A stretch of 62,967 nucleotides of DNA, filler included, from Collodictyon triciliatum (Eukaryota): assembly GCA_043381765.1 (NCBI GenBank). It is 7 parts of 7 records of this genome, joined end to end, with 100 filler letters (N's around TTAATTAATTAA, not from the genome) between each part and the next. Parts side by side here need not be neighbours in the genome. Positions count along the whole stretch, not along the records: positions 10,106 to 23,794 come from JBHJMP010002829.1; positions 23,895 to 33,896 come from JBHJMP010002830.1; positions 33,997 to 43,990 come from JBHJMP010002831.1; 4 more parts are not named here. One strand, written 5' to 3'. The stretch's first letter is position 1, and each line of letters begins with the position of its first letter. Below the pieces are notes generated by a model that was not told where the DNA came from, ran no database searches, and was given only the letters and a program-made list of their open reading frames with translations. The position numbers and the translations under genes are program-made. This document shows, piece by piece, positions 1 through 62,967 of this stretch.

Positions 1-997
1 TTTTTTGTTTATTGTTTTTTGCCGTCACGCATTATATTCAAGAATTACCCTTTGCTTACGAATTACATCACTACCGACAGAGGGACTTCTATTCATCTAT
101 TTGCAGAAGGTAATTTTTCATATAAATGTTCATTACCTTTAGAGAAAATAAAATGAAAAGAGTTGGCCCAGAGCCAAACAACTATACACTTGCTGTAACT
201 ATGGAATTTTTTTATTCGACCTGGTGACCGATGCTATTTCGACGTGGAATGTCATGCAAGTCGTCTGTATCGCGGATTGGCTCATTTAAATCCTGAGGAA
301 ACCTTTCTTTTGAGGCGCGAATGCGTTCATCTTGTGTCACATCTGAAAAAAAAAAAAAAACAGTTTGTCATGTCAGAATTTATGCAATTATTTTGTTAGG
401 TTGCTGATACAAGCCCTTAATATTAGATGAGAAACTCCGTCATTTCATGAAATGTATAAAAATCTAAAAATAAATCAAAAAATATTTGTAATATCAGCAA
501 TGTGTAAGTTGAAAATATGGCACAAGAGTATGTCGATTCATCTGCAGTCGACTTTCAAAATTGACAAATTACCAGTATTGTCCAATTTCATAAGTTGAGG
601 GATATTTTGGATCACAAATAATCTGTAGTGAGGAGAATCCGCACAGGGATTTTCGCTTAGCCACAAAACTTTCAGGTTCTTACATCGGGTCAGATAGCGG
701 ACCTCTCTCAAGTCGCATATGTTATTTTTGCGCAAATAGAGCTCTGCAAGACCTCCACACGCCCCAAAGTGCTTCAGGGTTGATATGTTGTTGACACTTT
801 AAATTTATCGAGAGATATCAGAAGAGTAAAAAAAAAAATTTTTTTTTAATGAAAGGAGGCTTTGATTTTTCCATTAAAAATAAAGAAATCCTTGAAGATT
901 ATATATGAAAGTAAATATCAAAGTTTGAACATGTCTCTTCGAGTCGTATAAACGGTGAAAATAGAATCAAAAAAAAACATTCCGTAGCTTTTTTAAA

Positions 998-1049
<52 letters not shown>

Positions 1050-1059
1050 NNNNNNNNNN

Positions 1060-1109
<50 letters not shown>

Positions 1110-1539
1110 ACAAGATTGTGTTATGGTTTGGCAAATGTGTGGAGGTACCTTAGGCTAATGACCTCAACGCTAGGCATCTGAGAAAGAACTGAGACCTTCG
1201 AACAAAAATAAAATTAAAATCAATGAATAATTTACTGATTCTACAATAAACTAAAATTTTCAAAAGGAGAATAATATTGATTAACAGAGTCCAATATATC
1301 ATGGATATAAGAAACCAATACAAAAAGGTGGGATGTATCATGTAAGTATGTGATGGTGATATATTACAATTGACAAATGCAAGATAAATGCAGAAAAAAA
1401 GAGACTGCAATGCTGAAAGACATGAAAACACTTGGCTCACGTCATCTATATCATTCCCCCACATGTTCAGGTTTTTCAAGTAAGCGATATTATCCTGTCT
1501 TGACTTGGCGATGATCATCTGCTCTGTCAATTGCACCAT
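1..1539 (-). CDS. CFAP410: Cilia- and flagella-associated protein 410 (C21orf2-like LRR protein); 3' end runs off the window
   Basis: Spliced translation MVQLTEQMIIAKSRQDNIAYLKNLNMWGNDIDD|VSVLSQMPSVEVISLS|VNNISTLKHFGACGGLAELYLRKNNICDLREVRYLTRCKNLKVLWLSENPCADSPHYRLFVIQNIPQLMKLDNT|DVTQDER matches the CFAP410 N-terminal LRR and LRRcap pattern; GT-AG introns keep the frame. Confidence 0.9.
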
Positions 1540-1819
1540 CTGCTTTTTTGTCAGGCAATCTGATACTCGTCTGTCTTTACCGTTCTCCTGGAGTCGTGTA
1601 GCAGCCTACGCGTGCTAGTTGAAATCTTATGGATATTAGATGAAACTAGTTATGAAGCCCTAATTTGGCTGATTGTCTCTGCATCAGACAAATATTTGAT
1701 TCGTATAATTGTATTGCAGTTGTACACGCCGAAAGAGAGAAGTAAGATGGGTATGCCGTTCGGAAGGGTGAAAGGAGCGAAGAGAAAAAGGAAAGCAAGA
1801 TATGGGTGAAATGATAAAT

Positions 1820-1962
1820 GAATAAATATGTAAATAAATATGTAAATAAATATGTAAATAAATATGTAAATAAACATGTAAATAAATATGTAAATAAATA
1901 TGTAAATAAACATGTAAATAAACATGTAAATAAATATGTAAATAAATATGTAAATAAATAAA
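1820..1962. repeat. 12-bp tandem repeat (ATAAATATGTAA)n with variants
   Basis: Directly visible tandem array. Confidence 0.9.
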
Positions 1963-2519
1963 TTAACAAATTGGAAAAGGAAAAATAAAAGAAGAGATAA
2001 AAAAAAACGTAATGGGATAGAAAGCCTCGACTGTTCAATTATAACCCAAGGACAAAAATAAAACCAAAGAAATGAAAGGACTTAAAAGAAGACGAAAAAG
2101 AAACGAAACGACAAGGAGGAAATAAAGTAAAAGAAACTGTCGATAGTGGTAGAGACATCGCAAACTAGTTCCTCAGAAGCAAAGGGCTTCATAACAACTT
2201 TGAAGGCTGCACCAAGAGTATACTGGAGAAGATGAAAAGAGGCTGGAGGCAAATATGGACTCTGAGCAAGGCACGCCTAATGTTTTATGTTCGCAAAGAG
2301 TGGCAATAATAGAGTATTTTAAAGCAGCAGTGAAAAGCGTTGCCCCCAGCGACCAACATTATATCGGATATGATCGGATAGCACTGTATCGAACAGTTAT
2401 TAGTCGCTTGCTTCTTTCTATTTTTATATTTATTTTATTTTATTTTATTTTTATTTGTAGTTTGCCTATGGTGAGGTTGTCCTTGAGAGAGATCATAAAA
2501 GACTCATCAGAAGTATTTC

Positions 2520-2915
2520 TTAAAGGAGTTGATTTAGACTCGAGTCCATAATTTTCTCGACAAACTCAGAAGCCTTGTTCTTCAGTCCAGTGATTTTGGG
2601 TTGGTTGGAGGTGAGCCTCGCTGCAACGGCAAAAAGGCGGGCAAGCGTAGAACTGAAGGCTTCCAAAGCATAAGGGATGATAAAGTCCACGATAAACACC
2701 GCATTCAGCCCGATGATAGCAAAAACAATCCAGTCATTACCGGGCACCAGTTGCTGGACAAGTGCACCAAAAAAGGAAAGATAGAGCAACAACCAGCAGT
2801 TAATCGAAAGGCTATCATCAGAGTCCAAAAGGTACGGCTCAAATCGATTTTGGAGTGTAATTGATATCTTTTATTGAAAAAATACCAATTAGTAATTAAA
2901 CTACACACGCTTTCC

Positions 2916-2991
<76 letters not shown>

Positions 2992-5900
2992 TGCAATATA
3001 AACCTGAATCAGGATGAAGAAAACAAAATAGAGAATCGCTGGTGATGTGTAAGGAACAGCAAATGCAGTAAATCCAAACAAAATTGATTGAATTACCCGA
3101 ATGATCACCCACCAGTCATATTTCTGGGCATTTATTTGTGTTAGTATTTAAAATTAATTGAATAAAATCGGCGTGGCTTCTTGTATCTGGCTTACCTCTT
3201 CGTAGATAGCTGAGATTCGATCCACTTGAACGCGACAAATGATTTCAAAAGTTGATTGAGTAATATCGAAAGGCTCAGTTTCTTCTGTTCGTTCATGTTC
3301 ATTCTTTTCATGCATACCGCCATTAACGCCCAAGATAAAGTTGCTGTCATCTTCAAATTTATTCATCTCTACGTCTTCCATTTTTGCCTCGTGGGTGCGA
3401 TTGTAAACCCCAGCACTCTTGGTTTCTATAGCTATGGTGCTTTCGTGCTCATCTTCACTTTTTTCCTGCGAAATAAAATAATTAGATTTTTCTCACATGA
3501 TGGATCGTTATACGTAAATCAAACCGAATCAGGTCGCTGGATGTCTCTTAGTTGCTCTTTGGATTGTATGCTTCTTAGCCTTCTTGCTCTTTTTACTATA
3601 GACCACAAGAGACTAGGATACAAAAACATATACAACAAGCCTGGTATTGCGGCAGCTATCATTTTTGCATATTCATCGGTTATGGGATTGCATTGTATCC
3701 AGGGATAAGTGTTTACAAACCATAAGTCGAATCCTTTATCATGTAAAGTGCATCCAAAAGTGCTGATTACATCTTGCACCACCGAAAAATATGTACCTTC
3801 CAGGAAAATAAACATGATTACCACAACCTATGAATTACAATAGTCAGCATTTGTTTCATTATTAAAATTAAAATCGAAACTGCAAACCTTCTCGATGTTT
3901 TTCCGGTCTCTTTTTGCGATAAATTTTTTTAATGCAAGTAGAGCCATGAACCATATGGCGGGAATTCGAGCCAAATTCAATAGCGATATGATGTGGGGGT
4001 GGTTTCCAACGATGCACTCTAAAGTCGGCAACTTTAATGAAAACAAATTTCCGACGAATTTTCCAGTTAGGTTTATCTCTGGCAAAGTTACAATATTGCC
4101 AAGTACTTGAAGAATTTGAGTGTAAAACAGGAAAATATCCAAAGATCCTGTGAAAAAAATTTTTATTAGATACTAAATAAGTTGATAATCATAATCATAA
4201 TGATTAATCATAAGGTATGTAATTTACCGACCTGATTCGGTTTGGTCCTTGGGATCACTTTTGATGGTGTAATTCTCCTCGATCTCATCAATACTCTCCT
4301 CTACCCAAGCTGAGCCAACCTGATAAACAACTCCGAAAAAAAGAAGAAGAAGAAACGCAATAATCTTGAGCGCAGAGTAATCTGATGCACATTCTTTGCA
4401 TTCTCCACTGTCAAATAAGTATCCATCCTCGCATGAAGAACAACTTCTCCCCGCATATCCTTTTTCACAAGGAAAATCATATGCATCATTGCTAATGAGC
4501 ATTCTGCTAAACATAGAATCTGGAACATAAAATTTGCACACGCCTGGATTCAAACAAGGAACTATTTGGACTATTCTGAGGATATCTGGTGTAAAATAGC
4601 ACTTTTCCAAGGAAATACCGTCATTGCAATCGCATTCCTTTGGACACTTAAAGCAGCGGTTTGCGAATCCAAAGTATCCAGGCAAGCATTTACACATTCC
4701 GAAGTCATGATAACTTGGGTCGATATCCACATTCATCTCGATCAACCCTCGACGCGAAATAATTAGGGGACACAAATACTTATCTGTCGTCCTTTGTAAA
4801 GTGTAGGACTCGGTAGCATTCATAAATGAAGGAATAAAATCTGATGAATTATGATTCATACTCGTATTTTTCAACCCTAGATATTCGAGTTTAGTGAATA
4901 AACCATAAGATTCAGATATGCTTCCAACAATTGGATTGCCAGTCAAATCAAGAGAAATCCATCTTGACAATATTCCCAAATCAGCAAGTTTTGATATCAT
5001 ATTGTTCCTTATACTTACTCTCCTTACGTTTTTTACATAATCAAGAACCTTATAACTAAGTTCACCGTAGAGCTGATTGTCGTCTAGAACTAGTGTTTCG
5101 TAATTGTACAAGAAATCATCAAATTCGTTCCAAGGAGATATGAATAAATTAACATCCCCTGAAAAAGAGTTGTTTCTTAAGTCTATGGATATGAGGTTAG
5201 GAAGATTCCAAAACATCGTTGGCATAGTTCCATGAAATCTGTTGTTCGAGAGAGTCAACGATTTTAAATTTTCAAAGTTTTCAAATATGTATGGTATAGT
5301 CCCATTCATCTCATTATTCGAAAAGTCTAATTTTTCTATTAATGGAGAAGACCAGTCTTTTGATATAGTGCCTGTAATATGATTTTCGCTAATATCAAGT
5401 ATCCTCAAATACGGTAAATTGAAGGAAGGAAGAGAATCATTGAAATTGTTTCTGAATAACCATATTTCGTTTAAATTCATGCAATAACTAAAAGCAGGAA
5501 CTGGACCTAATAATCAAAAAGAATTTTAAGAAAATGCAACTTCCATCCTACAGTTTTTTTTTTCTCACCACTCAGATTATTATTAACAATTTCTAAAATC
5601 TTGATATTATGAAGGTCGCTGAAATCCGGTAGTGTTCCTGAAAGTGACTCATTTTAGCATGTATTTTCTCGATGATGTCAGAAGGAAAAACAAACCACTC
5701 AATTCGTTGGACGAAAGCATAAGTTTTAAGATATTTTGTATCCCACTAAAGTTAGGGACCGTTCCTGTATTATCAAATTAGTCGTTGGTCCAGTAATGAA
5801 ATGAACAACTTAAAAACTACCACTCAGCCGATTGTTTGATAGGTCAATGGTCTCAACACTCTGAATACTCTCGAAATTCGGTATTGTTCCTGTTTAAATG

Positions 5901-6462
5901 TTAGTTTCTATCTCTATTTTTTCGATCAATTTTTAACAAACCGTAAAGTTCATTGCTTGATAAGTCAATTTCTACGACATAAGGAATTCTAGTGAAGCTC
6001 GGAACAGTTCCTTGTTAGAAAAAAAATTAGCATTTAAGAAGAAAAATAATAATTGCTAGTTACTAATTACCTGTTAGATGATTTACTCCCAATGACAAAA
6101 TGGCGATGTTTGGAATATATTGAGATTCTGGGACAGTTCCTGAAATATGATTCAGAGGATAAAACACAAGTGCCTTGAATAATTCAAATTGAAAGTTTAT
6201 AAAAAAAAAAAAAAAATTACCGGTAAGATGATTGACCGAGAGATATAAGATCAAAAGCGATTCCGTAAACCGAAATTCTGGAACAGTACCTATAAAAGTT
6301 TTTACATTTCTGATACCGAGTAGCTTATATATGAATAAAGCATTAAATATAAATAGAAGACATTACCGCTGAGATAATTGACTGACAAATCCAAGACTTC
6401 CATAAGCGGAGTGTGTTGTAATTCAGGAACGGTGCCTGCGATAAGATTCATAATTTGATACC

Positions 6463-6529
<67 letters not shown>

Positions 6530-9400
6530 GTTGATAAGTTTTAACAAGAAAAAAAACTAATTGCCTTTCAGATGGTTACTTCCTAAATACAAAGACATAA
6601 GCATTGGAGTGTGTTGAAATTCTGGAATGTTTCCTGTAATAGTATTTAAGTTTCAATTATAAGATCAAGTTTTTTCTGCTAAACATAGTAATATACAAAC
6701 AAAAAAATTAATTAGATACCGCTCAGTTGGTTGAACGGCGCGTAAAATATTCGAAGAATTGGAGCGTATTGGAATTCTGGAATGGTCCCTGTCAGATTTT
6801 TTGAAAGTCTTTAACAAGTAATTTTTATAAAATAATATAATAGAGCGAAAGAATATGAATTACCAGTAAGCCAACATCTTCACCATCCTGCACAAAATTG
6901 AAAGGAAGAATAAAAAAAAAAAAAAATGAATTACCAGTAAGCTGGTTGACTGACAAGTAAAGATATTTAAGCTTTGGTGTGTACCGTACTTCTGGAATAG
7001 TTCCTATTATAATATTCAAAGTTTGATACTCAACTAATCAAATTTACAATTCAACATATCAGACCAAAAAATAATAATAATAATAATAGACCGCTCAGCT
7101 GGTTGAATCCCAAATCCAAATAATGGAGAGTTGGAATATATTGAAAGTCTGGAATGGTGCCTGTTGCGTTACTTTATGTTAGAATCACATCGATAAGATC
7201 AAAAAAGGAAGCTATTTCAAGGGGTAAATATTACCGCTGAGAAGGTTAACTGCCAAGTCCAAACTTCGGAGAATTGGATTAAATTGAAAATCTGGTAGGA
7301 TTCCTGTGACATTTTCAATTTGATATTTGTTAAAACCTCTATCATCTCGCACAAATTGAAATGAATAATAGATAAATAAAAAAAAAATCGGCTTCAACTG
7401 GGAGTCCTTGAATCATTTTTTCAACACAAAATAAGATATATATTACCACGTAGAATATTATTTTTCAAAATCAGATGTTGGAGTATTTGGTTGTGTTGAA
7501 AATCTGGAACGGTTCCTGTTAAATTATTTTTAAAATCCATTTTTCTAAAATTTTGATATTAAGCTGGCTTCATAGTTTGATATATCTATTCAAGAAAATA
7601 CTAAAGCTGACCGATCAATTGGTTATTTTGCATATCCAGATAATTAAGCATTAAACAGAATTCAAACTCTGGAACTGTTCCTGTGAGTCATTAAAAGTTT
7701 GAGAAGATATATAATTTTTAAAATTAATAAATTCAACGCAAGGGAGGGAAAAAAATACCGCTTAGTCGATTTACTCCCAGATCCAAAATTTCAAGCATTT
7801 GACTGTATCGAAATTCTGGAACGGTTCCTGTAATAATATCCGGATGTTAGTCAAGTAAGCTTCGTAAATTAATCTAATATACAAAGATATATAAGAAATT
7901 ACCACTGAGGTGGTTTACTGTCAAAGATAATGTTTTGAGTATTGGAACGAATTGATATTCTGGGATGATTCCTATACAATCATTCAAAATTTGATGACAA
8001 GTAAATTTCTAACATTAACATAAGAATTATAAGTAATGAAATAACCGATAAGATGGTTGAATCCCAAGGACAAATATTCGAGCATAGGCGTGTACTGAAA
8101 TTCTGGAACAATTCCTGTAATGTGGTTCATATTGTGGCTTCAAATTAGGTTGATTAATTAATATAAAATACAAGGGAGGAATTAGACCAGCTATTCAAGT
8201 TTGAATGGAATAAAGATGGCAAAAGAAATTACCAGTCAAATGATTGAATGCCAAATTCAAATTTTGAAGCATGGGAATATATCGAAATCCTAGAACGGTT
8301 CCTAATATTTTATTCAAATATTAAGCCAAAATCAGCTTCATAAAATATGTTAAAATAAAACAGATAAACAACCGCTTAGCTGGTTGGATGTTAAATCCAA
8401 GGTTTCGAGCATTGGAGCAAAAAGAGTTTCTGGAACCGTTCCTGTAGTAACAATCAAATTTTGTTAACATATTCATCGTAGACAGTCATTTATTGATGAT
8501 TAGGATAATATTAATAATAGATAGATAACAACAGCAACAAAAAAAAAAAAAAACTTTGCAATTACCATTCAGTTGGTTGGATGAAAAATCCAGACTTTGA
8601 AGAGTTGGAAGATTTTCAACAACTGAGAAAGCCCCCTCAATGTCCCCTTTTAGGTTATTACTCGACATCCACATTCCAATAATAGGACATGTTCCTCGCT
8701 GTTCAATAAATATTGGGATTTAAAAATCATGTAATTTTATGCTGTATTCAATCGAGTAATGGTGTAGCATATGGTACAAAAGATATTAATTAACAAAAAA
8801 AAAAAAAATACCGAGGTTTCTTCCTCTGTACAATCCCAATAACATTCGAGTCCAAACCATTGACAAATCGGAATATCCTTTTCTTTCCATCCAAAATTGA
8901 AAGTCCAATTGCTGCCTCCAAATTTCTCATAAAAAAGCACTAGAGTTTCAAACTGACTCAAAGAATCTTCTTTTTTAAAATATATAACTTCGTCCATTTG
9001 TTTGATTGGTAGATTATCGTAGGAAGAAACATCGTGCGAAGAAATATCATGCAAAAAAAATTGATCAGAAGAATCATCCTTCTCTTCTATTGAATTCGTT
9101 AAATTAAAACTCTTCATTATGGGCGAATGATCAGATTCAACCACATAATCTGGATGAGAATGACAAGATTCTTCATAAAACTTTAGCATTATTTGGAATG
9201 CATGTTCGACATTCATTGAAAGTAATTCCTCTTTTGTGTGGTTGCATTCGGTTCTTAACATAAAAAAATTATTAGTTATAGCAAAAAATAATCATGAATT
9301 TGACATCAAAAATGATTACCTAGCTACGGACAGGGTGGTGTCGATCAATACTAAGATGATGACCCCGAAAAATATCGCTTCCAGCTTACCACTTTCAATT
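2520..9400 (-). CDS. LRR / Cys-rich / multi-pass (about 7 TM) receptor-like protein; start codon not resolved
   Basis: LRR N-cap (TLVLFYEKFGGSNW..GW....ICQWFGLEC); 19 single-repeat 69-nt exons at 5569-8441; large exon 4232-5506 with more LRRs and a Cys-rich region (CKCLPGY..., CEKGYAGRSCSSCEDGY..GECKEC); then hydrophobic exons (IFLFYTQILQ, STFGC..YPWIQC, YEEKYDWWVIIR, RFEPY) that join in frame. Confidence 0.85.
2916..2988. repeat. (AAT)n microsatellite in an intron
   Basis: Directly visible; similar arrays at about 1002-1107, 13212-13310, 33997-34108, 35198-35296 and 36936-37172. Confidence 0.95.
5569..8441 (-). repeat. Tandem array of 19 exon-plus-intron units, each exon 69 nt = one 23-aa LRR
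   Basis: Exons: 8373-8441, 8233-8301, 8046-8114, 7903-7971, 7759-7827, 7612-7680, 7447-7515, 7235-7303, 7092-7160, 6935-7003, 6720-6788, 6565-6633, 6367-6435, 6221-6289, 6071-6139, 5942-6010, 5821-5889, 5696-5764, 5569-5637. Every junction splits a Gly codon in phase 1. Confidence 0.95.
6855..6942 (+). mobile_element. 54-nt poly(A)-ended insertion with perfect 17-bp direct repeat (different internal sequence)
   Basis: ATGAATTACCAGTAAGC at 6855-6871 and 6926-6942, flanking caacatc...aaaggaagaat followed by an A run. Confidence 0.6.
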
Positions 9401-9947
9401 GACCAAAGTTTATTTCTTTTGTTCGATAATTTTATATTCGGTGATGTATATGTGCCAAATATCAATAAAAAAAAATGTCACAGCTTACCGTCCGAAAGTA
9501 TGTTCTCGTGATGAAGAGTGGGTTTTCCAAGCGATTTTCTTTTTTAAATCAGTAATGTTGCTTCCATATTTCCTCCTTTTAACATTAAAGATTATATGTT
9601 AAATCATATTAAATAATTCTGATCTACCAAAATAAAACTATAAGCATAATATGTTCTGATAGAACAATTAGGGCCCACAAGTATGGTAAGTATCAAGAAT
9701 CTTCATATTCTCTTGGGGAAAGAAAGAGTAGGTGGGGGACCTGGTCTCCATTTCCACAAGAGACCACAGAGATCTTAAAGGTGTCCACATGGCTGCCTAT
9801 TTTTTCTTGATTACAGATTTTTACCCACTGTTAAATTATGTTTGAAAGTATGCCTATTTGTTGGCCCTTGACCTTTGGTTTCGTATCGTTGCTAATTTCT
9901 CCTCTCGCTTGAATCAAAAGACTAGAACAAAATTAATGTTTATGATG

Positions 9948-9985
<38 letters not shown>

Positions 9986-10005
9986 TTCATAAAAATAATT
10001 CAAAA

Positions 10006-10105
10006 NNNNNNNNNNNNNNNNNNNNNNNNNNNNNNNNNNNNNNNNNNNNTTAATTAATTAANNNNNNNNNNNNNNNNNNNNNNNNNNNNNNNNNNNNNNN
10101 NNNNN
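10006..10105. other. Artificial contig linker
   Basis: N44-TTAATTAATTAA-N44 with stops in all six frames; identical at six places in the window. Confidence 0.97.
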
Positions 10106-10340
10106 TATTATATTATATTATATTATATTATATTATATTATATTATATTATATTATATTATATTATATTATATTATATTATATTATATTATATTATATTA
10201 TATTATATTATATTATATTATATTCGCTTTCTTTTTCAGTTTTCTGTTCTCTTTTTCTTTTCTTTTGTCTTTTGTCTTTTGTCTTTTGTCTTTTGTCTTT
10301 TGTCTTTTGTCTTTTGTCTTTTGTCTTTTGTCTTTTGTCT
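10106..10340. repeat. (TATTA)n and (TTTGTCT)n simple repeats at contig start
   Basis: Directly visible. Confidence 0.9.
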
Positions 10341-10617
10341 TTTTTTTATGTGTATGTATTTAATTTTTTTCCTTATAGTTCAGGTATTTTATTATTCATT
10401 ATATCTGTTCTCTGATTTATCCCTTTGTTAATATTTAATTATCTAATGGATAATCGTAAAAACTAATTAACCATTAGATTTTGATTCGTATTGAAGAGCT
10501 ACCCCCTATTTATCGGGTTTATTATTCTAGATGACATATTTTTATTTTTTTTTAAAATGTACGCTAGATATTTAAATGGAGAAGCTAAATTAATCTAAAT
10601 TCATGATTTTCTTTTAG

Positions 10618-12332
10618 GATGCATTTTCCTTTTTTGCCCGATTGAATATCATGTACCTCACGAGCAGAGCAAGGCTATTAGCATTCATTGGAAAGTTCCA
10701 GAGAAGAGAGCTCCACATATTCAACATGTATATCTTACCAGACTCTTTGATAAAGAAGGTCATCAATATCTCGTTGGGTCTTGCTATTATTTTGCAGGTA
10801 TTTAATTTCATCTACGATCCTTTAAATTCGTAATGAAATGTGTATTGCTCATTCCATCAAAGATCGTCTCAACCCTAGCCCTTCTGTTCTTTTCTTTAAG
10901 AAAGTATTCAATTTATACACCAAAATACACCACTCGCGTACATTCTCTTCTGTATGAAATATCTGGCTTTTTATTTACAAAAATACAGCTTTTTTTAATT
11001 CCACTTCAGCTATCATGGGATTTCAGTTTATGGGAACATAAGGCACTTTGGTTCATAATCCACTCTATAATTGATTGCATCTACGTAAGCGATATTTTGG
11101 CCAATTTCATGACTGCTTACTACTCAGGATCATCAAGCAAAATAGTCACATGCCGCGACCATATTGCAAAGTACTCCCCTTTTCTTCATCCGATTCATAT
11201 ACATCGAAAAGTACTATATCTTTCTAGCGTATTGTTCATTTATTTGGATCCACACAACACATTTTAATTTTTATATTTTTGATTTTTGTTGACTACTTAA
11301 ATGATATTACTATTTGATAACTAGAGAATATTCTAAAAATTGTTACATAAATAGAAAGTATATATGGGACAATCTTTTCATTCATATTTTAGCATCTCTG
11401 CCTACAGACCCTATTGTTGTGGTTTGTTAAAATACTAAAAAATTCTTAACGATTTGTAATTATTTTCATTTGTTGTCATTTTATTATCATGTAAAATTTT
11501 GGACATCTTCTGCCAAGATAAGTCCATTTTAAATTTAAGAACATCTTATAAAAACGAAAACGATTTATTTTTAGGTTATTGGGGTCGATTATATTCCTTT
11601 CTGTAGAATGAACCGTCTCATCAGATTGATCGAAATTATGAAGATAGAGCACCAATTGGAGAAAAATTTTGGATCCAACCGAGTTCGCTTAGTTTCTCTG
11701 TGGATATTTTTCATGAGTTTTGCTCACTGGTCTGGGTGTATGTGGTTTTACACATCAAAAGTACGTTTGAGTTAATCCGTATTAGTACAAAGAACTCGTT
11801 TTTATCTTGCGTTAATTTTATATGAATCATAGTTCTATTTCAATTATCTTAAAATCTAGAAACCATACATATCTGTCATTTTACGATTCACATATAAATA
11901 AAAATGAATTTCTGAATATTGATATTTTTTAATTTAGATGCATGGATTCTCATCTGAGACATGGGCGTATCGATTGAATATTGTGAGCCAATCGCTTACA
12001 ACACAATATCTATACTCTGTTTACTGGGCTTTGATTGTCATGGCCACGGTCTGTCTGAAAGAGCTGAATCCTTAAAATAGAAATAATCTATTAACATTTT
12101 TTTTCATTTAATTCTAAATCATAGTCTCTTGATTAGATCGGGTTTGGGGATATTGTAGCAATTACAAACTCTGAGAAGATATATTGCATGTTCGCCATGA
12201 TGTTTGGCTCCACAGTTCATTCTGTGGTGCTAAGTAATATATGTATGCACAGGAATCATGAAATCGATATTTGAAGTAATCTGTGGGATATTGTACCAAT
12301 AATAGACGGGGGTCTTATTATGAATTACAACC

Positions 12333-12376
<44 letters not shown>

Positions 12377-13210
12377 TAGCTGTCATTATATCTCGCCTGG
12401 ATGCTCCATTTGTGAGATATTGGAAAAAATTTCATCTTCTAAATGAGTATATGAGCTACAGGTCATTACCTCAACATTTTAGGCACCAAGTGATTACTTT
12501 TCATGATGTTAGTTGGTCGAGACACAAAGGTGCCATTTCACTGTTGTAAACCGTTTATTTACTATTCTATTATGAAATAATTAATTTATTATACTACTTT
12601 GATCCTTGAAAGGATTACGCAAGGGTTATTGTTGACAAACTAGAATATTATTATTAATCTTTAACTTCATTTTGAAATAAGGTATTAATGAAACTAGCTT
12701 GGTTTCTGAGCTACCTAAACAACTCCGGTCCGATATTGCAAATTTTCTGTACTTGGAGGTAGCCTGATCGATTCCTTATTTCCTTCACTTTGGCAAGTAT
12801 AAAATTCGATGTGAAAAAAGAAAGTAAACCCTTCAATTTTATATCTCTTTCTTCTCCTTTCAGCTCATCAATAAGGTCCCAGTATTCAACCAGGTGAACG
12901 AGCCTGGGCTACATGATGCGATAGTTATGAATCTTAAACCCCAGGTTTTTTTCGGATGTAGATATGGACGTCATTCTAAGAATGTATCGTTATTTGTCGA
13001 TATAATTTAATATCATTTGATGCGTTCTTTGAATTTCACTTTCTGTATATCGAAGATTGTTCTTCCTGGTGATTACATCATTCACGAAGGAGAAATTGGA
13101 AGAGAAATGTATTTTATTGTAAAGGGAGACGTGGAAATTTTTTCAGGTTTGCCAATAGGGTGATTGGTTTAGTGATTAATTGATTAAATTATATTCACTT
13201 ATCTTCCCAA

Positions 13211-13260
<50 letters not shown>

Positions 13261-13278
13261 NNNNNNNNNNNNNNNNNN

Positions 13279-13310
<32 letters not shown>

Positions 13311-16300
13311 GTTATAAACTCAGCTTTTTATTATGAATTGAAAATGAAATTCGATAGCTGTGGTTAAAAAAATAATTACACATTAGAGGCTTCTGGGCAA
13401 AAGTTTACAAATTTATCAGATGGGTCTTATTTTGGGGATGTCGCTCTTATTTTTGAAGAGCCTCGTATGGCATCCGCCAAAGCAATTTCATACTGTGAAT
13501 TACTGATATTTCGTAAGGTAGGAGCCAAATTTTAGTTTATATAGTTTGATCATTCGATGTTTATCAAAACTATCGGTATGTACGCATACTCACTTCATAT
13601 ATGTCATTAATTTCCCTCCATTATCATCAAATTTGATATAGTCTGATCTTCAAATGTTGTGTGAATTTTATCCGCTTCTATCCGAGAGACTTCAAGAACT
13701 TATCAATCTTAAGATTAAAGACAAAGAAAGGTGAGAATTATTCATGGACAAATGGGGTATGGTAGAAATAAATTGTGGTAGATACGCAACCTCTCAATAG
13801 TTTAGAATAAAATTGTGAGATATATTCACTAATTGTATATTAACACCATACAGCGTTGATAGGGGCAGGAATCCAAGTATAACAGAAAGTGTGACCATGA
13901 GCAAAACATCTTGTAACAAAAGTTATTTGAATAGCCATCGATCTATGAGGCATGCTGCAATGCCATTGGCATCAATGATGCTGAATCGAAATATATCTAG
14001 GATGATATCTAGAGATACAAGGTTTTCTTCTTTATAAACAGAAAAGTCACATCGTTCTTATTCGATATTATAATATATATATCATTCCTTATATCCAATT
14101 ATTCTCTTTATTTAAAAAAGGTCAACCTTAGTGGAGTCTAGGGTCTTGGCAAAAAGTGCATCAAGAGTACAGAACTCGTTATCAATTTTATACAATTCAT
14201 ATTTTGATAATAATTATTATTACTATTATTATTATTCCTTTGCTCGATTCAAATTCAAAATTTAACATATGATATACTTTGATCATTTGCGCAGATTATG
14301 TCAGATGAAGTTGGCTCTATTTATTTCAAAGATGCAACACGTGTTGTAGAATCTAGTGATTCTAGTGAGGACGATTCAACCCCTCATAAACGCGGACAAT
14401 CTGGTGATAAGGTTTGTTGTGGTTTTTTTTATTTTCATGTTGTTTTCAGGTGTCTTTTTCAGTTTTNNNNNNNNNNNNNNNNNNNNNNNNNNNNNNNNNN
14501 NNNNNNNNNNNNNNNNNNNNNNNNNNNNNNNNNNNNNNNNNNNNNNNNNNNNNNNNNNNNNNNNNNNNNNNNNNNNNNNNNNNNNNNNNNNNNNNNNNNN
14601 NNNNNNNNNNNNNNNNNNNNNNNNNNNNNNNNNNNNNNNNCATACATACATACATACATACATACATACATACATACATACATACATACAGGAAATCGAA
14701 CTATCGGCGTTCCAACGTAGGCAATCACAACCTACCACCAATATTCGGAAAACAGCCCCCGTTCATCACCAAAGTGCCTTTGTTCGCACTGGCTCAATTA
14801 CTCCATTAACACGCCCAGCTGCAGTCACGCACGAAAACGCCTCTGCAGAGAATTCTGGGCAAACAGTACAGAATAGAAAAAGTCTGATGGTTTCACAGAG
14901 ATCTTGTACTGCACAGAAATCACGACTACTTACCCCAGAACCATGGGTTTCAAATGAGGTATTCTAAATGCCATGTGCGTCAATAGTTTAATTTTTAACA
15001 AACCTCCTGAAAATATTTTTTTCCCCCTTAAATTCAAATTAATTATTGGTAAATGTGTATACATCAACAATAGGTGACCGTTCGAGATGAAAAGCTGAAT
15101 ATCGATACGACCGAATTGGAGCCAAATATTGTACCGAAATTCGAAAAAAATAAAAGCACTTCAAGCAAACCCACCCAAGAGGGTCTGTTGAGTATATCGA
15201 AAAGCTTGATATCAGTCAGGAAAATGGAAAGCGAGTCCTATTGTAAGCTCTTTCTTCATATATAATAAGATCTTCGATTACCGTTTTAAATCAATTTATT
15301 ATTCGTAACGTATCGAATATTTTGTAATGTTCACAATTTGGTGGGAAAAAATCAGTTTCTATTGGCCCGCATACCTCAAATGGATTTGAAGAGCAGCGAC
15401 AAGCCGTATTGGTTGATCAGCAAAGTTTATCGAACATCCGCACACCCGACCGACTCATGACACCTGGAATTGTAAAGAGTTCTTCGTATGCTCAGGAATA
15501 CATGGAACACCCGTCAGATCTGACCAACGATAACACACATCAAAAAAATGTCAATGAATCGGCGACTTCAGACACCTTCATATCGAGCGGACAAGTTTCT
15601 TTGTCTGACTCTGTGACGATTCGAGAAATGGCAGATGAGATACGAAATGAAAAGCAAAGAACATCGTTGCTTATGAAGGTTTGCAAACACTTTATGAAAA
15701 AAATATTATGGTAATTCATTTATCTTTTTTTCCAAAAAAAAAATCATTTATCAAAAAATTTAAACCAGTAACCCTTTCCAAACGAATAGGTGTCTCGGAA
15801 TGAAATCGATTTCGTAAGTCGGTGGGAGGATACAATAGAAGAATCGACGCCAGAACCCATCTTTTTGGATTCCCTCATCGGCGATGTTGTAAGGAATGAA
15901 GAGACAATAGAATCGAGCGGCTTCAGAAAAGACAGTGTTGAGTTTTATCATAGTTTGCCGGCTACTTCCTCAGTAGAGTATGGTCATAATTTGGCCATCA
16001 ATGTGTACTCACTGCTAGCACATTCCTCGATTGCGACTGATGAAATTATGGTTTCGTCCGTATTGAATGACATCTACAACCACAATAGTATCTGGCAAGA
16101 TTTTGATGAAGGCAGCAGTGGAGAGGATACGCTTGATGATAACATCGATTCAACAATTGATTGTACTACCGCAAGAAACCGTGATGGCCGTCCAATAGCG
16201 TTTCAGTTTTCGATTGGAGATGACCCCGATTCACCCAAGGATGTAGAAGAATTCGGGAATGAAGATGGAGAGGGACTGATGCACTTTGTCGTTCATGAAG

Positions 16301-16695
16301 AGGACGAGTATGTAGATTCCAAAGATGAGAATTTCAATTTCAATTACGATGAGAGTCGAGACAGTGAGCAGAGTAGCAGTGAGGAACTATGTTATTACGT
16401 TCATGATGAAAATGAGGACGCGGGAGTACTTACGGGAAATGATGTAGAAGACCGTATTCACGAGGACGGCAATATATCTGACTACGATCACCCGGATGAT
16501 ATCGGTGGTGGTAATTTTGAAAATAGTGATGATATTAATGACTGTTCCAGCTCCAACGGTCTGGAGAAACCCTTAGAAAGCGAAATAGTTGCTTGTGAGA
16601 ATCGAGGTGCTGACACCTGCTCTTCATATCGCAAATCATGTGCTGCAGATAACCTCGGCGAACAAAACAAGGAGGAAGATGATATTTTTCCTTGA
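10618..16695 (+). CDS. Voltage-gated K+ channel with cyclic-nucleotide-binding domain (KCNH/HCN/CNG superfamily); probably 5'-partial
   Basis: Spliced translation gives S2 (IIDCIYVSDILANFMTAYY), S4 (CRMNRLIRLIEIMK), pore YLYSVYWALIVMAT|IGFGDIVAITNSEK, a C-linker (LPQHFRHQV...ELPKQLRSDIA) and a CNBD (LPGDYIIHEGEIGREMYFIVKGDVE...GSYFGDVALIFEEPRMASAKA), then a long low-complexity/acidic tail ending in TGA at 16695. Confidence 0.9.
11161..11215 (-). mobile_element. Degenerate copy of the short insertion; its TSD covers a channel-gene splice donor
   Basis: ATATTGCAAAGTACT [ccccttttcttcatccgattcatat] ACATCGAAAAGTACT; flanks match at 12/15. Confidence 0.5.
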
Positions 16696-17299
16696 TATAT
16701 CCCAAAATGAACATAATAAAGTATACTCTGATTAAACACGTGATTACTACCCAAGAAAACAATGAGGCGCCCGACAGCATAGCACAACACAACACCCCAC
16801 CTCTTTTCCAGCCTGAAAACCCCCCTTTGTCATATCTTCACTTTCGACTACAACGACCTTCCGCCCTTGAATTTGCCAAATTTCTTTTCTATAGATGGAC
16901 GCCATGTTCGCGACTTCAGCAAGCTGCCCCGTTTGGGTTGGGCGAGCCGATGCGAAAGCAAGGCCGATATGTCCTGAAGCGTGGCCTTCGCGTTGCAAAG
17001 TACACGATGAGTTGCGTTTTGATGTGGTGATATGTTTGTTTATGTCGGTGCAGTTAAGAATGATGAATAGAAGGTGGAGTAAGAAATAGGTTAAAAATAA
17101 AAAAAGGAAGATAGTGAACCCCCATAAAAAAAAAAGCATGCCCATTCTCTCGATTACACGCCTTGATAAAAAAAAAAAAAAGAAAAAGAAAAGAAAAGAA
17201 AAAGAAAAAAGCAGAGCGTGCTCTTTCTTGTGCCGATCTCGGCAGTGGCTGCTTTTGTGTAAAAAAGTATCGATCTGTTGATCAGACGCGCGACCAGCC

Positions 17300-20200
17300 A
17301 TGAATCCCAAGCGAAGCTCGCGGCCCTTCTTCCATGATACTGACCTCAAATATCTTGAGCTGGGTAGAAATCCTCTTGTATACAATCCTTTGGTACGTGC
17401 TCTTTTTATTTATTTCTGTTGCCTTTCTTTTATCTTTGTTTTTTTGTATTATCATTATTTATTTATTTATTTTTACTCAAACACACTTATTTTTAAAGCA
17501 TAGTTTCTTTTTATCTTTCATCCAATCATATCTTACCATAGAACTAGATCTTGGTTTTTGCTGTGTAGTCCCTCCTTCTGCATTAAAACTTACGCCAACT
17601 TATTTATTAGCGCTATATTATATTGAAAATATTCATTTTCTATGTGATAGGTTGATACTTGGGCGAGTTATGACGAAGTGCATAGGCACGTGATATTTTA
17701 TGATAACAGTCAAGTATCGTGGCTTTCCTTTACATCTCCCAGAGTTCGTTCAAAAGCAATTACGTATGGCCCAATCATATCTACAATACATATATATAAA
17801 TAGAAGCATGAATGTGTAAGCAATACATCAAAAATTACCATGTGAATATGAATGACAATATGCGCATGATTATTTTTTAGTATCAATCACAAAGGACCTG
17901 TTCATTCCATAAAACTTTCGGTGGATGGCTCATTCCTCTGTTATCAAGTTTCTGAGACGGAGATTGTATGTCGATTCTGGATTGCATTTAGGAATTCTTG
18001 TGGTAAAGGTTGCTAAGAGTATGATTTTAGGGATTTCACGGACTAGCAAGGCCTGTAGAGTTTCGTTACAAATGTCACAAAATTGAAAGCGGGAATAGAA
18101 TATTGTCTACTATTTGGACGCACGTCGGAGAGTTGTTCCTTGTCACTAAATTCGGTTTAGAGCTGCTTAAGGTCATCATAATTAAATGTATTGATTCGTG
18201 TAGATACGACTTACAAATCACTCGAGTGACTGGATAAGTGCATGAAATATTAACATTGATAATAATTATATAAAATGTGCCAAATATCACAGATATCATC
18301 TTCCAAATCCGCTGCCAAACTCATCAGAACATTTTCTGTCGATGTATCTTGGTTTATCTATTCTGTAAGATATACATTTATTTTCATTATTTAATTAACT
18401 AAAAAAATCATCTTTTTATCAAAAAAAAATCATCATAATTGGATGAATAATTCCTGATATGTATTTTTATAGCATGAAAATAGATTATTGGTGATTGGGA
18501 CTTCTCCTTCGGGAAAGTATGTACAATTGGAACGTATCATATTATATTTTAATTTTCTTCGTTCATTTCAATAGTTAAATTGACATATCTCTTAGATGAA
18601 AATAATCAAATTCTATATTCATAGCCTGTTGGTTCCGTATCACTTCCCTCCTGGCTCCGTAATCAAATTACCGAAATTTTCCCTCACTGTCGAATCAGGC
18701 TCATACGTACAATCAAATGAAGTTTACCTATCTCAGATGTATGTAGAGTAATATTCATTTGTATGGAGGAAAATATTTTTATGATTGCATTTGCCACAAA
18801 AAAATAAAAAAACTGTCTGCAGATATGGTATACTGTACTGTATTCATATAGACCCTGAAAGGAGAAAAGTTACACTTTATCAAGTATGGAATATGTCATC
18901 GAAACTTGCATATACACATGGATTATAGTCCTTATATGACGTTTCTTCATGATGCTATACATTCGATAAATGCTCTAAACTCGAATTCCACCTCATCATA
19001 GCTTGGAAGAGAAGAAGTGAAAACAAGGCGCATATTCGATCTTCCTGTCGGCCAAGATTTCTCGATCAGTGTTATCGATAATGTACTGGTTGTTCATTCC
19101 ATAGACTCAAAGGCAAGTATTCGCATACAATCAATATCTATTATTTGAATGTATGCCAATCACTTTAAGCTCTGTAAATACAATGATTGAATATATAAAT
19201 GACATAGGTTTCCATGCTCTTTGATTTGAAAAGTCTTCCGGATGTAAGCTAAAATGATTTGATATACATGCACTTTGCAAATGAATGTTCATATATTGTG
19301 TCGCTTTATTGATATGGTTCTTCACAACCATACTATAAAATTATGAAAACCCGGTCCATATATTCTCAATTTATTGCTTAGGTTCCTATTTCACTTCCTT
19401 CGGTGATTGTTCACCAATCGAATGACCGAACAAGGCGCTCTACAATAACAACCCCTTCAATTTCTGGCTATTCAGACCGAAGTCAAATAGTTGATATCGG
19501 CAATACCTTGCGAAGTACTGAAGTTTTGGCAACCATATCGTCATCCATGATAGATGACTCTTTAACACAGACATCACGGCATCAGCCTGAAATGTGTACG
19601 TAAAATACATTACACGTGAAGTGGGCGTATCAAATTGTAACCCATATTGCATTTGTTTGTTTATTTGTTTATTTGTTTATTTGTTTATTTGTTTATTTGT
19701 TTATTTGTTTGCTTGCTTCTTTGTTTCTTTGTTTCTTTGTTTCTTTGTTTGTTTACTTGTTTACTTGTTTATTTACTTGTTTATTTACTTGTTTATTTAC
19801 TTGTTTATTTACTTGTTTATTTACTTGTTTATTTACTTGTTTCTTGTTTGTTTGTTTTGTATATAGTAATTTTTCCTTTATTCGATTCAATAGTTTCATA
19901 AGAAAAACTATTATCTTCATATTTCTGATTCAGAATCATCTATATCTTTAGATATAGGAAACGGCTTCTTCTTTCAACCAAATATTTTATTTGATCCTGT
20001 TCAGGTTTTCTATTTATATTTATATCTATATCTTCATTTAGCTACATGATTTATGATAACCCCCCCCCCCCCCCCCCCTTCTTTTTTTTTTTTTTTTTTT
20101 TNNNNNNNNNNNNNNNNNNNNNNNNNNNNNNNNNNNNNNNNNNNNNNNNNNNNNNNNNNNNNNNNNNNNNNNNNNNNNNNNNNNNNNNNNNNNNNNNNNN

Positions 20201-20421
20201 NNNNNNNNNNNNNNNNNNNNNNNNNNNNNNNNNNNNNNNNNNNNNNNNNNNNNNNNNNNNNNNNNNNNNNNNNNNNNNNNNNNNNNNNNNNNNNNNNNNN
20301 NNNNNNNNNNNNNNNNNNNNNNNNNNNNNNNNNNNNNNNNNNNNNNNNNNNNNNNNNNNNNNNNNTATTTTTTTATTTTTTTTTTTTTTTTTTTTATTTT
20401 TTTTATTTTTTTTATTCCCCC

Positions 20422-20460
<39 letters not shown>

Positions 20461-22983
20461 ATATAACTGGGGCTGCGGTTCTAAACAAATCATACTTTCT
20501 ATTCTATCTAATGATTCGGATACAGGGTATGATATTTGATATACGTATCAATTTGGGTGAAGTTTCAAAAGACCTATCTGACAAAACAAGAATGATACAT
20601 TTCTTGCTAAGGAGACACAACGGGAAGCAATATGCACTGGAGGTTAGAAAGAAAGCCAAATATGTTGTCATTATTTCCCTTTATTCGATTCAAAGTAGCC
20701 AAATATGTTTTCATAATCCTTCTTATTCTTATCTATTACCACGCATTTGTTTCAGCTCCTTCGAACTTCCATCGAACGTGCTCATCCATTAGCTGATATC
20801 TCACATGTCTTTGAGAGTCTTAACAAGATTTACAAATCTGTTCTTGAGGAAAGGTTTGAAACCCTCATCTGTATTACATCAAAATAGAACCAACGTTACT
20901 TTTTCGTGTATGTTCTATTTTCACTAACAAGGCTCGGTCTAGCACTTATGTAATCACCTAAACTCTTTTATTTATATTATATAGAATAAGAGAGATGACA
21001 TTCCGTCAATCGAGACAAGCTCTCCCAGTCCCTGAGCGGTATTTCACGCTCTACCATAATTCATTAAGATATTTAGCATGTATTCTACATAGGCATATTA
21101 ATTAAGTTTCATGTACTCATCTTTTTGGGGGAAACAATAGTCCATCAACAGTCTTATTGACCGAAGAGCTTCTTCAAAATGAAGGTTCCCCTTTCTCTGT
21201 GTATTTCTTTATTATTTGATGTTAGAAAGATATTTCACTATTAAACCTCGTTCCAATTCAACGCATTCACTTGATATTTCTCTCAACTCAGAACCAGCTG
21301 AATTAAACTCTCCCACACTCGAAGAGTAAGATATTTATATAAAGTACGATACAAAACTTCTAAAATTATAGTAATGATGATAATAATGATAATAGTCCTC
21401 GGGGTGATGCATCATCGAACTTAAAGGTATTTCCAATCAAAAGTGCCAGTTCGTTCGAAATCCTTTCGTATCAGAAAAACAATCATGTAAATAATAATCC
21501 CAGATCTGTTTTGCTAGGGGTCTCGACATGACAATTACTTGGACGGAATCATCGTTATTAATCAGGACGATATATATAAAAGTGTCTTAAAGCCTCTAAT
21601 CGGAGCACCTGTAAGTTATTGAGGCATAACCATCGTGCATATCTTGCACGCTTATAGTCACTGTCGTTGATATGGTATTATTTGTTTTTCGGTTGGTTTT
21701 TCTTTTTCTCTATGTTTTTGTTTTTGTTTTTGTTTTTGTTTTTGTTTTTGTTTTTGTTTTTGTTTTTCCCCCTTTATTCGGTTTCAAGTATCACTATCGC
21801 TAATAGTATTCGGGACATATTTGTTGTGGGCGAAATACTTGTGTTTAGGGAATCGAATTCCGTTATTTTTTATCCGTTTGTATGGAGTATGTCCGAAGCC
21901 TGTCCATCAACCGCCTGAAAGTACATCACCATATATATCACTTTGTCGTCGACCTTCTCGTTAAGAACAAGGCTTTCTACCAGCTCCACCAAGTAAGAAC
22001 ATCCCCACTCGAGCGTTTACTTTATCATACTTGCCCTAAAAATTGTTCAAATCAGTTATTTGGCGGGCTCTAGTGGATTTCTTTTGACAAAAATTATTCT
22101 CATGCGCTCTTGTAGTTCCTGCAGTATCACATAATTTCAGACTCGTTGTCTGTGGCATGTCAGCTCCTTTCTATTGAAAATGAATACAAACCAGCCTATC
22201 AGGTATTAGCATTCTCTGGGAATGCGCTTTTTTACTTCTTTTTTCTCTTTCTTTTCTTTTTCTTTTTCTTTTTTCTTTTCTTTTTTCTTTTCTTTTTTCT
22301 TTTCTTTTTTCTTTTCTTTTTTCTTTTCTTTTTTTCTTTTCTTTTTTCTTTTCTTTTTTCTTTTCTTTTTTCTTTTCTTTTTCTTTTCTTTTTTCATTCG
22401 ATTGCTGACCATATAATTCAATCTATTCATGAAAAAGTTGATTTTTTTTCTCATCATATTCTAAAGCTTGCATTAGACATGTTTAAAAGATTGGGTGTGA
22501 ACGACACGATAGTGGAGGCTTTGTTATCAAGAAAACAGGTGAACTTTGAATCGAATAAAGGAAGAAAAAAAAATCAAGAAAACAGGTGCGCTCGTCAAAA
22601 GAAGAAAAAAAGACTCCTGTATGCCACACCCAATCATGTTTGTAAAGTATCAAACTCTCGTGCCCTCATATGGACCATTGCAGGTTGTGCCCGCACTGCG
22701 GTTCGTCCGGAGTGAAAAGGTGAAAACAATGCTGCCGAGACGTTTTTTGGAGGTGGCCCACTCTCTCGATGACCAATCACTGTACTTCATCACATACAAG
22801 GTTCGTCGCTCTCTCTGCCGCGCCGTTGTTTCGGCCTATTCCCCATATGCTGACGGTCTTTTCCTCTCTTTGCAGTGGCTGGAGCGCAGGAACGAAGCAA
22901 CGCGAGGCACAAAGCAGTTTGCACCAGAGGATGGATGCGATGAGTATATCTCTATCTACCGAGAAATGTTTGGCAGAGAATAG
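17300..22983 (+). CDS. RMC1: Regulator of MON1-CCZ1 complex (RMC1/C18orf8, Mic1 domain)
   Basis: N-terminus YLELGRNPLVY..., KGPVHSIKLS, VIKLPKF, FSISVIDNVLVVH; C-terminal Mic1 motif MEYVRSL...FYQLHQ|FLQYHIISDSLSVACQLLSIENEYKPAYQ|LALDMFKRLG..IVEALLSRKQ|VVPALRF; more than 20 short introns. Confidence 0.9.
19652..19860. repeat. Compound (TTTG/TTTA/CTTG) microsatellite in an RMC1 intron
   Basis: Directly visible. Confidence 0.9.
20654..20709 (-). mobile_element. Ultra-short insertion (30 nt) with 13-bp TSD, same family
   Basis: On the + strand: AGCCAAATATGTT [gtcattatttccctttattcgattcaaagt] AGCCAAATATGTT; the insert reverse-complements to actttgaatcgaataaagggaaataatgac. Confidence 0.8.
21658..21805 (-). 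mobile_element. Older copy of the short insertion, tail expanded into (TTTTTG)n
   Basis: Core cctttattcggtttcaagt at about 21771-21789, flanked by TCACTGTCGTTGATA and TCACTATCGCTAATA (3 transitions apart). Confidence 0.55.
22526..22588 (+). mobile_element. Ultra-short insertion (31 nt) with 16-bp target-site duplication
   Basis: ATCAAGAAAACAGGTG [aactttgaatcgaataaaggaagaaaaaaaa] ATCAAGAAAACAGGTG. Confidence 0.8.
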
Positions 22984-23351
22984 ACCGCTCTTTTATCCAC
23001 CCCTCGATAACATTGTTTGCTGGCATAGCTTATTCCTATTTCTCTTTCCGTCTTATGCATTTCGGACATTATTTTTCACGGCCCTTTTTTATATAAAATA
23101 AAATGAAAAGATTCAAGACATAGTGCGTAACTGTTTCATAGATGCTTTTGTTTGTTATATATAGCGTGTTTGTTTTGTTTTGTTTTGTTTTGTTTTGTTT
23201 TGTTTTGTTTTGTTTTGTTTTGTTTTGTTTTGTTTTGTTTTGTTTTGTTTTGTTTTTATCTTTTTGTAAAGAGAGTACCGCGTTTCATCGGGTGGCTGTT
23301 GCAATGCTCTGCTTTGCTTTACAGTTTACTCCTCTCATATTTTGTGTTTTC

Positions 23352-23403
23352 TGATTATTATTTTTCCTTTTTCCTTTATTCGATTCTAAGTGATTGTTAT
23401 TTT
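23352..23403 (-). mobile_element. Ultra-short insertion with 13-bp TSD (1 mismatch), same family
   Basis: On the + strand: TGATTATTATTTT [tcctttttcctttattcgattctaag] TGATTGTTATTTT. Confidence 0.7.
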
Positions 23404-23794
23404 CTCTTTTGGTTTGATACAAATACCTTGTAGAATGGAAAGAGAATTAATATATATAAATCAAATTAGCCCTCATTTTACCACGAAATGCTCGGATGGC
23501 AAGCACCACCGATAGAAACACAGACATTCCTGGGAGGGTCGATTCGCGCAAACCCATCATAGTACGTGGAACATGTTCAACGAATTAGCATATACACTGC
23601 ATTTTCAATTTAGTGATTTTATTTCTGTAGTATTATTCTTATTTTTTTTAAAAAAAAAAATAATAATAATAATTCGATATCAACTCTTTTCCGCCTGAAT
23701 ACCCAAGTCAAAAATCAGGAGCGCGTTTTGGTGGCCCTTCTCCACAAACCAACGACCCAAGCGAGGCTCTTGTGAAACCGCAACAACGAGCATC

Positions 23795-23894
23795 NNNNNN
23801 NNNNNNNNNNNNNNNNNNNNNNNNNNNNNNNNNNNNNNTTAATTAATTAANNNNNNNNNNNNNNNNNNNNNNNNNNNNNNNNNNNNNNNNNNNN
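23795..23894. other. Artificial contig linker
   Basis: Same 100-nt N/TTAATTAATTAA/N spacer. Confidence 0.97.
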
Positions 23895-24004
23895 ATACAA
23901 AAATAGATACAAAAATAGATACAAAAATAGATACAAAAATAGATACAAAAATAGATACAAAAATAGATACAAAAATAGATACAAAAATAGATACAAAAAA
24001 ATAC

Positions 24005-25258
24005 CTGAGTTGTTAAAAAACGACAATAAATCCACAGGGATGAGAGAGCCATAGCGACCTGTTGAAATAGTGCATGTTGAGGTAGAGCGAATAAAAAATA
24101 ACAGGATAAATCAGCAAGTTTAATTTATACTGTAATTTGTACACAAGTCTCGTCATTATTAAGATAAATACTCAAAAATGATGCCGGATCAGAGTCGAGC
24201 AAGCTGGTTAATTCTTGTTGTAAAACAGGTTCGCCTTTCACAACTGCAAGTACGCTCTGAATAAGTGGCACCTTCTCGGCCATTTCAAGACCTCCACCTA
24301 GCGTCCCGCTCTCCAGCAGCTACATCAAGCGTTGAGGAAAATTGATCATTAAAAAGCAAGAAAAAAGGCAATAANNNNNNNNNNNNNNNNNNNNNNNNNN
24401 NNNNNNNNAAAAAAAGACAATAAAAAAAAGACAATAAAAAAAAGACAATAAAAAAAGACAATAAAAAAAAGACAATAAAAAAGACGGCGAAAACACAAAT
24501 CGACACAGGAAACAAAAGCCCACCCCACGATTTGGATCCTCAACCATCTCGACCGTCTCCGACCAGAGCGTCTGTCCACACCGGGCGCAAAAGTCCTCCG
24601 CAGACGCATCTCGCCCACCAAACTCACGCGTCCTGAACGGAAGACTCCTCAGCCGCTCCACCAGACTCGTCCGCGCACAAACCTCCTCCTGCGCCTCAGC
24701 CCGACGTCTGCGCAGCGCACTCAAAAGGCCAGACGCGTGGCGCACTCTGCGGAAGTAGACCGGCCGGTCTGCCGCCGCCAAAGTCGCATCTCCATTATTT
24801 CCCGAGTCGGAATACGCGAGATGTTGATGATTATCACCATCATCATCAATATCAATGTCGTCATCGTTATCATTATCATCGTCATTGCCGCTTGGACTTC
24901 CACCCATATCCCACGATGTCCTTCTGCGCAGAATGTCGAGTTCATGTTGGCGCGTGTCTTTTGCTTGCCCACCGGCCTTTGCCAAGCTTTGCTTCACGTC
25001 TTTTTCTCGGCGCAAAACAACCGGGGCGCGGCTGGGCGCGGCGCGTCGGGCTTCGTCGGGGATTTCTGTCTTCTGTGCGGCGAGAGGCGGGCGAATGGGC
25101 TGCCCAGTCGACTGCGAGCGATTCCCACTGCTTTTGTGAGGCTCGTTCGGAATCGAACTGCGGCTTGTTTGCGAAGGCCTTGACTCTGGCGTGGACGCAC
25201 GCGAATGGGCAGGCTTCTTTGCAGGCTGCGGCGCTTTGGACGGGCTTGGGCGGGACAT
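24005..25258 (-). CDS. Hypothetical protein with Pro/Ser/Arg-rich N-terminus; 3'-truncated at contig end
   Basis: GC-rich ORF from ATG 25258, spliced in frame to exons reading LLESGTLGGGLEMAEKVPLIQ...CVQIT and VAMALSSLWIYCRFLTTQ. No family recognised. Confidence 0.6.
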
Positions 25259-25727
25259 GCTTGCGTCTCGTTTGGTGTTCGGGCCGGTGGCGGAAGTTTG
25301 CTACGGGGTTGCGGGCGTGTCCAGTTGGCTGTGCACTCCCTGCTGTTCTTTTCCTTTGTGACTCTTTCTGTTTCTCTCTGTTTCTCGGTGTTTCTCTGTC
25401 GGAGAGTTTGGTTTGGCGGCCGAGTGACTTGTTTGTTTCCGTGAGTGTTGTATTGTGTTGTAAAGCATTCCGTTGCAAAAAAAATATATAAAAAAAAAGT
25501 CCCACACAAATTGTAGTGTTGATACCATAAATGATATGATAGCGCGGTATTTTTTGTTTTTGTTTTTTTCTGTGGCTCGTCAAAAGAATGCGGATGTAGA
25601 TGTAAGCGAGTGTGTGTGACAGCTGTCTTGCCTCAAGAAGCAAAAAGAAAGAAAAAAAAAAAAGAAGATAATAATGTGTCCGTGAGATTTTTATTTGGAC
25701 ATTGACGGGTTTTGGTGAAGAATATCG

Positions 25728-27560
25728 TCATGCTTTGGGCCAGTTTTCTGTATTCTTCCAAAAAGGAGAGGTAAAAAGGTTCAGCATTGTGAACGAGATC
25801 AGAACGGTTTGGAGAATCAGGAATGGCTTCATATTATACTTCCATGACTTTACAAGAGGTATTTCAAGGCCATACATGTAATTTTCGATGGTGATGGATA
25901 TGAGTTGAGCTATGAGCTCGATAGATAATTGTATTACTATACTGAATAGCATGTGCTCAATGCTGCTAATCACCTCAAAAGTAAAATAGTCCTTGACTGG
26001 CCGGCAAATAAATAGAATCAAGGGTATGAGAATGGCTATCTGCAACTCTGAGGCATATGTGTAGTATGAACGATTGGACCGATAGGCCATGATGTAGTCG
26101 GCGATGCCATCAACATGATTGAATCCGCGAGTAAGTGCCATGAGACTTGGCAAGCCTGCTACATCGCGAGAGAAGTGGAGCTCGAACAGACGATTTGCAT
26201 CCTTGGACTTTGGGTTAGCTTTTTCACGACGTTCTCCGGATTCAACGATGTTATCGAGAGGTTGTACCCTTCTGTCCGATAAATCACAAGCCGCAGCATG
26301 CTTTTTGGCGTATTGAATCATTCTCATGATACAAATGGCCCTCAGTACAAATGTAGCTCGAAAGAAAATCTCTGATACCCCAGAGGCCAGTGCCATCAAC
26401 AAGGTTTCATTCAAGTTGGGCGAGTCGGTGATCATCAAACGTAGCACAGCTAGTCCGATAAAGTTGTAGACATTCCCAAATATTATGCGATACTTCAAAT
26501 GTTCTTTGGACTTGTAAATCAACTGGTTATTCTGGTATGTATCTGTGATATTGAACACAAACGGGAGGATTGCCACTCGTCCGATGATACGAATCATAAA
26601 CCCGGACCTCATAAAGTATGGAATCAGAAGAAATACAGAAGTGTTGTACACAATGCCATATGCAATAAAGCCTTTGAACAAGGCCATGGGAGTACCATCA
26701 GAGGATAAAACATCATACCGATGGGCCTTTTCATTTGGTTGGGGTTTCATATTTGGATTGCAGTAATTCTTCACATGTCTGAAGATCAATACACAATGGA
26801 GCAAAAAGCAAACGTAATAAATTATGGAGAGATATCGCAGTTGAAATATTTGCCTCAGGGAATATAAAGCTATGTGGAAGAACGACATTGGTAGCGTCAA
26901 TCTGAATACAAGGGGATACACTCTCTCCTTCCCAAAAACATGCAACGCGACTGCAGTTATACCAAAATACATGGCAAAATTAAACAACGTGTATGCGGAC
27001 AAGAAATGTATCAGCAGATTTGTATGGGTTCTGTGCATATACCACAACGGGGAGAATATTGCCACTGTGATTGAAATCGGGATGAGACCAAGAATAACCG
27101 AGTGATAAAACATCCAGACGAGGATATTGAAGGCATATTTAAGTGACTTCCAAAAGTTGCGCTGATGCCCTGGTTGGATAAAAGTCTGCTCTCTTTTCAA
27201 AGCTCTTTCCAGTGGCGGCGGCTTCTGTGTCGAGGAATTTACTTTGTTGCTAATACATGACTTTGGTTCTTCCACATGAGCCACCTCCGATAATACATAA
27301 AGCGGATCACTTTCTATATCCAGCCCTCTTTCTTTACTTTTGCCTTCATCTGGTAGCCCAAATGATATGCCACTCTTTCCATCACCTTTATTACACACTT
27401 GGGATATGTCGATAGTCTCCATGGGTATATTTTCTGCGATCTCTATGTCCTTCCTTCCCTCATCCTTGGCGTAGGTTCTTCTGTCCTTCGGTGGGTGGGC
27501 TCCCTCGCGGACGGGTTTGGCTGGGAGGAAGTGAGTCTCGATCGATAGCTCAAAGTCCAT
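25728..27560 (-). CDS. Intronless multi-pass membrane protein of unknown function (about 610 aa)
   Basis: Uninterrupted ORF with a hydrophilic N-terminus and about 10 hydrophobic segments; likely start MDFELS at 27560; similar to 42712-43962. Confidence 0.8.
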   Translation of the reverse strand: MDFELSIETHFLPAKPVREGAHPPKDRRTYAKDEGRKDIEIAENIPMETIDISQVCNKGDGKSGISFGLPDEGKSKERGLDIESDPLYVLSEVAHVEEPKSCISNKVNSSTQKPPPLERALKREQTFIQPGHQRNFWKSLKYAFNILVWMFYHSVILGLIPISITVAIFSPLWYMHRTHTNLLIHFLSAYTLFNFAMYFGITAVALHVFGKERVYPLVFRLTLPMSFFHIALYSLRQIFQLRYLSIIYYVCFLLHCVLIFRHVKNYCNPNMKPQPNEKAHRYDVLSSDGTPMALFKGFIAYGIVYNTSVFLLIPYFMRSGFMIRIIGRVAILPFVFNITDTYQNNQLIYKSKEHLKYRIIFGNVYNFIGLAVLRLMITDSPNLNETLLMALASGVSEIFFRATFVLRAICIMRMIQYAKKHAAACDLSDRRVQPLDNIVESGERREKANPKSKDANRLFELHFSRDVAGLPSLMALTRGFNHVDGIADYIMAYRSNRSYYTYASELQIAILIPLILFICRPVKDYFTFEVISSIEHMLFSIVIQLSIELIAQLISITIENYMYGLEIPLVKSWKYNMKPFLILQTVLISFTMLNLFTSPFWKNTENWPKA

Positions 27561-28340
27561 TGTCCCTATTCTGTTTCGACAATTCCTACCGCAGAGAAGA
27601 TTTCCTGAGTCTCTGTTGAAACTAAGAGTCAAATATTCAAAAATAATCATTGAGGGGCACTATGATCGAGAGTGGGATGTTTCTGGTGTCAGCTGCCGAT
27701 CGTAGAAAAAGGTTTTTTTTTTTTGGCTTCTTTTTTCTCTTCTGACATCCTTTTGGGATTTGCTTTTTTTTTCTTTTTTTAGTTGTTTCAAAATTGATGA
27801 AGATGGCACACACAAGCTAAGAGACGAAAGGACATGCAAAGTTGGGAGCTGCACCGACAAAGCTCATGTGCGTGTTGGGTACACAAATGAGAGTTTGCGA
27901 CTTCCACTGTGAGTGAACATGTTGCCTTCGCCGCCACACTCGTTTTTTCAATCCTGCCGGTACAATATTTTCTGTTTTACCGATGCAGTTTTCTTCTGTT
28001 TGCTTACTTCTGCGGATAGAATAAAGGAGGATTTTCTACAAAAGGATAAATCTTGATTCACACCGCATATGTCTTAATATGGTATCAGTACTCATTTTCT
28101 GGCCATCACGCATCAATCAGCAATCTCGACCGCGCGATTCCAGCTTGGCGCACCCGATCAGCAAAAGCCTTGCAGCCTCCACACACAGTTTTTTTCTAGC
28201 TAAACCTAACAAGATACGCACTCACCGTCTCTCTTTTTTTTTTCTTTCCTCCAAACGCTATGTCCCAATCCAAAGACACGTATACCTTCTGTGTTGCCTG
28301 TTCTTACAAAACCCTTTCGACAAATCCGAAGCGAGCCAGA

Positions 28341-28767
28341 ATGTCTGATCAGAAAGCAGCGAAACCTTCCAACCCGGCTCCCCATCCGGCTTTGATCAGC
28401 TCGTCCACAACCACACAAGTCAAGGCGATCACCAGCCAGCGAAAGATGTTTCTGTTTCTTTTCGTCTTGTCCTCCATGTTTGCAGGCGCCGCCTCGACGC
28501 AACTCGCATACAATCTGAGCAAGGTTTGTAGTCCGGTTCATGTAGCTGAACGCTCTGCACTCTTTTGTTTTGTTTTCACTTTTCACTTCTTTTTTTTTTT
28601 TTCCCTTTGATTGCTCGACATATGAGAAATGCTACTTCCGATTGAGTTCCATGCAAGGCAGTTCTCCAGCCAAAGAAGCAAGCCTTCCTTGTATCTCATT
28701 TTCTTCCTCCTTTCTTTCTTTTGTCGGCCTCGAAACTCTGGGCGCACAGAAAGGACAGACCGAGTGA
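28341..28767 (+). CDS. Putative small single-pass membrane protein (about 77 aa, 3 exons)
   Basis: MSDQKAAK...RKMFLFLFVLSSMFAGAASTQLAYNLSK|AVLQPKKQAFL|KGQTE* can be assembled with GT-AG sites; the downstream exons are uncertain. Confidence 0.35.
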
Positions 28768-29483
28768 GACTCCACGCCTGCTGCAACGTGTCTTCGAAGC
28801 CATACCATAAACATGAATATACGCCCGCCGGAAAAAAATTCTGCTTTCAGCAACAAATCTCAACATTTATCAGGCGACACAACATGTCAATCTTATTTGG
28901 CTGCCAGTTTAGCAGAGAAATATTTTAATTTCCAGATTAGAAGTCTCTGTGTTTTTTGAATCTGAATCTGTTTCGAAAACACACCAAAGCAGCCGCATCA
29001 ACACAAACCCAACGCGATTGCACTCTCGCAAGCCGGCCGATTGGTCGGTCAGATCGCCAGGCTTTTTCAGCCACTGGAAGTTGGAAGCGAAGGATCTCAC
29101 AGTTTTTCTTTCTCTCTCTGCTTCTACCTCTTCCATTTCACTCGTTTGTTGGATGTTATTTCCTTTTTATTTTTTATTTTTTTATTTATCAATCTAATGC
29201 TTGGCTGGCACGTGATTCAAACACTTGACTCACCTTTTTGCAAAGAGTACACCCTTTTATTCTCTTTCTTCCCACTTCTTCTCTGAAATGCTTCATCTTC
29301 CTCCATAAACAAGCAAAAAAAAAAAAAAAAAAGTTGTAGCCACCTTAATCATTCACCGTTTAGCCATTCAAGGGCCTCGCCGGTCCGAATATCAATACGG
29401 CTTTCTTTTATCCTTTCTCTTTCAATAATAATGTTTATGTTGCAGAGGAACAGTTTAGTCTTCAACGGGAACAATAGATAAAG

Positions 29484-32400
29484 ATGATGAAAAGGCCCAC
29501 TGCAACTCCGGCCACTGCGGCAAAGACAACAGCGAAACCGACCGTAACAACTTCAGCGGAGACGAAAGCCGCCCAATCAACAGGAACAGCCTCAAACCCG
29601 ACATCCAAGCCAAGCCGCCCTTCGTCAATAACCTCTTCGACATCTGCAGCATCAGTATGTTACTATCGATAACATATTAAATGTGTTCAATGTGTTCAAT
29701 GTTTTCAATGTTTTCAATGTTTTCAATGTTTTCAATGTCCTCTGAGCCCACCCACTCCAATCCACTCAGACCTCGAAAGCTGCCGGGGTTCAGCCAAGAG
29801 TTGTCACCCGTACAAACACCGTCACACAAAAAACTGCAAACACAACGAGCGCCGATGAACCGAAACCCACATCAAGAATCCCCCGTGCATCTAATGCAAT
29901 GTCAGCACCCAACACAGGACCAACAACAACATCATCATCATCATCAACAACAGCATCAGCATCAACGAAAACAACTACCGCGCCTGTGAAGCCCATTCTT
30001 TCGGCCCGTCCTGCGCAAAGGACAAACCCACATTCAACAGCCACCGCATCAGCCCGCCCTTCGCCTCCGCCCTCGCAGATCCCAAAGCCGCCCAGCACAA
30101 GACTCGCAGCCGCTGCACAGGGCTCACAGACATCCACAAATCATCCGCCTGTCTCGAAGGCAGCCTCGGCATCTGCAACTGCCACGTCGCGAACCACCCC
30201 GCGTCAATCACCTACGGCCGCTTCACAACCTCTTTCCGAACGAAAAACATCGATCGGCCTGCGAACATCCTCTCGCGAATCAAACACACATACCACTGCA
30301 AATCCCAATGCAAATCCGGCCGCGTTCAACCAAAACCATCCAATGAGTCCGCACAGCTTAAAGCTGAGCAGCTTCAAGAACGAAGGTTCAAAGGACTCGC
30401 TGACGAAGCCGAGTGCTCGTGCACCAGTGCCGCCTGGAAGCTTGAGTAAGCAGAATTCTGGCTCTTTGAGCAATCGCGATTCTTACAAAGAGAGCACACA
30501 GCGAGTACAAAGAAGCCCAGCGCAGACGCAAAGTCCATCAACAGGAAAAATGAACCGTAAGTTGAAAGACATGACCTTTTTATTCACCATTTTTTTCTTA
30601 TTGAAAAAAATTAGAATATTACACCACTGCTGCAGTGTATCATAACATATTCGTGTAGATGCACTTGATTTCCACAAACTAAGGCCCTTCTTTCTTTTAA
30701 ATTTTTGCAAAATTAACAACATCGTTGTTCTTGTACATATCTATCGAATCCTGATTTTCTTTCTTTCCTCTTGAATAGCACAATTAAAAGTCGTCATCCC
30801 GGCCAACGTGGATGAATACGATGAAAACTTACCGGACATCACAAACACCGCTCGGAGCACGACAAATGGAGTTGAAGATGACATCGAGGCAACCAGAAAC
30901 GATGAGTCCTTAGCTTCTCCGACTCAATACTTTTCGAGAAGGCCTGAAGAGGAGTCTGTTGCGGAAGAAATACAGGAAGAACGAAGCACAAATCTGTTTG
31001 CAATCGACAGTCCAGCAAAGGAGGTCATCGACGAAGAGATCGGATTCACCGGAGCTACACGACCCGAGTCAGCCAATGCCAAAGCACAAAGGTCATCGGG
31101 CCAACTTCGCCAGTCCACAGAAACACATCGACGAGTTCAGGCTGCACAAGAGAAGCTCGTTCAGGCTGAAATAGCGGCAATATCACAGGCCATGGCGCAG
31201 GAGAATGCAAGAGTGGTAGAATACAAACACCGCCCATCCAGCGGCCGTCTCTCTGCAACAGAGCATGACAAACAAGCGGCTATGGCACAACAGCCCGGGA
31301 CGGAATTCTCATTTGCATCGCCGAGCACAGAGAAACATTCCAGACAGAGACGCTCAGCGGACGGCGCCCATGAATCCATCAGTGACCATGGGCACAAAAA
31401 CGAGCGCACAACCCTGCATGAGCCAAAGCACGAATCCGAGTCTGTGTTTGTATTCACGCCGCAGAAATCTCGCTCCTCGCATCCACGGTCTCTTCACCAA
31501 TCTACAGACTTACAGACCGCTTCAAGCCAGCACCCGGTGGCCGACGACACATTCGACGACCGCGACTTTGTTCAGCGCTCAAACGCGTCAAATGTACATG
31601 CACAAAGTGGCCGAGGAACGCGCGGCGCCTCGTATGACTCGTTTCAGGGCTCGACTGCCGGGTCTGTTTTGAAATCGATTGCGTCAGGTCGTCGCAAGGA
31701 GGACGCAGACTTTGTTCGGGCGTCGTTGGCATCGATGCGCCAGTCAGTCAAGAGTGCAGACTCCAATCTCGAAGCGCGCGCTTTCTACGACACGGAACAC
31801 ATGATTGCTCCACAGGGTGATGAAACATACGCCGAGCACCACGACCAAAGCGTGGCCCATGATGCGGGCTATAATGATGCTCACACAGCACCGAATCCTG
31901 ATGATGACCTTGAAATCAAAGACGAGACAGATGCTCGGATTGCAGCACAAGAAGGATTGGGTGGTGGCTTGCAGAGCGAATCGGCGTCTCGCAAGCTGGT
32001 TGTCAGAGGCGAGTCGAAAGAGATTCTCGCTTCGGTGGATGATTTGCAGGCTGCTCTGGGAGCAACTTCGCTTTTGCATGGTGGTGATGAGGATGATGAT
32101 GATGGTGGCGATGGTTTTGTCGAGGACTCTCAGAATGTCCCAGACTACGCCCACCAGCCGCAAGCACATGACGGAGAATATGACGATGAGTATAATATCA
32201 ATGACCAGAATGATGGAGACGGGGATACGGACGGGGATTATCCGCTGGAACAAGATCGCCATGAGGATGAGTATCACGAGGAACAGGAAGAACCTTGTGT
32301 TGATGAGAACGGAGGAGGCATTGGGGACGATGAAAATACTGAACAGGAGGAGGTCTTTGCGGAGCATTACGACGAGGACTACGACCCGCAGAATGACGAC

Positions 32401-32508
32401 GGGCAAGGAATGTACGACCCTGAAGAAGAGGATGGCGGGGAAGGTGAATACCCGCCGGGTGATGAAGCTGAAAATGCAAATGCGTTTGCGGACGAGGAGA
32501 GCTACTAG
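29484..32508 (+). CDS. Large intrinsically disordered protein (Ser/Thr/Pro/Ala-rich basic N-half, Asp/Glu-rich C-end), 3 exons
   Basis: Exons at about 29484-29654, 29770-30556 and 30779-32508 join in frame at GT-AG sites; the terminal ORF is 566 aa. Confidence 0.75.
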
Positions 32509-33896
32509 TCACAAAGAGAAACGAGTTTTCTTTGCTTTTTTTTTTTCCCCACCACCATTTTCCGGACTCATATTCTCCTTCACATACCCTGTCACTCTTT
32601 GGTTTCTCCTTTTTTTTTTCTTCTCATCGTTGCTTGGGTGGTGCTTACTGGATGTAATGTTTTTTTTTTTTTTTTTAATAAGAGAGAAAAACCAAACAGG
32701 AAGGAAATACAATCGCATTGCACTGCTCTGTTTCAGTCCTCCCCTTTTTTTTTTTATTTTATTACATCCAGTTTTTTTCTCTTTTTCTCTTTTTCAAAAT
32801 TAAAATTCTGTTCAGGTTGACGTGGTCCGACCCGATTGTGCAGTTTTGTTTTATTCAACAGAACCATACCTTTTTAATTAAAAAAACAACTATTCATTTA
32901 TTAGAAGAAAAGAAAAGAGAATCTTGCTTGCTGAATCCACTGTGCGCCTTTTATTCCATAATCCTCGAGTGACATTCACGAGTACCTCCTCTAATGAAAA
33001 TCCATGTATTCTAGAAAACTTTTTTTTTTTTTTACTTGCGTGCATACATGTACATAAATACGCACACAAACATTCCCCACAAACACACGTGCATCCGGTT
33101 CACAATCCGTCGCGGAGATTAGCCAGGAGCGAAGAGTGGATTGTGCGGTATAAGTGCAGAAGGGTGTTTGCGGAGTGTGTGCATTTGATTTCTATGCTTT
33201 GCAAGGCCATTCGGCCGGGTTGGGCAGTGTTTTCTTCGACGGCAGAGTCTGCGACTCGTGTGAGCACCAGTGTCTCGCTTGCCTGCAGGTCGATTGCGCA
33301 GATATCTGCAGATACCGAACGCCCGCACATTCATCAACAAACCGTGATTAGATTCGAGTTAGATAAAATCACACGATTAAATAAATACCCATACACGCAC
33401 AAAAAGGAGAAATAGGAAAAGGAAAAGGAAAAGGAAAAGGACAAGGAAAATAGTGTAATTCGACTGGCGTGATGGTTAAATCAGATCGAGTGTGCAGCGA
33501 TTGGGTTGAATCGTAGTTTGAAAGGAGAGCAGGTGGGTGAAGGGATTTTGATATGCATTCGTGAATAAGTGAGTGAGCGTTTGATACAATAGTAACATCA
33601 AATGACACCTTCGATGGGGATGACCTTGTTCACGCTTTGCATGTGTTTCTTGGTGGTGACAACAGACCTGTGTGTTTTGTGGGTGGCAGCGTCAGTCGTG
33701 TGGGATTGAATAAAATGATTTTTCGAATGGAAATGCTAATTGTTAAAACAAAGAAACAAAGAAAAAAGAAAGATGAAAAAAGAAAGATGAAAAAAGAAAG
33801 ATGAAAAAAGAAAGATGAAAAAAGAAAGATGAAAAAAGAAAGATGAAAAAAGAAAGATGAAAAAAGAAAGATGAAAAAAGAAAGATGAAAAAAGAA

Positions 33897-33996
33897 NNNN
33901 NNNNNNNNNNNNNNNNNNNNNNNNNNNNNNNNNNNNNNNNTTAATTAATTAANNNNNNNNNNNNNNNNNNNNNNNNNNNNNNNNNNNNNNNNNNNN
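33897..33996. other. Artificial contig linker
   Basis: Same 100-nt spacer. Confidence 0.97.
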
Positions 33997-34090
<94 letters not shown>

Positions 34091-34257
34091 TAATAATAAT
34101 AATCATAATCGTCTCAGTAAAGTACATTGTACACACAGGAAAATAGCTTCATATATATTTTATGTATGAATCTCCTTATAACTGCACTCACAGAATGTGT
34201 TTATTTTTTGACTTTTTTATTCCCACGTATACGCACCACTCACTCTTATTTGCATAG

Positions 34258-35197
34258 GGATGTACCAAGATCATCCCCAAGCAGCCATCTTGGTTCTCAA
34301 AAAGGTTTGTATTGTATAGATCATTTTCGTTTGTTTGGAGTTCATTTCTATTACAGCTACAGTAGAAGCTATCTAAGTCTATGTAAAAGCTTTCTAGGAC
34401 ACATAAATATTTAGCTTTTGCTCTCTGAAACAAAATTAAACGGGGATATATCACATGAAAATTGGAAGCAAATAAGAAACTATTTATCTATTAAATGAAA
34501 TATTGTCTTCTCCACTTAAAAAAAAAGAGCCAACTATTTTGTTCATATATTAATTTACGTGATAGGATACCAAGAAATCTCTGCTAATCCGCCAGAAAAT
34601 CAACAGACATCGCAGTCACCAATTTTTAAGCATTCTGTAAAACCAGCCGCGGGCTCACATATATCTCCTCTCAGAAGACGTGTTTTAGTCACAGCACTGT
34701 CTCCCCAAGAGCCAAATCAGCCTGTCAAACACGGGTTCTTTCTTTCATTTCTACATTTTTACATTATTTTATTTGGCTTGCGTTATTCTTCCTGGCTCCC
34801 AAATTATTGATTGAAGTGGTAAATTACTAAAAAGTAATAAAGGATGAAAGTAAGAATCGAATAACGCTGATGCGGAGTTCACCTCTGTTTTGTATTTGTA
34901 CAACAATCGTTGAAGTACTTACAGATTGTAAAATCCAATTAGACATGATTCACCTACTTGGTCTCCCAGTGGGCAGGAGCAAACTTTTTATTCACCTCAT
35001 CTGCAAATGCAGCGACAACAACAATTTTCGAGTTCACCCAATTCGCAAATATATAGAGTCTCAGAGAAGATAATTTATCTTACAAATATGTCCTTATCTG
35101 AGATTCCCGACCAGGTTTATTATCCTTAAAGCTTTTTCTCTCACTAGTTTATCATAATTACAAATGATTCAAGATAAGTTTATTATTATTAGCATTG

Positions 35198-35296
<99 letters not shown>

Positions 35297-36940
35297 GCAT
35301 TTAGAGATTCCCATTTAGAGGCAATTTTTCAGTTCCTTATGAAGCATATTGTTTTTTTTTTTTAACATTGCAGTCGATTAAAAATATTAGATTCTTCGGT
35401 TGCATAACTTGGAAGAAATAAGCCTCAAAGCAAACAACATAAGATCCCTCAATACTATAATCTCAACACTGACAAACTTAAAGTACTTGGATATGAGGTT
35501 TTTGATTTTAAATTAGAGTTGGTTCAGTTTGTATGTATACAGTATTGCATATTTATCCGTTAAACATCTAAGGCTATCATGGCTTTATTTATCCAATAAA
35601 AAAAATTAACGTATGCATAGCGAGAACAACATTTCGCAACTGGGAGAGGAAATTGGGTTGATGAAGTCACTCATCTCTGCGAATTTTTCTCGGAATGATA
35701 TCATACGAATTTCACCGGATATACCCGTCATGGATAAGCTCGGTGATTGATGTGTTGCATCTAGCATTCATTCAACATTTTCTCTTTGTCTTAAAAATTG
35801 TTAACTTTTTTAATTCGAGAGGGAATGCTAATGAGAGAATTTTGTTTCAATTTTCACCACATGTATATGTTTGAATCTTTCTGCCAAGTATTAAAAATCC
35901 GTACTAATTTTTAATATATATACTGAATTTACAAGAAATACTCATTCTGGATCACAATCAAATTATGGATATGAGCGGGCTGGCATCCGGCAAACTAAGA
36001 AAACTCAGAATACTAAATCTGCAAGAAAATTTTATTACTGAAGTAAGAGATTCGAAAAGTATGATTTTTTTTGAATTGTAAGGAATTTGTACTCGGCAAA
36101 ATCAAGCATTTTTCGCGCTCATTTTGCCATTTCCATCTCGTTTCTAAGATATAACAGACAGCTCTGAATCGAATAAAGGGGAAAAAAAAGAAGATATAAC
36201 AGACAGCTAATCACCCCATTATTCACACATGTTCGCTTTAGATTCCAAACTCAGTCTCAAAAATTACTCAGCTTCAAGTAAATATTCATTTAATGATATA
36301 TATTTTTTTATCTTCGAGTGCTGATTTGCCAATTTTGTTTTCCCGTAGGAGATGTACCTAAGCTCCAATCAAATATCTATTTTACCGGACGAGATCGGGG
36401 GGCTAGCTAATTTGATTGTGTTGGACATAAGCAAGAACCGTCTTACATGCCTCCCATTAAATATTGTAAAATTACAGGCTCTTGTTCGGGTATAACCTAG
36501 GGGATATTTATCTCAAATAGTTTATTAATGATCCTTTCTCCTAATTAGCTAATTCTTAAATAGAATTTTAGATCCATAGCACTACTTAATTTACAAATAA
36601 ACCCGAAATATTTAGTTGGACGCGGAAAATAACTTCATCTCTAACCTTCCTTTGGAGCTAGGGAAAATGCGAAGCTTATCTAAATTGAATATGAAAGTAG
36701 TCAATCATTTCGTTCTAGTCGTGTACTCCTTTTCCCTTGCCCCTGTTTTATCGAATGCATGTTTTCTGTGTATCATTCATTTTTTGGTAACTTTAATGAT
36801 TGCGCATCAATTTTTGTAGAATAATCCTTTAAGTATCGAAATTGCCGAGGCAGCCAAGCAAGGAACATTTTCACTCTTGCGGCTATTAAAAACGATGGGG
36901 GATGGTCACACTCAGTCCAGTGAATCGTAAAATAGATTAT

Positions 36941-36971
<31 letters not shown>

Positions 36972-37039
36972 GTATTAGTATTATTATTATTATTATTAGT
37001 ATTAGTATTAGTATTATTATTATTAGTATTAGTATTATT

Positions 37040-37133
<94 letters not shown>

Positions 37134-38778
37134 GTATTATTAGTATTATTAGTATTATTATTATTAGTATTATCATCAATATTATTTTGCATATTCGTTT
37201 GATTACTTTTCATATCTTCATTTGCAAATGAATTTTTAAATGAACTTAAACTTCAACTCTATGTTTATTTAAATTAAATGCTCTTAATCGATAAATCTTA
37301 AGATTATTTTAATCATTTTAGTGATATCGAATTCTTGCGCTCTAAAGTTCAAGAGTATGAAAAAGTGATGAAAGAAGAAAAAATTAAACACCAGACAGAA
37401 CTTTCCGTTATTCAAGAAAGACTGGCCGAATCTGAACAATTGTTTTCCATCGTAATTTTTATATAAAATTAAAATTAAAAACAATTATGATGTGAAATTG
37501 GACATGCATGAAACCTTGTCATATGGAAATATAATATTTGAGGATAATTATTTAATATACTGTTTGGATATTTCATCAAAGTTTAATAATATGATTATGT
37601 TTTCTGTCCATTGATTACACATATACCACCTAAAATATAGGAAAGAAAAAGAACACAAGACTTGGCAAATCAAATATACGAACTTCGGAGGGAATTGCAA
37701 GGTTTAACTCACAATTATTAAAAGTTGCAAAATGCGGATAAAAATTTTAATTATCAATCTAATATATAATCATCTAATCCTAATGTTTAATTGAATTTGC
37801 GATGAAATATATTTATTGTCTTCTCTAATGTATTTTCTTAGATACTATTCCCTCAGTAAGCAGAGAAACTGAGCCAGATAAATTTGATGTAAGTCCCTTC
37901 TTTCAATTATAGTGATATAAAAAAAAACAGCTCCTTAACGAAAAATAAATCAATTATGAAATCTAATCCATTTGAAAACAAGGCAACTGTTAGAGAATAT
38001 CATATGCTCCTCCTCCAATCGAAGGAGAAAGAGCGACAGATTTTGGAGGCATTTATTTTGCATTTATATACATTCAAACATATTAGACTTAACCCTTCTA
38101 ACCTCGTTAAAATACTTCAATCCTATGCTACGGGGTTTGACATATTATTTTTTTTTACTCTAGGGGTCTAACAGGAAGAAAGAGTTACTAATGGAAGCTG
38201 TCAAGAAAATTGAGGACCTGGTTAAGCGCATTAAGGTAAAATTTTCATGGGTTTTTTTCGTGAGTTTTTTTTTAACCTGTCAATACACTATTCAAACGCT
38301 TTTCATAATTTAACATCACAGCTTTATAAATCTGTTGAATATGTAGGAAACTGAGGATGAAAATCGTCGACTTATCTCAGACAGGGATAATCTTTTGTAC
38401 GTAACATTTTATATTTGTAGATTTACAAGCCAACTTATATTAAAATACTCGTAGATTTCTGAAACAACAGGGCCGGTCATTTACATCAGGTAAATCCTCA
38501 CATACATTTCATTATGCATATCTAATATATTTCTGACCTTATTTAAGTTTCCATACAAGTCTTTCTCGGCAATAACTCAAAATCATGTTTGAATATTTAC
38601 ATCTTGTTGGTTTCCAATTTAGAGGATTTGTCAATTCAGACAATATTCAGCTCTCTCTGGGACCTTGAAAGGAAGTTTTCCGTTTTCGCTGATCGGGTTG
38701 AGGGAATAGGCCAACAGGTTGCTAGATAAATACGGTTGATGATAGACCAAGAAAAATAAAAAAGTGTTCAAAGTGTTC

Positions 38779-38809
<31 letters not shown>

Positions 38810-41800
38810 CATACATACATACATACATACATACATACATACATACATACATACATACATACATACATACATACATACATTCCGGTAGACCTATGCTAAT
38901 GGTTTTATAGGTGGCTGCTTTAGCGTACCGCATTGAATTCAATGATATATCTTCAAAACAAGCTGTTAAAAGTCAGCGACCCCCCACAGGTAAAACAAAC
39001 ATGCTTCATACACCAGCCTCATAGAATATAATCCAATTCAATAAAATAAATGAATAGAATGGTATAACCTTATTTGATTCAAACTGATCACAATATCGTC
39101 CTTATCATTTGTATCTACATTTTGTTCCTGAATTCATTTCGCTTTTTTCTTTTTAAGAGGATTGATAAAATTCATACCTTTCAATCACTAGGAAAAGTAT
39201 GTCTTGTTTGCATAGAGGTGGACAGTCCTTTCATATCATGGAACGAAAATCCTGAACTATATGCATCAAACCTTACCAGAATAAACCAAATACTTCGCCA
39301 TCAGGTTTTTCGTACTTCTGAATCGATCTTTCGTAAAACTTCCATAACAAACAGCATCTACGCGAAACCATGCAAACATTAATCTGGTATAACTTAGCTC
39401 CAAGGCTTTCAAGGATATGAAGTTTTTGCCTATGGTCATGTAAATTTAGTGGCATTCTGCGACACTGTGAACGCATTTCAATTTTGTGTGGCGATATATT
39501 CCCAAATATCCAAAGGTTACTGATTTGAACATGATTGCTTGCTTTAGATTCTCATATGTTCATGTACCAATACCAGAATTTAACTCAATTTAATGATAAT
39601 ACCAATGCAGGAATGGTGGTCGACTATCATTTTAACTTGCATTTTCTTATTCTTTTTCTATACTAGTTGGGCAAGGCCATGGTCTTCCAGAAGCAAATGA
39701 CGAGTTCAGGAATGAAGAGCCAGATTGCTCTGTGCCATTATTTCAAGTCAAATTAGCACTTCATCAAGGCTGGGTATATTATTATCCAATGACATTTTTC
39801 TTCTCTCCCAGCCTATTTCTTGTTTCTTTTGGTTTTCTTGATTTCATTTAAATTATTATATCTTTTGGCATATAATCCAAATTTCTACGGAACAATTACA
39901 TAGCCTAATGTTATGAGAAATATTGTTGCGGATCGATTCGACTATGTTGGTATTGATGTACAGTGCGTGTTTACTATTGCAAGTGTTGCACACCCCGGTC
40001 AATTCCTTGTGACAGCCAAGTATGTAATTCATCACACACTTAAATAAAAATTTACAAAATTTCTTTTAGAAAAGAAAAAGAAAAAAATAAAGCTGACAAG
40101 CTGTATGTTTCCAGAGTTGATTATATTAAAATGTCTTTTTTTTTTCCAGTACTTGGAGTGAAGTGAAGACCAGCATTCCATGTCTTGACGTAATTGCGGA
40201 TGAGTTGTCTCCATGCCTTCTGCCAGGGTATGTGCGCTTTAATAGAATCTTAATCAAATAATATGTTTCTATTGTTTATTTGACAGGCAAAAATAAGACC
40301 AATTACCCCTTCCCCCCATCTTGCAAAAATTGATAGGGAAAGTATATGAAAAGAAGCCTTTATCTGGTTAAATCAATTGTATCCTTCTGATTCTCCATAA
40401 TAAATTTATAATCGCAGGATTGAAAATCCTGTGCCTTTATTCAGCATCCAACCAGCCAGTCGCCCACGTTGTAACTATCCCGATTTAAATCCACAAAAAT
40501 GGTAGGACAAAAAAAGAATACATTTCATCACATTTCAATAGGACCCAAAATACTTTGTATTGATAAGATTTTTTGATTTATAGTTAATAGTCATACACAA
40601 TTTCTTTAGTTCTCCATCTGCAGTACAGCAAGTCTTGCTCTCTATCCGGTTTCTACAAGACTCTTACAGAATACTGAGCAAAGATATAAATGATTGCGAG
40701 GTATGTGTCTCATACATCTGAGAAATGCAAACGATTTTTCAATTACAATGGTAATTTTGAGCTCCACTTACATCCTAGATTAAATATGCTGACATCCTAT
40801 GTGGCATATCAAGTGTTCCTATGCAAAAAATTTCTGTATGTTGCTATCCCTATATATTTTGCATCCACAATAAGCAACACAATTATTTAGCAGATACTTT
40901 TTGTGTGTAATTCTTTTATTTTCTTTTTTCTTGCTTGTGAGGTGAGCCAGCAAAAAGTTTTCATTGTAATATTTCCTTTTGAATAAAACATGGTACCTAG
41001 CAAAATCGAATCGAAGATGTGTCCACTTTAGTCAACAAACAAAGCGATATTATCAAAGGCTTTCAACAAATCCTCCTTGCAAAAACAAATCTTAGGCAAG
41101 CGATTGGATCGATAGAGACTGATGTGGTACCGAAAGTAAATTTTCATTTGAATTTATCCTGTATGAATAGATTTGCATATAGTTATTATATGATTCATCT
41201 GCCTGAGATTAACACAAATGATACTGAATGCACATTTGTAGCTCATATACGAGCGAGATATTTTGAACGAGAGACTGGCTCATATTCAGCTTTACCTTGG
41301 TTCACTGAGCGTCACACATGAACCCCAACCAACACCACTTACGCACACACCTCGCAGTGTATTTTTTTTTTCCCATTCATATTATGTATGGCTCCAAACA
41401 CCAGATCAAGTGTAACATCTGGATTTCGATTGGATGCGGCATCCCATACCTATGAATGCACTTGTATTTACGCAAGCATATTCTTCAATTCCTAGGAGTC
41501 AAACCAGGATGATTTGCTTTCATACCCAGGGTCGTTGGAATCTATCGAAAATTCTCCCCGAGACTCCACAAATAGCTCAGTTAGAAGCATTTCATCACAC
41601 AGATCGGCTGACGAGCTTGGTGTATGTCGCAACAATTATAACACTTGGAACATTTTTAGTTATTGTTACGTATATCTTTTGCTAATGTTTTAAAAGACAA
41701 AGACCGAATAAACCTGATAAAGAAAGGGGTCACCATATCCCGACACCAATAGGAGTCATCGGCTCCTGAGTTCAAGGAAATGAGTGAAAAGATAAAAACC

Positions 41801-41893
41801 TTAGTTAAGAAGGCCCAGTCCAGAAAATACAGGACTGCAGAGGAGGCCAATGCGTTTATACGCAATTTTGGTAATAAGGAAAAAATAGTTTGA
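34258..41893 (+). CDS. LRR / coiled-coil / degenerate class III nucleotidyl cyclase protein; 5'-partial
   Basis: LRR exons ([50 protein letters not shown]), coiled-coil exons, then PPTG|KVCLVCIEVDSPFISWNENPE..ILRHQ|LQGFQGYEVFAYGH..VAF..VKLALHQGW|P...RFDYVGIDVQCVFTIASVAHPGQFLVT, which aligns by eye with the fungal Cyr1-type cyclase domain. Confidence 0.8.
36146..36208 (+). mobile_element. Ultra-short insertion (27 nt) with 18-bp TSD, same family
   Basis: AAGATATAACAGACAGCT [ctgaatcgaataaaggggaaaaaaaag] AAGATATAACAGACAGCT. Confidence 0.8.
38780..38880. repeat. (TACA)n microsatellite in an intron
   Basis: Directly visible; another at 14641-14689. Confidence 0.95.
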
Positions 41894-42711
41894 ATACTGA
41901 TCACTCTAAGCAACTACATATGTTTTTCTTCTTCATTCATTCTATTCAACGAGGCTAGCAGGGCCTTTTCAACCATGAAACAAAAGCTGTATCATAATGC
42001 TTGGAAGAAAAAAAACTTTTTTTAATTCATAAATAATCTTATGAAATAGTCGAACAGTTCACCACCAGCGAGCAGAAAGTCAGCACGTCAAAACCACGTA
42101 GATGACTGTATCTTATTTCTATTCAAGCCCAACACAATTTTTTTAGTAATGATTGATGATCAATTGGTTTGTTACAGCTATCCCGCAGGCAAAACCAAAG
42201 AAAACAACCCCTCCCGCATCCGAGAAACAAACAACAACCCCAGAACATCAAATATCACGCCGCCGAACAACAAAACCACCTGTACCTACAGTCTCATCGC
42301 TGCATCGACAGAACTCGTATTTGTCCATTACAATTATCCATTTACATAGTGGTGCAGATCGGTTATAGACCAAGAGGACAGGGAAGAAAAGCCCATTTGA
42401 TTATCAGTGGTATAATCACACTAAATCATACAAACGATATATGCGCAGGTTAGTGACACAGACAAGGACAGAGCAGAAGCACGTTTCTCCAAAATAGACA
42501 ACCATTTGTTTATTATGAGCCTTGGCATGCCTAGGAAGTATAGTTAAAATAAACGTTTGGCTTATAGCCACAAAGTCGCCTTATACTCGTTCTAGTGACA
42601 CAACTAACGTAGGCTCATAACTTTTAAATGGCTTAAGTTTCATTTGTTTTCAGAAAGCAGACCAAGCTCTGGAAAGGAATTCAAAAAAAGAACTACGCAC
42701 TTGGCGAATGC

Positions 42712-43962
42712 CTAGTAAAATACTGAAAAAATACAGTGGATGTAAAAAAGAGGGCATATCAAGCACAGGAATCGAAAGTGGTCTGATATACTCCGTTCTT
42801 TTTCTAGAATATGCAAGAGAGGAATGTCGAGGTGGTGAAGCTCATACAAGAAGAGCAAAGAATTTGTAAAAACCTCAAAGCCCAGCTGTAAGATAATCTG
42901 CAAAAGGCAATCCTGAAGCGATGATATAAGGAAAATCTCCTTTTCCACGAAAAGCCTATGGATGAAGTAGTACAGCAAGGGTGTGGTAATCATGACCTGT
43001 ATGTTGATTTTTAATCCCTCGATTGTGTGAATTGCACGGATGACTCTGAATTCTTCATTCATTATTGGGCATGAGTTTTGCGTGATGGAAAGCTCTTGTG
43101 TTGAGTCATTCCTGTCATTTTGTGCGCTAGGAACGACAGATATCTGTCGGGGTTTTGGCCAGCTTGATGATGTATAAACACTTTTTATCATAGAGGCACA
43201 TTTTATGGCGACCTCTAAAAACGATAGAGAGAAGAGCTGTTGCTGCTTGATTGTGGTTCTGTTGAGAATATGAGCCAACGATGCCCCCGCACAAAAGATG
43301 CCATATTGGATCGAAAGCGGACTGTGACTTATGTTTGTCAGCATTGAGCGGCTCGTAAACTGCAAAAAATATCTCGCATAGGTGATTGGAGCGATATATA
43401 TTCGGTATGTCGCCATGTCTTCGATGACGGCGAGTTGGTAATTGTTGACGATGAAGCTAATGGCAGGATACAGGACAAATCGGATGGCTAGCTTTTCCAG
43501 GAAACTGGACTTCATGAAGGACTGAAGAACAAATTGGAATGATACGAATGCAATCAAGCTCGCCACCATAAGTTTTAAAGTTAGATAACACCTTTCCTTG
43601 CCTTTCCTCAATATATCAGGATTTGCAAGAATTTTTGATAGTTTTTTATACGACATGAGGACGTACATTATTGAGATGTATAATATGAGTGGTATCATAA
43701 TACTATCAAACACAGGTATTGTAAAGACAAATATTACTTCGAGCGCGTAGTGACAAAGATATGCTGCCAAGAGCTTTGGCCAAAATATGAATCTGTATGA
43801 CTCTGAGTCATGATTTCCAAAGATTTCTTTAGATAATATAGCAAATGAAGTCATGTTCAAAGAGCGAGCTGTTATCTCCCTCACGTGACCATAAAGGATG
43901 GGACTGACAATAAGCAGCATGTTTGTGGACAGTGCGATAGCCGGTAAGTAGTAAACCCACAT
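42712..43962 (-). CDS. Intronless multi-pass membrane protein, paralogue of 25728-27560; probably 5'-truncated at contig end
   Basis: 416-aa hydrophobic ORF; SFMKSSFLEKLAIRFVLYPAISFIVNNYQ aligns with YFMRSGFMIRIIGRVAILPFVFNITDTYQ. Confidence 0.8.
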   Translation of the reverse strand: MWVYYLPAIALSTNMLLIVSPILYGHVREITARSLNMTSFAILSKEIFGNHDSESYRFIFWPKLLAAYLCHYALEVIFVFTIPVFDSIMIPLILYISIMYVLMSYKKLSKILANPDILRKGKERCYLTLKLMVASLIAFVSFQFVLQSFMKSSFLEKLAIRFVLYPAISFIVNNYQLAVIEDMATYRIYIAPITYARYFLQFTSRSMLTNISHSPLSIQYGIFCAGASLAHILNRTTIKQQQLFSLSFLEVAIKCASMIKSVYTSSSWPKPRQISVVPSAQNDRNDSTQELSITQNSCPIMNEEFRVIRAIHTIEGLKINIQVMITTPLLYYFIHRLFVEKEIFLISSLQDCLLQIILQLGFEVFTNSLLFLYELHHLDIPLLHILEKERSISDHFRFLCLICPLFYIHCIFSVFY

Positions 43963-43990
43963 AAAAAAAACTGTCCAGCATGTCGATGCA

Positions 43991-44090
43991 NNNNNNNNNN
44001 NNNNNNNNNNNNNNNNNNNNNNNNNNNNNNNNNNTTAATTAATTAANNNNNNNNNNNNNNNNNNNNNNNNNNNNNNNNNNNNNNNNNNNN
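43991..44090. other. Artificial contig linker
   Basis: Same 100-nt spacer. Confidence 0.97.
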
Positions 44091-45172
44091 TTTTGTTTAT
44101 TTTTGTTTTTTTTTGTTTTGTTTTGTTTTGTTTGTTTGTTTGTTTGTTTGTTTGTTTGTTTGTTTGTTTGTTTGTTTGTTTGTTTGTTTGTTTGTTTGTT
44201 TGTTTGTTTGTTTGTTTGTTTTTTTTGGTTTGCTTGGCGTTGGCTGTGAAGGATGAACCCGGGGCTGATCTCTGCCGCCTGCGTGGTAACCCTCGGATTT
44301 CGTGCGGCTGTTATGCACCTTCTGGTAGAATGAAGGAATTGCCTTGGGTGGTTGATATGGAAGTTACTTATTTGGATTTAGGTACTTGATCTAAATACCG
44401 ATTTTATTGAGATACAGAGGATTATCAAGTCGATAAATGAATAAATTTTATAATATCCACATATGAACAGACTGTAACGTTTCTGGAATGCTCCAGGGTC
44501 TTCCTTTGCGGTTGTGGCTCCTTGTCATCGCTCAACTATCCTGTGCGGGTTAATCAGGAAATAACCTTTCTTTTTATTCTTCTTAATCAACCTTCCCACG
44601 ATTCTAATCATTTCAACGAAATAAAAAGCGAGAACAGCATGTATCATACACGGACTATAGTTGCCCCAATCACTGAGACTGGGACTCGATCATCGCAAAG
44701 AACTAAACCGATATTCGACAAAAAAAAAAAAAACAACTTTTGTGGAAATTGAAACTCCATAATATATAGTTTCAATTTCCACAACTTTATTCAATATGGT
44801 TTAGTAATGAATGGTTTCAACATCAACTAACCCGTGAAATTGAATATCACATATCTTATAACTGAATCACTATTTCTATATCGATCATTTTTAGAAAAGT
44901 AATTGCGCTCTAGTCCTTTCGCCTCCTTCCCTTAAATACTCACATTTTGTATGTATGCATACAGGTAAATTATAGAAGCTACTGATGAAAATTTACTGGA
45001 AGTCTTATGGCTTCAATGAAAAGGCATACCTTCGTACAATTCATTTACTCAAATAAACATAAACTAGCTGATAATGGAAATATGACCATTTCTTCATTTT
45101 CTATTTTTTGAAATTTATTATTTGTTCCTTGGAACAAATTAGAATAGGAAGACAGAAAAGAATCTACACGGA

Positions 45173-48100
45173 TTATGACATATTTAAATTGGGAATTATT
45201 ATGACGCTCCCGTCGACGTTGTGGACAAGTTCAATAGATTCCGAACGTGTAGATTCGCGATTGAAAGGTGTTCCTGGGCGGCCTGCGACTGGTTTGTATG
45301 TGACAGGTGGTTCCTCTATTCTAATGGACGCAGTAGCACTACCGGCCGGGGGTGTTGGGTGGATGGCCTTCGCTTCAACAACAAAGAATCTTTCCTTCCT
45401 GATTTAACAGTAGAGTAGGTTATACCGTTTTTGTATATTTTTGAATAGACGGTGTTTCTTATACACATTTTTATTTTGACCAAATGGAATAAATCGGTGT
45501 CATGGCACTAGAAATGTCTTAATACCCTTATTTTCTGAGATACTTACTCCTCGGTGCTCATTAAAATTTGGTCATCCTGGGAGGTGCCTGTGAATTCGCG
45601 TGAATCTAAGTGGTATGTTTATTTGTATTATTATCATCATCATTCAGGGTGTACAATTTTTTTAAATAGTCTAAGCAAGAGATACGTCACTCTCACAAAC
45701 ATGTGTCAGGAGCAAGTGTTGTCATTACAGTTTACGCTTCATTAAAAAAAAAAAAAAATACAAAGCCAAACCGGTTAATGGAGAGGGTAATGCGACATTT
45801 ACTCTCCGCCTGCAGTTTCTCTTCGGTACCAACCTATAAAATACACGCAAATTTTTTTAGTAATTGAGCTCAAGGCAAAAAGAAAAAAAAAAAGAAAACA
45901 TATTTCATTCATGCTCATCTGCAATTTTGTAACAAAAAATTCTAAAGTCAAAATTACACTTCTGTGCTGAAACCACCACCCAACTTCAGAGCGGGCGATG
46001 CTTGAGATATGAAATAGTCGCGCTTATTCATAAATTCCTCAAACTCATTTTCTGATTCCACTCCTTTCACTATACGACGTGGGGTCACGGTAACAGGCGT
46101 TACAGCTACTTTCGAAACAGATTGTGTTCGTGGGGAAGGAGCTTTTGGGCATTTTGGCAGTGTTGGTGTCTTTGGTTGCTCATGCTTTTCCTTAATTGAA
46201 TCTAGCATGCCCATAGACTCAGAAGCCTATCATTAAGACATGGGTAAAAAAAAAAAAAAAAAGGCATATGTAGACTTTGACTTGTAGGTCTCTATAATTC
46301 ACATGTTTCGACAAAGGCGACGTTTCTATAATGCTGATGTTTTAAATACCCTTCATCATGACTCGATGGTCGAAAGGAATATTTCATTTCATGCAGAGTC
46401 GATATCATGTTATTATAAAATAAGGGGGAAAAAATAGTAAAAACAAGAAAAGAGAGAAGAAAAGAGAGAAGAAAAGAGAGAAGAAAAGAGAGAAGAAAAG
46501 AGAGAAGAAAAGAGAGAAGAAAAGAGAGAAGAAAAGAGAGAAGAAAAGAGAGAAGGAAGGAGGCGTGAGAAAACAGGCTCACTAACGGGAATCATCGTGT
46601 TATCCAGCTTCTTGCTTCCAATTTTAAGCTTGAAATTACTCTATTAGAAGTATTATGCACCTTAGTTTTTTATACACAGCAACCTTGAACAATTTATCTA
46701 TTATAATTAGTGATTAATCAGTCGATTTTTACCTGCACAGGGAGGGGTGGAGGTGTTGCTTTCTTGAATTGCATGAAGTCGTAGAAATATCTCGCTTCTT
46801 CAGGCGTGGGCCCTCTCGGGGTATATGTCTAAAAATTTACAGATGTAAGTAAGATGTTCTTCTATAAGTATATATTGTAGTCGGCGACCAGTCTTGAAAT
46901 AAGGAAACATATCAATACGAATTTATTATTCAATAATTGACGTCACAGGGAAATAATAAAGTCTACACCTTCTCAGGAGACTTCGGTCGCGAAGTAATTC
47001 CTCTAATTTCACGCTGACTGCAATAACGGATTATGCATGATTATTTAAATTAACCTCTTAAGAGAGGAAGTAGAAGAATATTTCCGCGCTTAATTTCTAA
47101 AACTAGAGGTACTGAAGATCTGGTTTATAATTAGACGGAAAAAAGAAACATAAAAATAAGAATTAGCCATCGAACCCTAGCTTGAAGTTGGTATATTCGA
47201 GGTTGTATGAAGATGGAGTATCCCATTCCCCGATGAAGGTTCCTATCGTCATTTTTGTTTATGGGCAAAACGAAAAGAAGCAAAATGAATAAATGAATAA
47301 ATGAATAAATGAATAAATGAATAAATGAATAAATGAATAAATGAATAAATGAATAAATGAATAAATGAATAAATGAATAAACCATAAACCATAAACCATA
47401 AACCATAAACCATAAACCATAAACCATAAACCATAAACCATAAAACATAAAACATAAAACATAAAACATAAAACATAAAACATAAAACANNNNNNNNNNN
47501 NNNNNNNNNNNNNNACATAAACCATAAAACATAAACCATAAAACATAAACCATAAAACATAAACCATAAAACATAAACCATAAAACATAAACCACAAAAC
47601 ATAAAACATAAATACATACATAAATTAATAAATGTGCCGAGGAATATATAAAAAGACTTAGAAAAATCCATCGGTAAAACAGAAATGAAAAAGAAATTCA
47701 AATTTAAATAAAAATAAAATGAAAGCAAAAGAAAATAAATTAAAAGAGAAAGACAATTGATGGATATGAAAGTCTCACCGGATGAAAAGATAGAGGGCTG
47801 TACTAGTAGGTAAACAGAATTCAGAACCTTTTCGATGTTTATTTTTCTTTGTTCTCGAATTCTTTTTAGCGTTTCTCTGTATTTTTCGGCTTGGATTTTA
47901 CTACGCACTTCGAGTCTTTCGAATACGGCCAATTCCCTGTGTGTGGTTTATATGATTCAAGCGTTATTATGTCATATTCTATGCGCCAGCTCCTCTAAAC
48001 TTAGGTTACAATTCGCTTAATTCAGAAATATGTCATGGTGTAAAGAATTAATCATAAATATTAACTTCACTTCATCAGAAATAACTTTAGGGATTCGTAT

Positions 48101-51100
48101 GATGCTAGATAATTCTTTTGTTTTTGAATTATTCGATAAACCATTATACAGAAGTCTCCATTTTGCCAGCGTTTCTTCCTGGACGAATATGTATGTGAGT
48201 ATAGCAACATGTATAAGTTCCCCTCAATTAATCACGTTAGGACAAATTTATTGAATTATAGAGAATGAAAGAAGTTAGAAGAATAATTATTATTATTATT
48301 TTACAAAACCTCTTGCAAGTCGATTTCTCTTTGTATACCCTCCTTGAAATTGGTTATCTCTGTGGCTGATACAAGTCGTTTTTTGGATGCTGGCAAGATT
48401 GTTGGTTTCGAGAAGAAGTACCGTTGTATGTGGTCAATCTTGATGATTTTTTATTACGAGATTTATTTTAATAGGATCTATTTTCTCTTTCATTCTTTCT
48501 TGTTTCTTTCTTCCTATTTACTCTAATTTTTCTTCGACTCTACCTGTCCTCGAGATGCTTCCAATTCCGCCTCCAATTTTTGAATTCTTGTATACAAGAA
48601 TAGTCTTTCTTGTGTCCAAGGTCCTCTATCGATTTCACGACCCGGTGTGGTTCTTCTGACCGTGTGTCCATGCTTCGTTAATTTCTGTTCTTTTTTCGGA
48701 CTAGTTGCAGCTGCCAGAGTACCTTCTTTCTGGTCAATTCCTTTAGCGTCAATCGAAGCGAGGCCTGTACCTATATAACTTCCTAGATGGACCTTAGCCT
48801 CCTCGAAATGTTCAAGGGATGTTGGGTCATCAGATTGTGAATGGCCTGCCTTTGCTGAGGGTAGATTATCGTCGGGTTGGCCTTCCCTGTTGGAGGGTGT
48901 CACTTCGATTGAGATGGATTCTTCTGCATTGTTTTTTACATTATCACCGTCATTTCCATTAGGCATATCCACTTTTTCGTTCTCCTTTTCATTCTTTTGC
49001 TGGTCTTCTGGTTCAATTTTTGTGCGTGCCCTTTCGAGTTCCTCATCAAAATATTTTGAAGTTGCGGGTGCAGTGTGAGGGGGTTCATGAAGCATCATGG
49101 CAGAGGACTCCTTCTTCTCTTTCTCATTCTCAGTTTCCTTTGAGACACTTCGCGCAGACTCTGGATTAATTTCGGAGGGAGAGCGCCGGAGAGATGCGAG
49201 CGAACCTCCCAGTACGGAGGAGCGCCTATTTGGTCCCTTCTTCTGTTCTATCAGGGCAAGGTTACTTGTGTTCTCCTTTTTCTTCTCCTTCAACGTTAGG
49301 TTCTTTGGCAGTTCTGAAAATACTGCAACAGAAGATCCTATGAATTTGCTTATTAATCACATTAAGCTTCAATAAAATGAAGAAAAATATCATGAATACA
49401 GAACGGATGTAGTGAAATGAATCAAATGATTCTATTAATAGCTGATAAAAAAAAGTTCAGGTACTTCTTGGACTCATGGTGGGGTTGATGCTCGCTCTTC
49501 GTTGGGAAAATGTGTAGCTTTGAGTTCTTGGTCTCTGTGTTTCTTGAGGCAGCTCCTCTGTGGAGGAAAAATAATCATGTATGCTCTCTTTTCGCTTGAG
49601 TTGTTTCAAAATTCAGTATGAAATAAAGAAAGAAAAGAGATAAAGAGATAAAGAGATAAAGAGATAAAGAGATAAAGAGATAAAGAGATAAAGAGATAAA
49701 GAGATAAAGAGATAAAGAGATAAAGAGATAAAGAGATAGAAAAACAATTAAAGTAGTGGTGATTATAATGAAACAAAATTGTAACGCACGTATAGTTTCG
49801 CTAATTGAAAACGTCGATTCAGATTGGCCATAAGCACTTGGTGGTCTGCCGTTGACAACACTGCTTGACCTCCTCAACGAGTTTGATATTGATAATGACG
49901 TCATCTTCCTCCTTTCAATAAGCGAAGATGAACTGTTTTGCTTTGTGAAATAAAAAAAACGTTGCATGGTTAAGTTCATATTAAAGGCTAAAATATCTTT
50001 CTATGTTCTTTGCTTCAAGGGTAAATCAAAAGGTAGCATGAAAAAAATTACCCGTTCAAGTGCCTTCTCCTTTTTATTCTTGATTTCTTTTAATTCCTTA
50101 TCAATGTCCGCATTACGCCCGCAAATATTGACATATTTGGTATATAGCTCCTTAAAAGAAAAAAGGGGCAATTCAAAGGGTGGCAACCTCAATTATTGGG
50201 TCAATATCAAGTTATCTGAAGTAAAAATAAAAATACTTCATAAGCCATGCTGTTTCTCTCCAAATCAGACCTTAAGGCTCCCATCAGTTGCATGTCTGCA
50301 GCTGTCCTCGACTTTATGGATAGATTTGTTTGTGGCGAGGTTTTTCTAAGTTCTATAAGGGTCATTTTACTTCACTGATTCATTTTTCACTATATTATAA
50401 AGATCGAAGTGCTGGTTGAGTGTAAAAATTTAGTGAAGCTAAGTGTGGATCATGTTGCGATATAATTTTTTGGGGAAAAAAACACCTTCATTTTCCTCTT
50501 GAACCTCTTGAACTTCACTTTTTAGCTTTTCCCATGCAGCATCCTTCTCATTGATTTGCATCTCAAGATTCTGCGACATTTATTTCTTTTCTTAATTTTA
50601 CATCAAAATTGATGATAATACCATGAAAAGTTTATAAATCGGAAAACAAACCCACCCTTATCTGTTGATTTTTACGCATAATCTCTCTCATAACATGATC
50701 ATCTGCGTCCGAGCCTCCAATTTTACTATGTTGTTCCAATAATTTCAAAAGAGATAGCTCCTCTAACTTGTGTTGGTATTCCCGAACTTCAATTTTCAGT
50801 TTGTTCATTGCCTTAGGAATACGAAGCATTCAGTATTGGTAAAGCTGAATATTGTACGAAAATCTGTTTGCTCACGAATTGGGATAAATCAGAATCATGC
50901 ATTCTTGTTTGTTTCTTTATTTTATTTAAAAAAAAGCGATACCGCTTGTCGATCCTCGGATATCATCCGCAGTTCCCTGTACTTGAACTCAAGGTCGGTC
51001 TTTTTATTATTAGCTTCATCAAGGGCTTCTTGCCAGTCTTTAATTTCAAGGCGGAAGTCGTTCGATACCACAGTTAATTCAGATCTAAAAAAAAATGTTC

Positions 51101-53817
51101 AAGGAAAAAAAAAGAAAAAGAGGGCATATTTGAACAGACAGTCCTTGTAATACTCTTCATCAAACAGGATAAATCATATACTCTCTCGAGGGTATTGCGA
51201 ATCTAAAATTAGATGATACTATAGCGTTGAATATAGGGTAGAGGTAGGTACATACAAGAATACATCCTTTTGAGCTGCCAGTTTATCCTCCACAGTTTTT
51301 TCCCATTTAATCTTCTCGCGCATCTCGATTTGTTTCTGAAGCGCCGCAAATTTTGCATTAAATTCTTGGTGCTGTTCGTTAAGTTTCCGAATCAATTCCG
51401 TAATAACCTATATAAATGAGATGTATATAGCTTATAAGGTAGAGAAAACTTAACCACATCTTTCTAAAGAAAAAAGGAAGGAAAGTATGTTTTTATTGAA
51501 TGCAATCTGAGCAAAGGTATTGCAATACGAGTGCACACACCCAACCTCATTTTCTGAAGGAGCAGGATTTGTCCCGTCAATCAATATGTATTTGGATATC
51601 TCTTCATCCTTATTAGCCATTTTCTGCTCCAACATTGATATTTCCTGCCTCAGCTTTACTATTTCTTCCTACGAGGAATTCATGTTACATCGTATGAAAT
51701 GATAATAATCTAGATCAGTTCAACTTATATGCCGTATAATTTTTTCATTTAATTTTTGCTAAGGTCATGATAATTTCTTCAATACTTGTTGAATCTGGTT
51801 CATTTCGATATCAACTTTTCCAGCTTCTTTGTAGTATTGATTCCTTTTTTGTCTGAATGACCTGGCTGAGCTGTTTGGAGAGCGCACAGCATGAGAGTCA
51901 AAGTCATCATCATCATTTGATTCTCCCGATGGACTTCCCTCTGACGAGCGCTCTGCTTGGGATTTATCAAAGAACCTTCCCCAGTCATTGGTTGGAGTAT
52001 TCTCTCCTCCAACCTTCTTCTGGTAAAGCTGTTCTCGGAGGATGAGGAGCTCCTAGTGCACAAATTAGTTACACCCGTAAAAGAGAGCGGTCTTTCATAT
52101 GGTGCAATGCCACTCTATCAGATGGCAGAGGTATATCTTTATATATATATATGTTTGAATTCTACTTTATAATAAGAAGTCCTTTGCTCCTCTAAAAGTT
52201 TGTTTCTGCGCAGTAAATGGCCTCTCAAAATGTCCATTTTGACGTCGTGTCTCTTAAGTCTCTCCATAGCATCCTTTATGTAGGATTTTACATAAAAGAT
52301 TAATTAGCAGCTTCCTTCCCCTCATTCAAGAAGGATGTGAATTTTTCTAAAGGCACATGCTTTTTCCAAACGGTATAATGACACCAATTATATGCAAAAA
52401 TGGGCATTTCTGCATCTTGATGACATTGCATACATTCAGTTGCTGCTTTAGTTGTGTTGCATAGGCTCTGTGCTTGTCAAGCTCATTATGAAGGTCTTGT
52501 GTCTGTAAATATATCAACATTCATCGGTTCTCTTTCTAATATTTAGTGAGGGGTTTGTATGAATCAATTTGCAACCAAAATGCAGACCCATATATCCTGT
52601 TTCTTGGTGGGTTGCTGTTCTCTGAGGTCTTTGATGATAAGATTTGCCAAATTCTCCAAGACTGAGTTTATGGCAAACTGTATTTGTTGTGCATCACTAG
52701 ATTTCAAGGAACTGTAGCGCGGGGATAGTGGCTGTTTATGTATCAAACAAAAAAAAAGAAAGAATTATTTAGATAAATTATATTCGAAACGTTTCAACAA
52801 TATATTTGGCTTCGAACATTAAATTAAGGTTACTTTCAAATATTTCATGAATTTGGTTTAAAAAAATCATGGTCAATATATTCCTCATCGCTATAGTTTT
52901 CTTCTCTTTTCTTAATTTAAATATCATAATATTGGTGATATTATTTCATCATGTTACCACTTTCTTCGACTGCGGGCTACTGATGGCTTGAGATGTCTCC
53001 TTTTCATAGGAATGGCACCATTAATATCATGGTCATTTTCCTTCCCCCTTAATGGTGGCAAAAGGGTTTCTCTCTCTTCCATTGGATGAAATTATGCATT
53101 TATGATTTAGCAAAACATACAATATTGAAAAGGAAGAAAAAAAGACACCTGGCTCGCGTGTTTGGAGGAGAGCATCGCCTTTACTTTCGCATCGATCTCC
53201 AAACCAGCCTGGGTCATGGCTCTTGCATATGTCTTTGAAACAGTCGATGCAATCGATGCATTGTCTCTCTTTGCTAGAAGCTCCTGTTTGGAATCAGCTT
53301 CCAACTGAAGCGCTTCAAACATGTCGGCCAGCTCTCTCCGCGCAGCAGCTAATCGACTCTCCAGCTGTTGAAGGAAGGTTTCGTTCTGTGACATGTCAAC
53401 ATCCAGATCCTTTAGGAGCCTTCTGCTGGCCTGTCCGCCTCCTAACAGCGCCTACACAAGAATCGATATCATGGATACCTTGTATTGATTATTACCGCAG
53501 CGTGAGTGCCGTGAGGCCGCTCAGGTTTCTCTTCAGAGTCATGGAATGAGTCTGCTTCATAGTCAACGCTTGATTGGTGTGCTGTAAACTAACGACTTAC
53601 AGACGATCGGCGCTGCAGTTGCGGCTGACTTTGGCTTTGAGTTTGCGTGTGAATCTGGTTTTGAAGGTTGGCTGCATCCGACGAACTTGGCGCTGTTGTA
53701 AACTCCATGCGGGGTTCTCGTAGCCCGTGGGGTTGGTTTTGCACTCAGACTGCCCGGATCGTTGATCTTGGGGTGATCTGCCTCGCTTTGGGACAACACG
53801 GGTCTGGCTTTTTCGAC
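45173..53817 (-). CDS. Large multi-exon coiled-coil / low-complexity hypothetical protein; 5'-partial, could be two genes
   Basis: Many GT-AG exons with heptad-like content (LQQLESRLAAARRELADMFEALQLE, KAMNKLKIEVREYQHKLEEL, IQKLEAELEASRGQ); last exon ends ...IPNLNMS* at 45173. Confidence 0.65.
47283..47612. repeat. Compound (AATGAATA)n / (AAACCAT)n / (AAAACAT)n intronic repeat
   Basis: Directly visible; interrupted by an N run. Confidence 0.9.
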
Positions 53818-54014
53818 TGTCATGCAGGGAAAAGATAGATAAGTTGCAATTAAAATAATAAAATGAAGAAATAATCTTTGTGGGTTGACTCTCAAAACCA
53901 TGAAAATCGAAACGAAGTTAGTGTGGTGGGGATTCACAGGTGCTCTTTTCCTTATTGTTTTCTTTTTCCCTTTCTCTCTGACTTTACCCTTTCTTTTTTT
54001 TTACCTTTTTTTTA

Positions 54015-54076
<62 letters not shown>

Positions 54077-54176
54077 NNNNNNNNNNNNNNNNNNNNNNNN
54101 NNNNNNNNNNNNNNNNNNNNTTAATTAATTAANNNNNNNNNNNNNNNNNNNNNNNNNNNNNNNNNNNNNNNNNNNN
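54077..54176. other. Artificial contig linker
   Basis: Same 100-nt spacer. Confidence 0.97.
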
Positions 54177-54307
54177 TCTCTTTTCATCTCTTTTCATCTC
54201 TTTTCATCTCTTTTCATCTCTTTTCATCTCTTTTCATCTCTTTTCATCTCTTTTCATCTCTTTTCATCTCTTTTCCCTACCGCTTCTTACATTCGGCGCT
54301 TCCGCAG

Positions 54308-57300
54308 CTGCCAAGTCCCCAGCAGCAACCGCCGCACCGCCCTCACCACCGGCCCCTCCTCCTCCACCCGCGATGCCCACCGATGCTGCAGCACCGCCTC
54401 CGCCTCCACCTCCACCTCCACCACCCGGAATGACCGCCGATGCTTCTGGCCCACCGCCGCCTCCGCCGCCTCCACCCCCACCGGGAATGATGGGCGGGCC
54501 GCCACCACCTCCTCCACCGCCTCCAGGAATGATGGGTGGTCCCCCTCCGCCTCCGCCGCCCCCCGGGATGATGGGCGGGCCTCCACCGCCACCTCCTCCA
54601 GGAATGATGGGCGGACCACCGCCGCCACCGGGCATGATGCCTGGGCCGATGATGGCGCCTGCCTCTCCAATTCCAGGTCCAGTTTATTTTACTCTACCCT
54701 ATCGTATCTCTTGTTTCGCTTCTGTCTATGTGTACATCAAGGATGGGTTATTATCTGGGGATAGTCGTAGCGTGCTCGTGTTATTTTCTCTTCAAAAATA
54801 GTTATTCTTGCGATACTTGTTTATGAAATTGTATCACATACCGATTCAGGTCGTAATCCCAAGAAATTTGGAAAGCCACAAGGATCTTTGAAACCGGTGA
54901 TCATTATTAATAATAATAAGATAAAATTAAAAAAAGAGGAAAGTATAATAATAAATTGTATGTGACAAATAAGAGTGTAGTATAGCCACTCCTTATGTGC
55001 GTTAATTTAGATGTTTTGGAGTAAAATCCCAGTACCAAAAGCACGAGCATCCATTTGGAAAGATGTTGTATATGAGGAGTATACCGAGAAACTCAAATTT
55101 GATGAGTTTTCCTCTACATTCTCCAATAAATCAACTACCCAGGCCGCACCTGCAGGTAATTTGATTCTTTTTTTGAATTGCAATTTCAAGCTGAACCAAT
55201 TTTATTATCGAGACAGTCATTCACTCCTTCTATCATAACTACCGCCACCAGCTCCAAAGAAGTCTGGTCCTGTAACTTACATCAAGCCTGAGAGATCTCA
55301 AGCAATTGGTATTTCGAATATTCGTCATTGACAAAATTTTGTGATTAGGGGTCTTTTAAAACAAACTTTTTTCCTCTGCTTCCTTTTTTTAAAAAAAAAA
55401 TAAATTAAACTGGGTATCCATTATAACAGAAAACTAAAACTTCAAACCTAACATCGCATCATATAACGTAGGTATCGTGCTGCAAAAGGCAAAACTTACT
55501 GTGGAAGAACTGAAGTCTCAATTGCTCTCTTTCGACGAAGAAAAAATCTCTGCTCAAATGCTTCAAAGTGTCGCGCGGCTTCTTCCAAAGACTGATGAGG
55601 TTTTATATTTTATTTTATTCCCTCTTATTTTTCATGCCCCTGAACACCTTTTATCTTCATAAATTATTCCATGATTGCAAACTTTTTTATAATAAAAAAA
55701 AACATGTTTTAATCTATATTTAAATTCGTATGTATTATCCCATGGCAGAAAGAAACCTTGAGGCCTTTCGTATCTGAAAGAGCTAATTTAGATAAGGGTG
55801 ATGTATTTATGATCGAGGTAGGACAAAATATCGACGTCAATTTCTAGGCTTTTTTTTTTTTTGGCCTCAGATATATATTTTAAGCTATTGTTTATTTATT
55901 TTTTTTTTTAAAAAAAAAAAAGAAAGCTTGTCGATTCATTATCTGCTGCTTTAGATGATGGAGATTGAGAATATTGATGAGATGGTAAGTGCTTGGATTC
56001 AGATCCGTAAATTCACATCTGTTTACGAAGAACTGGACAAGGTAACCTATCTCAATCTCTACCATCCAGATGATTTTAGTGTCCTGTTAGTTGATTCTGG
56101 TTATGTCATGTTTTGTATTATTTATTTAAAAGACTCCCATCACTATAGAAAATTCAGACTAGGATAACTGCCTGCTCTGAACTTCGTAACAGCGAGGGAT
56201 TACGTGAATTCTTGGCCGTAATTACATTTCTCTCTCAGATTTAGATATTTATTTATATTTACATTTTGGCCCCAATGACCGTACCATCCATGTATCGGTC
56301 ATAATTTTGCCTCTTTCTTATGCCCGTAGCTCGTTTTGGCATTTGGCAATTATGTCAATGGAGGTACCGCCCGTGGTGACGCGTTTGGCTTTAAGCTTGA
56401 TTTCTTATCAAAGGTCTTTTTTTTTTCTTTAAGGTTGTATGTTGCATAATGTATAAGAGCGGTCATATATTGGAGCAAAAAAAAAAAATTCTCAAAGGCA
56501 ACAACCACTTATCTCAAACAGCTCAAGAATACAAAGTCGACAGACAACAAAAAGACCCTTCTTCAGTATATACTGGATGTCAGCAATGGAGTCGCACCTA
56601 AGGCCCTAGAAATTGCATCTCAACTATCCCAACTGCCAGATGCATGCAAAGGTACTGCCAATGAAATACGCTGGACTATCGTATTGTGTATATGCCTAAT
56701 AAATTGGCTACTCTATCAATATATCACTACTTGTCGTTATCTTCATTATGAATCTATGTTTTATCAAATCGTAACATAATTTGATGCAACAGAAAAAATC
56801 GATGATTTGAAAAAGGATGAAAAAGAACTTCGCGAGACAATAAACAAGGCAGAGACACAATTAAGCCTGTTCGAGGCAGATGGAACTGAAGACTCGCCTC
56901 AAAAGTGCTCAGCATATAAAAACATGTTGAAGGTATGGTCCAGGCCCTTAGGAATTGATATTTATTTATTTATTTATTTTTTACAATCCTTTTTCAGTCG
57001 CAGTCATAGGTGCAGTTTTGTCATATAACTGCCGCACCAAACCTGTCTATATTTTGTAGAGGTTCCTGGATGAAAGCAAGAGTGACTTTGATGAGCTTAT
57101 TAAAAAATTCGAGACCATGGAAAATGATATCTCGATTACTCTGGAGGCCTTTGGTGAGGATAAGAGTGGTAACGCAGATGAATTCCTTGGCATATTTAAT
57201 GAGTTCTTGACCGATTTCAAGGTAAACCCATTTATTTATTTATTTTTACTATATTCACGACTTTTTTTTTTTCATTTCACCTTAATCCGATTACATCTCA

Positions 57301-57857
57301 TCTTTTCCCATTCGCATTATCTATCATATCTTTCACTACCTCATACAAATCTGGCTTTTTCTCATAGGCAGTCAAGAATGCCATGGACAAGGCACAACTT
57401 GAGGCTGATCTAAAGCAGAGAAGAAGGGTGCGTAAAAAAAAACCTAATCGAACAGAGACTATTGCATTGATTAATTAATGTAAATAGTTGTTTCGTCTAT
57501 GCACATGCTTATTGCCTTGGTTATCTTGCAACCCTCAGGACTATCATCATTAACACGACATTGTTTATTTGTTTATTTATGCTCTCGTTTCAGGAACGAG
57601 CTGCCTCCATTGAGGGTGGTTCAGGGCCAGCCAAACAGGAGAGCCAAGCACGCGGTCTCAGGGGCGCTGCATCTCAAATCGACATAGGCAACATGAAAGA
57701 TCGAGTAGATCGCACTAAAACTAAGTTTACGTCTCAGCCATTACTCAAGAGGGATGGGGCTGCCGCAACTACTGATAAGAAGGATGAAAAAGCACCAGAA
57801 GCTCGCCCGGCAAAGAACCAAACTTTCAGTATCTTCAAAAGTCTGAAGAAGTCTTAA
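54308..57857 (+). CDS. Formin (FH1-FH2); 5'-partial
   Basis: Poly-Pro FH1 with repeated PPPPPPPGMMGG units; FH2 motifs LKP|MFWSKIP...SIWK, RSQAIG|IVL, LAFGNYVNGGTARGDAFGFKLDFLSK|LKNTKSTDNKKTLLQY, FGED...EFLGIFNEFLTDFK. Confidence 0.95.
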
Positions 57858-58582
57858 AATCTTTACCTCCATCTCCTTTGGTAAGTTTCATTCATTATTG
57901 CATCCTGTAAAGCAATTTTTTTATTTCTTATTTTTTGTGGCTTTAACAAATTTACCCCCTTTTCAAATTGAATTATATGTTCTTAAATATTTATGCTCCT
58001 AACATCACATATAACTTGCTGCCAATCAGGGAACACCTGTCATCTCCTGGCCTCTGTCCGAATCGTTGCATCCTGGACAAGGAGCCAAAATAAAGAAAAA
58101 AAATGTTCGAAGGGGAAATTGAATTCCACCGGGGTCTGTGATTATGTAGAGCATGCGCTTCATTTGTTTCTTAGATTTCATATTTCATTTGGATTCCACA
58201 TTATATTATTCTATTTCGGTTTCTATTTCTTATCTATGCTATGGAAATGCAACCACAAGCCACTGGTAAAGGTTTCAAGAGCACACTTAGTGGGAGGCAC
58301 ACTCACAATGCCAGCGACGAACGATTGGCAACCAAAGAGTGTATATTTTATCAGGAGATGTGGCCTTGAAGCCGGTTCAAGCGGAAAGACCATAAAGACC
58401 GTGTATTTTATGTTCAGAGGAAGCACACATCAAGAGAAAGCAAAACAAGATAAAGAGATTGTGTCTTCTGGGCGGCTACACACAAGCTTCTCCATAAAAA
58501 TAAAAAAATAGATAATAATTTGGCGACTAAAGATTAATTATCCATGCGAATGAACTGATCGTGTTTACTGCGAAGATGAACA

Positions 58583-60399
58583 CTAGAAGCAGTCTTCCTG
58601 GAGTGGCGATGCATCAGAGACAGTAAAAGAAGTATCTTCAACATTTTCGCCGTTACCAGCGTACCTGCATATTTGGTATACGATGGTTAATGGATCCAAA
58701 ATATCGAGAAGACTGATACAAAACAGTTTGACCTATGAGGCTCTAGGTTCTCCCTAATGTACTGGCAGAATCTAGCAATCAGGCAAAATAAATACAGATA
58801 TCACATACGGCCGCGACTTACAATATTTCGATGATTTTCTTGAAGGCGGGATTCTCAGAGTTCTGCTGGACAATAACCTGCTCGATTTGAAGGAGCTTCT
58901 GATAGTAAAAGTCTCGCTCTCTCTCCATTCCATCCACCATCAATTCAAGCTCATGGTAGCCTGGTTTTGAAAATGTAGACTCTTGTATCGGTCGAAAGGA
59001 TTCATCTAAGAATACCTCATCTGTGCATGGGGAAATTAATGAACCATTGCATTGCATGTTAGAAGTATATATTTTTTGTAGTGTATGGTTGTGCAAAAAA
59101 ATGTAGAAAAGGACATAACAGAAGCAAGGTAAGTTTGGTAGGGGCCTACGTTTCTGTTGAGACTGGGGATGTGTAGCTGCGGGATTCTGGGGTTGAGATT
59201 GAAGCTGTTGTTGGGGCTGAAGCTTTTTGGGTGTCTGCTTCTTTTGCTGTTGGGCGGCAGTTGCTGGAAAAGTATATTTGCTTGGGTTTGTGCTTGAGCT
59301 TGTACTTGAAGGCCGACTATGTGCCGTGCTCGTATGTGATGCGGGGTGTAGGCTTTTAGTGGTGGATGAGCGCGGAGTTTGTGGGGCTTGATGAATCTGG
59401 GCGTTTGGTGGTGGTTGCCTCACAGACGCTCTTCTTCCTTTTTTTTTTTTACATTTATTTATTTTGCAAAGTGAGCTAATTGTTCCATACACATTTAAAA
59501 AGATGTGAGTGACAACTTTACTGATATCGATTTTGATGGTTCTAGGATAATATGAATTGACTAAATCCTAAATGAAACTCTCATAAAGGCCGCTTGCATT
59601 TAAATAAAATTGAGGGAAGGCTAAACTTGAGACGGCATTACTATCTCTTTCTATAATTGATGACATACCGTATCCTTGATTTTCGTCTAATATCTTTTTC
59701 GTTGCAGGCTGTGGAGCCACTGACAAGCGCCCTGATTTTTGAGACGAAGACAATGAAGCTGCCATGGATTGATGCCCATCAGTATGTACAGAACCATTTC
59801 TGCGGCCAACAGCGTCATAGTCACCTCCCTAAGATAAAATAATCAGAGATGGGTCTATCCAGGATGAGATATAATTTTGTGTGGATGTTGGCTTGTGTGG
59901 TGATTTGTGGGGCTGGTACCAAAACATGGTGAGACTTTAGAAAAAATTGGCCATAGATATCAGACTAAATGATAGTTTGGTTCCCTGTGTCGGGAATGAT
60001 TGCGAGTCAGATGGAAGCGAAATGGATGTAGACTTACAGAGTAAGTGCGATCAAAGTAGCCTTTAAACCATTGCAGAAACTCCAAGTTGTCCTGGTATTT
60101 TCCTTTAATGAGCTTGTCAACTTCAATTCTCTGTTTAGCGTGAATATGTTTGTAAGAATGATGATGTATAGCATTTAAATAATCGTCTTAAATACATAAA
60201 TTGCCCATAGTAATTGGCACATGGATAAGCACGGAAGCAGCGGATCTTTATCCTGATTTACACGAGAAATAAAATAGGTAATAATAAGACCTTTTCCAAT
60301 TTCACTTTGTCAAAGGCCGCTTGTAAAACTTTGTAGTTCTTGATAAATTCATAGTCAAGCCTCGCATTAAAGTTAACTTTTGAGAGTTGCACCGTCCCT
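58583..60399 (-). CDS. EB1: Microtubule end-binding protein EB1 (MAPRE family); 5'-partial
   Basis: CH domain [58 protein letters not shown] domain [26 protein letters not shown]; acidic-aromatic tail QEDCF*. Confidence 0.95.
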
Positions 60400-60656
60400 G
60401 TAATGGTTGAATATTGGTCAAAAATTATTAAGAAAAAGAAAGGAAAGGACATGATTGAAGGAATTCATTTAATAGGTAAATATGACTGGAAAGGTGTATG
60501 TATATATTGGAACGCTTTTATGAGATAGATGTGAATAGGATATATATATCGAACGCTACTGAAATGAATGGTGATGTGAGGGAACCAACGTTTGTTAAAG
60601 AGTAGAATATGAGTTTTTTTGGATGTTTCCGCCAGCTTTATTTAATTTATATCAAT

Positions 60657-60756
60657 NNNNNNNNNNNNNNNNNNNNNNNNNNNNNNNNNNNNNNNNNNNN
60701 TTAATTAATTAANNNNNNNNNNNNNNNNNNNNNNNNNNNNNNNNNNNNNNNNNNNN
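60657..60756. other. Artificial contig linker
   Basis: Same 100-nt spacer. Confidence 0.97.
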
Positions 60757-61107
60757 GTTTTTGTTTCTTTTCTTTTCTTTTCTTTTCTTTTCTTTTCTTT
60801 TCTTTTCTTTTCTTTTCTTTTCTTTTCTTTTCTTTTCTTTTTTCTTCTTTCTTTCTTTGGTTACTTCTTTCCTTTCTCTTTGTTGGTTGTTCTCGTTCTT
60901 TTTATCTAAGCGCGACAGACCCTGCGAACAGCAACCCACGAGTCCATTTCCATGGGTTTTGATTCACTTCCCTTCTTATGACAGTCGCTCTTTGTTATTT
61001 GCAAACATGTTTTTTAGGATATCTATTGTTTGTGCCAACTTATTTCTGCGTCCAATAGTAAGACCCGAGTCATAACGCCTGCTGTGAAGCCACATAATGC
61101 TGGAGGA

Positions 61108-61880
61108 CTTTTTTTTCCTCTTTCTTTATTTTTTTTTGTTCTTTTTTGTTCTTAGTTTTTTTGTTTCTTTTTTTTGTTCTTTTTTGTTCTTTTTTTCTTT
61201 TTGTGTCTTTTTTGTTCTTTTTTTTGTTCTTTTCTTTCTTTTTTGTTCTTTATCTTTTTTGTTCCTTCTTTTTTTCTTGTTCCTTTTTTTTTTTTTGTTC
61301 TTTTTTTTTTGTTCTTTTTTTCCTGTCTTCTGGTTCTTTTTTTTTTGTTTCCATTTTTTTTTGTGTTGCTTTTTTGTTTCTTTTTTGGTGTTCCTTTTTT
61401 CGCTCTCACTCCTTTTTTTTGTTCTTATTTTTTGTTTTTTATTTTTGTTCTTTTTTTTATTTGTTCTGTTTTTTTTTGGTTTCTTTTTTTGTTCGCGGTT
61501 GTTTTGCCCTGCTTTTTTATTCTTCTTTTCTCTTTCTTTTCTTTTCATTTTCTCTTATTTCTTTTTTTTCTTTTCATTGTTTTTTTTTTCCTCCTGCCTC
61601 TATTTCTTTTCTCCTTCTTTTTTCCCTTGTTTTTCTATTCTTTTTTTTTTCTTCTTTTCTTTTTCTTTCTTTTTTTTCTTCCTTTTTCTTCCTGGGCTTT
61701 TTTTCTTTCGGTTTTTTTTCTTTTTCGTTTTTCTTTCCTTTTTCTTCTTTTCCTTTTTGACTTTTTCTTTTTCCTTTTTCCTTTCTATTCCTGTTTTTCT
61801 CTTTTTCCTTTCTTTTTCTATTTCCTTGGGTTTTTCTCTTTTCTTTTTCTTCTTTTTTTCTTTGTCTTTTTTCTTTTTAT
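61108..61880. repeat. Extremely T-rich low-complexity tract
   Basis: Irregular poly-T with scattered C/G and no coherent coding signal. Confidence 0.85.
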
Positions 61881-62967
61881 TACACAATTATATATAAAAA
61901 GATACAAAAAATATAAGAACTCAACAAATAAGAACAAAAAATTAAGAACATAAAGAACAATTATCAAATAGAATTCTCTAAAATTACAAGAACATATTTC
62001 ACTTATCTTTTTATAAAGCAGCAATTTCATTAATAAAAATACGAATCATATAAATAAAAGTCCTTAAACTAAAAATTTACTATAAAAGTTTTTCTAATTT
62101 CCTAACAGCACTAATATTATACAAAGATTTTATATGTTCTTTTCTTTCCCTTAATATTCCTCTATTATATACACGTTTCTATTTCACACTTTATTTCTTC
62201 TTAAATATATTCTTTTAACTAGCACTACTATTTCACTAATATCCTTATATTTAACAAAAAAGGTACAATATAACTTAAGATACAAATCATAAAGAAAACA
62301 AATAGAACAAACAATATGAACCACTAAATTCATTATATAATTGAATCAAACAATAAGAACATATATAATATAAAACTAAAGTATATATAAAGATATTAGC
62401 TCCATATTGTTCATATCTTTTATGTTCGCTCCTTTCAGATCGCTTATGCGATTGACTGATCAGGTTCTTTTACATTTTCTCTTTACATTACACTTTTTTT
62501 CTATTTTTTGATTCTGTTTCTTTTCCCTTTTAAATATATGTTATACATTTTCTTCTTTGTTATTTTTAATCATTGTTGTTTTTTGGCTTACTATAAACCT
62601 TAAGTTTGTTTTGTTTTTCTTTTTTCTTGTTTTTTTTCTTGCTTAAAATTAGCTACCTGTTAGCGACAAAGGTCAAAACAAAAGAACTCTGTTCTGAAGA
62701 AGGAAGGAACTGTTACAGATAAATACCCGAGTGGCACCACGTGATATTGCTTTGTGTGACTTTCGTTTGGGTTTGGTCCTTGAATCCCCCTGGGCGTGAT
62801 GGTTTAGTATACGTCGGGGGCGTGTGCCCGGACAACACCGCGTAGATTAAGTAATAGAATGGAAGTGGTTTTGGGGAAGGTGTGTATTTTCTTGGTTTGC
62901 GCAATGCACCGGCCTGTGCTGGATAACGGCCACCACCAATTGTTTTCAGACCAGGGGCATGTTTCCG

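Follow-up and report, generated by a model that had tools for sequence, protein, structure and literature searches.

Growth of genes through the duplication of LRR exons is already known, both in brown algae and in animal hormone receptors. In the ROCO genes of brown algae, single LRRs are encoded by exons of 72 nt, according to the available sections of two reports (PMC3341825, PMC11378527); the latter, in those sections, also describes several splice variants of Ectocarpus ROCO genes with differing combinations of LRR exons. The gene analysed here lies in a 62,967-nt stretch of Collodictyon triciliatum DNA (the window) and differs in that its LRR exons are 69 nt long; the comparison with ROCO genes, which an earlier sequence-based reading of the locus (the original prediction) had drawn, is apt as far as these sections go (PMC3341825, PMC11378527). 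As to the fold, the array of a relative is predicted to form a solenoid with two strands per repeat (pLDDT 94). The structural matches to this array, among those listed, are all plant proteins and nearly all ectodomains of LRR receptor kinases, the best being ERL1 (ERECTA-like 1, E 5e-19), and the modelled LRR fold of the relative appears closest to such ectodomains.

Between 8441 and 5569, on the minus strand, 19 consecutive exons of exactly 69 nt each encode one 23-residue LRR (Table 1). A minus-strand scan for AG, 69 nt and GT with an open frame recovered 18 of them, and exon 12 (6633-6565), whose GC donor escaped the GT scan, was added by eye and then verified. Acceptors are AG in all 19 cases and donors are GT in the other 18. 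Every exon is in phase 1-1, its last base being G and the next exon opening with GN, with a Gly codon split between the two. When joined, the 19 exons are open in one frame only, and 19 of the 20 introns that flank or separate them contain an in-frame stop. With an independent repeat finder, a 101-nt unit was picked up 14 times, at 61-70% identity. The scan and the splice-site check thus agree with the original prediction of 19 consecutive phase 1-1 exons building an LRR ectodomain in which each exon supplies a single repeat; as was also anticipated, the exons are symmetrical, so that any skip or duplication keeps the frame. Equal symmetrical exons are exactly what combinatorial skipping requires. 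Exons 1-15 form a subtype of their own ('EFQY.P'), and those from exon 16 onward a second one, with introns of 52-62 nt.

Counted over the 19 units, the framework residues G1, N20 and L22 are present throughout, P4 in 18, V/I3 in 17, L15 and L17 in 16 each, T2, E/D5 and S/T23 in 15 each, F6 in 14, L12 in 13 and P10 in 12. The framework had been described as largely conserved, which holds for most positions but not for Q7 (9/19) or Y8 (7/19, plus F in 5). The residue strings listed earlier for the x positions (ET-D-TS, QN-N-AF and so on) came out the same in a new translation of exons 1-12.

Table 1. Features of the minus-strand LRR gene, in order of its transcription; LRR exons 1-19 are all 69 nt long and in phase 1-1.
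Feature	Positions	Strand	Basis
Probable upstream exon fragment, signal-peptide-like hydrophobic stretch (…AIFFGVIILVLIDTTLSVA)	9320..9387	-	open frame, GT donor at 9319
Exon A: N-terminal domain and Cys-containing cap preceding the LRRs (…NWTFNFGWKEKDIPICQWFGLECYWDC…)	8812..9253	-	gene model
Exon B: cap end (…CP…) and first LRR, phase-1 donor (G/G)	8566..8698	-	gene model
LRR exon 1: GTVPETLFAPMLETLDLTSNQLS	8373..8441	-	scan and translation
LRR exon 2: GTVLGFRYIPMLQNLNLAFNHLT	8233..8301	-	scan and translation
LRR exon 3: GIVPEFQYTPMLEYLSLGFNHLI	8046..8114	-	scan and translation
LRR exon 4: GIIPEYQFVPILKTLSLTVNHLS	7903..7971	-	scan and translation
LRR exon 5: GTVPEFRYSQMLEILDLGVNRLS	7759..7827	-	scan and translation
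LRR exon 6: GTVPEFEFCLMLNYLDMQNNQLI	7612..7680	-	scan and translation
LRR exon 7: GTVPDFQHNQILQHLILKNNILR	7447..7515	-	scan and translation
LRR exon 8: GILPDFQFNPILRSLDLAVNLLS	7235..7303	-	scan and translation
LRR exon 9: GTIPDFQYIPTLHYLDLGFNQLS	7092..7160	-	scan and translation
LRR exon 10: GTIPEVRYTPKLKYLYLSVNQLT	6935..7003	-	scan and translation
Intron 10, 146 nt: second copy of exon 10 end and donor (GCTTACTGgtaattcat)	6789..6934	-	intron comparison, repeat finder (family D5)
LRR exon 11: GTIPEFQYAPILRIFYAPFNQLS	6720..6788	-	scan and translation
LRR exon 12: GNIPEFQHTPMLMSLYLGSNHLK, sole GC donor among the 19	6565..6633	-	by eye, then verified
LRR exon 13: GTVPELQHTPLMEVLDLSVNYLS	6367..6435	-	scan and translation
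11-mer TGATACCGAGT in intron 13	6311..6321	+	identical copy at 6456-6466, intron 12
LRR exon 14: GTVPEFRFTESLLILYLSVNHLT	6221..6289	-	scan and translation
LRR exon 15: GTVPESQYIPNIAILSLGVNHLT, last 'EFQY.P' unit	6071..6139	-	scan and translation
LRR exon 16: GTVPSFTRIPYVVEIDLSSNELY, opens second subtype	5942..6010	-	scan and translation
LRR exon 17: GTIPNFESIQSVETIDLSNNRLS	5821..5889	-	scan and translation
LRR exon 18: GTVPNFSGIQNILKLMLSSNELS	5696..5764	-	scan and translation
LRR exon 19: GTLPDFSDLHNIKILEIVNNNLS	5569..5637	-	scan and translation
Exon C, 1,275 nt: ~9 irregular LRRs, Cys-rich stalk, first membrane helix	4232..5506	-	Pfam, alignment
Exon D: membrane module part 1 (…SLDIFLFYTQILQVL…)	3888..4147	-	gene model
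Exon E: membrane module part 2, conserved ecto-loop FGCTLHDKGFDLWFVNTYPWIQC	3525..3827	-	gene model, family alignment
Exon F: acidic insert between membrane helices, specific to the window gene	3196..3465	-	BLAST gap
Exon G: membrane module part 3 (KYDWWVIIRVIQSILFG…)	3004..3123	-	gene model, alignment
Exon H: membrane module part 4 and stop codon	2520..2867	-	gene model, alignment

Judged from its sequence, the array is part of one intact gene for a putative cell-surface protein. The gene model comprises about 1,486 codons in at least 28 exons, with intact splice sites and a frame that is open only once the introns are spliced out. The modelled protein opens with a signal-peptide-like start; an N-terminal domain capped by a Cys-containing segment comes next, then ~29 LRRs of plant type, a stalk rich in Cys and, last, a membrane module with about nine helices. 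The gene model and the alignment of homologues bear out the proposal that a Cys-rich multi-pass membrane protein carries the LRRs, and the downstream LRRs do share one large exon (exon C). There, Pfam LRR_4, LRR_1 and LRR_8 all pass their score thresholds, the identity to Diphylleia proteins is 33-43% across nearly the full length, and no Cys column varies in the family alignment. Exon A aligns with the N-termini of Diphylleia proteins, while a Pfam search with exon A alone gave no match; the exon profile matches the end of exon B (8619-8566, E 8e-7), and exon D matches the family motif GKxxIxxFHxQTLSIL. Exon F falls within model residues 1223-1328, between two BLAST segments against each homologue.

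The upstream fragment joins exon A in frame; its start codon and 5' limit were looked for and not found, and paired 44-N runs ~620 nt further upstream may conceal the first exon. The missing start codon, the framework departures of exons 2 (L for P4) and 11 (A for L17), and an exhaustive protein search that found no transcript with at least 50% identity to the window gene could be read as signs of a decaying or non-functional copy that has simply inherited its regular structure. However, the model stays open across all its exons, the missing 5' end adjoins the N runs, framework pN/pS is 0.27 (see below), and all family-invariant Cys residues and membrane motifs are kept, and such decay is very improbable.

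The family known so far consists of transcripts of Diphylleia rotans, a free-living flagellate, with many paralogues, and of a few environmental fragments, in line with the claim of a protist receptor. The spliced model is collinear, from end to end, with 14 transcript-derived (cDNA) D. rotans proteins at E = 0 (for example, model 30-1222 against residues 20-1284 of P0158), and 15 of the 20 top matches looked up are D. rotans transcript clusters. The cap is separated from a conserved anchor by 24 x 23 + 10 residues in the window gene, 28 x 23 + 10 in P0003 and 19 x 23 + 10 in P0161, and, with a remainder of 9, 21 x 23 + 9 in P0005, 28 x 23 + 9 in P0158 and 17 x 23 + 9 in P0177; paralogues thus vary by whole 23-residue units. 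For 15 of 20 window units the nearest neighbour lies in the same gene (mean unit identity 9.8/23 within the gene vs 7.7/23 to Diphylleia units), which points to intragenic expansion, in a comparison made one-sided by a set that includes no near paralogue of this gene. The units nearest to those of exons 17 and 19 belong to Diphylleia proteins.

These whole-unit differences, the size of the family and the distinct subtype of units 1-15 would fit germline exon birth-and-death under diversifying selection, a scenario put forward for the ROCO genes of brown algae: the array would be an evolving recognition surface whose exons come and go and pass between paralogues, with selection favouring new binding specificities. 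Intron 10 points the same way, with its partial copy of an exon end and donor and a 41-nt stretch that is 85% identical to one in intron 7 (7304-7446), the only significant similarity between introns beyond homopolymer runs. Recent duplicates are absent, however: nucleotide identity between exons averages 56% and reaches 72% at most, and synonymous sites between them are saturated (pS 0.68 over all exon pairs, 0.61 within exons 1-15). The perfect regularity of the 19 units despite this saturation could reflect selection for interchangeability. Identity by exon offset has no periodicity (permutation p = 0.58). Also against birth-and-death, the introns are essentially unrelated to one another, their likeness being confined to the 41-nt stretch, an 11-mer and homopolymer runs, and when the whole 63 kb was searched with the exon profile, no relic non-coding LRR exon came up, the hits being confined to the 19 exons and the final part of exon B. 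The 11-mer TGATACCGAGT, noted earlier at about 6311 and 6456, matches exactly at both places; allowing one mismatch at most it has 4 matches vs 0.69 expected, for a motif chosen post hoc, and its presence in neighbouring introns is a faint hint of shared intron ancestry. Overall, the array has the appearance of exons duplicated in tandem long ago.

Selection on the concave face, taken as positions 13, 14, 16, 18 and 19 of the unit, bears on the same question. The exposed residues had been called hypervariable, yet their entropies (3.07, 2.86, 2.31, 2.61 and 1.95, respectively) are on the whole no higher than those of family units generally (3.01, 3.20, 2.85, 2.41 and 2.94 in random 19-unit Diphylleia samples), and positions 5-11 ('EFQY.P') vary less in the window units than across the family. 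Between exons, with synonymous sites saturated, pN/pS is 0.27 for framework, 0.68 for other x and 0.85 for concave x positions, the last rising to 1.05 in the 12 closest exon pairs. Concave positions thus change at about the neutral rate, which leaves room for some diversifying selection, but across the repeats no nonsynonymous excess was found at exposed positions, pN/pS being never clearly above 1 in these saturated comparisons. Among near-identical Diphylleia transcript variants, the sites that differ within LRR units lean to concave positions in a narrower count (9/310 vs 4/1114, p = 3e-4). In a broader count of 13 clusters, where 8 of 17 variant sites stem from a single cluster, the figures are 9/1000 for concave, 6/1398 for other x and 2/2200 for framework positions, the excess of concave over other x positions not being significant (p = 0.19). 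Taken together, germline birth-and-death under diversifying selection is unlikely.

Diversity could also be somatic, cells skipping different subsets of exons to make many isoforms from one gene. Leaving out any combination of the 19 exons preserves the reading frame, and Ectocarpus ROCO splice variants provide a precedent, in the sections available of PMC11378527. Against this, 38 isoform pairs from 8 Diphylleia transcript clusters contain no indel with a length of 23 residues or any multiple thereof, in short-read assemblies that collapse repeats and at a 90%-identity clustering that may exclude skipped forms. Indels of at least 5 residues in these pairs are of 5, 5+7, 12 and 9+5 residues only, and the remaining differences are truncations or alternative C-termini. 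The canonical, uniform splice sites also argue mildly against skipping, as does the structure: fewer units would mean a shorter rigid solenoid and a binding surface displaced in register. We regard combinatorial splicing as distinctly improbable, and the exon mixing earlier envisaged finds no sign so far in these assemblies from another organism. Given old, diverged exons, no relic copies, no nonsynonymous excess and no exon-sized indels, the reading of the array as a diversifying recognition system is so far unsupported, these being weak negatives that rest on another organism's short-read assemblies and on saturated comparisons.

We therefore favour, with some confidence, one intact receptor gene in which old tandem exon duplication has left a fixed array, diversity lying at the level of the family. 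The 19 equal exons would be what repeated tandem copying of a single symmetrical exon-intron unit left behind, the exon being 69 nt long, in phase 1 and starting at Gly in the 'GxIP' turn. Introns would occur only in the perfectly regular 23-residue units because the unit was duplicated as exon plus intron, the irregular, family-conserved LRRs near the membrane staying in a single exon. As the duplications would be old, the array would now be a fixed solenoid, most likely spliced constitutively, and the x positions of LxxLxLxxN would vary because they form the unconstrained solvent face of any LRR. The source of diversity would be the gene family, through its many paralogues, whole-unit differences and added N-terminal modules. 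The concave face would bind an external ligand, whether prey, a bacterial surface, matrix or another cell, whose signal would then reach the polytopic membrane module, which may be channel-like. On this account, the window gene offers a clean case of gene growth through exon duplication.

A minus-strand scan for AG, 69 nt in an open frame and GT recovers 18 exons from position 8441 to 5569, and a nineteenth is found at 6633-6565 with a GC donor instead of GT. All 19 exons are exactly 69 nt long and encode one 23-residue LRR each; since each exon has G as its last base and is followed by an exon starting with GN, a Gly codon is split after its first base, which makes the exons phase 1-1. Once joined, they are open in one frame only. 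The original prediction of 19 such exons is thus borne out by the scan and the frame check, its consensus and its strings of variable (x) residues are correct on re-translation, and the 11-mer that it had noticed in two introns is indeed common to both. N20 and L22 are present in 19/19 units and L15 and L17 in 16/19, with a period of exactly 23, and an independent repeat finder reports a 101-nt unit in 14 copies at 61-70% identity. Pfam scans of the single exons (22-residue translations, n = 19) gave weak LRR matches for four (E 0.025-0.12) and none at the cut-off, and are uninformative because the translations are too short. The introns within the array measure 52-146 nt, and of the 20 introns situated between or next to the LRR exons, 19 contain an in-frame stop. 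Intron 14 (81 nt) is the sole array intron that is both a multiple of 3 and stop-free, and its retention would add 27 residues in frame.

Features of the LRR receptor gene and of the surrounding window
Feature	Position	Strand	Remarks
Upstream fragment	9387-9320	-	signal-peptide-like; ATG not found; N runs ~620 nt upstream
Exon A	9253-8812	-	N-terminal domain and Cys cap
Exon B	8698-8566	-	end of cap and first LRR
LRR exons 1-19	8441-5569	-	one 23-residue LRR in each
Intron 7	7304-7446
Intron 10	6789-6934
Poly-T run	6466-6525	+	60 nt, within intron 12
Intron 14	6140-6220
Exon C	5506-4232	-	~9 irregular LRRs, Cys-rich stalk, first membrane helix
Exons D-H	down to 2520	-	remainder of membrane module, to stop
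Exon F	3196-3465	-	acidic, ~90 residues, between membrane helices
(AAT)n microsatellite	2916-2987		in intron between exons G and H
SDS22/LRR_9-type LRR	541-798	-	neighbour gene exon fragment
RMC1 C-terminal domain (RMC1_C)	22116-22980	+	neighbour gene exon fragment
Formin FH2 piece	56450-56776	+	neighbour gene fragment
EB1 C-terminal motif	58821-59567	-	neighbour gene fragment
GC-richer block	24000-33000		GC 0.43-0.52 vs about 0.30-0.35 nearby; long intron-poor ORFs
ORF, 643 aa	25731-27659	-	many hydrophobic segments; no Pfam match
ORF, 577 aa	30775-32505	+	acidic, low complexity; no Pfam match

The complete gene as modelled comprises at least 28 exons and 1,486 codons, and its hydropathy profile indicates about eight to nine membrane segments. 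The LRRs downstream of the array, which the original prediction had placed in one large exon, are those of exon C, whose Pfam scores exceed the cut-offs for LRR_4 (44.9 bits, cut-off 27), LRR_1 (42.9, cut-off 20.6) and LRR_8 (42.4, cut-off 27). Exon A has no Pfam match, LRRNT_2 included; the cap scores above the LRRNT_2 cut-off of 20.7 in two relatives (P0040, 30.9 bits; P0173, 26.2 bits). Neither a kinase nor a ROC-COR domain was found by Pfam in the window exons or in the relatives. A ciliate-type reassignment of stop codons, considered for an in-frame TAG between exons D and E, was rejected, as a canonical 60-nt GT-AG intron takes out this TAG.

Elsewhere in the window, Pfam scans of 90 further ORFs and of 14 long ORFs revealed no second gene of the receptor family and yielded only the LRR_9, RMC1_C, FH2 and EB1 fragments, and Rfam and tRNA scans gave nothing. 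Roughly every 10.1 kb the sequence contains a pair of 44-N runs separated by 12 nt (10006-10105, 23795-23894, 33897-33996, 43991-44090, 54077-54176 and 60657-60756), and the pair nearest the gene may conceal a 5' exon of the LRR gene. Other N runs lie at 1050-1059, 13261-13278, 14467-14640, 20102-20365, 24375-24408 and 47490-47514, with (ATT)n tracts (1003-1107) either side of a 10-N run; the N runs look like scaffolding or masking artefacts.

Relatives of the gene come mainly from Diphylleia rotans. An exhaustive profile-free search with exon C returned 46,584 proteins at E ≤0.001, mostly generic LRR proteins and none at ≥50% identity, and the matches that span all of exon C, including its Cys-rich part, show 33-43% identity. 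With no closer match, either the window comes from a species other than D. rotans or the D. rotans transcriptome lacks this gene. The top 20 matches, which were looked up, consist of 15 D. rotans transcript clusters (EukProt EP00002), two short fragments (P0008 and P0065) and three giant LRR proteins of generic type, one being a plant protein. A word-indexed search with the Cys-rich and first-helix part of exon C against longer proteins gave no match, the relatives being found later by the exhaustive search. When the spliced model was compared by BLAST with 14 full-length family members, E values ranged from 1e-127 to 0 over ~1,100-1,300 columns, with an additional second segment covering the last helices. 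At 28-34% identity, the Diphylleia homologues are collinear with the model, starting at the N-terminal domain and ending with the last membrane helix, and this collinearity with 14 proteins validates the exon joins. The window gene and the Diphylleia family have in common the 'GT[IV]P.F…L..L.L..N.L' units, the irregular LRRs, the Cys pattern, whose invariant columns are carried by exon C, and the membrane motifs. In a tree built from the part that can be aligned with exon C, from which four redundant isoforms were omitted, the window gene pairs with the fragment P0008 (96/94 support) and is nested in the Diphylleia paralogue radiation.

The Diphylleia proteins, P0003, P0158 and P0161 among them, are uncharacterised and known from transcripts alone, without exon structure, and their arrays comprise 17-29 units, some irregular in length, whereas the window array is regular. 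The window gene has in addition an acidic loop, encoded by exon F, which has no counterpart in the Diphylleia homologues aligned and is, on the basis of the alignment with the 14 proteins, an insert specific to this gene. According to Pfam, P0161 and P0173 carry NIDO at the N-terminus, where P0040 has FG-GAP repeats; such differing adhesion-type modules before the LRRs suggest domain shuffling at this end of the family's proteins. DUF7630 also scores above cut-off in one relative (P0157), and LRR_ComC in two. Literature searches found nothing joining 'Diphylleia' to 'leucine-rich repeat' and nothing on 'DUF7630', and those on ComC and on Collodictyon gave nothing relevant.

The LRR exons share on average 56% nucleotide identity (range 38-72%), and their synonymous sites are saturated (pS 0.68 for all exon pairs, 0.61 within exons 1-15); exons 16-19 stand apart as a second subtype, and their introns are shorter. 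Beyond homopolymers, intron-intron similarity is limited to the 11-mer and to a 41-nt stretch common, at 85% identity, to introns 7 and 10, the two longest of the array. Intron 10 also repeats, 68 nt past the real donor, 17 nt that take in the last 7-8 nt of exon 10 and its donor; splicing at this second site would cause a frameshift. When the 63-kb window was searched with a nucleotide profile built from the exons, only the 19 exons themselves, which match by construction, and the LRR that closes exon B were recognized. The window yielded neither near-identical exons nor non-coding LRR copies within introns, and identity by offset in exons 1-15 displays no periodicity of the kind expected from block duplication (p = 0.58). 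The nearest neighbour lies inside the same gene for 15 of the 20 window units, in a comparison that is asymmetric because the set contains no close paralogue of the window gene, and variability at positions 5-11 ('EFQY.P') is lower than when family units are sampled at random. For units 17 and 19 the closest counterparts are Diphylleia units, which hints that the plan of one exon per unit may be older than the expansion. The most probable reading overall is that the LRR receptor-like protein is constitutive and that old tandem duplications of an exon built its array. Two sets of three paralogues can be formed in which the spacing between the cap and a conserved anchor varies in exact steps of 23 residues, a comparison in which three anchors are unreliable and two proteins have no cap motif. 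An array of this kind could also evolve by germline birth and death of exons under selection; this is unlikely, as the locus bears no signs of recent shuffling.

The exposed residues had been described as hypervariable in the original prediction. At framework positions, pN/pS is 0.27 over all exon pairs and 0.22 in the 12 most similar pairs of exons 1-15, the corresponding values being 0.68 and 0.43 at the other x positions and 0.85 and 1.05 at the concave x positions (13, 14, 16, 18 and 19), all from exon-versus-exon pairs with saturated synonymous sites. The concave face thus evolves at about the neutral rate, and the comparison by position class demonstrates no nonsynonymous excess. The term hypervariable is not borne out either, the entropy of the concave positions being equal to or below that of random 19-unit samples of Diphylleia units. 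Near-identical Diphylleia transcripts were also compared, after removal of dense runs of differences. A first count, in four groups, gave 9/310 variant sites at concave positions versus 4/1114 at other LRR positions (p = 3e-4). This significance is not upheld once the count is extended to 13 clusters and the comparison made with the other x positions (9/1000 at concave positions, 6/1398 at other x positions, p = 0.19). A single cluster contributes 8 of the 17 variant sites in LRR units; the same count gave 2/2200 at framework positions and 33/14,667 outside LRR units.

The architecture permits exon mixing, and combinatorial splicing of the LRR exons would exploit it. Among 38 isoform pairs from eight Diphylleia clusters, no indel of 23 residues or a multiple was found, which is weak evidence given that short-read assemblies collapse repeats, and such splicing is considered improbable. 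The isoform indels of at least 5 residues measure 5, 5+7, 12 and 9+5, the remaining differences being truncations or alternative C-termini. It is likewise improbable that, through combinatorial skipping or choice among the 19 symmetrical exons, different versions of the receptor on a channel-like module are displayed by individual cells of a free-living predatory flagellate; if true, this would place a somatic recognition repertoire beyond animals, plants and brown algae.

The first 345 residues of the homologue P0007, standing in for the window array and modelled from a 13-row alignment, gave a structure with pLDDT 94 and pTM 0.91, in which each unit forms two short strands (positions 14-16 and 21-2). 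This puts the x positions on either side of the concave strand, in textbook LRR fashion, and, as the original prediction had anticipated, the variable residues lie on one face in this homologue model. All the Foldseek matches listed for the P0007 array are plant proteins, nearly all of them ectodomains of LRR receptor kinases, with ERL1 as the best match (E 5e-19) and TM-scores up to 0.93. The membrane module of P0007 was modelled at lower confidence (pLDDT 77.6, pTM 0.77), with about nine to ten helices and a small hairpin loop. Foldseek found nothing significant for it in the PDB (best E 0.22, TM-score ≤0.21), a profile search of PDB sequences gave no match, and a profile search for shorter relatives of the module retrieved only two further EukProt transcripts. 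A seven-helix GPCR of the LGR type was rejected, given the number of helices and GPCR matches at E ≥0.3 and TM-score ≤0.19. Proteins of the Pfam TRP family, found in fungi and protists, combine a large ectodomain with about nine helices, a plan like that of the window protein. Of 13 membrane modules, three match PF06011 (Pfam TRP) with E ≤1 but below the cut-off (best E 1.5e-4), the Pfam scan lists none in the full-length relatives, and the language-model look-alikes of the P0007 module, at scores of 0.95-0.96, are clusters with PF06011 in 12-25% of their members; kinship with this family is a lead only.

Plant LRR receptor kinases (the ERECTA family, FLS2, BRI1, RGFR1 and HAESA) provide the closest solved folds to the relative's array, and in the predicted structure the family would share with their ectodomains the 'LSGxIP'-type repeat with a second short strand. 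The plant unit has 24 residues rather than 23, and in ERECTA each LRR has its own 72-nt exon. The plant receptors are single-pass proteins with a kinase, whereas the window gene encodes a Cys-rich stalk and about nine helices without a kinase. ERECTA-family genes are described as intron-rich (PMC5902711).

A closer parallel in gene structure comes from the brown-algal ROCO genes of Ectocarpus and Saccharina. Two papers (PMC3341825, PMC11378527) describe long tandem arrays of 72-nt single-LRR exons in phase 2 and report non-coding LRR relics within the introns, shuffling of exons, some sites with omega >1 and several splice variants. The ROCO type I arrays resemble the window gene in their symmetrical one-LRR exons of equal length, which start at a conserved Gly (GxxPxxL…LxxLxLxxNxL), in their variable residues on the concave face and in belonging to a protist-grade lineage. 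In contrast, the unit is 69 nt in phase 1 in the window gene, and its LRRs form the ectodomain of a multi-pass membrane protein, whereas those of ROCO are joined to a ROC-COR GTPase. Relic copies, shuffling and omega >1, as reported for ROCO, were looked for at the window locus and not found, with synonymous sites being saturated there. In the LH, FSH and TSH receptor genes, according to work cited in PMC11378527, an LRR ectodomain encoded by a series of small exons in phase, presumed to descend from a single prototype, likewise precedes a multi-pass module; these genes have phase 2 introns and a 7-helix GPCR, whereas the window gene has phase 1 introns and a module without a significant solved match.

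The locus thus offers an unusually clean case of domain growth by symmetrical exon duplication, with 19 perfect copies beside non-duplicated repeats that are intron-free. It extends the principle of one LRR per exon to another part of the eukaryote tree, beyond brown algae, animal hormone receptors and plant ERECTA, and couples plant-type LRR ectodomains to an undescribed multi-pass membrane module. The nearest relative sampled for this lineage, Diphylleia, branches deeply among eukaryotes and has hardly been described at the genomic level. If the family is a prey- or self-recognition repertoire, it would provide a tractable case of surface-receptor diversification in unicellular predators.

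Follow-up and report, generated by a model that had tools for sequence, protein, structure and literature searches.

A family of about 20-nt, A-tailed inserts with target-site duplications and a nearly constant 5' end in 63 kb of Collodictyon triciliatum DNA

A short motif repeated on both strands of a 63-kb stretch of Collodictyon triciliatum DNA raises the question of whether a genome can carry a retroposed family whose unit, at about 20 nt, falls far below the size of the usual mobile elements. The stretch (here called the window) is a single chain of contigs of about 10 kb, and all of the evidence comes from it. The genome carrying the 20-base family is AT-rich and rich in introns.

Copies and their boundaries

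The first-pass annotation had listed a 14-mer that occurs exactly five times, on both strands, and had put the family at about nine copies by adding degenerate ones near 8199, 11183, 14237, and 21771. A search of the window with this 14-mer, GAATCGAATAAAGG (the core), returned the same five positions, compared to 0 matches expected and to no match in any of 100 dinucleotide shuffles; the core was thus identical in five copies. When the 18-mer CTTTGAATCGAATAAAGG was used with up to 3 mismatches, 8 matches were obtained in the window (shuffle mean, 0.14; shuffle maximum, 2), and the copies gained were those at 8199 (+), 14237 (-), and 21771 (-). The candidate near 11183 differed from the 14-mer at 3 positions and from the 18-mer at 2 of the 4 preceding bases as well and was judged a chance match, which leaves eight credible copies. 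Matches at 28014 and 34854 (14-mer, up to 2 mismatches), which had neither the upstream CTTT nor an A tail, were also ascribed to chance. At least three contigs carried copies, at eight unrelated sites; five of the eight lay within 3.5 kb of one contig and in a single gene, and the high density first reported comes from this one chain of contigs.

Four of the eight copies could be delimited as inserts of 25 to 31 nt, tail included, each composed of an (A)ACTTT-type start, the core, and an A-rich tail of 6 to 11 nt (Table 1). These inserts were directly adjoined on both sides by target-site duplications of 18 (1 mismatch), 16, 18, and 13 (1 mismatch) bp, the sequence of which differed at each copy. 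Among random control positions free of tandem repeats, only 3 of 3000 reached a flanking-repeat score of at least 11, compared to 4 of the 8 copies. Moreover, once tandem repeats were masked, the window contained seven non-trivial direct repeats less than 100 nt apart, and three of the seven were these target-site duplications. The first base of the duplication on the element strand was A in all four cases and the base before it was T in three, implying a bottom-strand nick of the T/A type. Two of the duplications were perfect and two had one mismatch; together with the identical cores of five copies, this indicated that at least some of the insertions are recent. Ahead of GAATCG, the inserts began with AACTTT, ACTTT, CTTA, or CT, exactly the starts given earlier, and the earlier description of four copies set between different 13- to 18-bp repeats beginning with A was likewise reproduced. 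The tails of the bounded copies ended in non-A bases (G, GGA, or TA), and none of the four junctions carried a cap-type extra G.

Table 1. Coordinates of the inserts, their flanking duplications, and the remaining copies in the window (dup., target-site duplication)
Feature	Position	Strand	Length or identity
Exact GAATCGAATAAAGG matches	22548, 36166	+	
Exact GAATCGAATAAAGG matches	19875, 20678, 23373	-	
Copy 22548, 5' dup. (ATCAAGAAAACAGGTG)	22526..22541	+	16 bp
Copy 22548, insert: AACTTT + GAATCGAATAAAGG + AAGAAAAAAAA	22542..22572	+	31 nt
Copy 22548, 3' dup.	22573..22588	+	16/16 identical
Copy 36166, 5' dup. (AAGATATAACAGACAGCT)	36146..36163	+	18 bp
Copy 36166, insert: CT + core + GGAAAAAAAAG	36164..36190	+	27 nt
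Copy 36166, 3' dup.	36191..36208	+	18/18 identical
Copy 20678, 5' dup. (ATGAAAACATATTTGGCT, element strand)	20697..20714	-	
Copy 20678, insert: ACTTT + core + GAAATA	20672..20696	-	25 nt
Copy 20678, 3' dup.	20654..20671	-	17/18 identical, 13 exact
Copy 23373, 5' dup. (AAAATAACAATCA)	23391..23403	-	
Copy 23373, insert: CTTA + core + AAAAAGGA	23365..23390	-	26 nt
Copy 23373, 3' dup.	23352..23364	-	12/13 identical
Copy 19875, exact core: AACTATT + core + AAAAA	19866..19895	-	no dup. detectable
Copy 21771, degenerate: ACTTG AAACCGAATAAAGG GGG, tail into (AAAAC)9	21720..21790	-	dup. not found
Copy 14237, degenerate: AATTT GAATCGAGCAAAGG, tail into (AAT)n-like run	14200..14256	-	dup. not found
Copy 8199, degenerate: AAGTTT GAATGGAATAAAGA, weakly A-rich downstream	8196..8232	+	dup. 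not found

No flanking duplication was found at the other four copies (19875, 21771, 14237, and 8199). In three of these (19875, 21771, and 14237) the tail has grown into a micro- or minisatellite, and the three satellite-tailed copies are older insertions; at 19875 an A-rich mini/microsatellite array of about 220 bp (19640-19865) adjoins the copy on its tail side. The 3' side was A- or purine-rich in all eight copies, in agreement with the tail first reported at each of them.

On the 5' side, none of the eight copies shared sequence beyond about position -6. The 5' ends of all four bounded copies fell within 5 nt of one point, between -6 and -1, and in the four unbounded copies homology ended at -5/-6. 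The upstream flanks of 10 candidate copies were unrelated, with 2 of 45 pairs reaching the 5% level, as chance predicts. A ladder of progressively longer copies would have argued against a micro-retroposon; none of the eight copies in the window belonged to one.

Probable target-primed reverse transcription and the search for a parent

The inserts probably arose through target-primed reverse transcription (TPRT), the enzyme being that of a non-LTR retrotransposon that is L1-like and uses poly(A); each would represent about 20 nt plus the A-run of the 3' end of a retroelement RNA. An endonuclease would nick the bottom strand at a T/A-type site, and the exposed, T-ended 3' OH would pair with the A-run of an RNA ending ...(A)ACTTTGAATCGAATAAAGG(G)n-A(n). 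Reverse transcription would then copy only about 20 nt, ending at one place 5 to 6 nt upstream of GAATCG, and a second nick 13 to 18 bp away, with gap filling, would give rise to the flanking duplication. As template, the very 3' end of the transcript of the retrotransposon itself, with AATAAA just ahead of the A tail, seems likeliest; the 5' limit would reflect either where that RNA physically ends, if it is a cleaved 3' fragment, or a fixed point at which the enzyme is blocked.

TPRT had been proposed from the outset, and that proposal stood as far as its observable parts are concerned: duplications that vary from 13 to 18 bp, an A-rich 3' tail that adjoins the 3' duplication, a start with A at a nick site suited to poly(A) priming, mixed orientation, and a 5' end between -6 and -1. 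In combination these features fit TPRT and no other process that we considered; the passage through RNA, the type of enzyme, the derivation of the 20-mer from a LINE, and the cause of the fixed 5' end are inferred. The link to LINEs is by analogy only, since the window contained neither an RT or endonuclease ORF nor a longer copy. Several observations count against the TPRT reading. Ordinary 5' truncation produces a spread of insert lengths, and the spread of truncation points expected for LINE-type TPRT insertion was absent among the eight copies. The tails were only 6 to 11 nt even where duplications were perfect, their non-A ends are untypical of young L1 insertions, and the location of five of eight copies inside 3.5 kb is not predicted by a genome-wide random process.

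Searches for a source were confined to the window unless otherwise indicated. None of its 201 ORFs of at least 70 amino acids contained an RT, endonuclease, or transposase domain, and no tRNA gene or Rfam family was present anywhere in it. Self-BLAST revealed no dispersed repeats besides the 20-mer family and simple repeats, no longer or master copy of the unit was found, and the window held no parent gene whose transcript ends in the 20-mer. A hairpin was considered as an RT stop or recognition element, but the 5-bp stem (-0.3 kcal/mol; z = 0.4) was no better than those of shuffled sequences; with so negligible a fold, no internal structure of the unit accounts for a stop. In a prokaryote genome collection the 18-mer gave 20 single matches in bacterial contigs, compared to about 17 expected by chance (2 x 596 Gb), and no A-run of 6 or more followed it in any of the 20. 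A k-mer scan of the window for other short A-tailed inserts was dominated by microsatellites, and a masked scan yielded one further candidate. At 6855-6942, a 17-bp repeat encloses 54 nt that end in AATAAA plus A14. This stretch was not counted; it may be a tandem duplication, since the "insert" resembles the intron starts of neighboring units of the same minus-strand LRR gene. Also left uncounted was 62308-62360, in which a 14-bp repeat (1 mismatch) surrounds 25 nt that have no A tail.

Among known systems, severely 5'-truncated L1 and other LINE copies share with these inserts variable duplications (about 7 to 20 bp), an A-rich 3' tail, a T/A-type nick, and occurrence in either orientation in introns. 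Human L1 also has AATAAA close to its tail, as does the 20-mer family. L1 truncation forms a continuum, however, whereas all eight copies here end at the same point, some 20 nt ahead of the tail, and no parent element was seen; an excerpt of one study gives de novo human L1 insertions a median length of 712 bp (PMC11702581). Truncated RTE ends of Lepidoptera, as described in part of a further report (PMC2887409), are tied to microsatellites, recalling the three copies with micro- or minisatellite tails, whereas the copies here carry 20 nt and duplications of 13 to 18 bp. SINEs are similar in being short, non-autonomous, A-tailed units with target duplications that are presumably moved by a LINE enzyme, but they possess an internal Pol III promoter and a small-RNA head. 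The unit of about 20 nt has no promoter-bearing head, and no tRNA, 7SL, or 5S head could be assigned, the window being devoid of tRNA and Rfam families. SINE units measure roughly 70 to 700 bp, compared to 25 to 31 nt for these inserts with their tails; Platy-1, called the shortest primate SINE in the abstract-level text consulted, is about 100 bp. LINE-made retrocopies of small RNAs (U6/L1 chimeras and tailless retropseudogenes) have discrete 5' ends at the end of the RNA together with TPRT hallmarks, and in both respects resemble the inserts. Their parents are identifiable RNAs of at least 70 nt, however, and none is known for the 20-mer. Titles and abstract openings retrieved under short retroposons, shortest SINEs, spliced-leader retroposition, and abortive TPRT described no such family.

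Should the family prove real across the genome, it would show that retroposition machinery can fix inserts of 25 to 31 bp with a defined 5' end, well under the sizes that repeat finders and annotators screen for mobile elements. The fixed 5' end would offer a handle on a step that is little understood, namely why a LINE reverse transcriptase stops or runs off its template. Current models would be extended to an extreme, not overturned.

Other templates and other mechanisms

The constancy of the 5' end also allows a tentative, and in our judgment rather unlikely, reading in which each insert copies a physically discrete, A-tailed RNA of about 20 nt over its full length. Such an RNA might be a cellular one that is oligoadenylated and copied by a LINE enzyme in trans, such as a leader-like small RNA or an RNA processing fragment, as opposed to a transposon tail, in which case the copies would form a true micro-retroposon family; we regard this cellular origin as doubtful. 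The clustering of 5' ends within 5 nt in the bounded copies and the halt of homology at -5/-6 in the others speak for it, and short tails suit an oligoadenylated RNA better than they suit an mRNA tail. The unit also presumably resembles some short spliced-leader sequences (TTTGAAT...AATAAAG), which we take as a lead. The duplications, moreover, are long and similar in size (13 to 18 bp), and in human L1 experiments, as excerpted from the same study, full-length insertions had consistently sized duplications while truncated ones had broader sizes and microhomology (PMC11702581). On the other hand, the window contained no gene for such an RNA (no Rfam match and no tRNA), none of the copies was followed by GT and a structured region, and the four junctions were free of a cap-derived G. 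The motif strings were absent from the searched literature, and L1-type enzymes favor their own RNA. To our knowledge, no process makes an abundant 20-nt A-tailed RNA. In a sharper version, the discrete RNA would be the 3' fragment released when a self-cleaving ribozyme, or slicing guided by small RNAs, cuts the transcript of the retrotransposon itself at one site, so that every micro-insert would be the fossil record of a transposon RNA reverse-transcribed despite having been cleaved. Were the discrete-RNA reading true, this would be the smallest retroposon family described, and a TPRT enzyme would need little beyond an A-run and a template of about 20 nt.

Insertion without reverse transcription appears very improbable, whether the inserts are filler DNA taken up at the repair of staggered breaks, a miniature DNA transposon, or the footprint of one. 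The 4-nt inverted ends of the unit (CTTT...AAAG; 5-bp stem), an insert length near that of repair fillers, and the local clustering of five copies in 3.5 kb would suit it. However, cut-and-paste transposases leave one duplication length, whereas the lengths here vary (13, 16, 18, and 18 bp), the inverted match extends over just 4 to 5 nt with negligible stability, and no transposase was found in the ORFs of the window. Since the same 20-mer recurs at all eight sites, which are unrelated and span at least three contigs, it was not copied from local flanks. The constant polarity, with an A-rich tail at one end and duplications starting with A, argues further against this mechanism.

Host genes

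All copies were in non-coding DNA, either in introns or downstream of genes, consistent with the intronic or intergenic placement first reported. A fixed orientation relative to genes would have pointed to a cis-regulatory motif; instead, two copies were sense and at least three were antisense. A conserved functional element such as a polyadenylation or splicing signal, with the flanking repeats incidental, is a reading that was already disfavored and that we consider scarcely credible: AATAAA lies inside the unit, antisense copies put T-rich tracts ahead of exons, and every copy is non-coding, but selection does not create exactly abutting duplications of 13 to 18 bp (4/8 copies versus 3/3000 controls), both orientations occur, and one duplication repeats an exon end and splice donor.

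That duplication belongs to copy 22548, a sense copy in an RMC1 intron. Its 5' repeat spans the exon-intron junction, with 13 nt from the end of an RMC1 exon and 3 nt (GTG) from the start of the intron; the exon end was placed by alignment to PDB chain 9l0d_C and by reading of the sequence. Because it contains the exon end and the splice donor GTG, the repeat represents duplicated target DNA and does not belong to the element. Changes to genes are small: this insert duplicated an exon end and splice donor, others put AATAAA or T-rich tracts into short introns, and micro- or minisatellites arose from several.

The second sense copy, 36166, lies in an intron of a plus-strand LRR gene, between LRR-matching ORFs at 35908-36078 and 36349-36492. 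Copy 20678, in an RMC1 intron but antisense, precedes ORF 20717-20884 by a few tens of bases; this ORF has a weak RMC1_C match from near 20744. Copy 21771, again antisense and intronic in RMC1, lies upstream of exon ORF 21849-22070, and copy 19875 is antisense within the RMC1 gene span. Copy 23373 is on the strand opposite to RMC1, about 390 nt past its stop codon (22981-22983), and copy 8199 (+) falls within the region occupied by an LRR gene on the minus strand.

Copies of the unit and their limits

The exact 14-mer core, GAATCGAATAAAGG, was found five times on both strands of the window and never in 100 shuffles, in agreement with the first-pass annotation. When the 18-mer CTTTGAATCGAATAAAGG was searched with up to 3 mismatches, eight sites were recovered, compared to a shuffle mean of 0.14. 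The annotation had claimed a micro-retroposon family of about nine copies; eight members were counted here, since three of its degenerate copies (8199, 14237 and 21771) belong to the eight-site set and the one at 11183 does not match well enough to join it. Matches at 28014 and 34854 (up to 2 mismatches) were rejected because they have neither an upstream CTTT nor a tail. The evidence base is therefore eight copies on one chain of contigs, with five of them inside 3.5 kb of a single contig, within and just past the RMC1 gene, where that contig is richest in AT and in microsatellites. Copies 22548 and 36166 are named below by the start of the 14-mer; they are the 18-mer sites 22544 and 36162.

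On the element strand, the aligned copies read (A)ACTTTGAATCGAATAAAGG, then 0 to 3 more G, then an A-rich stretch. Limits were sharp in four copies, each lying between direct repeats of target DNA (duplications). These four duplications are mutually unrelated in sequence and all begin with A, as had been described for different repeats of 13 to 18 bp. The preceding base is T in three and G in one, which puts the first, bottom-strand nick at T|A in three of the four. For comparison, duplications were sought in the same way at 3,000 random positions lacking tandem repeats and N; the score of the weakest real copy (11) was reached at only 3 of them. When the masked window was scanned blindly for direct repeats 21 to 259 nt apart, 24 events were returned, 7 of them spaced by less than 100 nt; 3 of these 7 were duplications of these copies, the fourth duplication having been removed by the low-complexity filter.

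The remaining copies (8199, 14237, 19875 and 21771) carry 2 to 3 mismatches in the 18-mer, showed no duplication within 400 nt, and are read as older insertions. In three of the four, the tail side is a repeat array that starts exactly at the copy's tail, so that retroposon tails look to be the source of these arrays.

A scan of a prokaryote DNA collection with the 18-mer gave 20 matches, which is the chance level. Five Bacteroidota MAGs (including Crocinitomicaceae and one Lishizhenia MAG) hold it in a conserved context, ...GAAGGTTC.GTTGCAGG.AA.AA + 18-mer + T.GA.T.CC.GC.CC.GTTTC.TCAGG.AG, presumably a conserved gene with no relation to the eukaryotic element.

Coordinates of the copies, arrays, spacers and genes
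Feature	Position	Strand	Details
CTTTGAATCGAATAAAGG sites, up to 3 mismatches	8199, 22544, 36162	+	
CTTTGAATCGAATAAAGG sites, up to 3 mismatches	14237, 19875, 20678, 21771, 23373	-	
Insert, copy 22548	22542-22572	+	31 nt; AACTTT before core; tail AAGAAAAAAAA; duplication 16/16 bp
Insert, copy 36166	36164-36190	+	27 nt; CT before core; tail GGAAAAAAAAG; duplication 18/18 bp
Insert, copy 20678	20672-20696	-	25 nt; ACTTT before core; tail GAAATA; duplication 17/18 bp
Insert, copy 23373	23365-23390	-	26 nt; CTTA before core; tail AAAAAGGA; duplication 12/13 bp
Copy 22548 with both duplications	22526-22588		sense in RMC1 intron; donor GTG duplicated
Tail array, copy 21771	21720-21770		(AAAAC)9
Tail array, copy 14237	14200-14236		AAT-type run
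Tail array, copy 19875	19640-19865		~220 bp A-rich mini/microsatellite, (AAACAAGTAAAT)n and relatives
N44-TTAATTAATTAA-N44 blocks	10006-10105, 23795-23894, 33897-33996, 43991-44090, 54077-54176, 60657-60756		several spaced ~10.1 kb
LRR genes	0.5-9 kb	-	
LRR gene	35.4-36.5 kb	+	
cNMP-binding domain gene	13.0-13.5 kb	+	
RMC1 (regulator of MON1-CCZ1) gene	at least 17870 to stop 22981-22983	+	PDB 9l0d_C alignments
Formin	55-57.4 kb		
ORF with EB1 motif			

Origin of the inserts and of their 5' end

Four features seen here in combination are established for L1-type elements as the signature of target-primed reverse transcription, carried out by the enzyme of a non-LTR retrotransposon that uses poly(A): variable duplications of 13 to 18 bp, a polar A-rich tail, duplications starting with A after a T, and no dependence on host-gene orientation. 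The inserts are reasonably likely to be products of this process, with the 20-mer forming the very 3' terminus of such an element. That identification of the 20-mer would follow from the AATAAA directly before the tail, which resembles an L1-type 3' end, and from the preference of LINE enzymes for their own RNA as template. In passages of PMC11702581, de novo human L1 events have the same preference for TT/AAAA targets, with duplications of similar size. None of the 201 ORFs of at least 70 aa in the window encodes a reverse transcriptase or endonuclease domain, and the window holds no other dispersed repeat, no tRNA and no Rfam RNA.

Cut-and-paste transposition is improbable, since it yields duplications of one length only, whereas those found here vary. 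Repair fillers, which are copied from nearby DNA, are likewise given a low probability, as is a selected motif, which does not duplicate its own flanks.

The consensus is lost upstream of -6, and no sequence common to the copies was detected there (2 of 45 flank pairs from 10 candidates at the 5% level, as expected by chance). The bounded copies start at -6, -5, -4 (or -5) and -2, bearing out the earlier observation that inserts begin only about 2 to 6 nt before GAATC. The annotation had also raised a continuous ladder of 5' lengths as a possible counter-finding; none of the eight copies in the window exceeds the ~20-nt unit. Folding of the unit is negligible (-0.3 kcal/mol; z = 0.4); a block to the enzyme, if there is one, would sit outside the copied part. 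One candidate explanation is a template that ends physically at this point, for example the 3' piece of the element's RNA after cleavage by a ribozyme or by small-RNA-guided slicing, or a small A-tailed RNA of unrelated origin; another is a block just upstream, for instance through structure or a bound protein. Short tails, even in the youngest copies, argue weakly for a true template end. The unit may resemble short spliced leaders. No extra G was present at any of the four bounded junctions, which disfavors a capped RNA template. The long, size-uniform duplications would also argue weakly for a true template end; in human L1 experiments, according to passages of PMC11702581, uniform long duplications accompany full-length insertions and truncated insertions show broader sizes and microhomology.

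One of the closest known systems is the severely truncated LINE end, with RTE ends that seed microsatellites as one case (passages of PMC2887409); here, however, there is a single end point at ~20 nt. SINEs are also among the closest, but the family described here lacks a promoter-bearing head and is several-fold smaller; a ~100-bp SINE family is termed the shortest in primates in one abstract. The motif strings were absent from the searched literature, and no comparable family was described in its titles, abstract beginnings and passages of PMC2887409 and PMC11702581.

Position relative to host genes

The duplication of copy 22548, ATCAAGAAAACAGGTG, spans the final 13 nt of an RMC1 exon and the first three intron bases. 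The exon ends ...EALLSRKQ, aligned with ...EVLLSKHQ of PDB 9l0d_C, and coding sequence continues from 22684 with VVPALRFV. Insertion of the copy thus took place 3 nt inside an intron of ~95 nt and doubled its splice donor, which shows that the repeat is copied target DNA. RMC1 now carries a pair of identical splice donors at a distance of 47 nt, and an AATAAA lies 15 nt inside the intron.

Copy 36166 is intronic in the plus-strand LRR gene and, like 22548, is sense, whereas 19875, 20678 and 21771 are antisense within RMC1. Orientation relative to host transcripts is therefore not fixed, which removes the main route to refutation raised by the annotation. Copy 8199, on the plus strand, falls within the region of a minus-strand LRR gene, and copy 23373 is ~390 nt beyond the RMC1 stop.

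Sequence context and other short repeats

The window is AT-rich eukaryotic sequence (GC mostly 0.27 to 0.46 in 2-kb windows) with short, T-rich introns. Its 1,053 N are placed nonrandomly. Six 100-bp N44-TTAATTAATTAA-N44 blocks, with stops in all six frames, are read as spacers between separate ~10-kb contigs, so that order or adjacency across a spacer is not usable as evidence; the remaining N runs lie within simple repeats. TRF masking covers 6,189 of 62,967 bases.

Two long intron-less minus-strand ORFs (25731-27659, 643 aa; 42712-43989, 425 aa) look like multi-pass membrane proteins, judging from hydrophobic stretches in their translations. Neither has a Pfam family, and their mutual similarity is marginal at most (E = 0.036). 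The former had no match in a large protein search, and it had an Atlas score of 0.93 to unnamed "transmembrane protein" clusters (Chlorophyta, Oomycota and Cnidaria).

A direct repeat of 14 bp with 1 mismatch (CAAACAATATGAAC / CAAACAATAAGAAC) surrounds 25 nt at 62308-62360; the enclosed bases lack an A tail and do not resemble the ~20-nt unit, and this repeat may be due to chance. At 6855-6942, a 17-bp direct repeat (ATGAATTACCAGTAAGC) surrounds 54 nt ending in AATAAA + A14, like another A-tailed insert. This segment also resembles intron starts of neighboring minus-strand LRR repeat units, reads on the minus strand as intron, 24-nt microexon and donor, and may be a tandem duplication. The surrounding region (~5600-8500) contains tandem units, diverged from one another and repeating every ~120 to 260 bp, that have words such as TCTGGAACGGTTCCTGT in common, the minus-strand translation of which is the GTVPE-type part of an LRR, and it looks like an LRR gene made of repeated exon-intron units.
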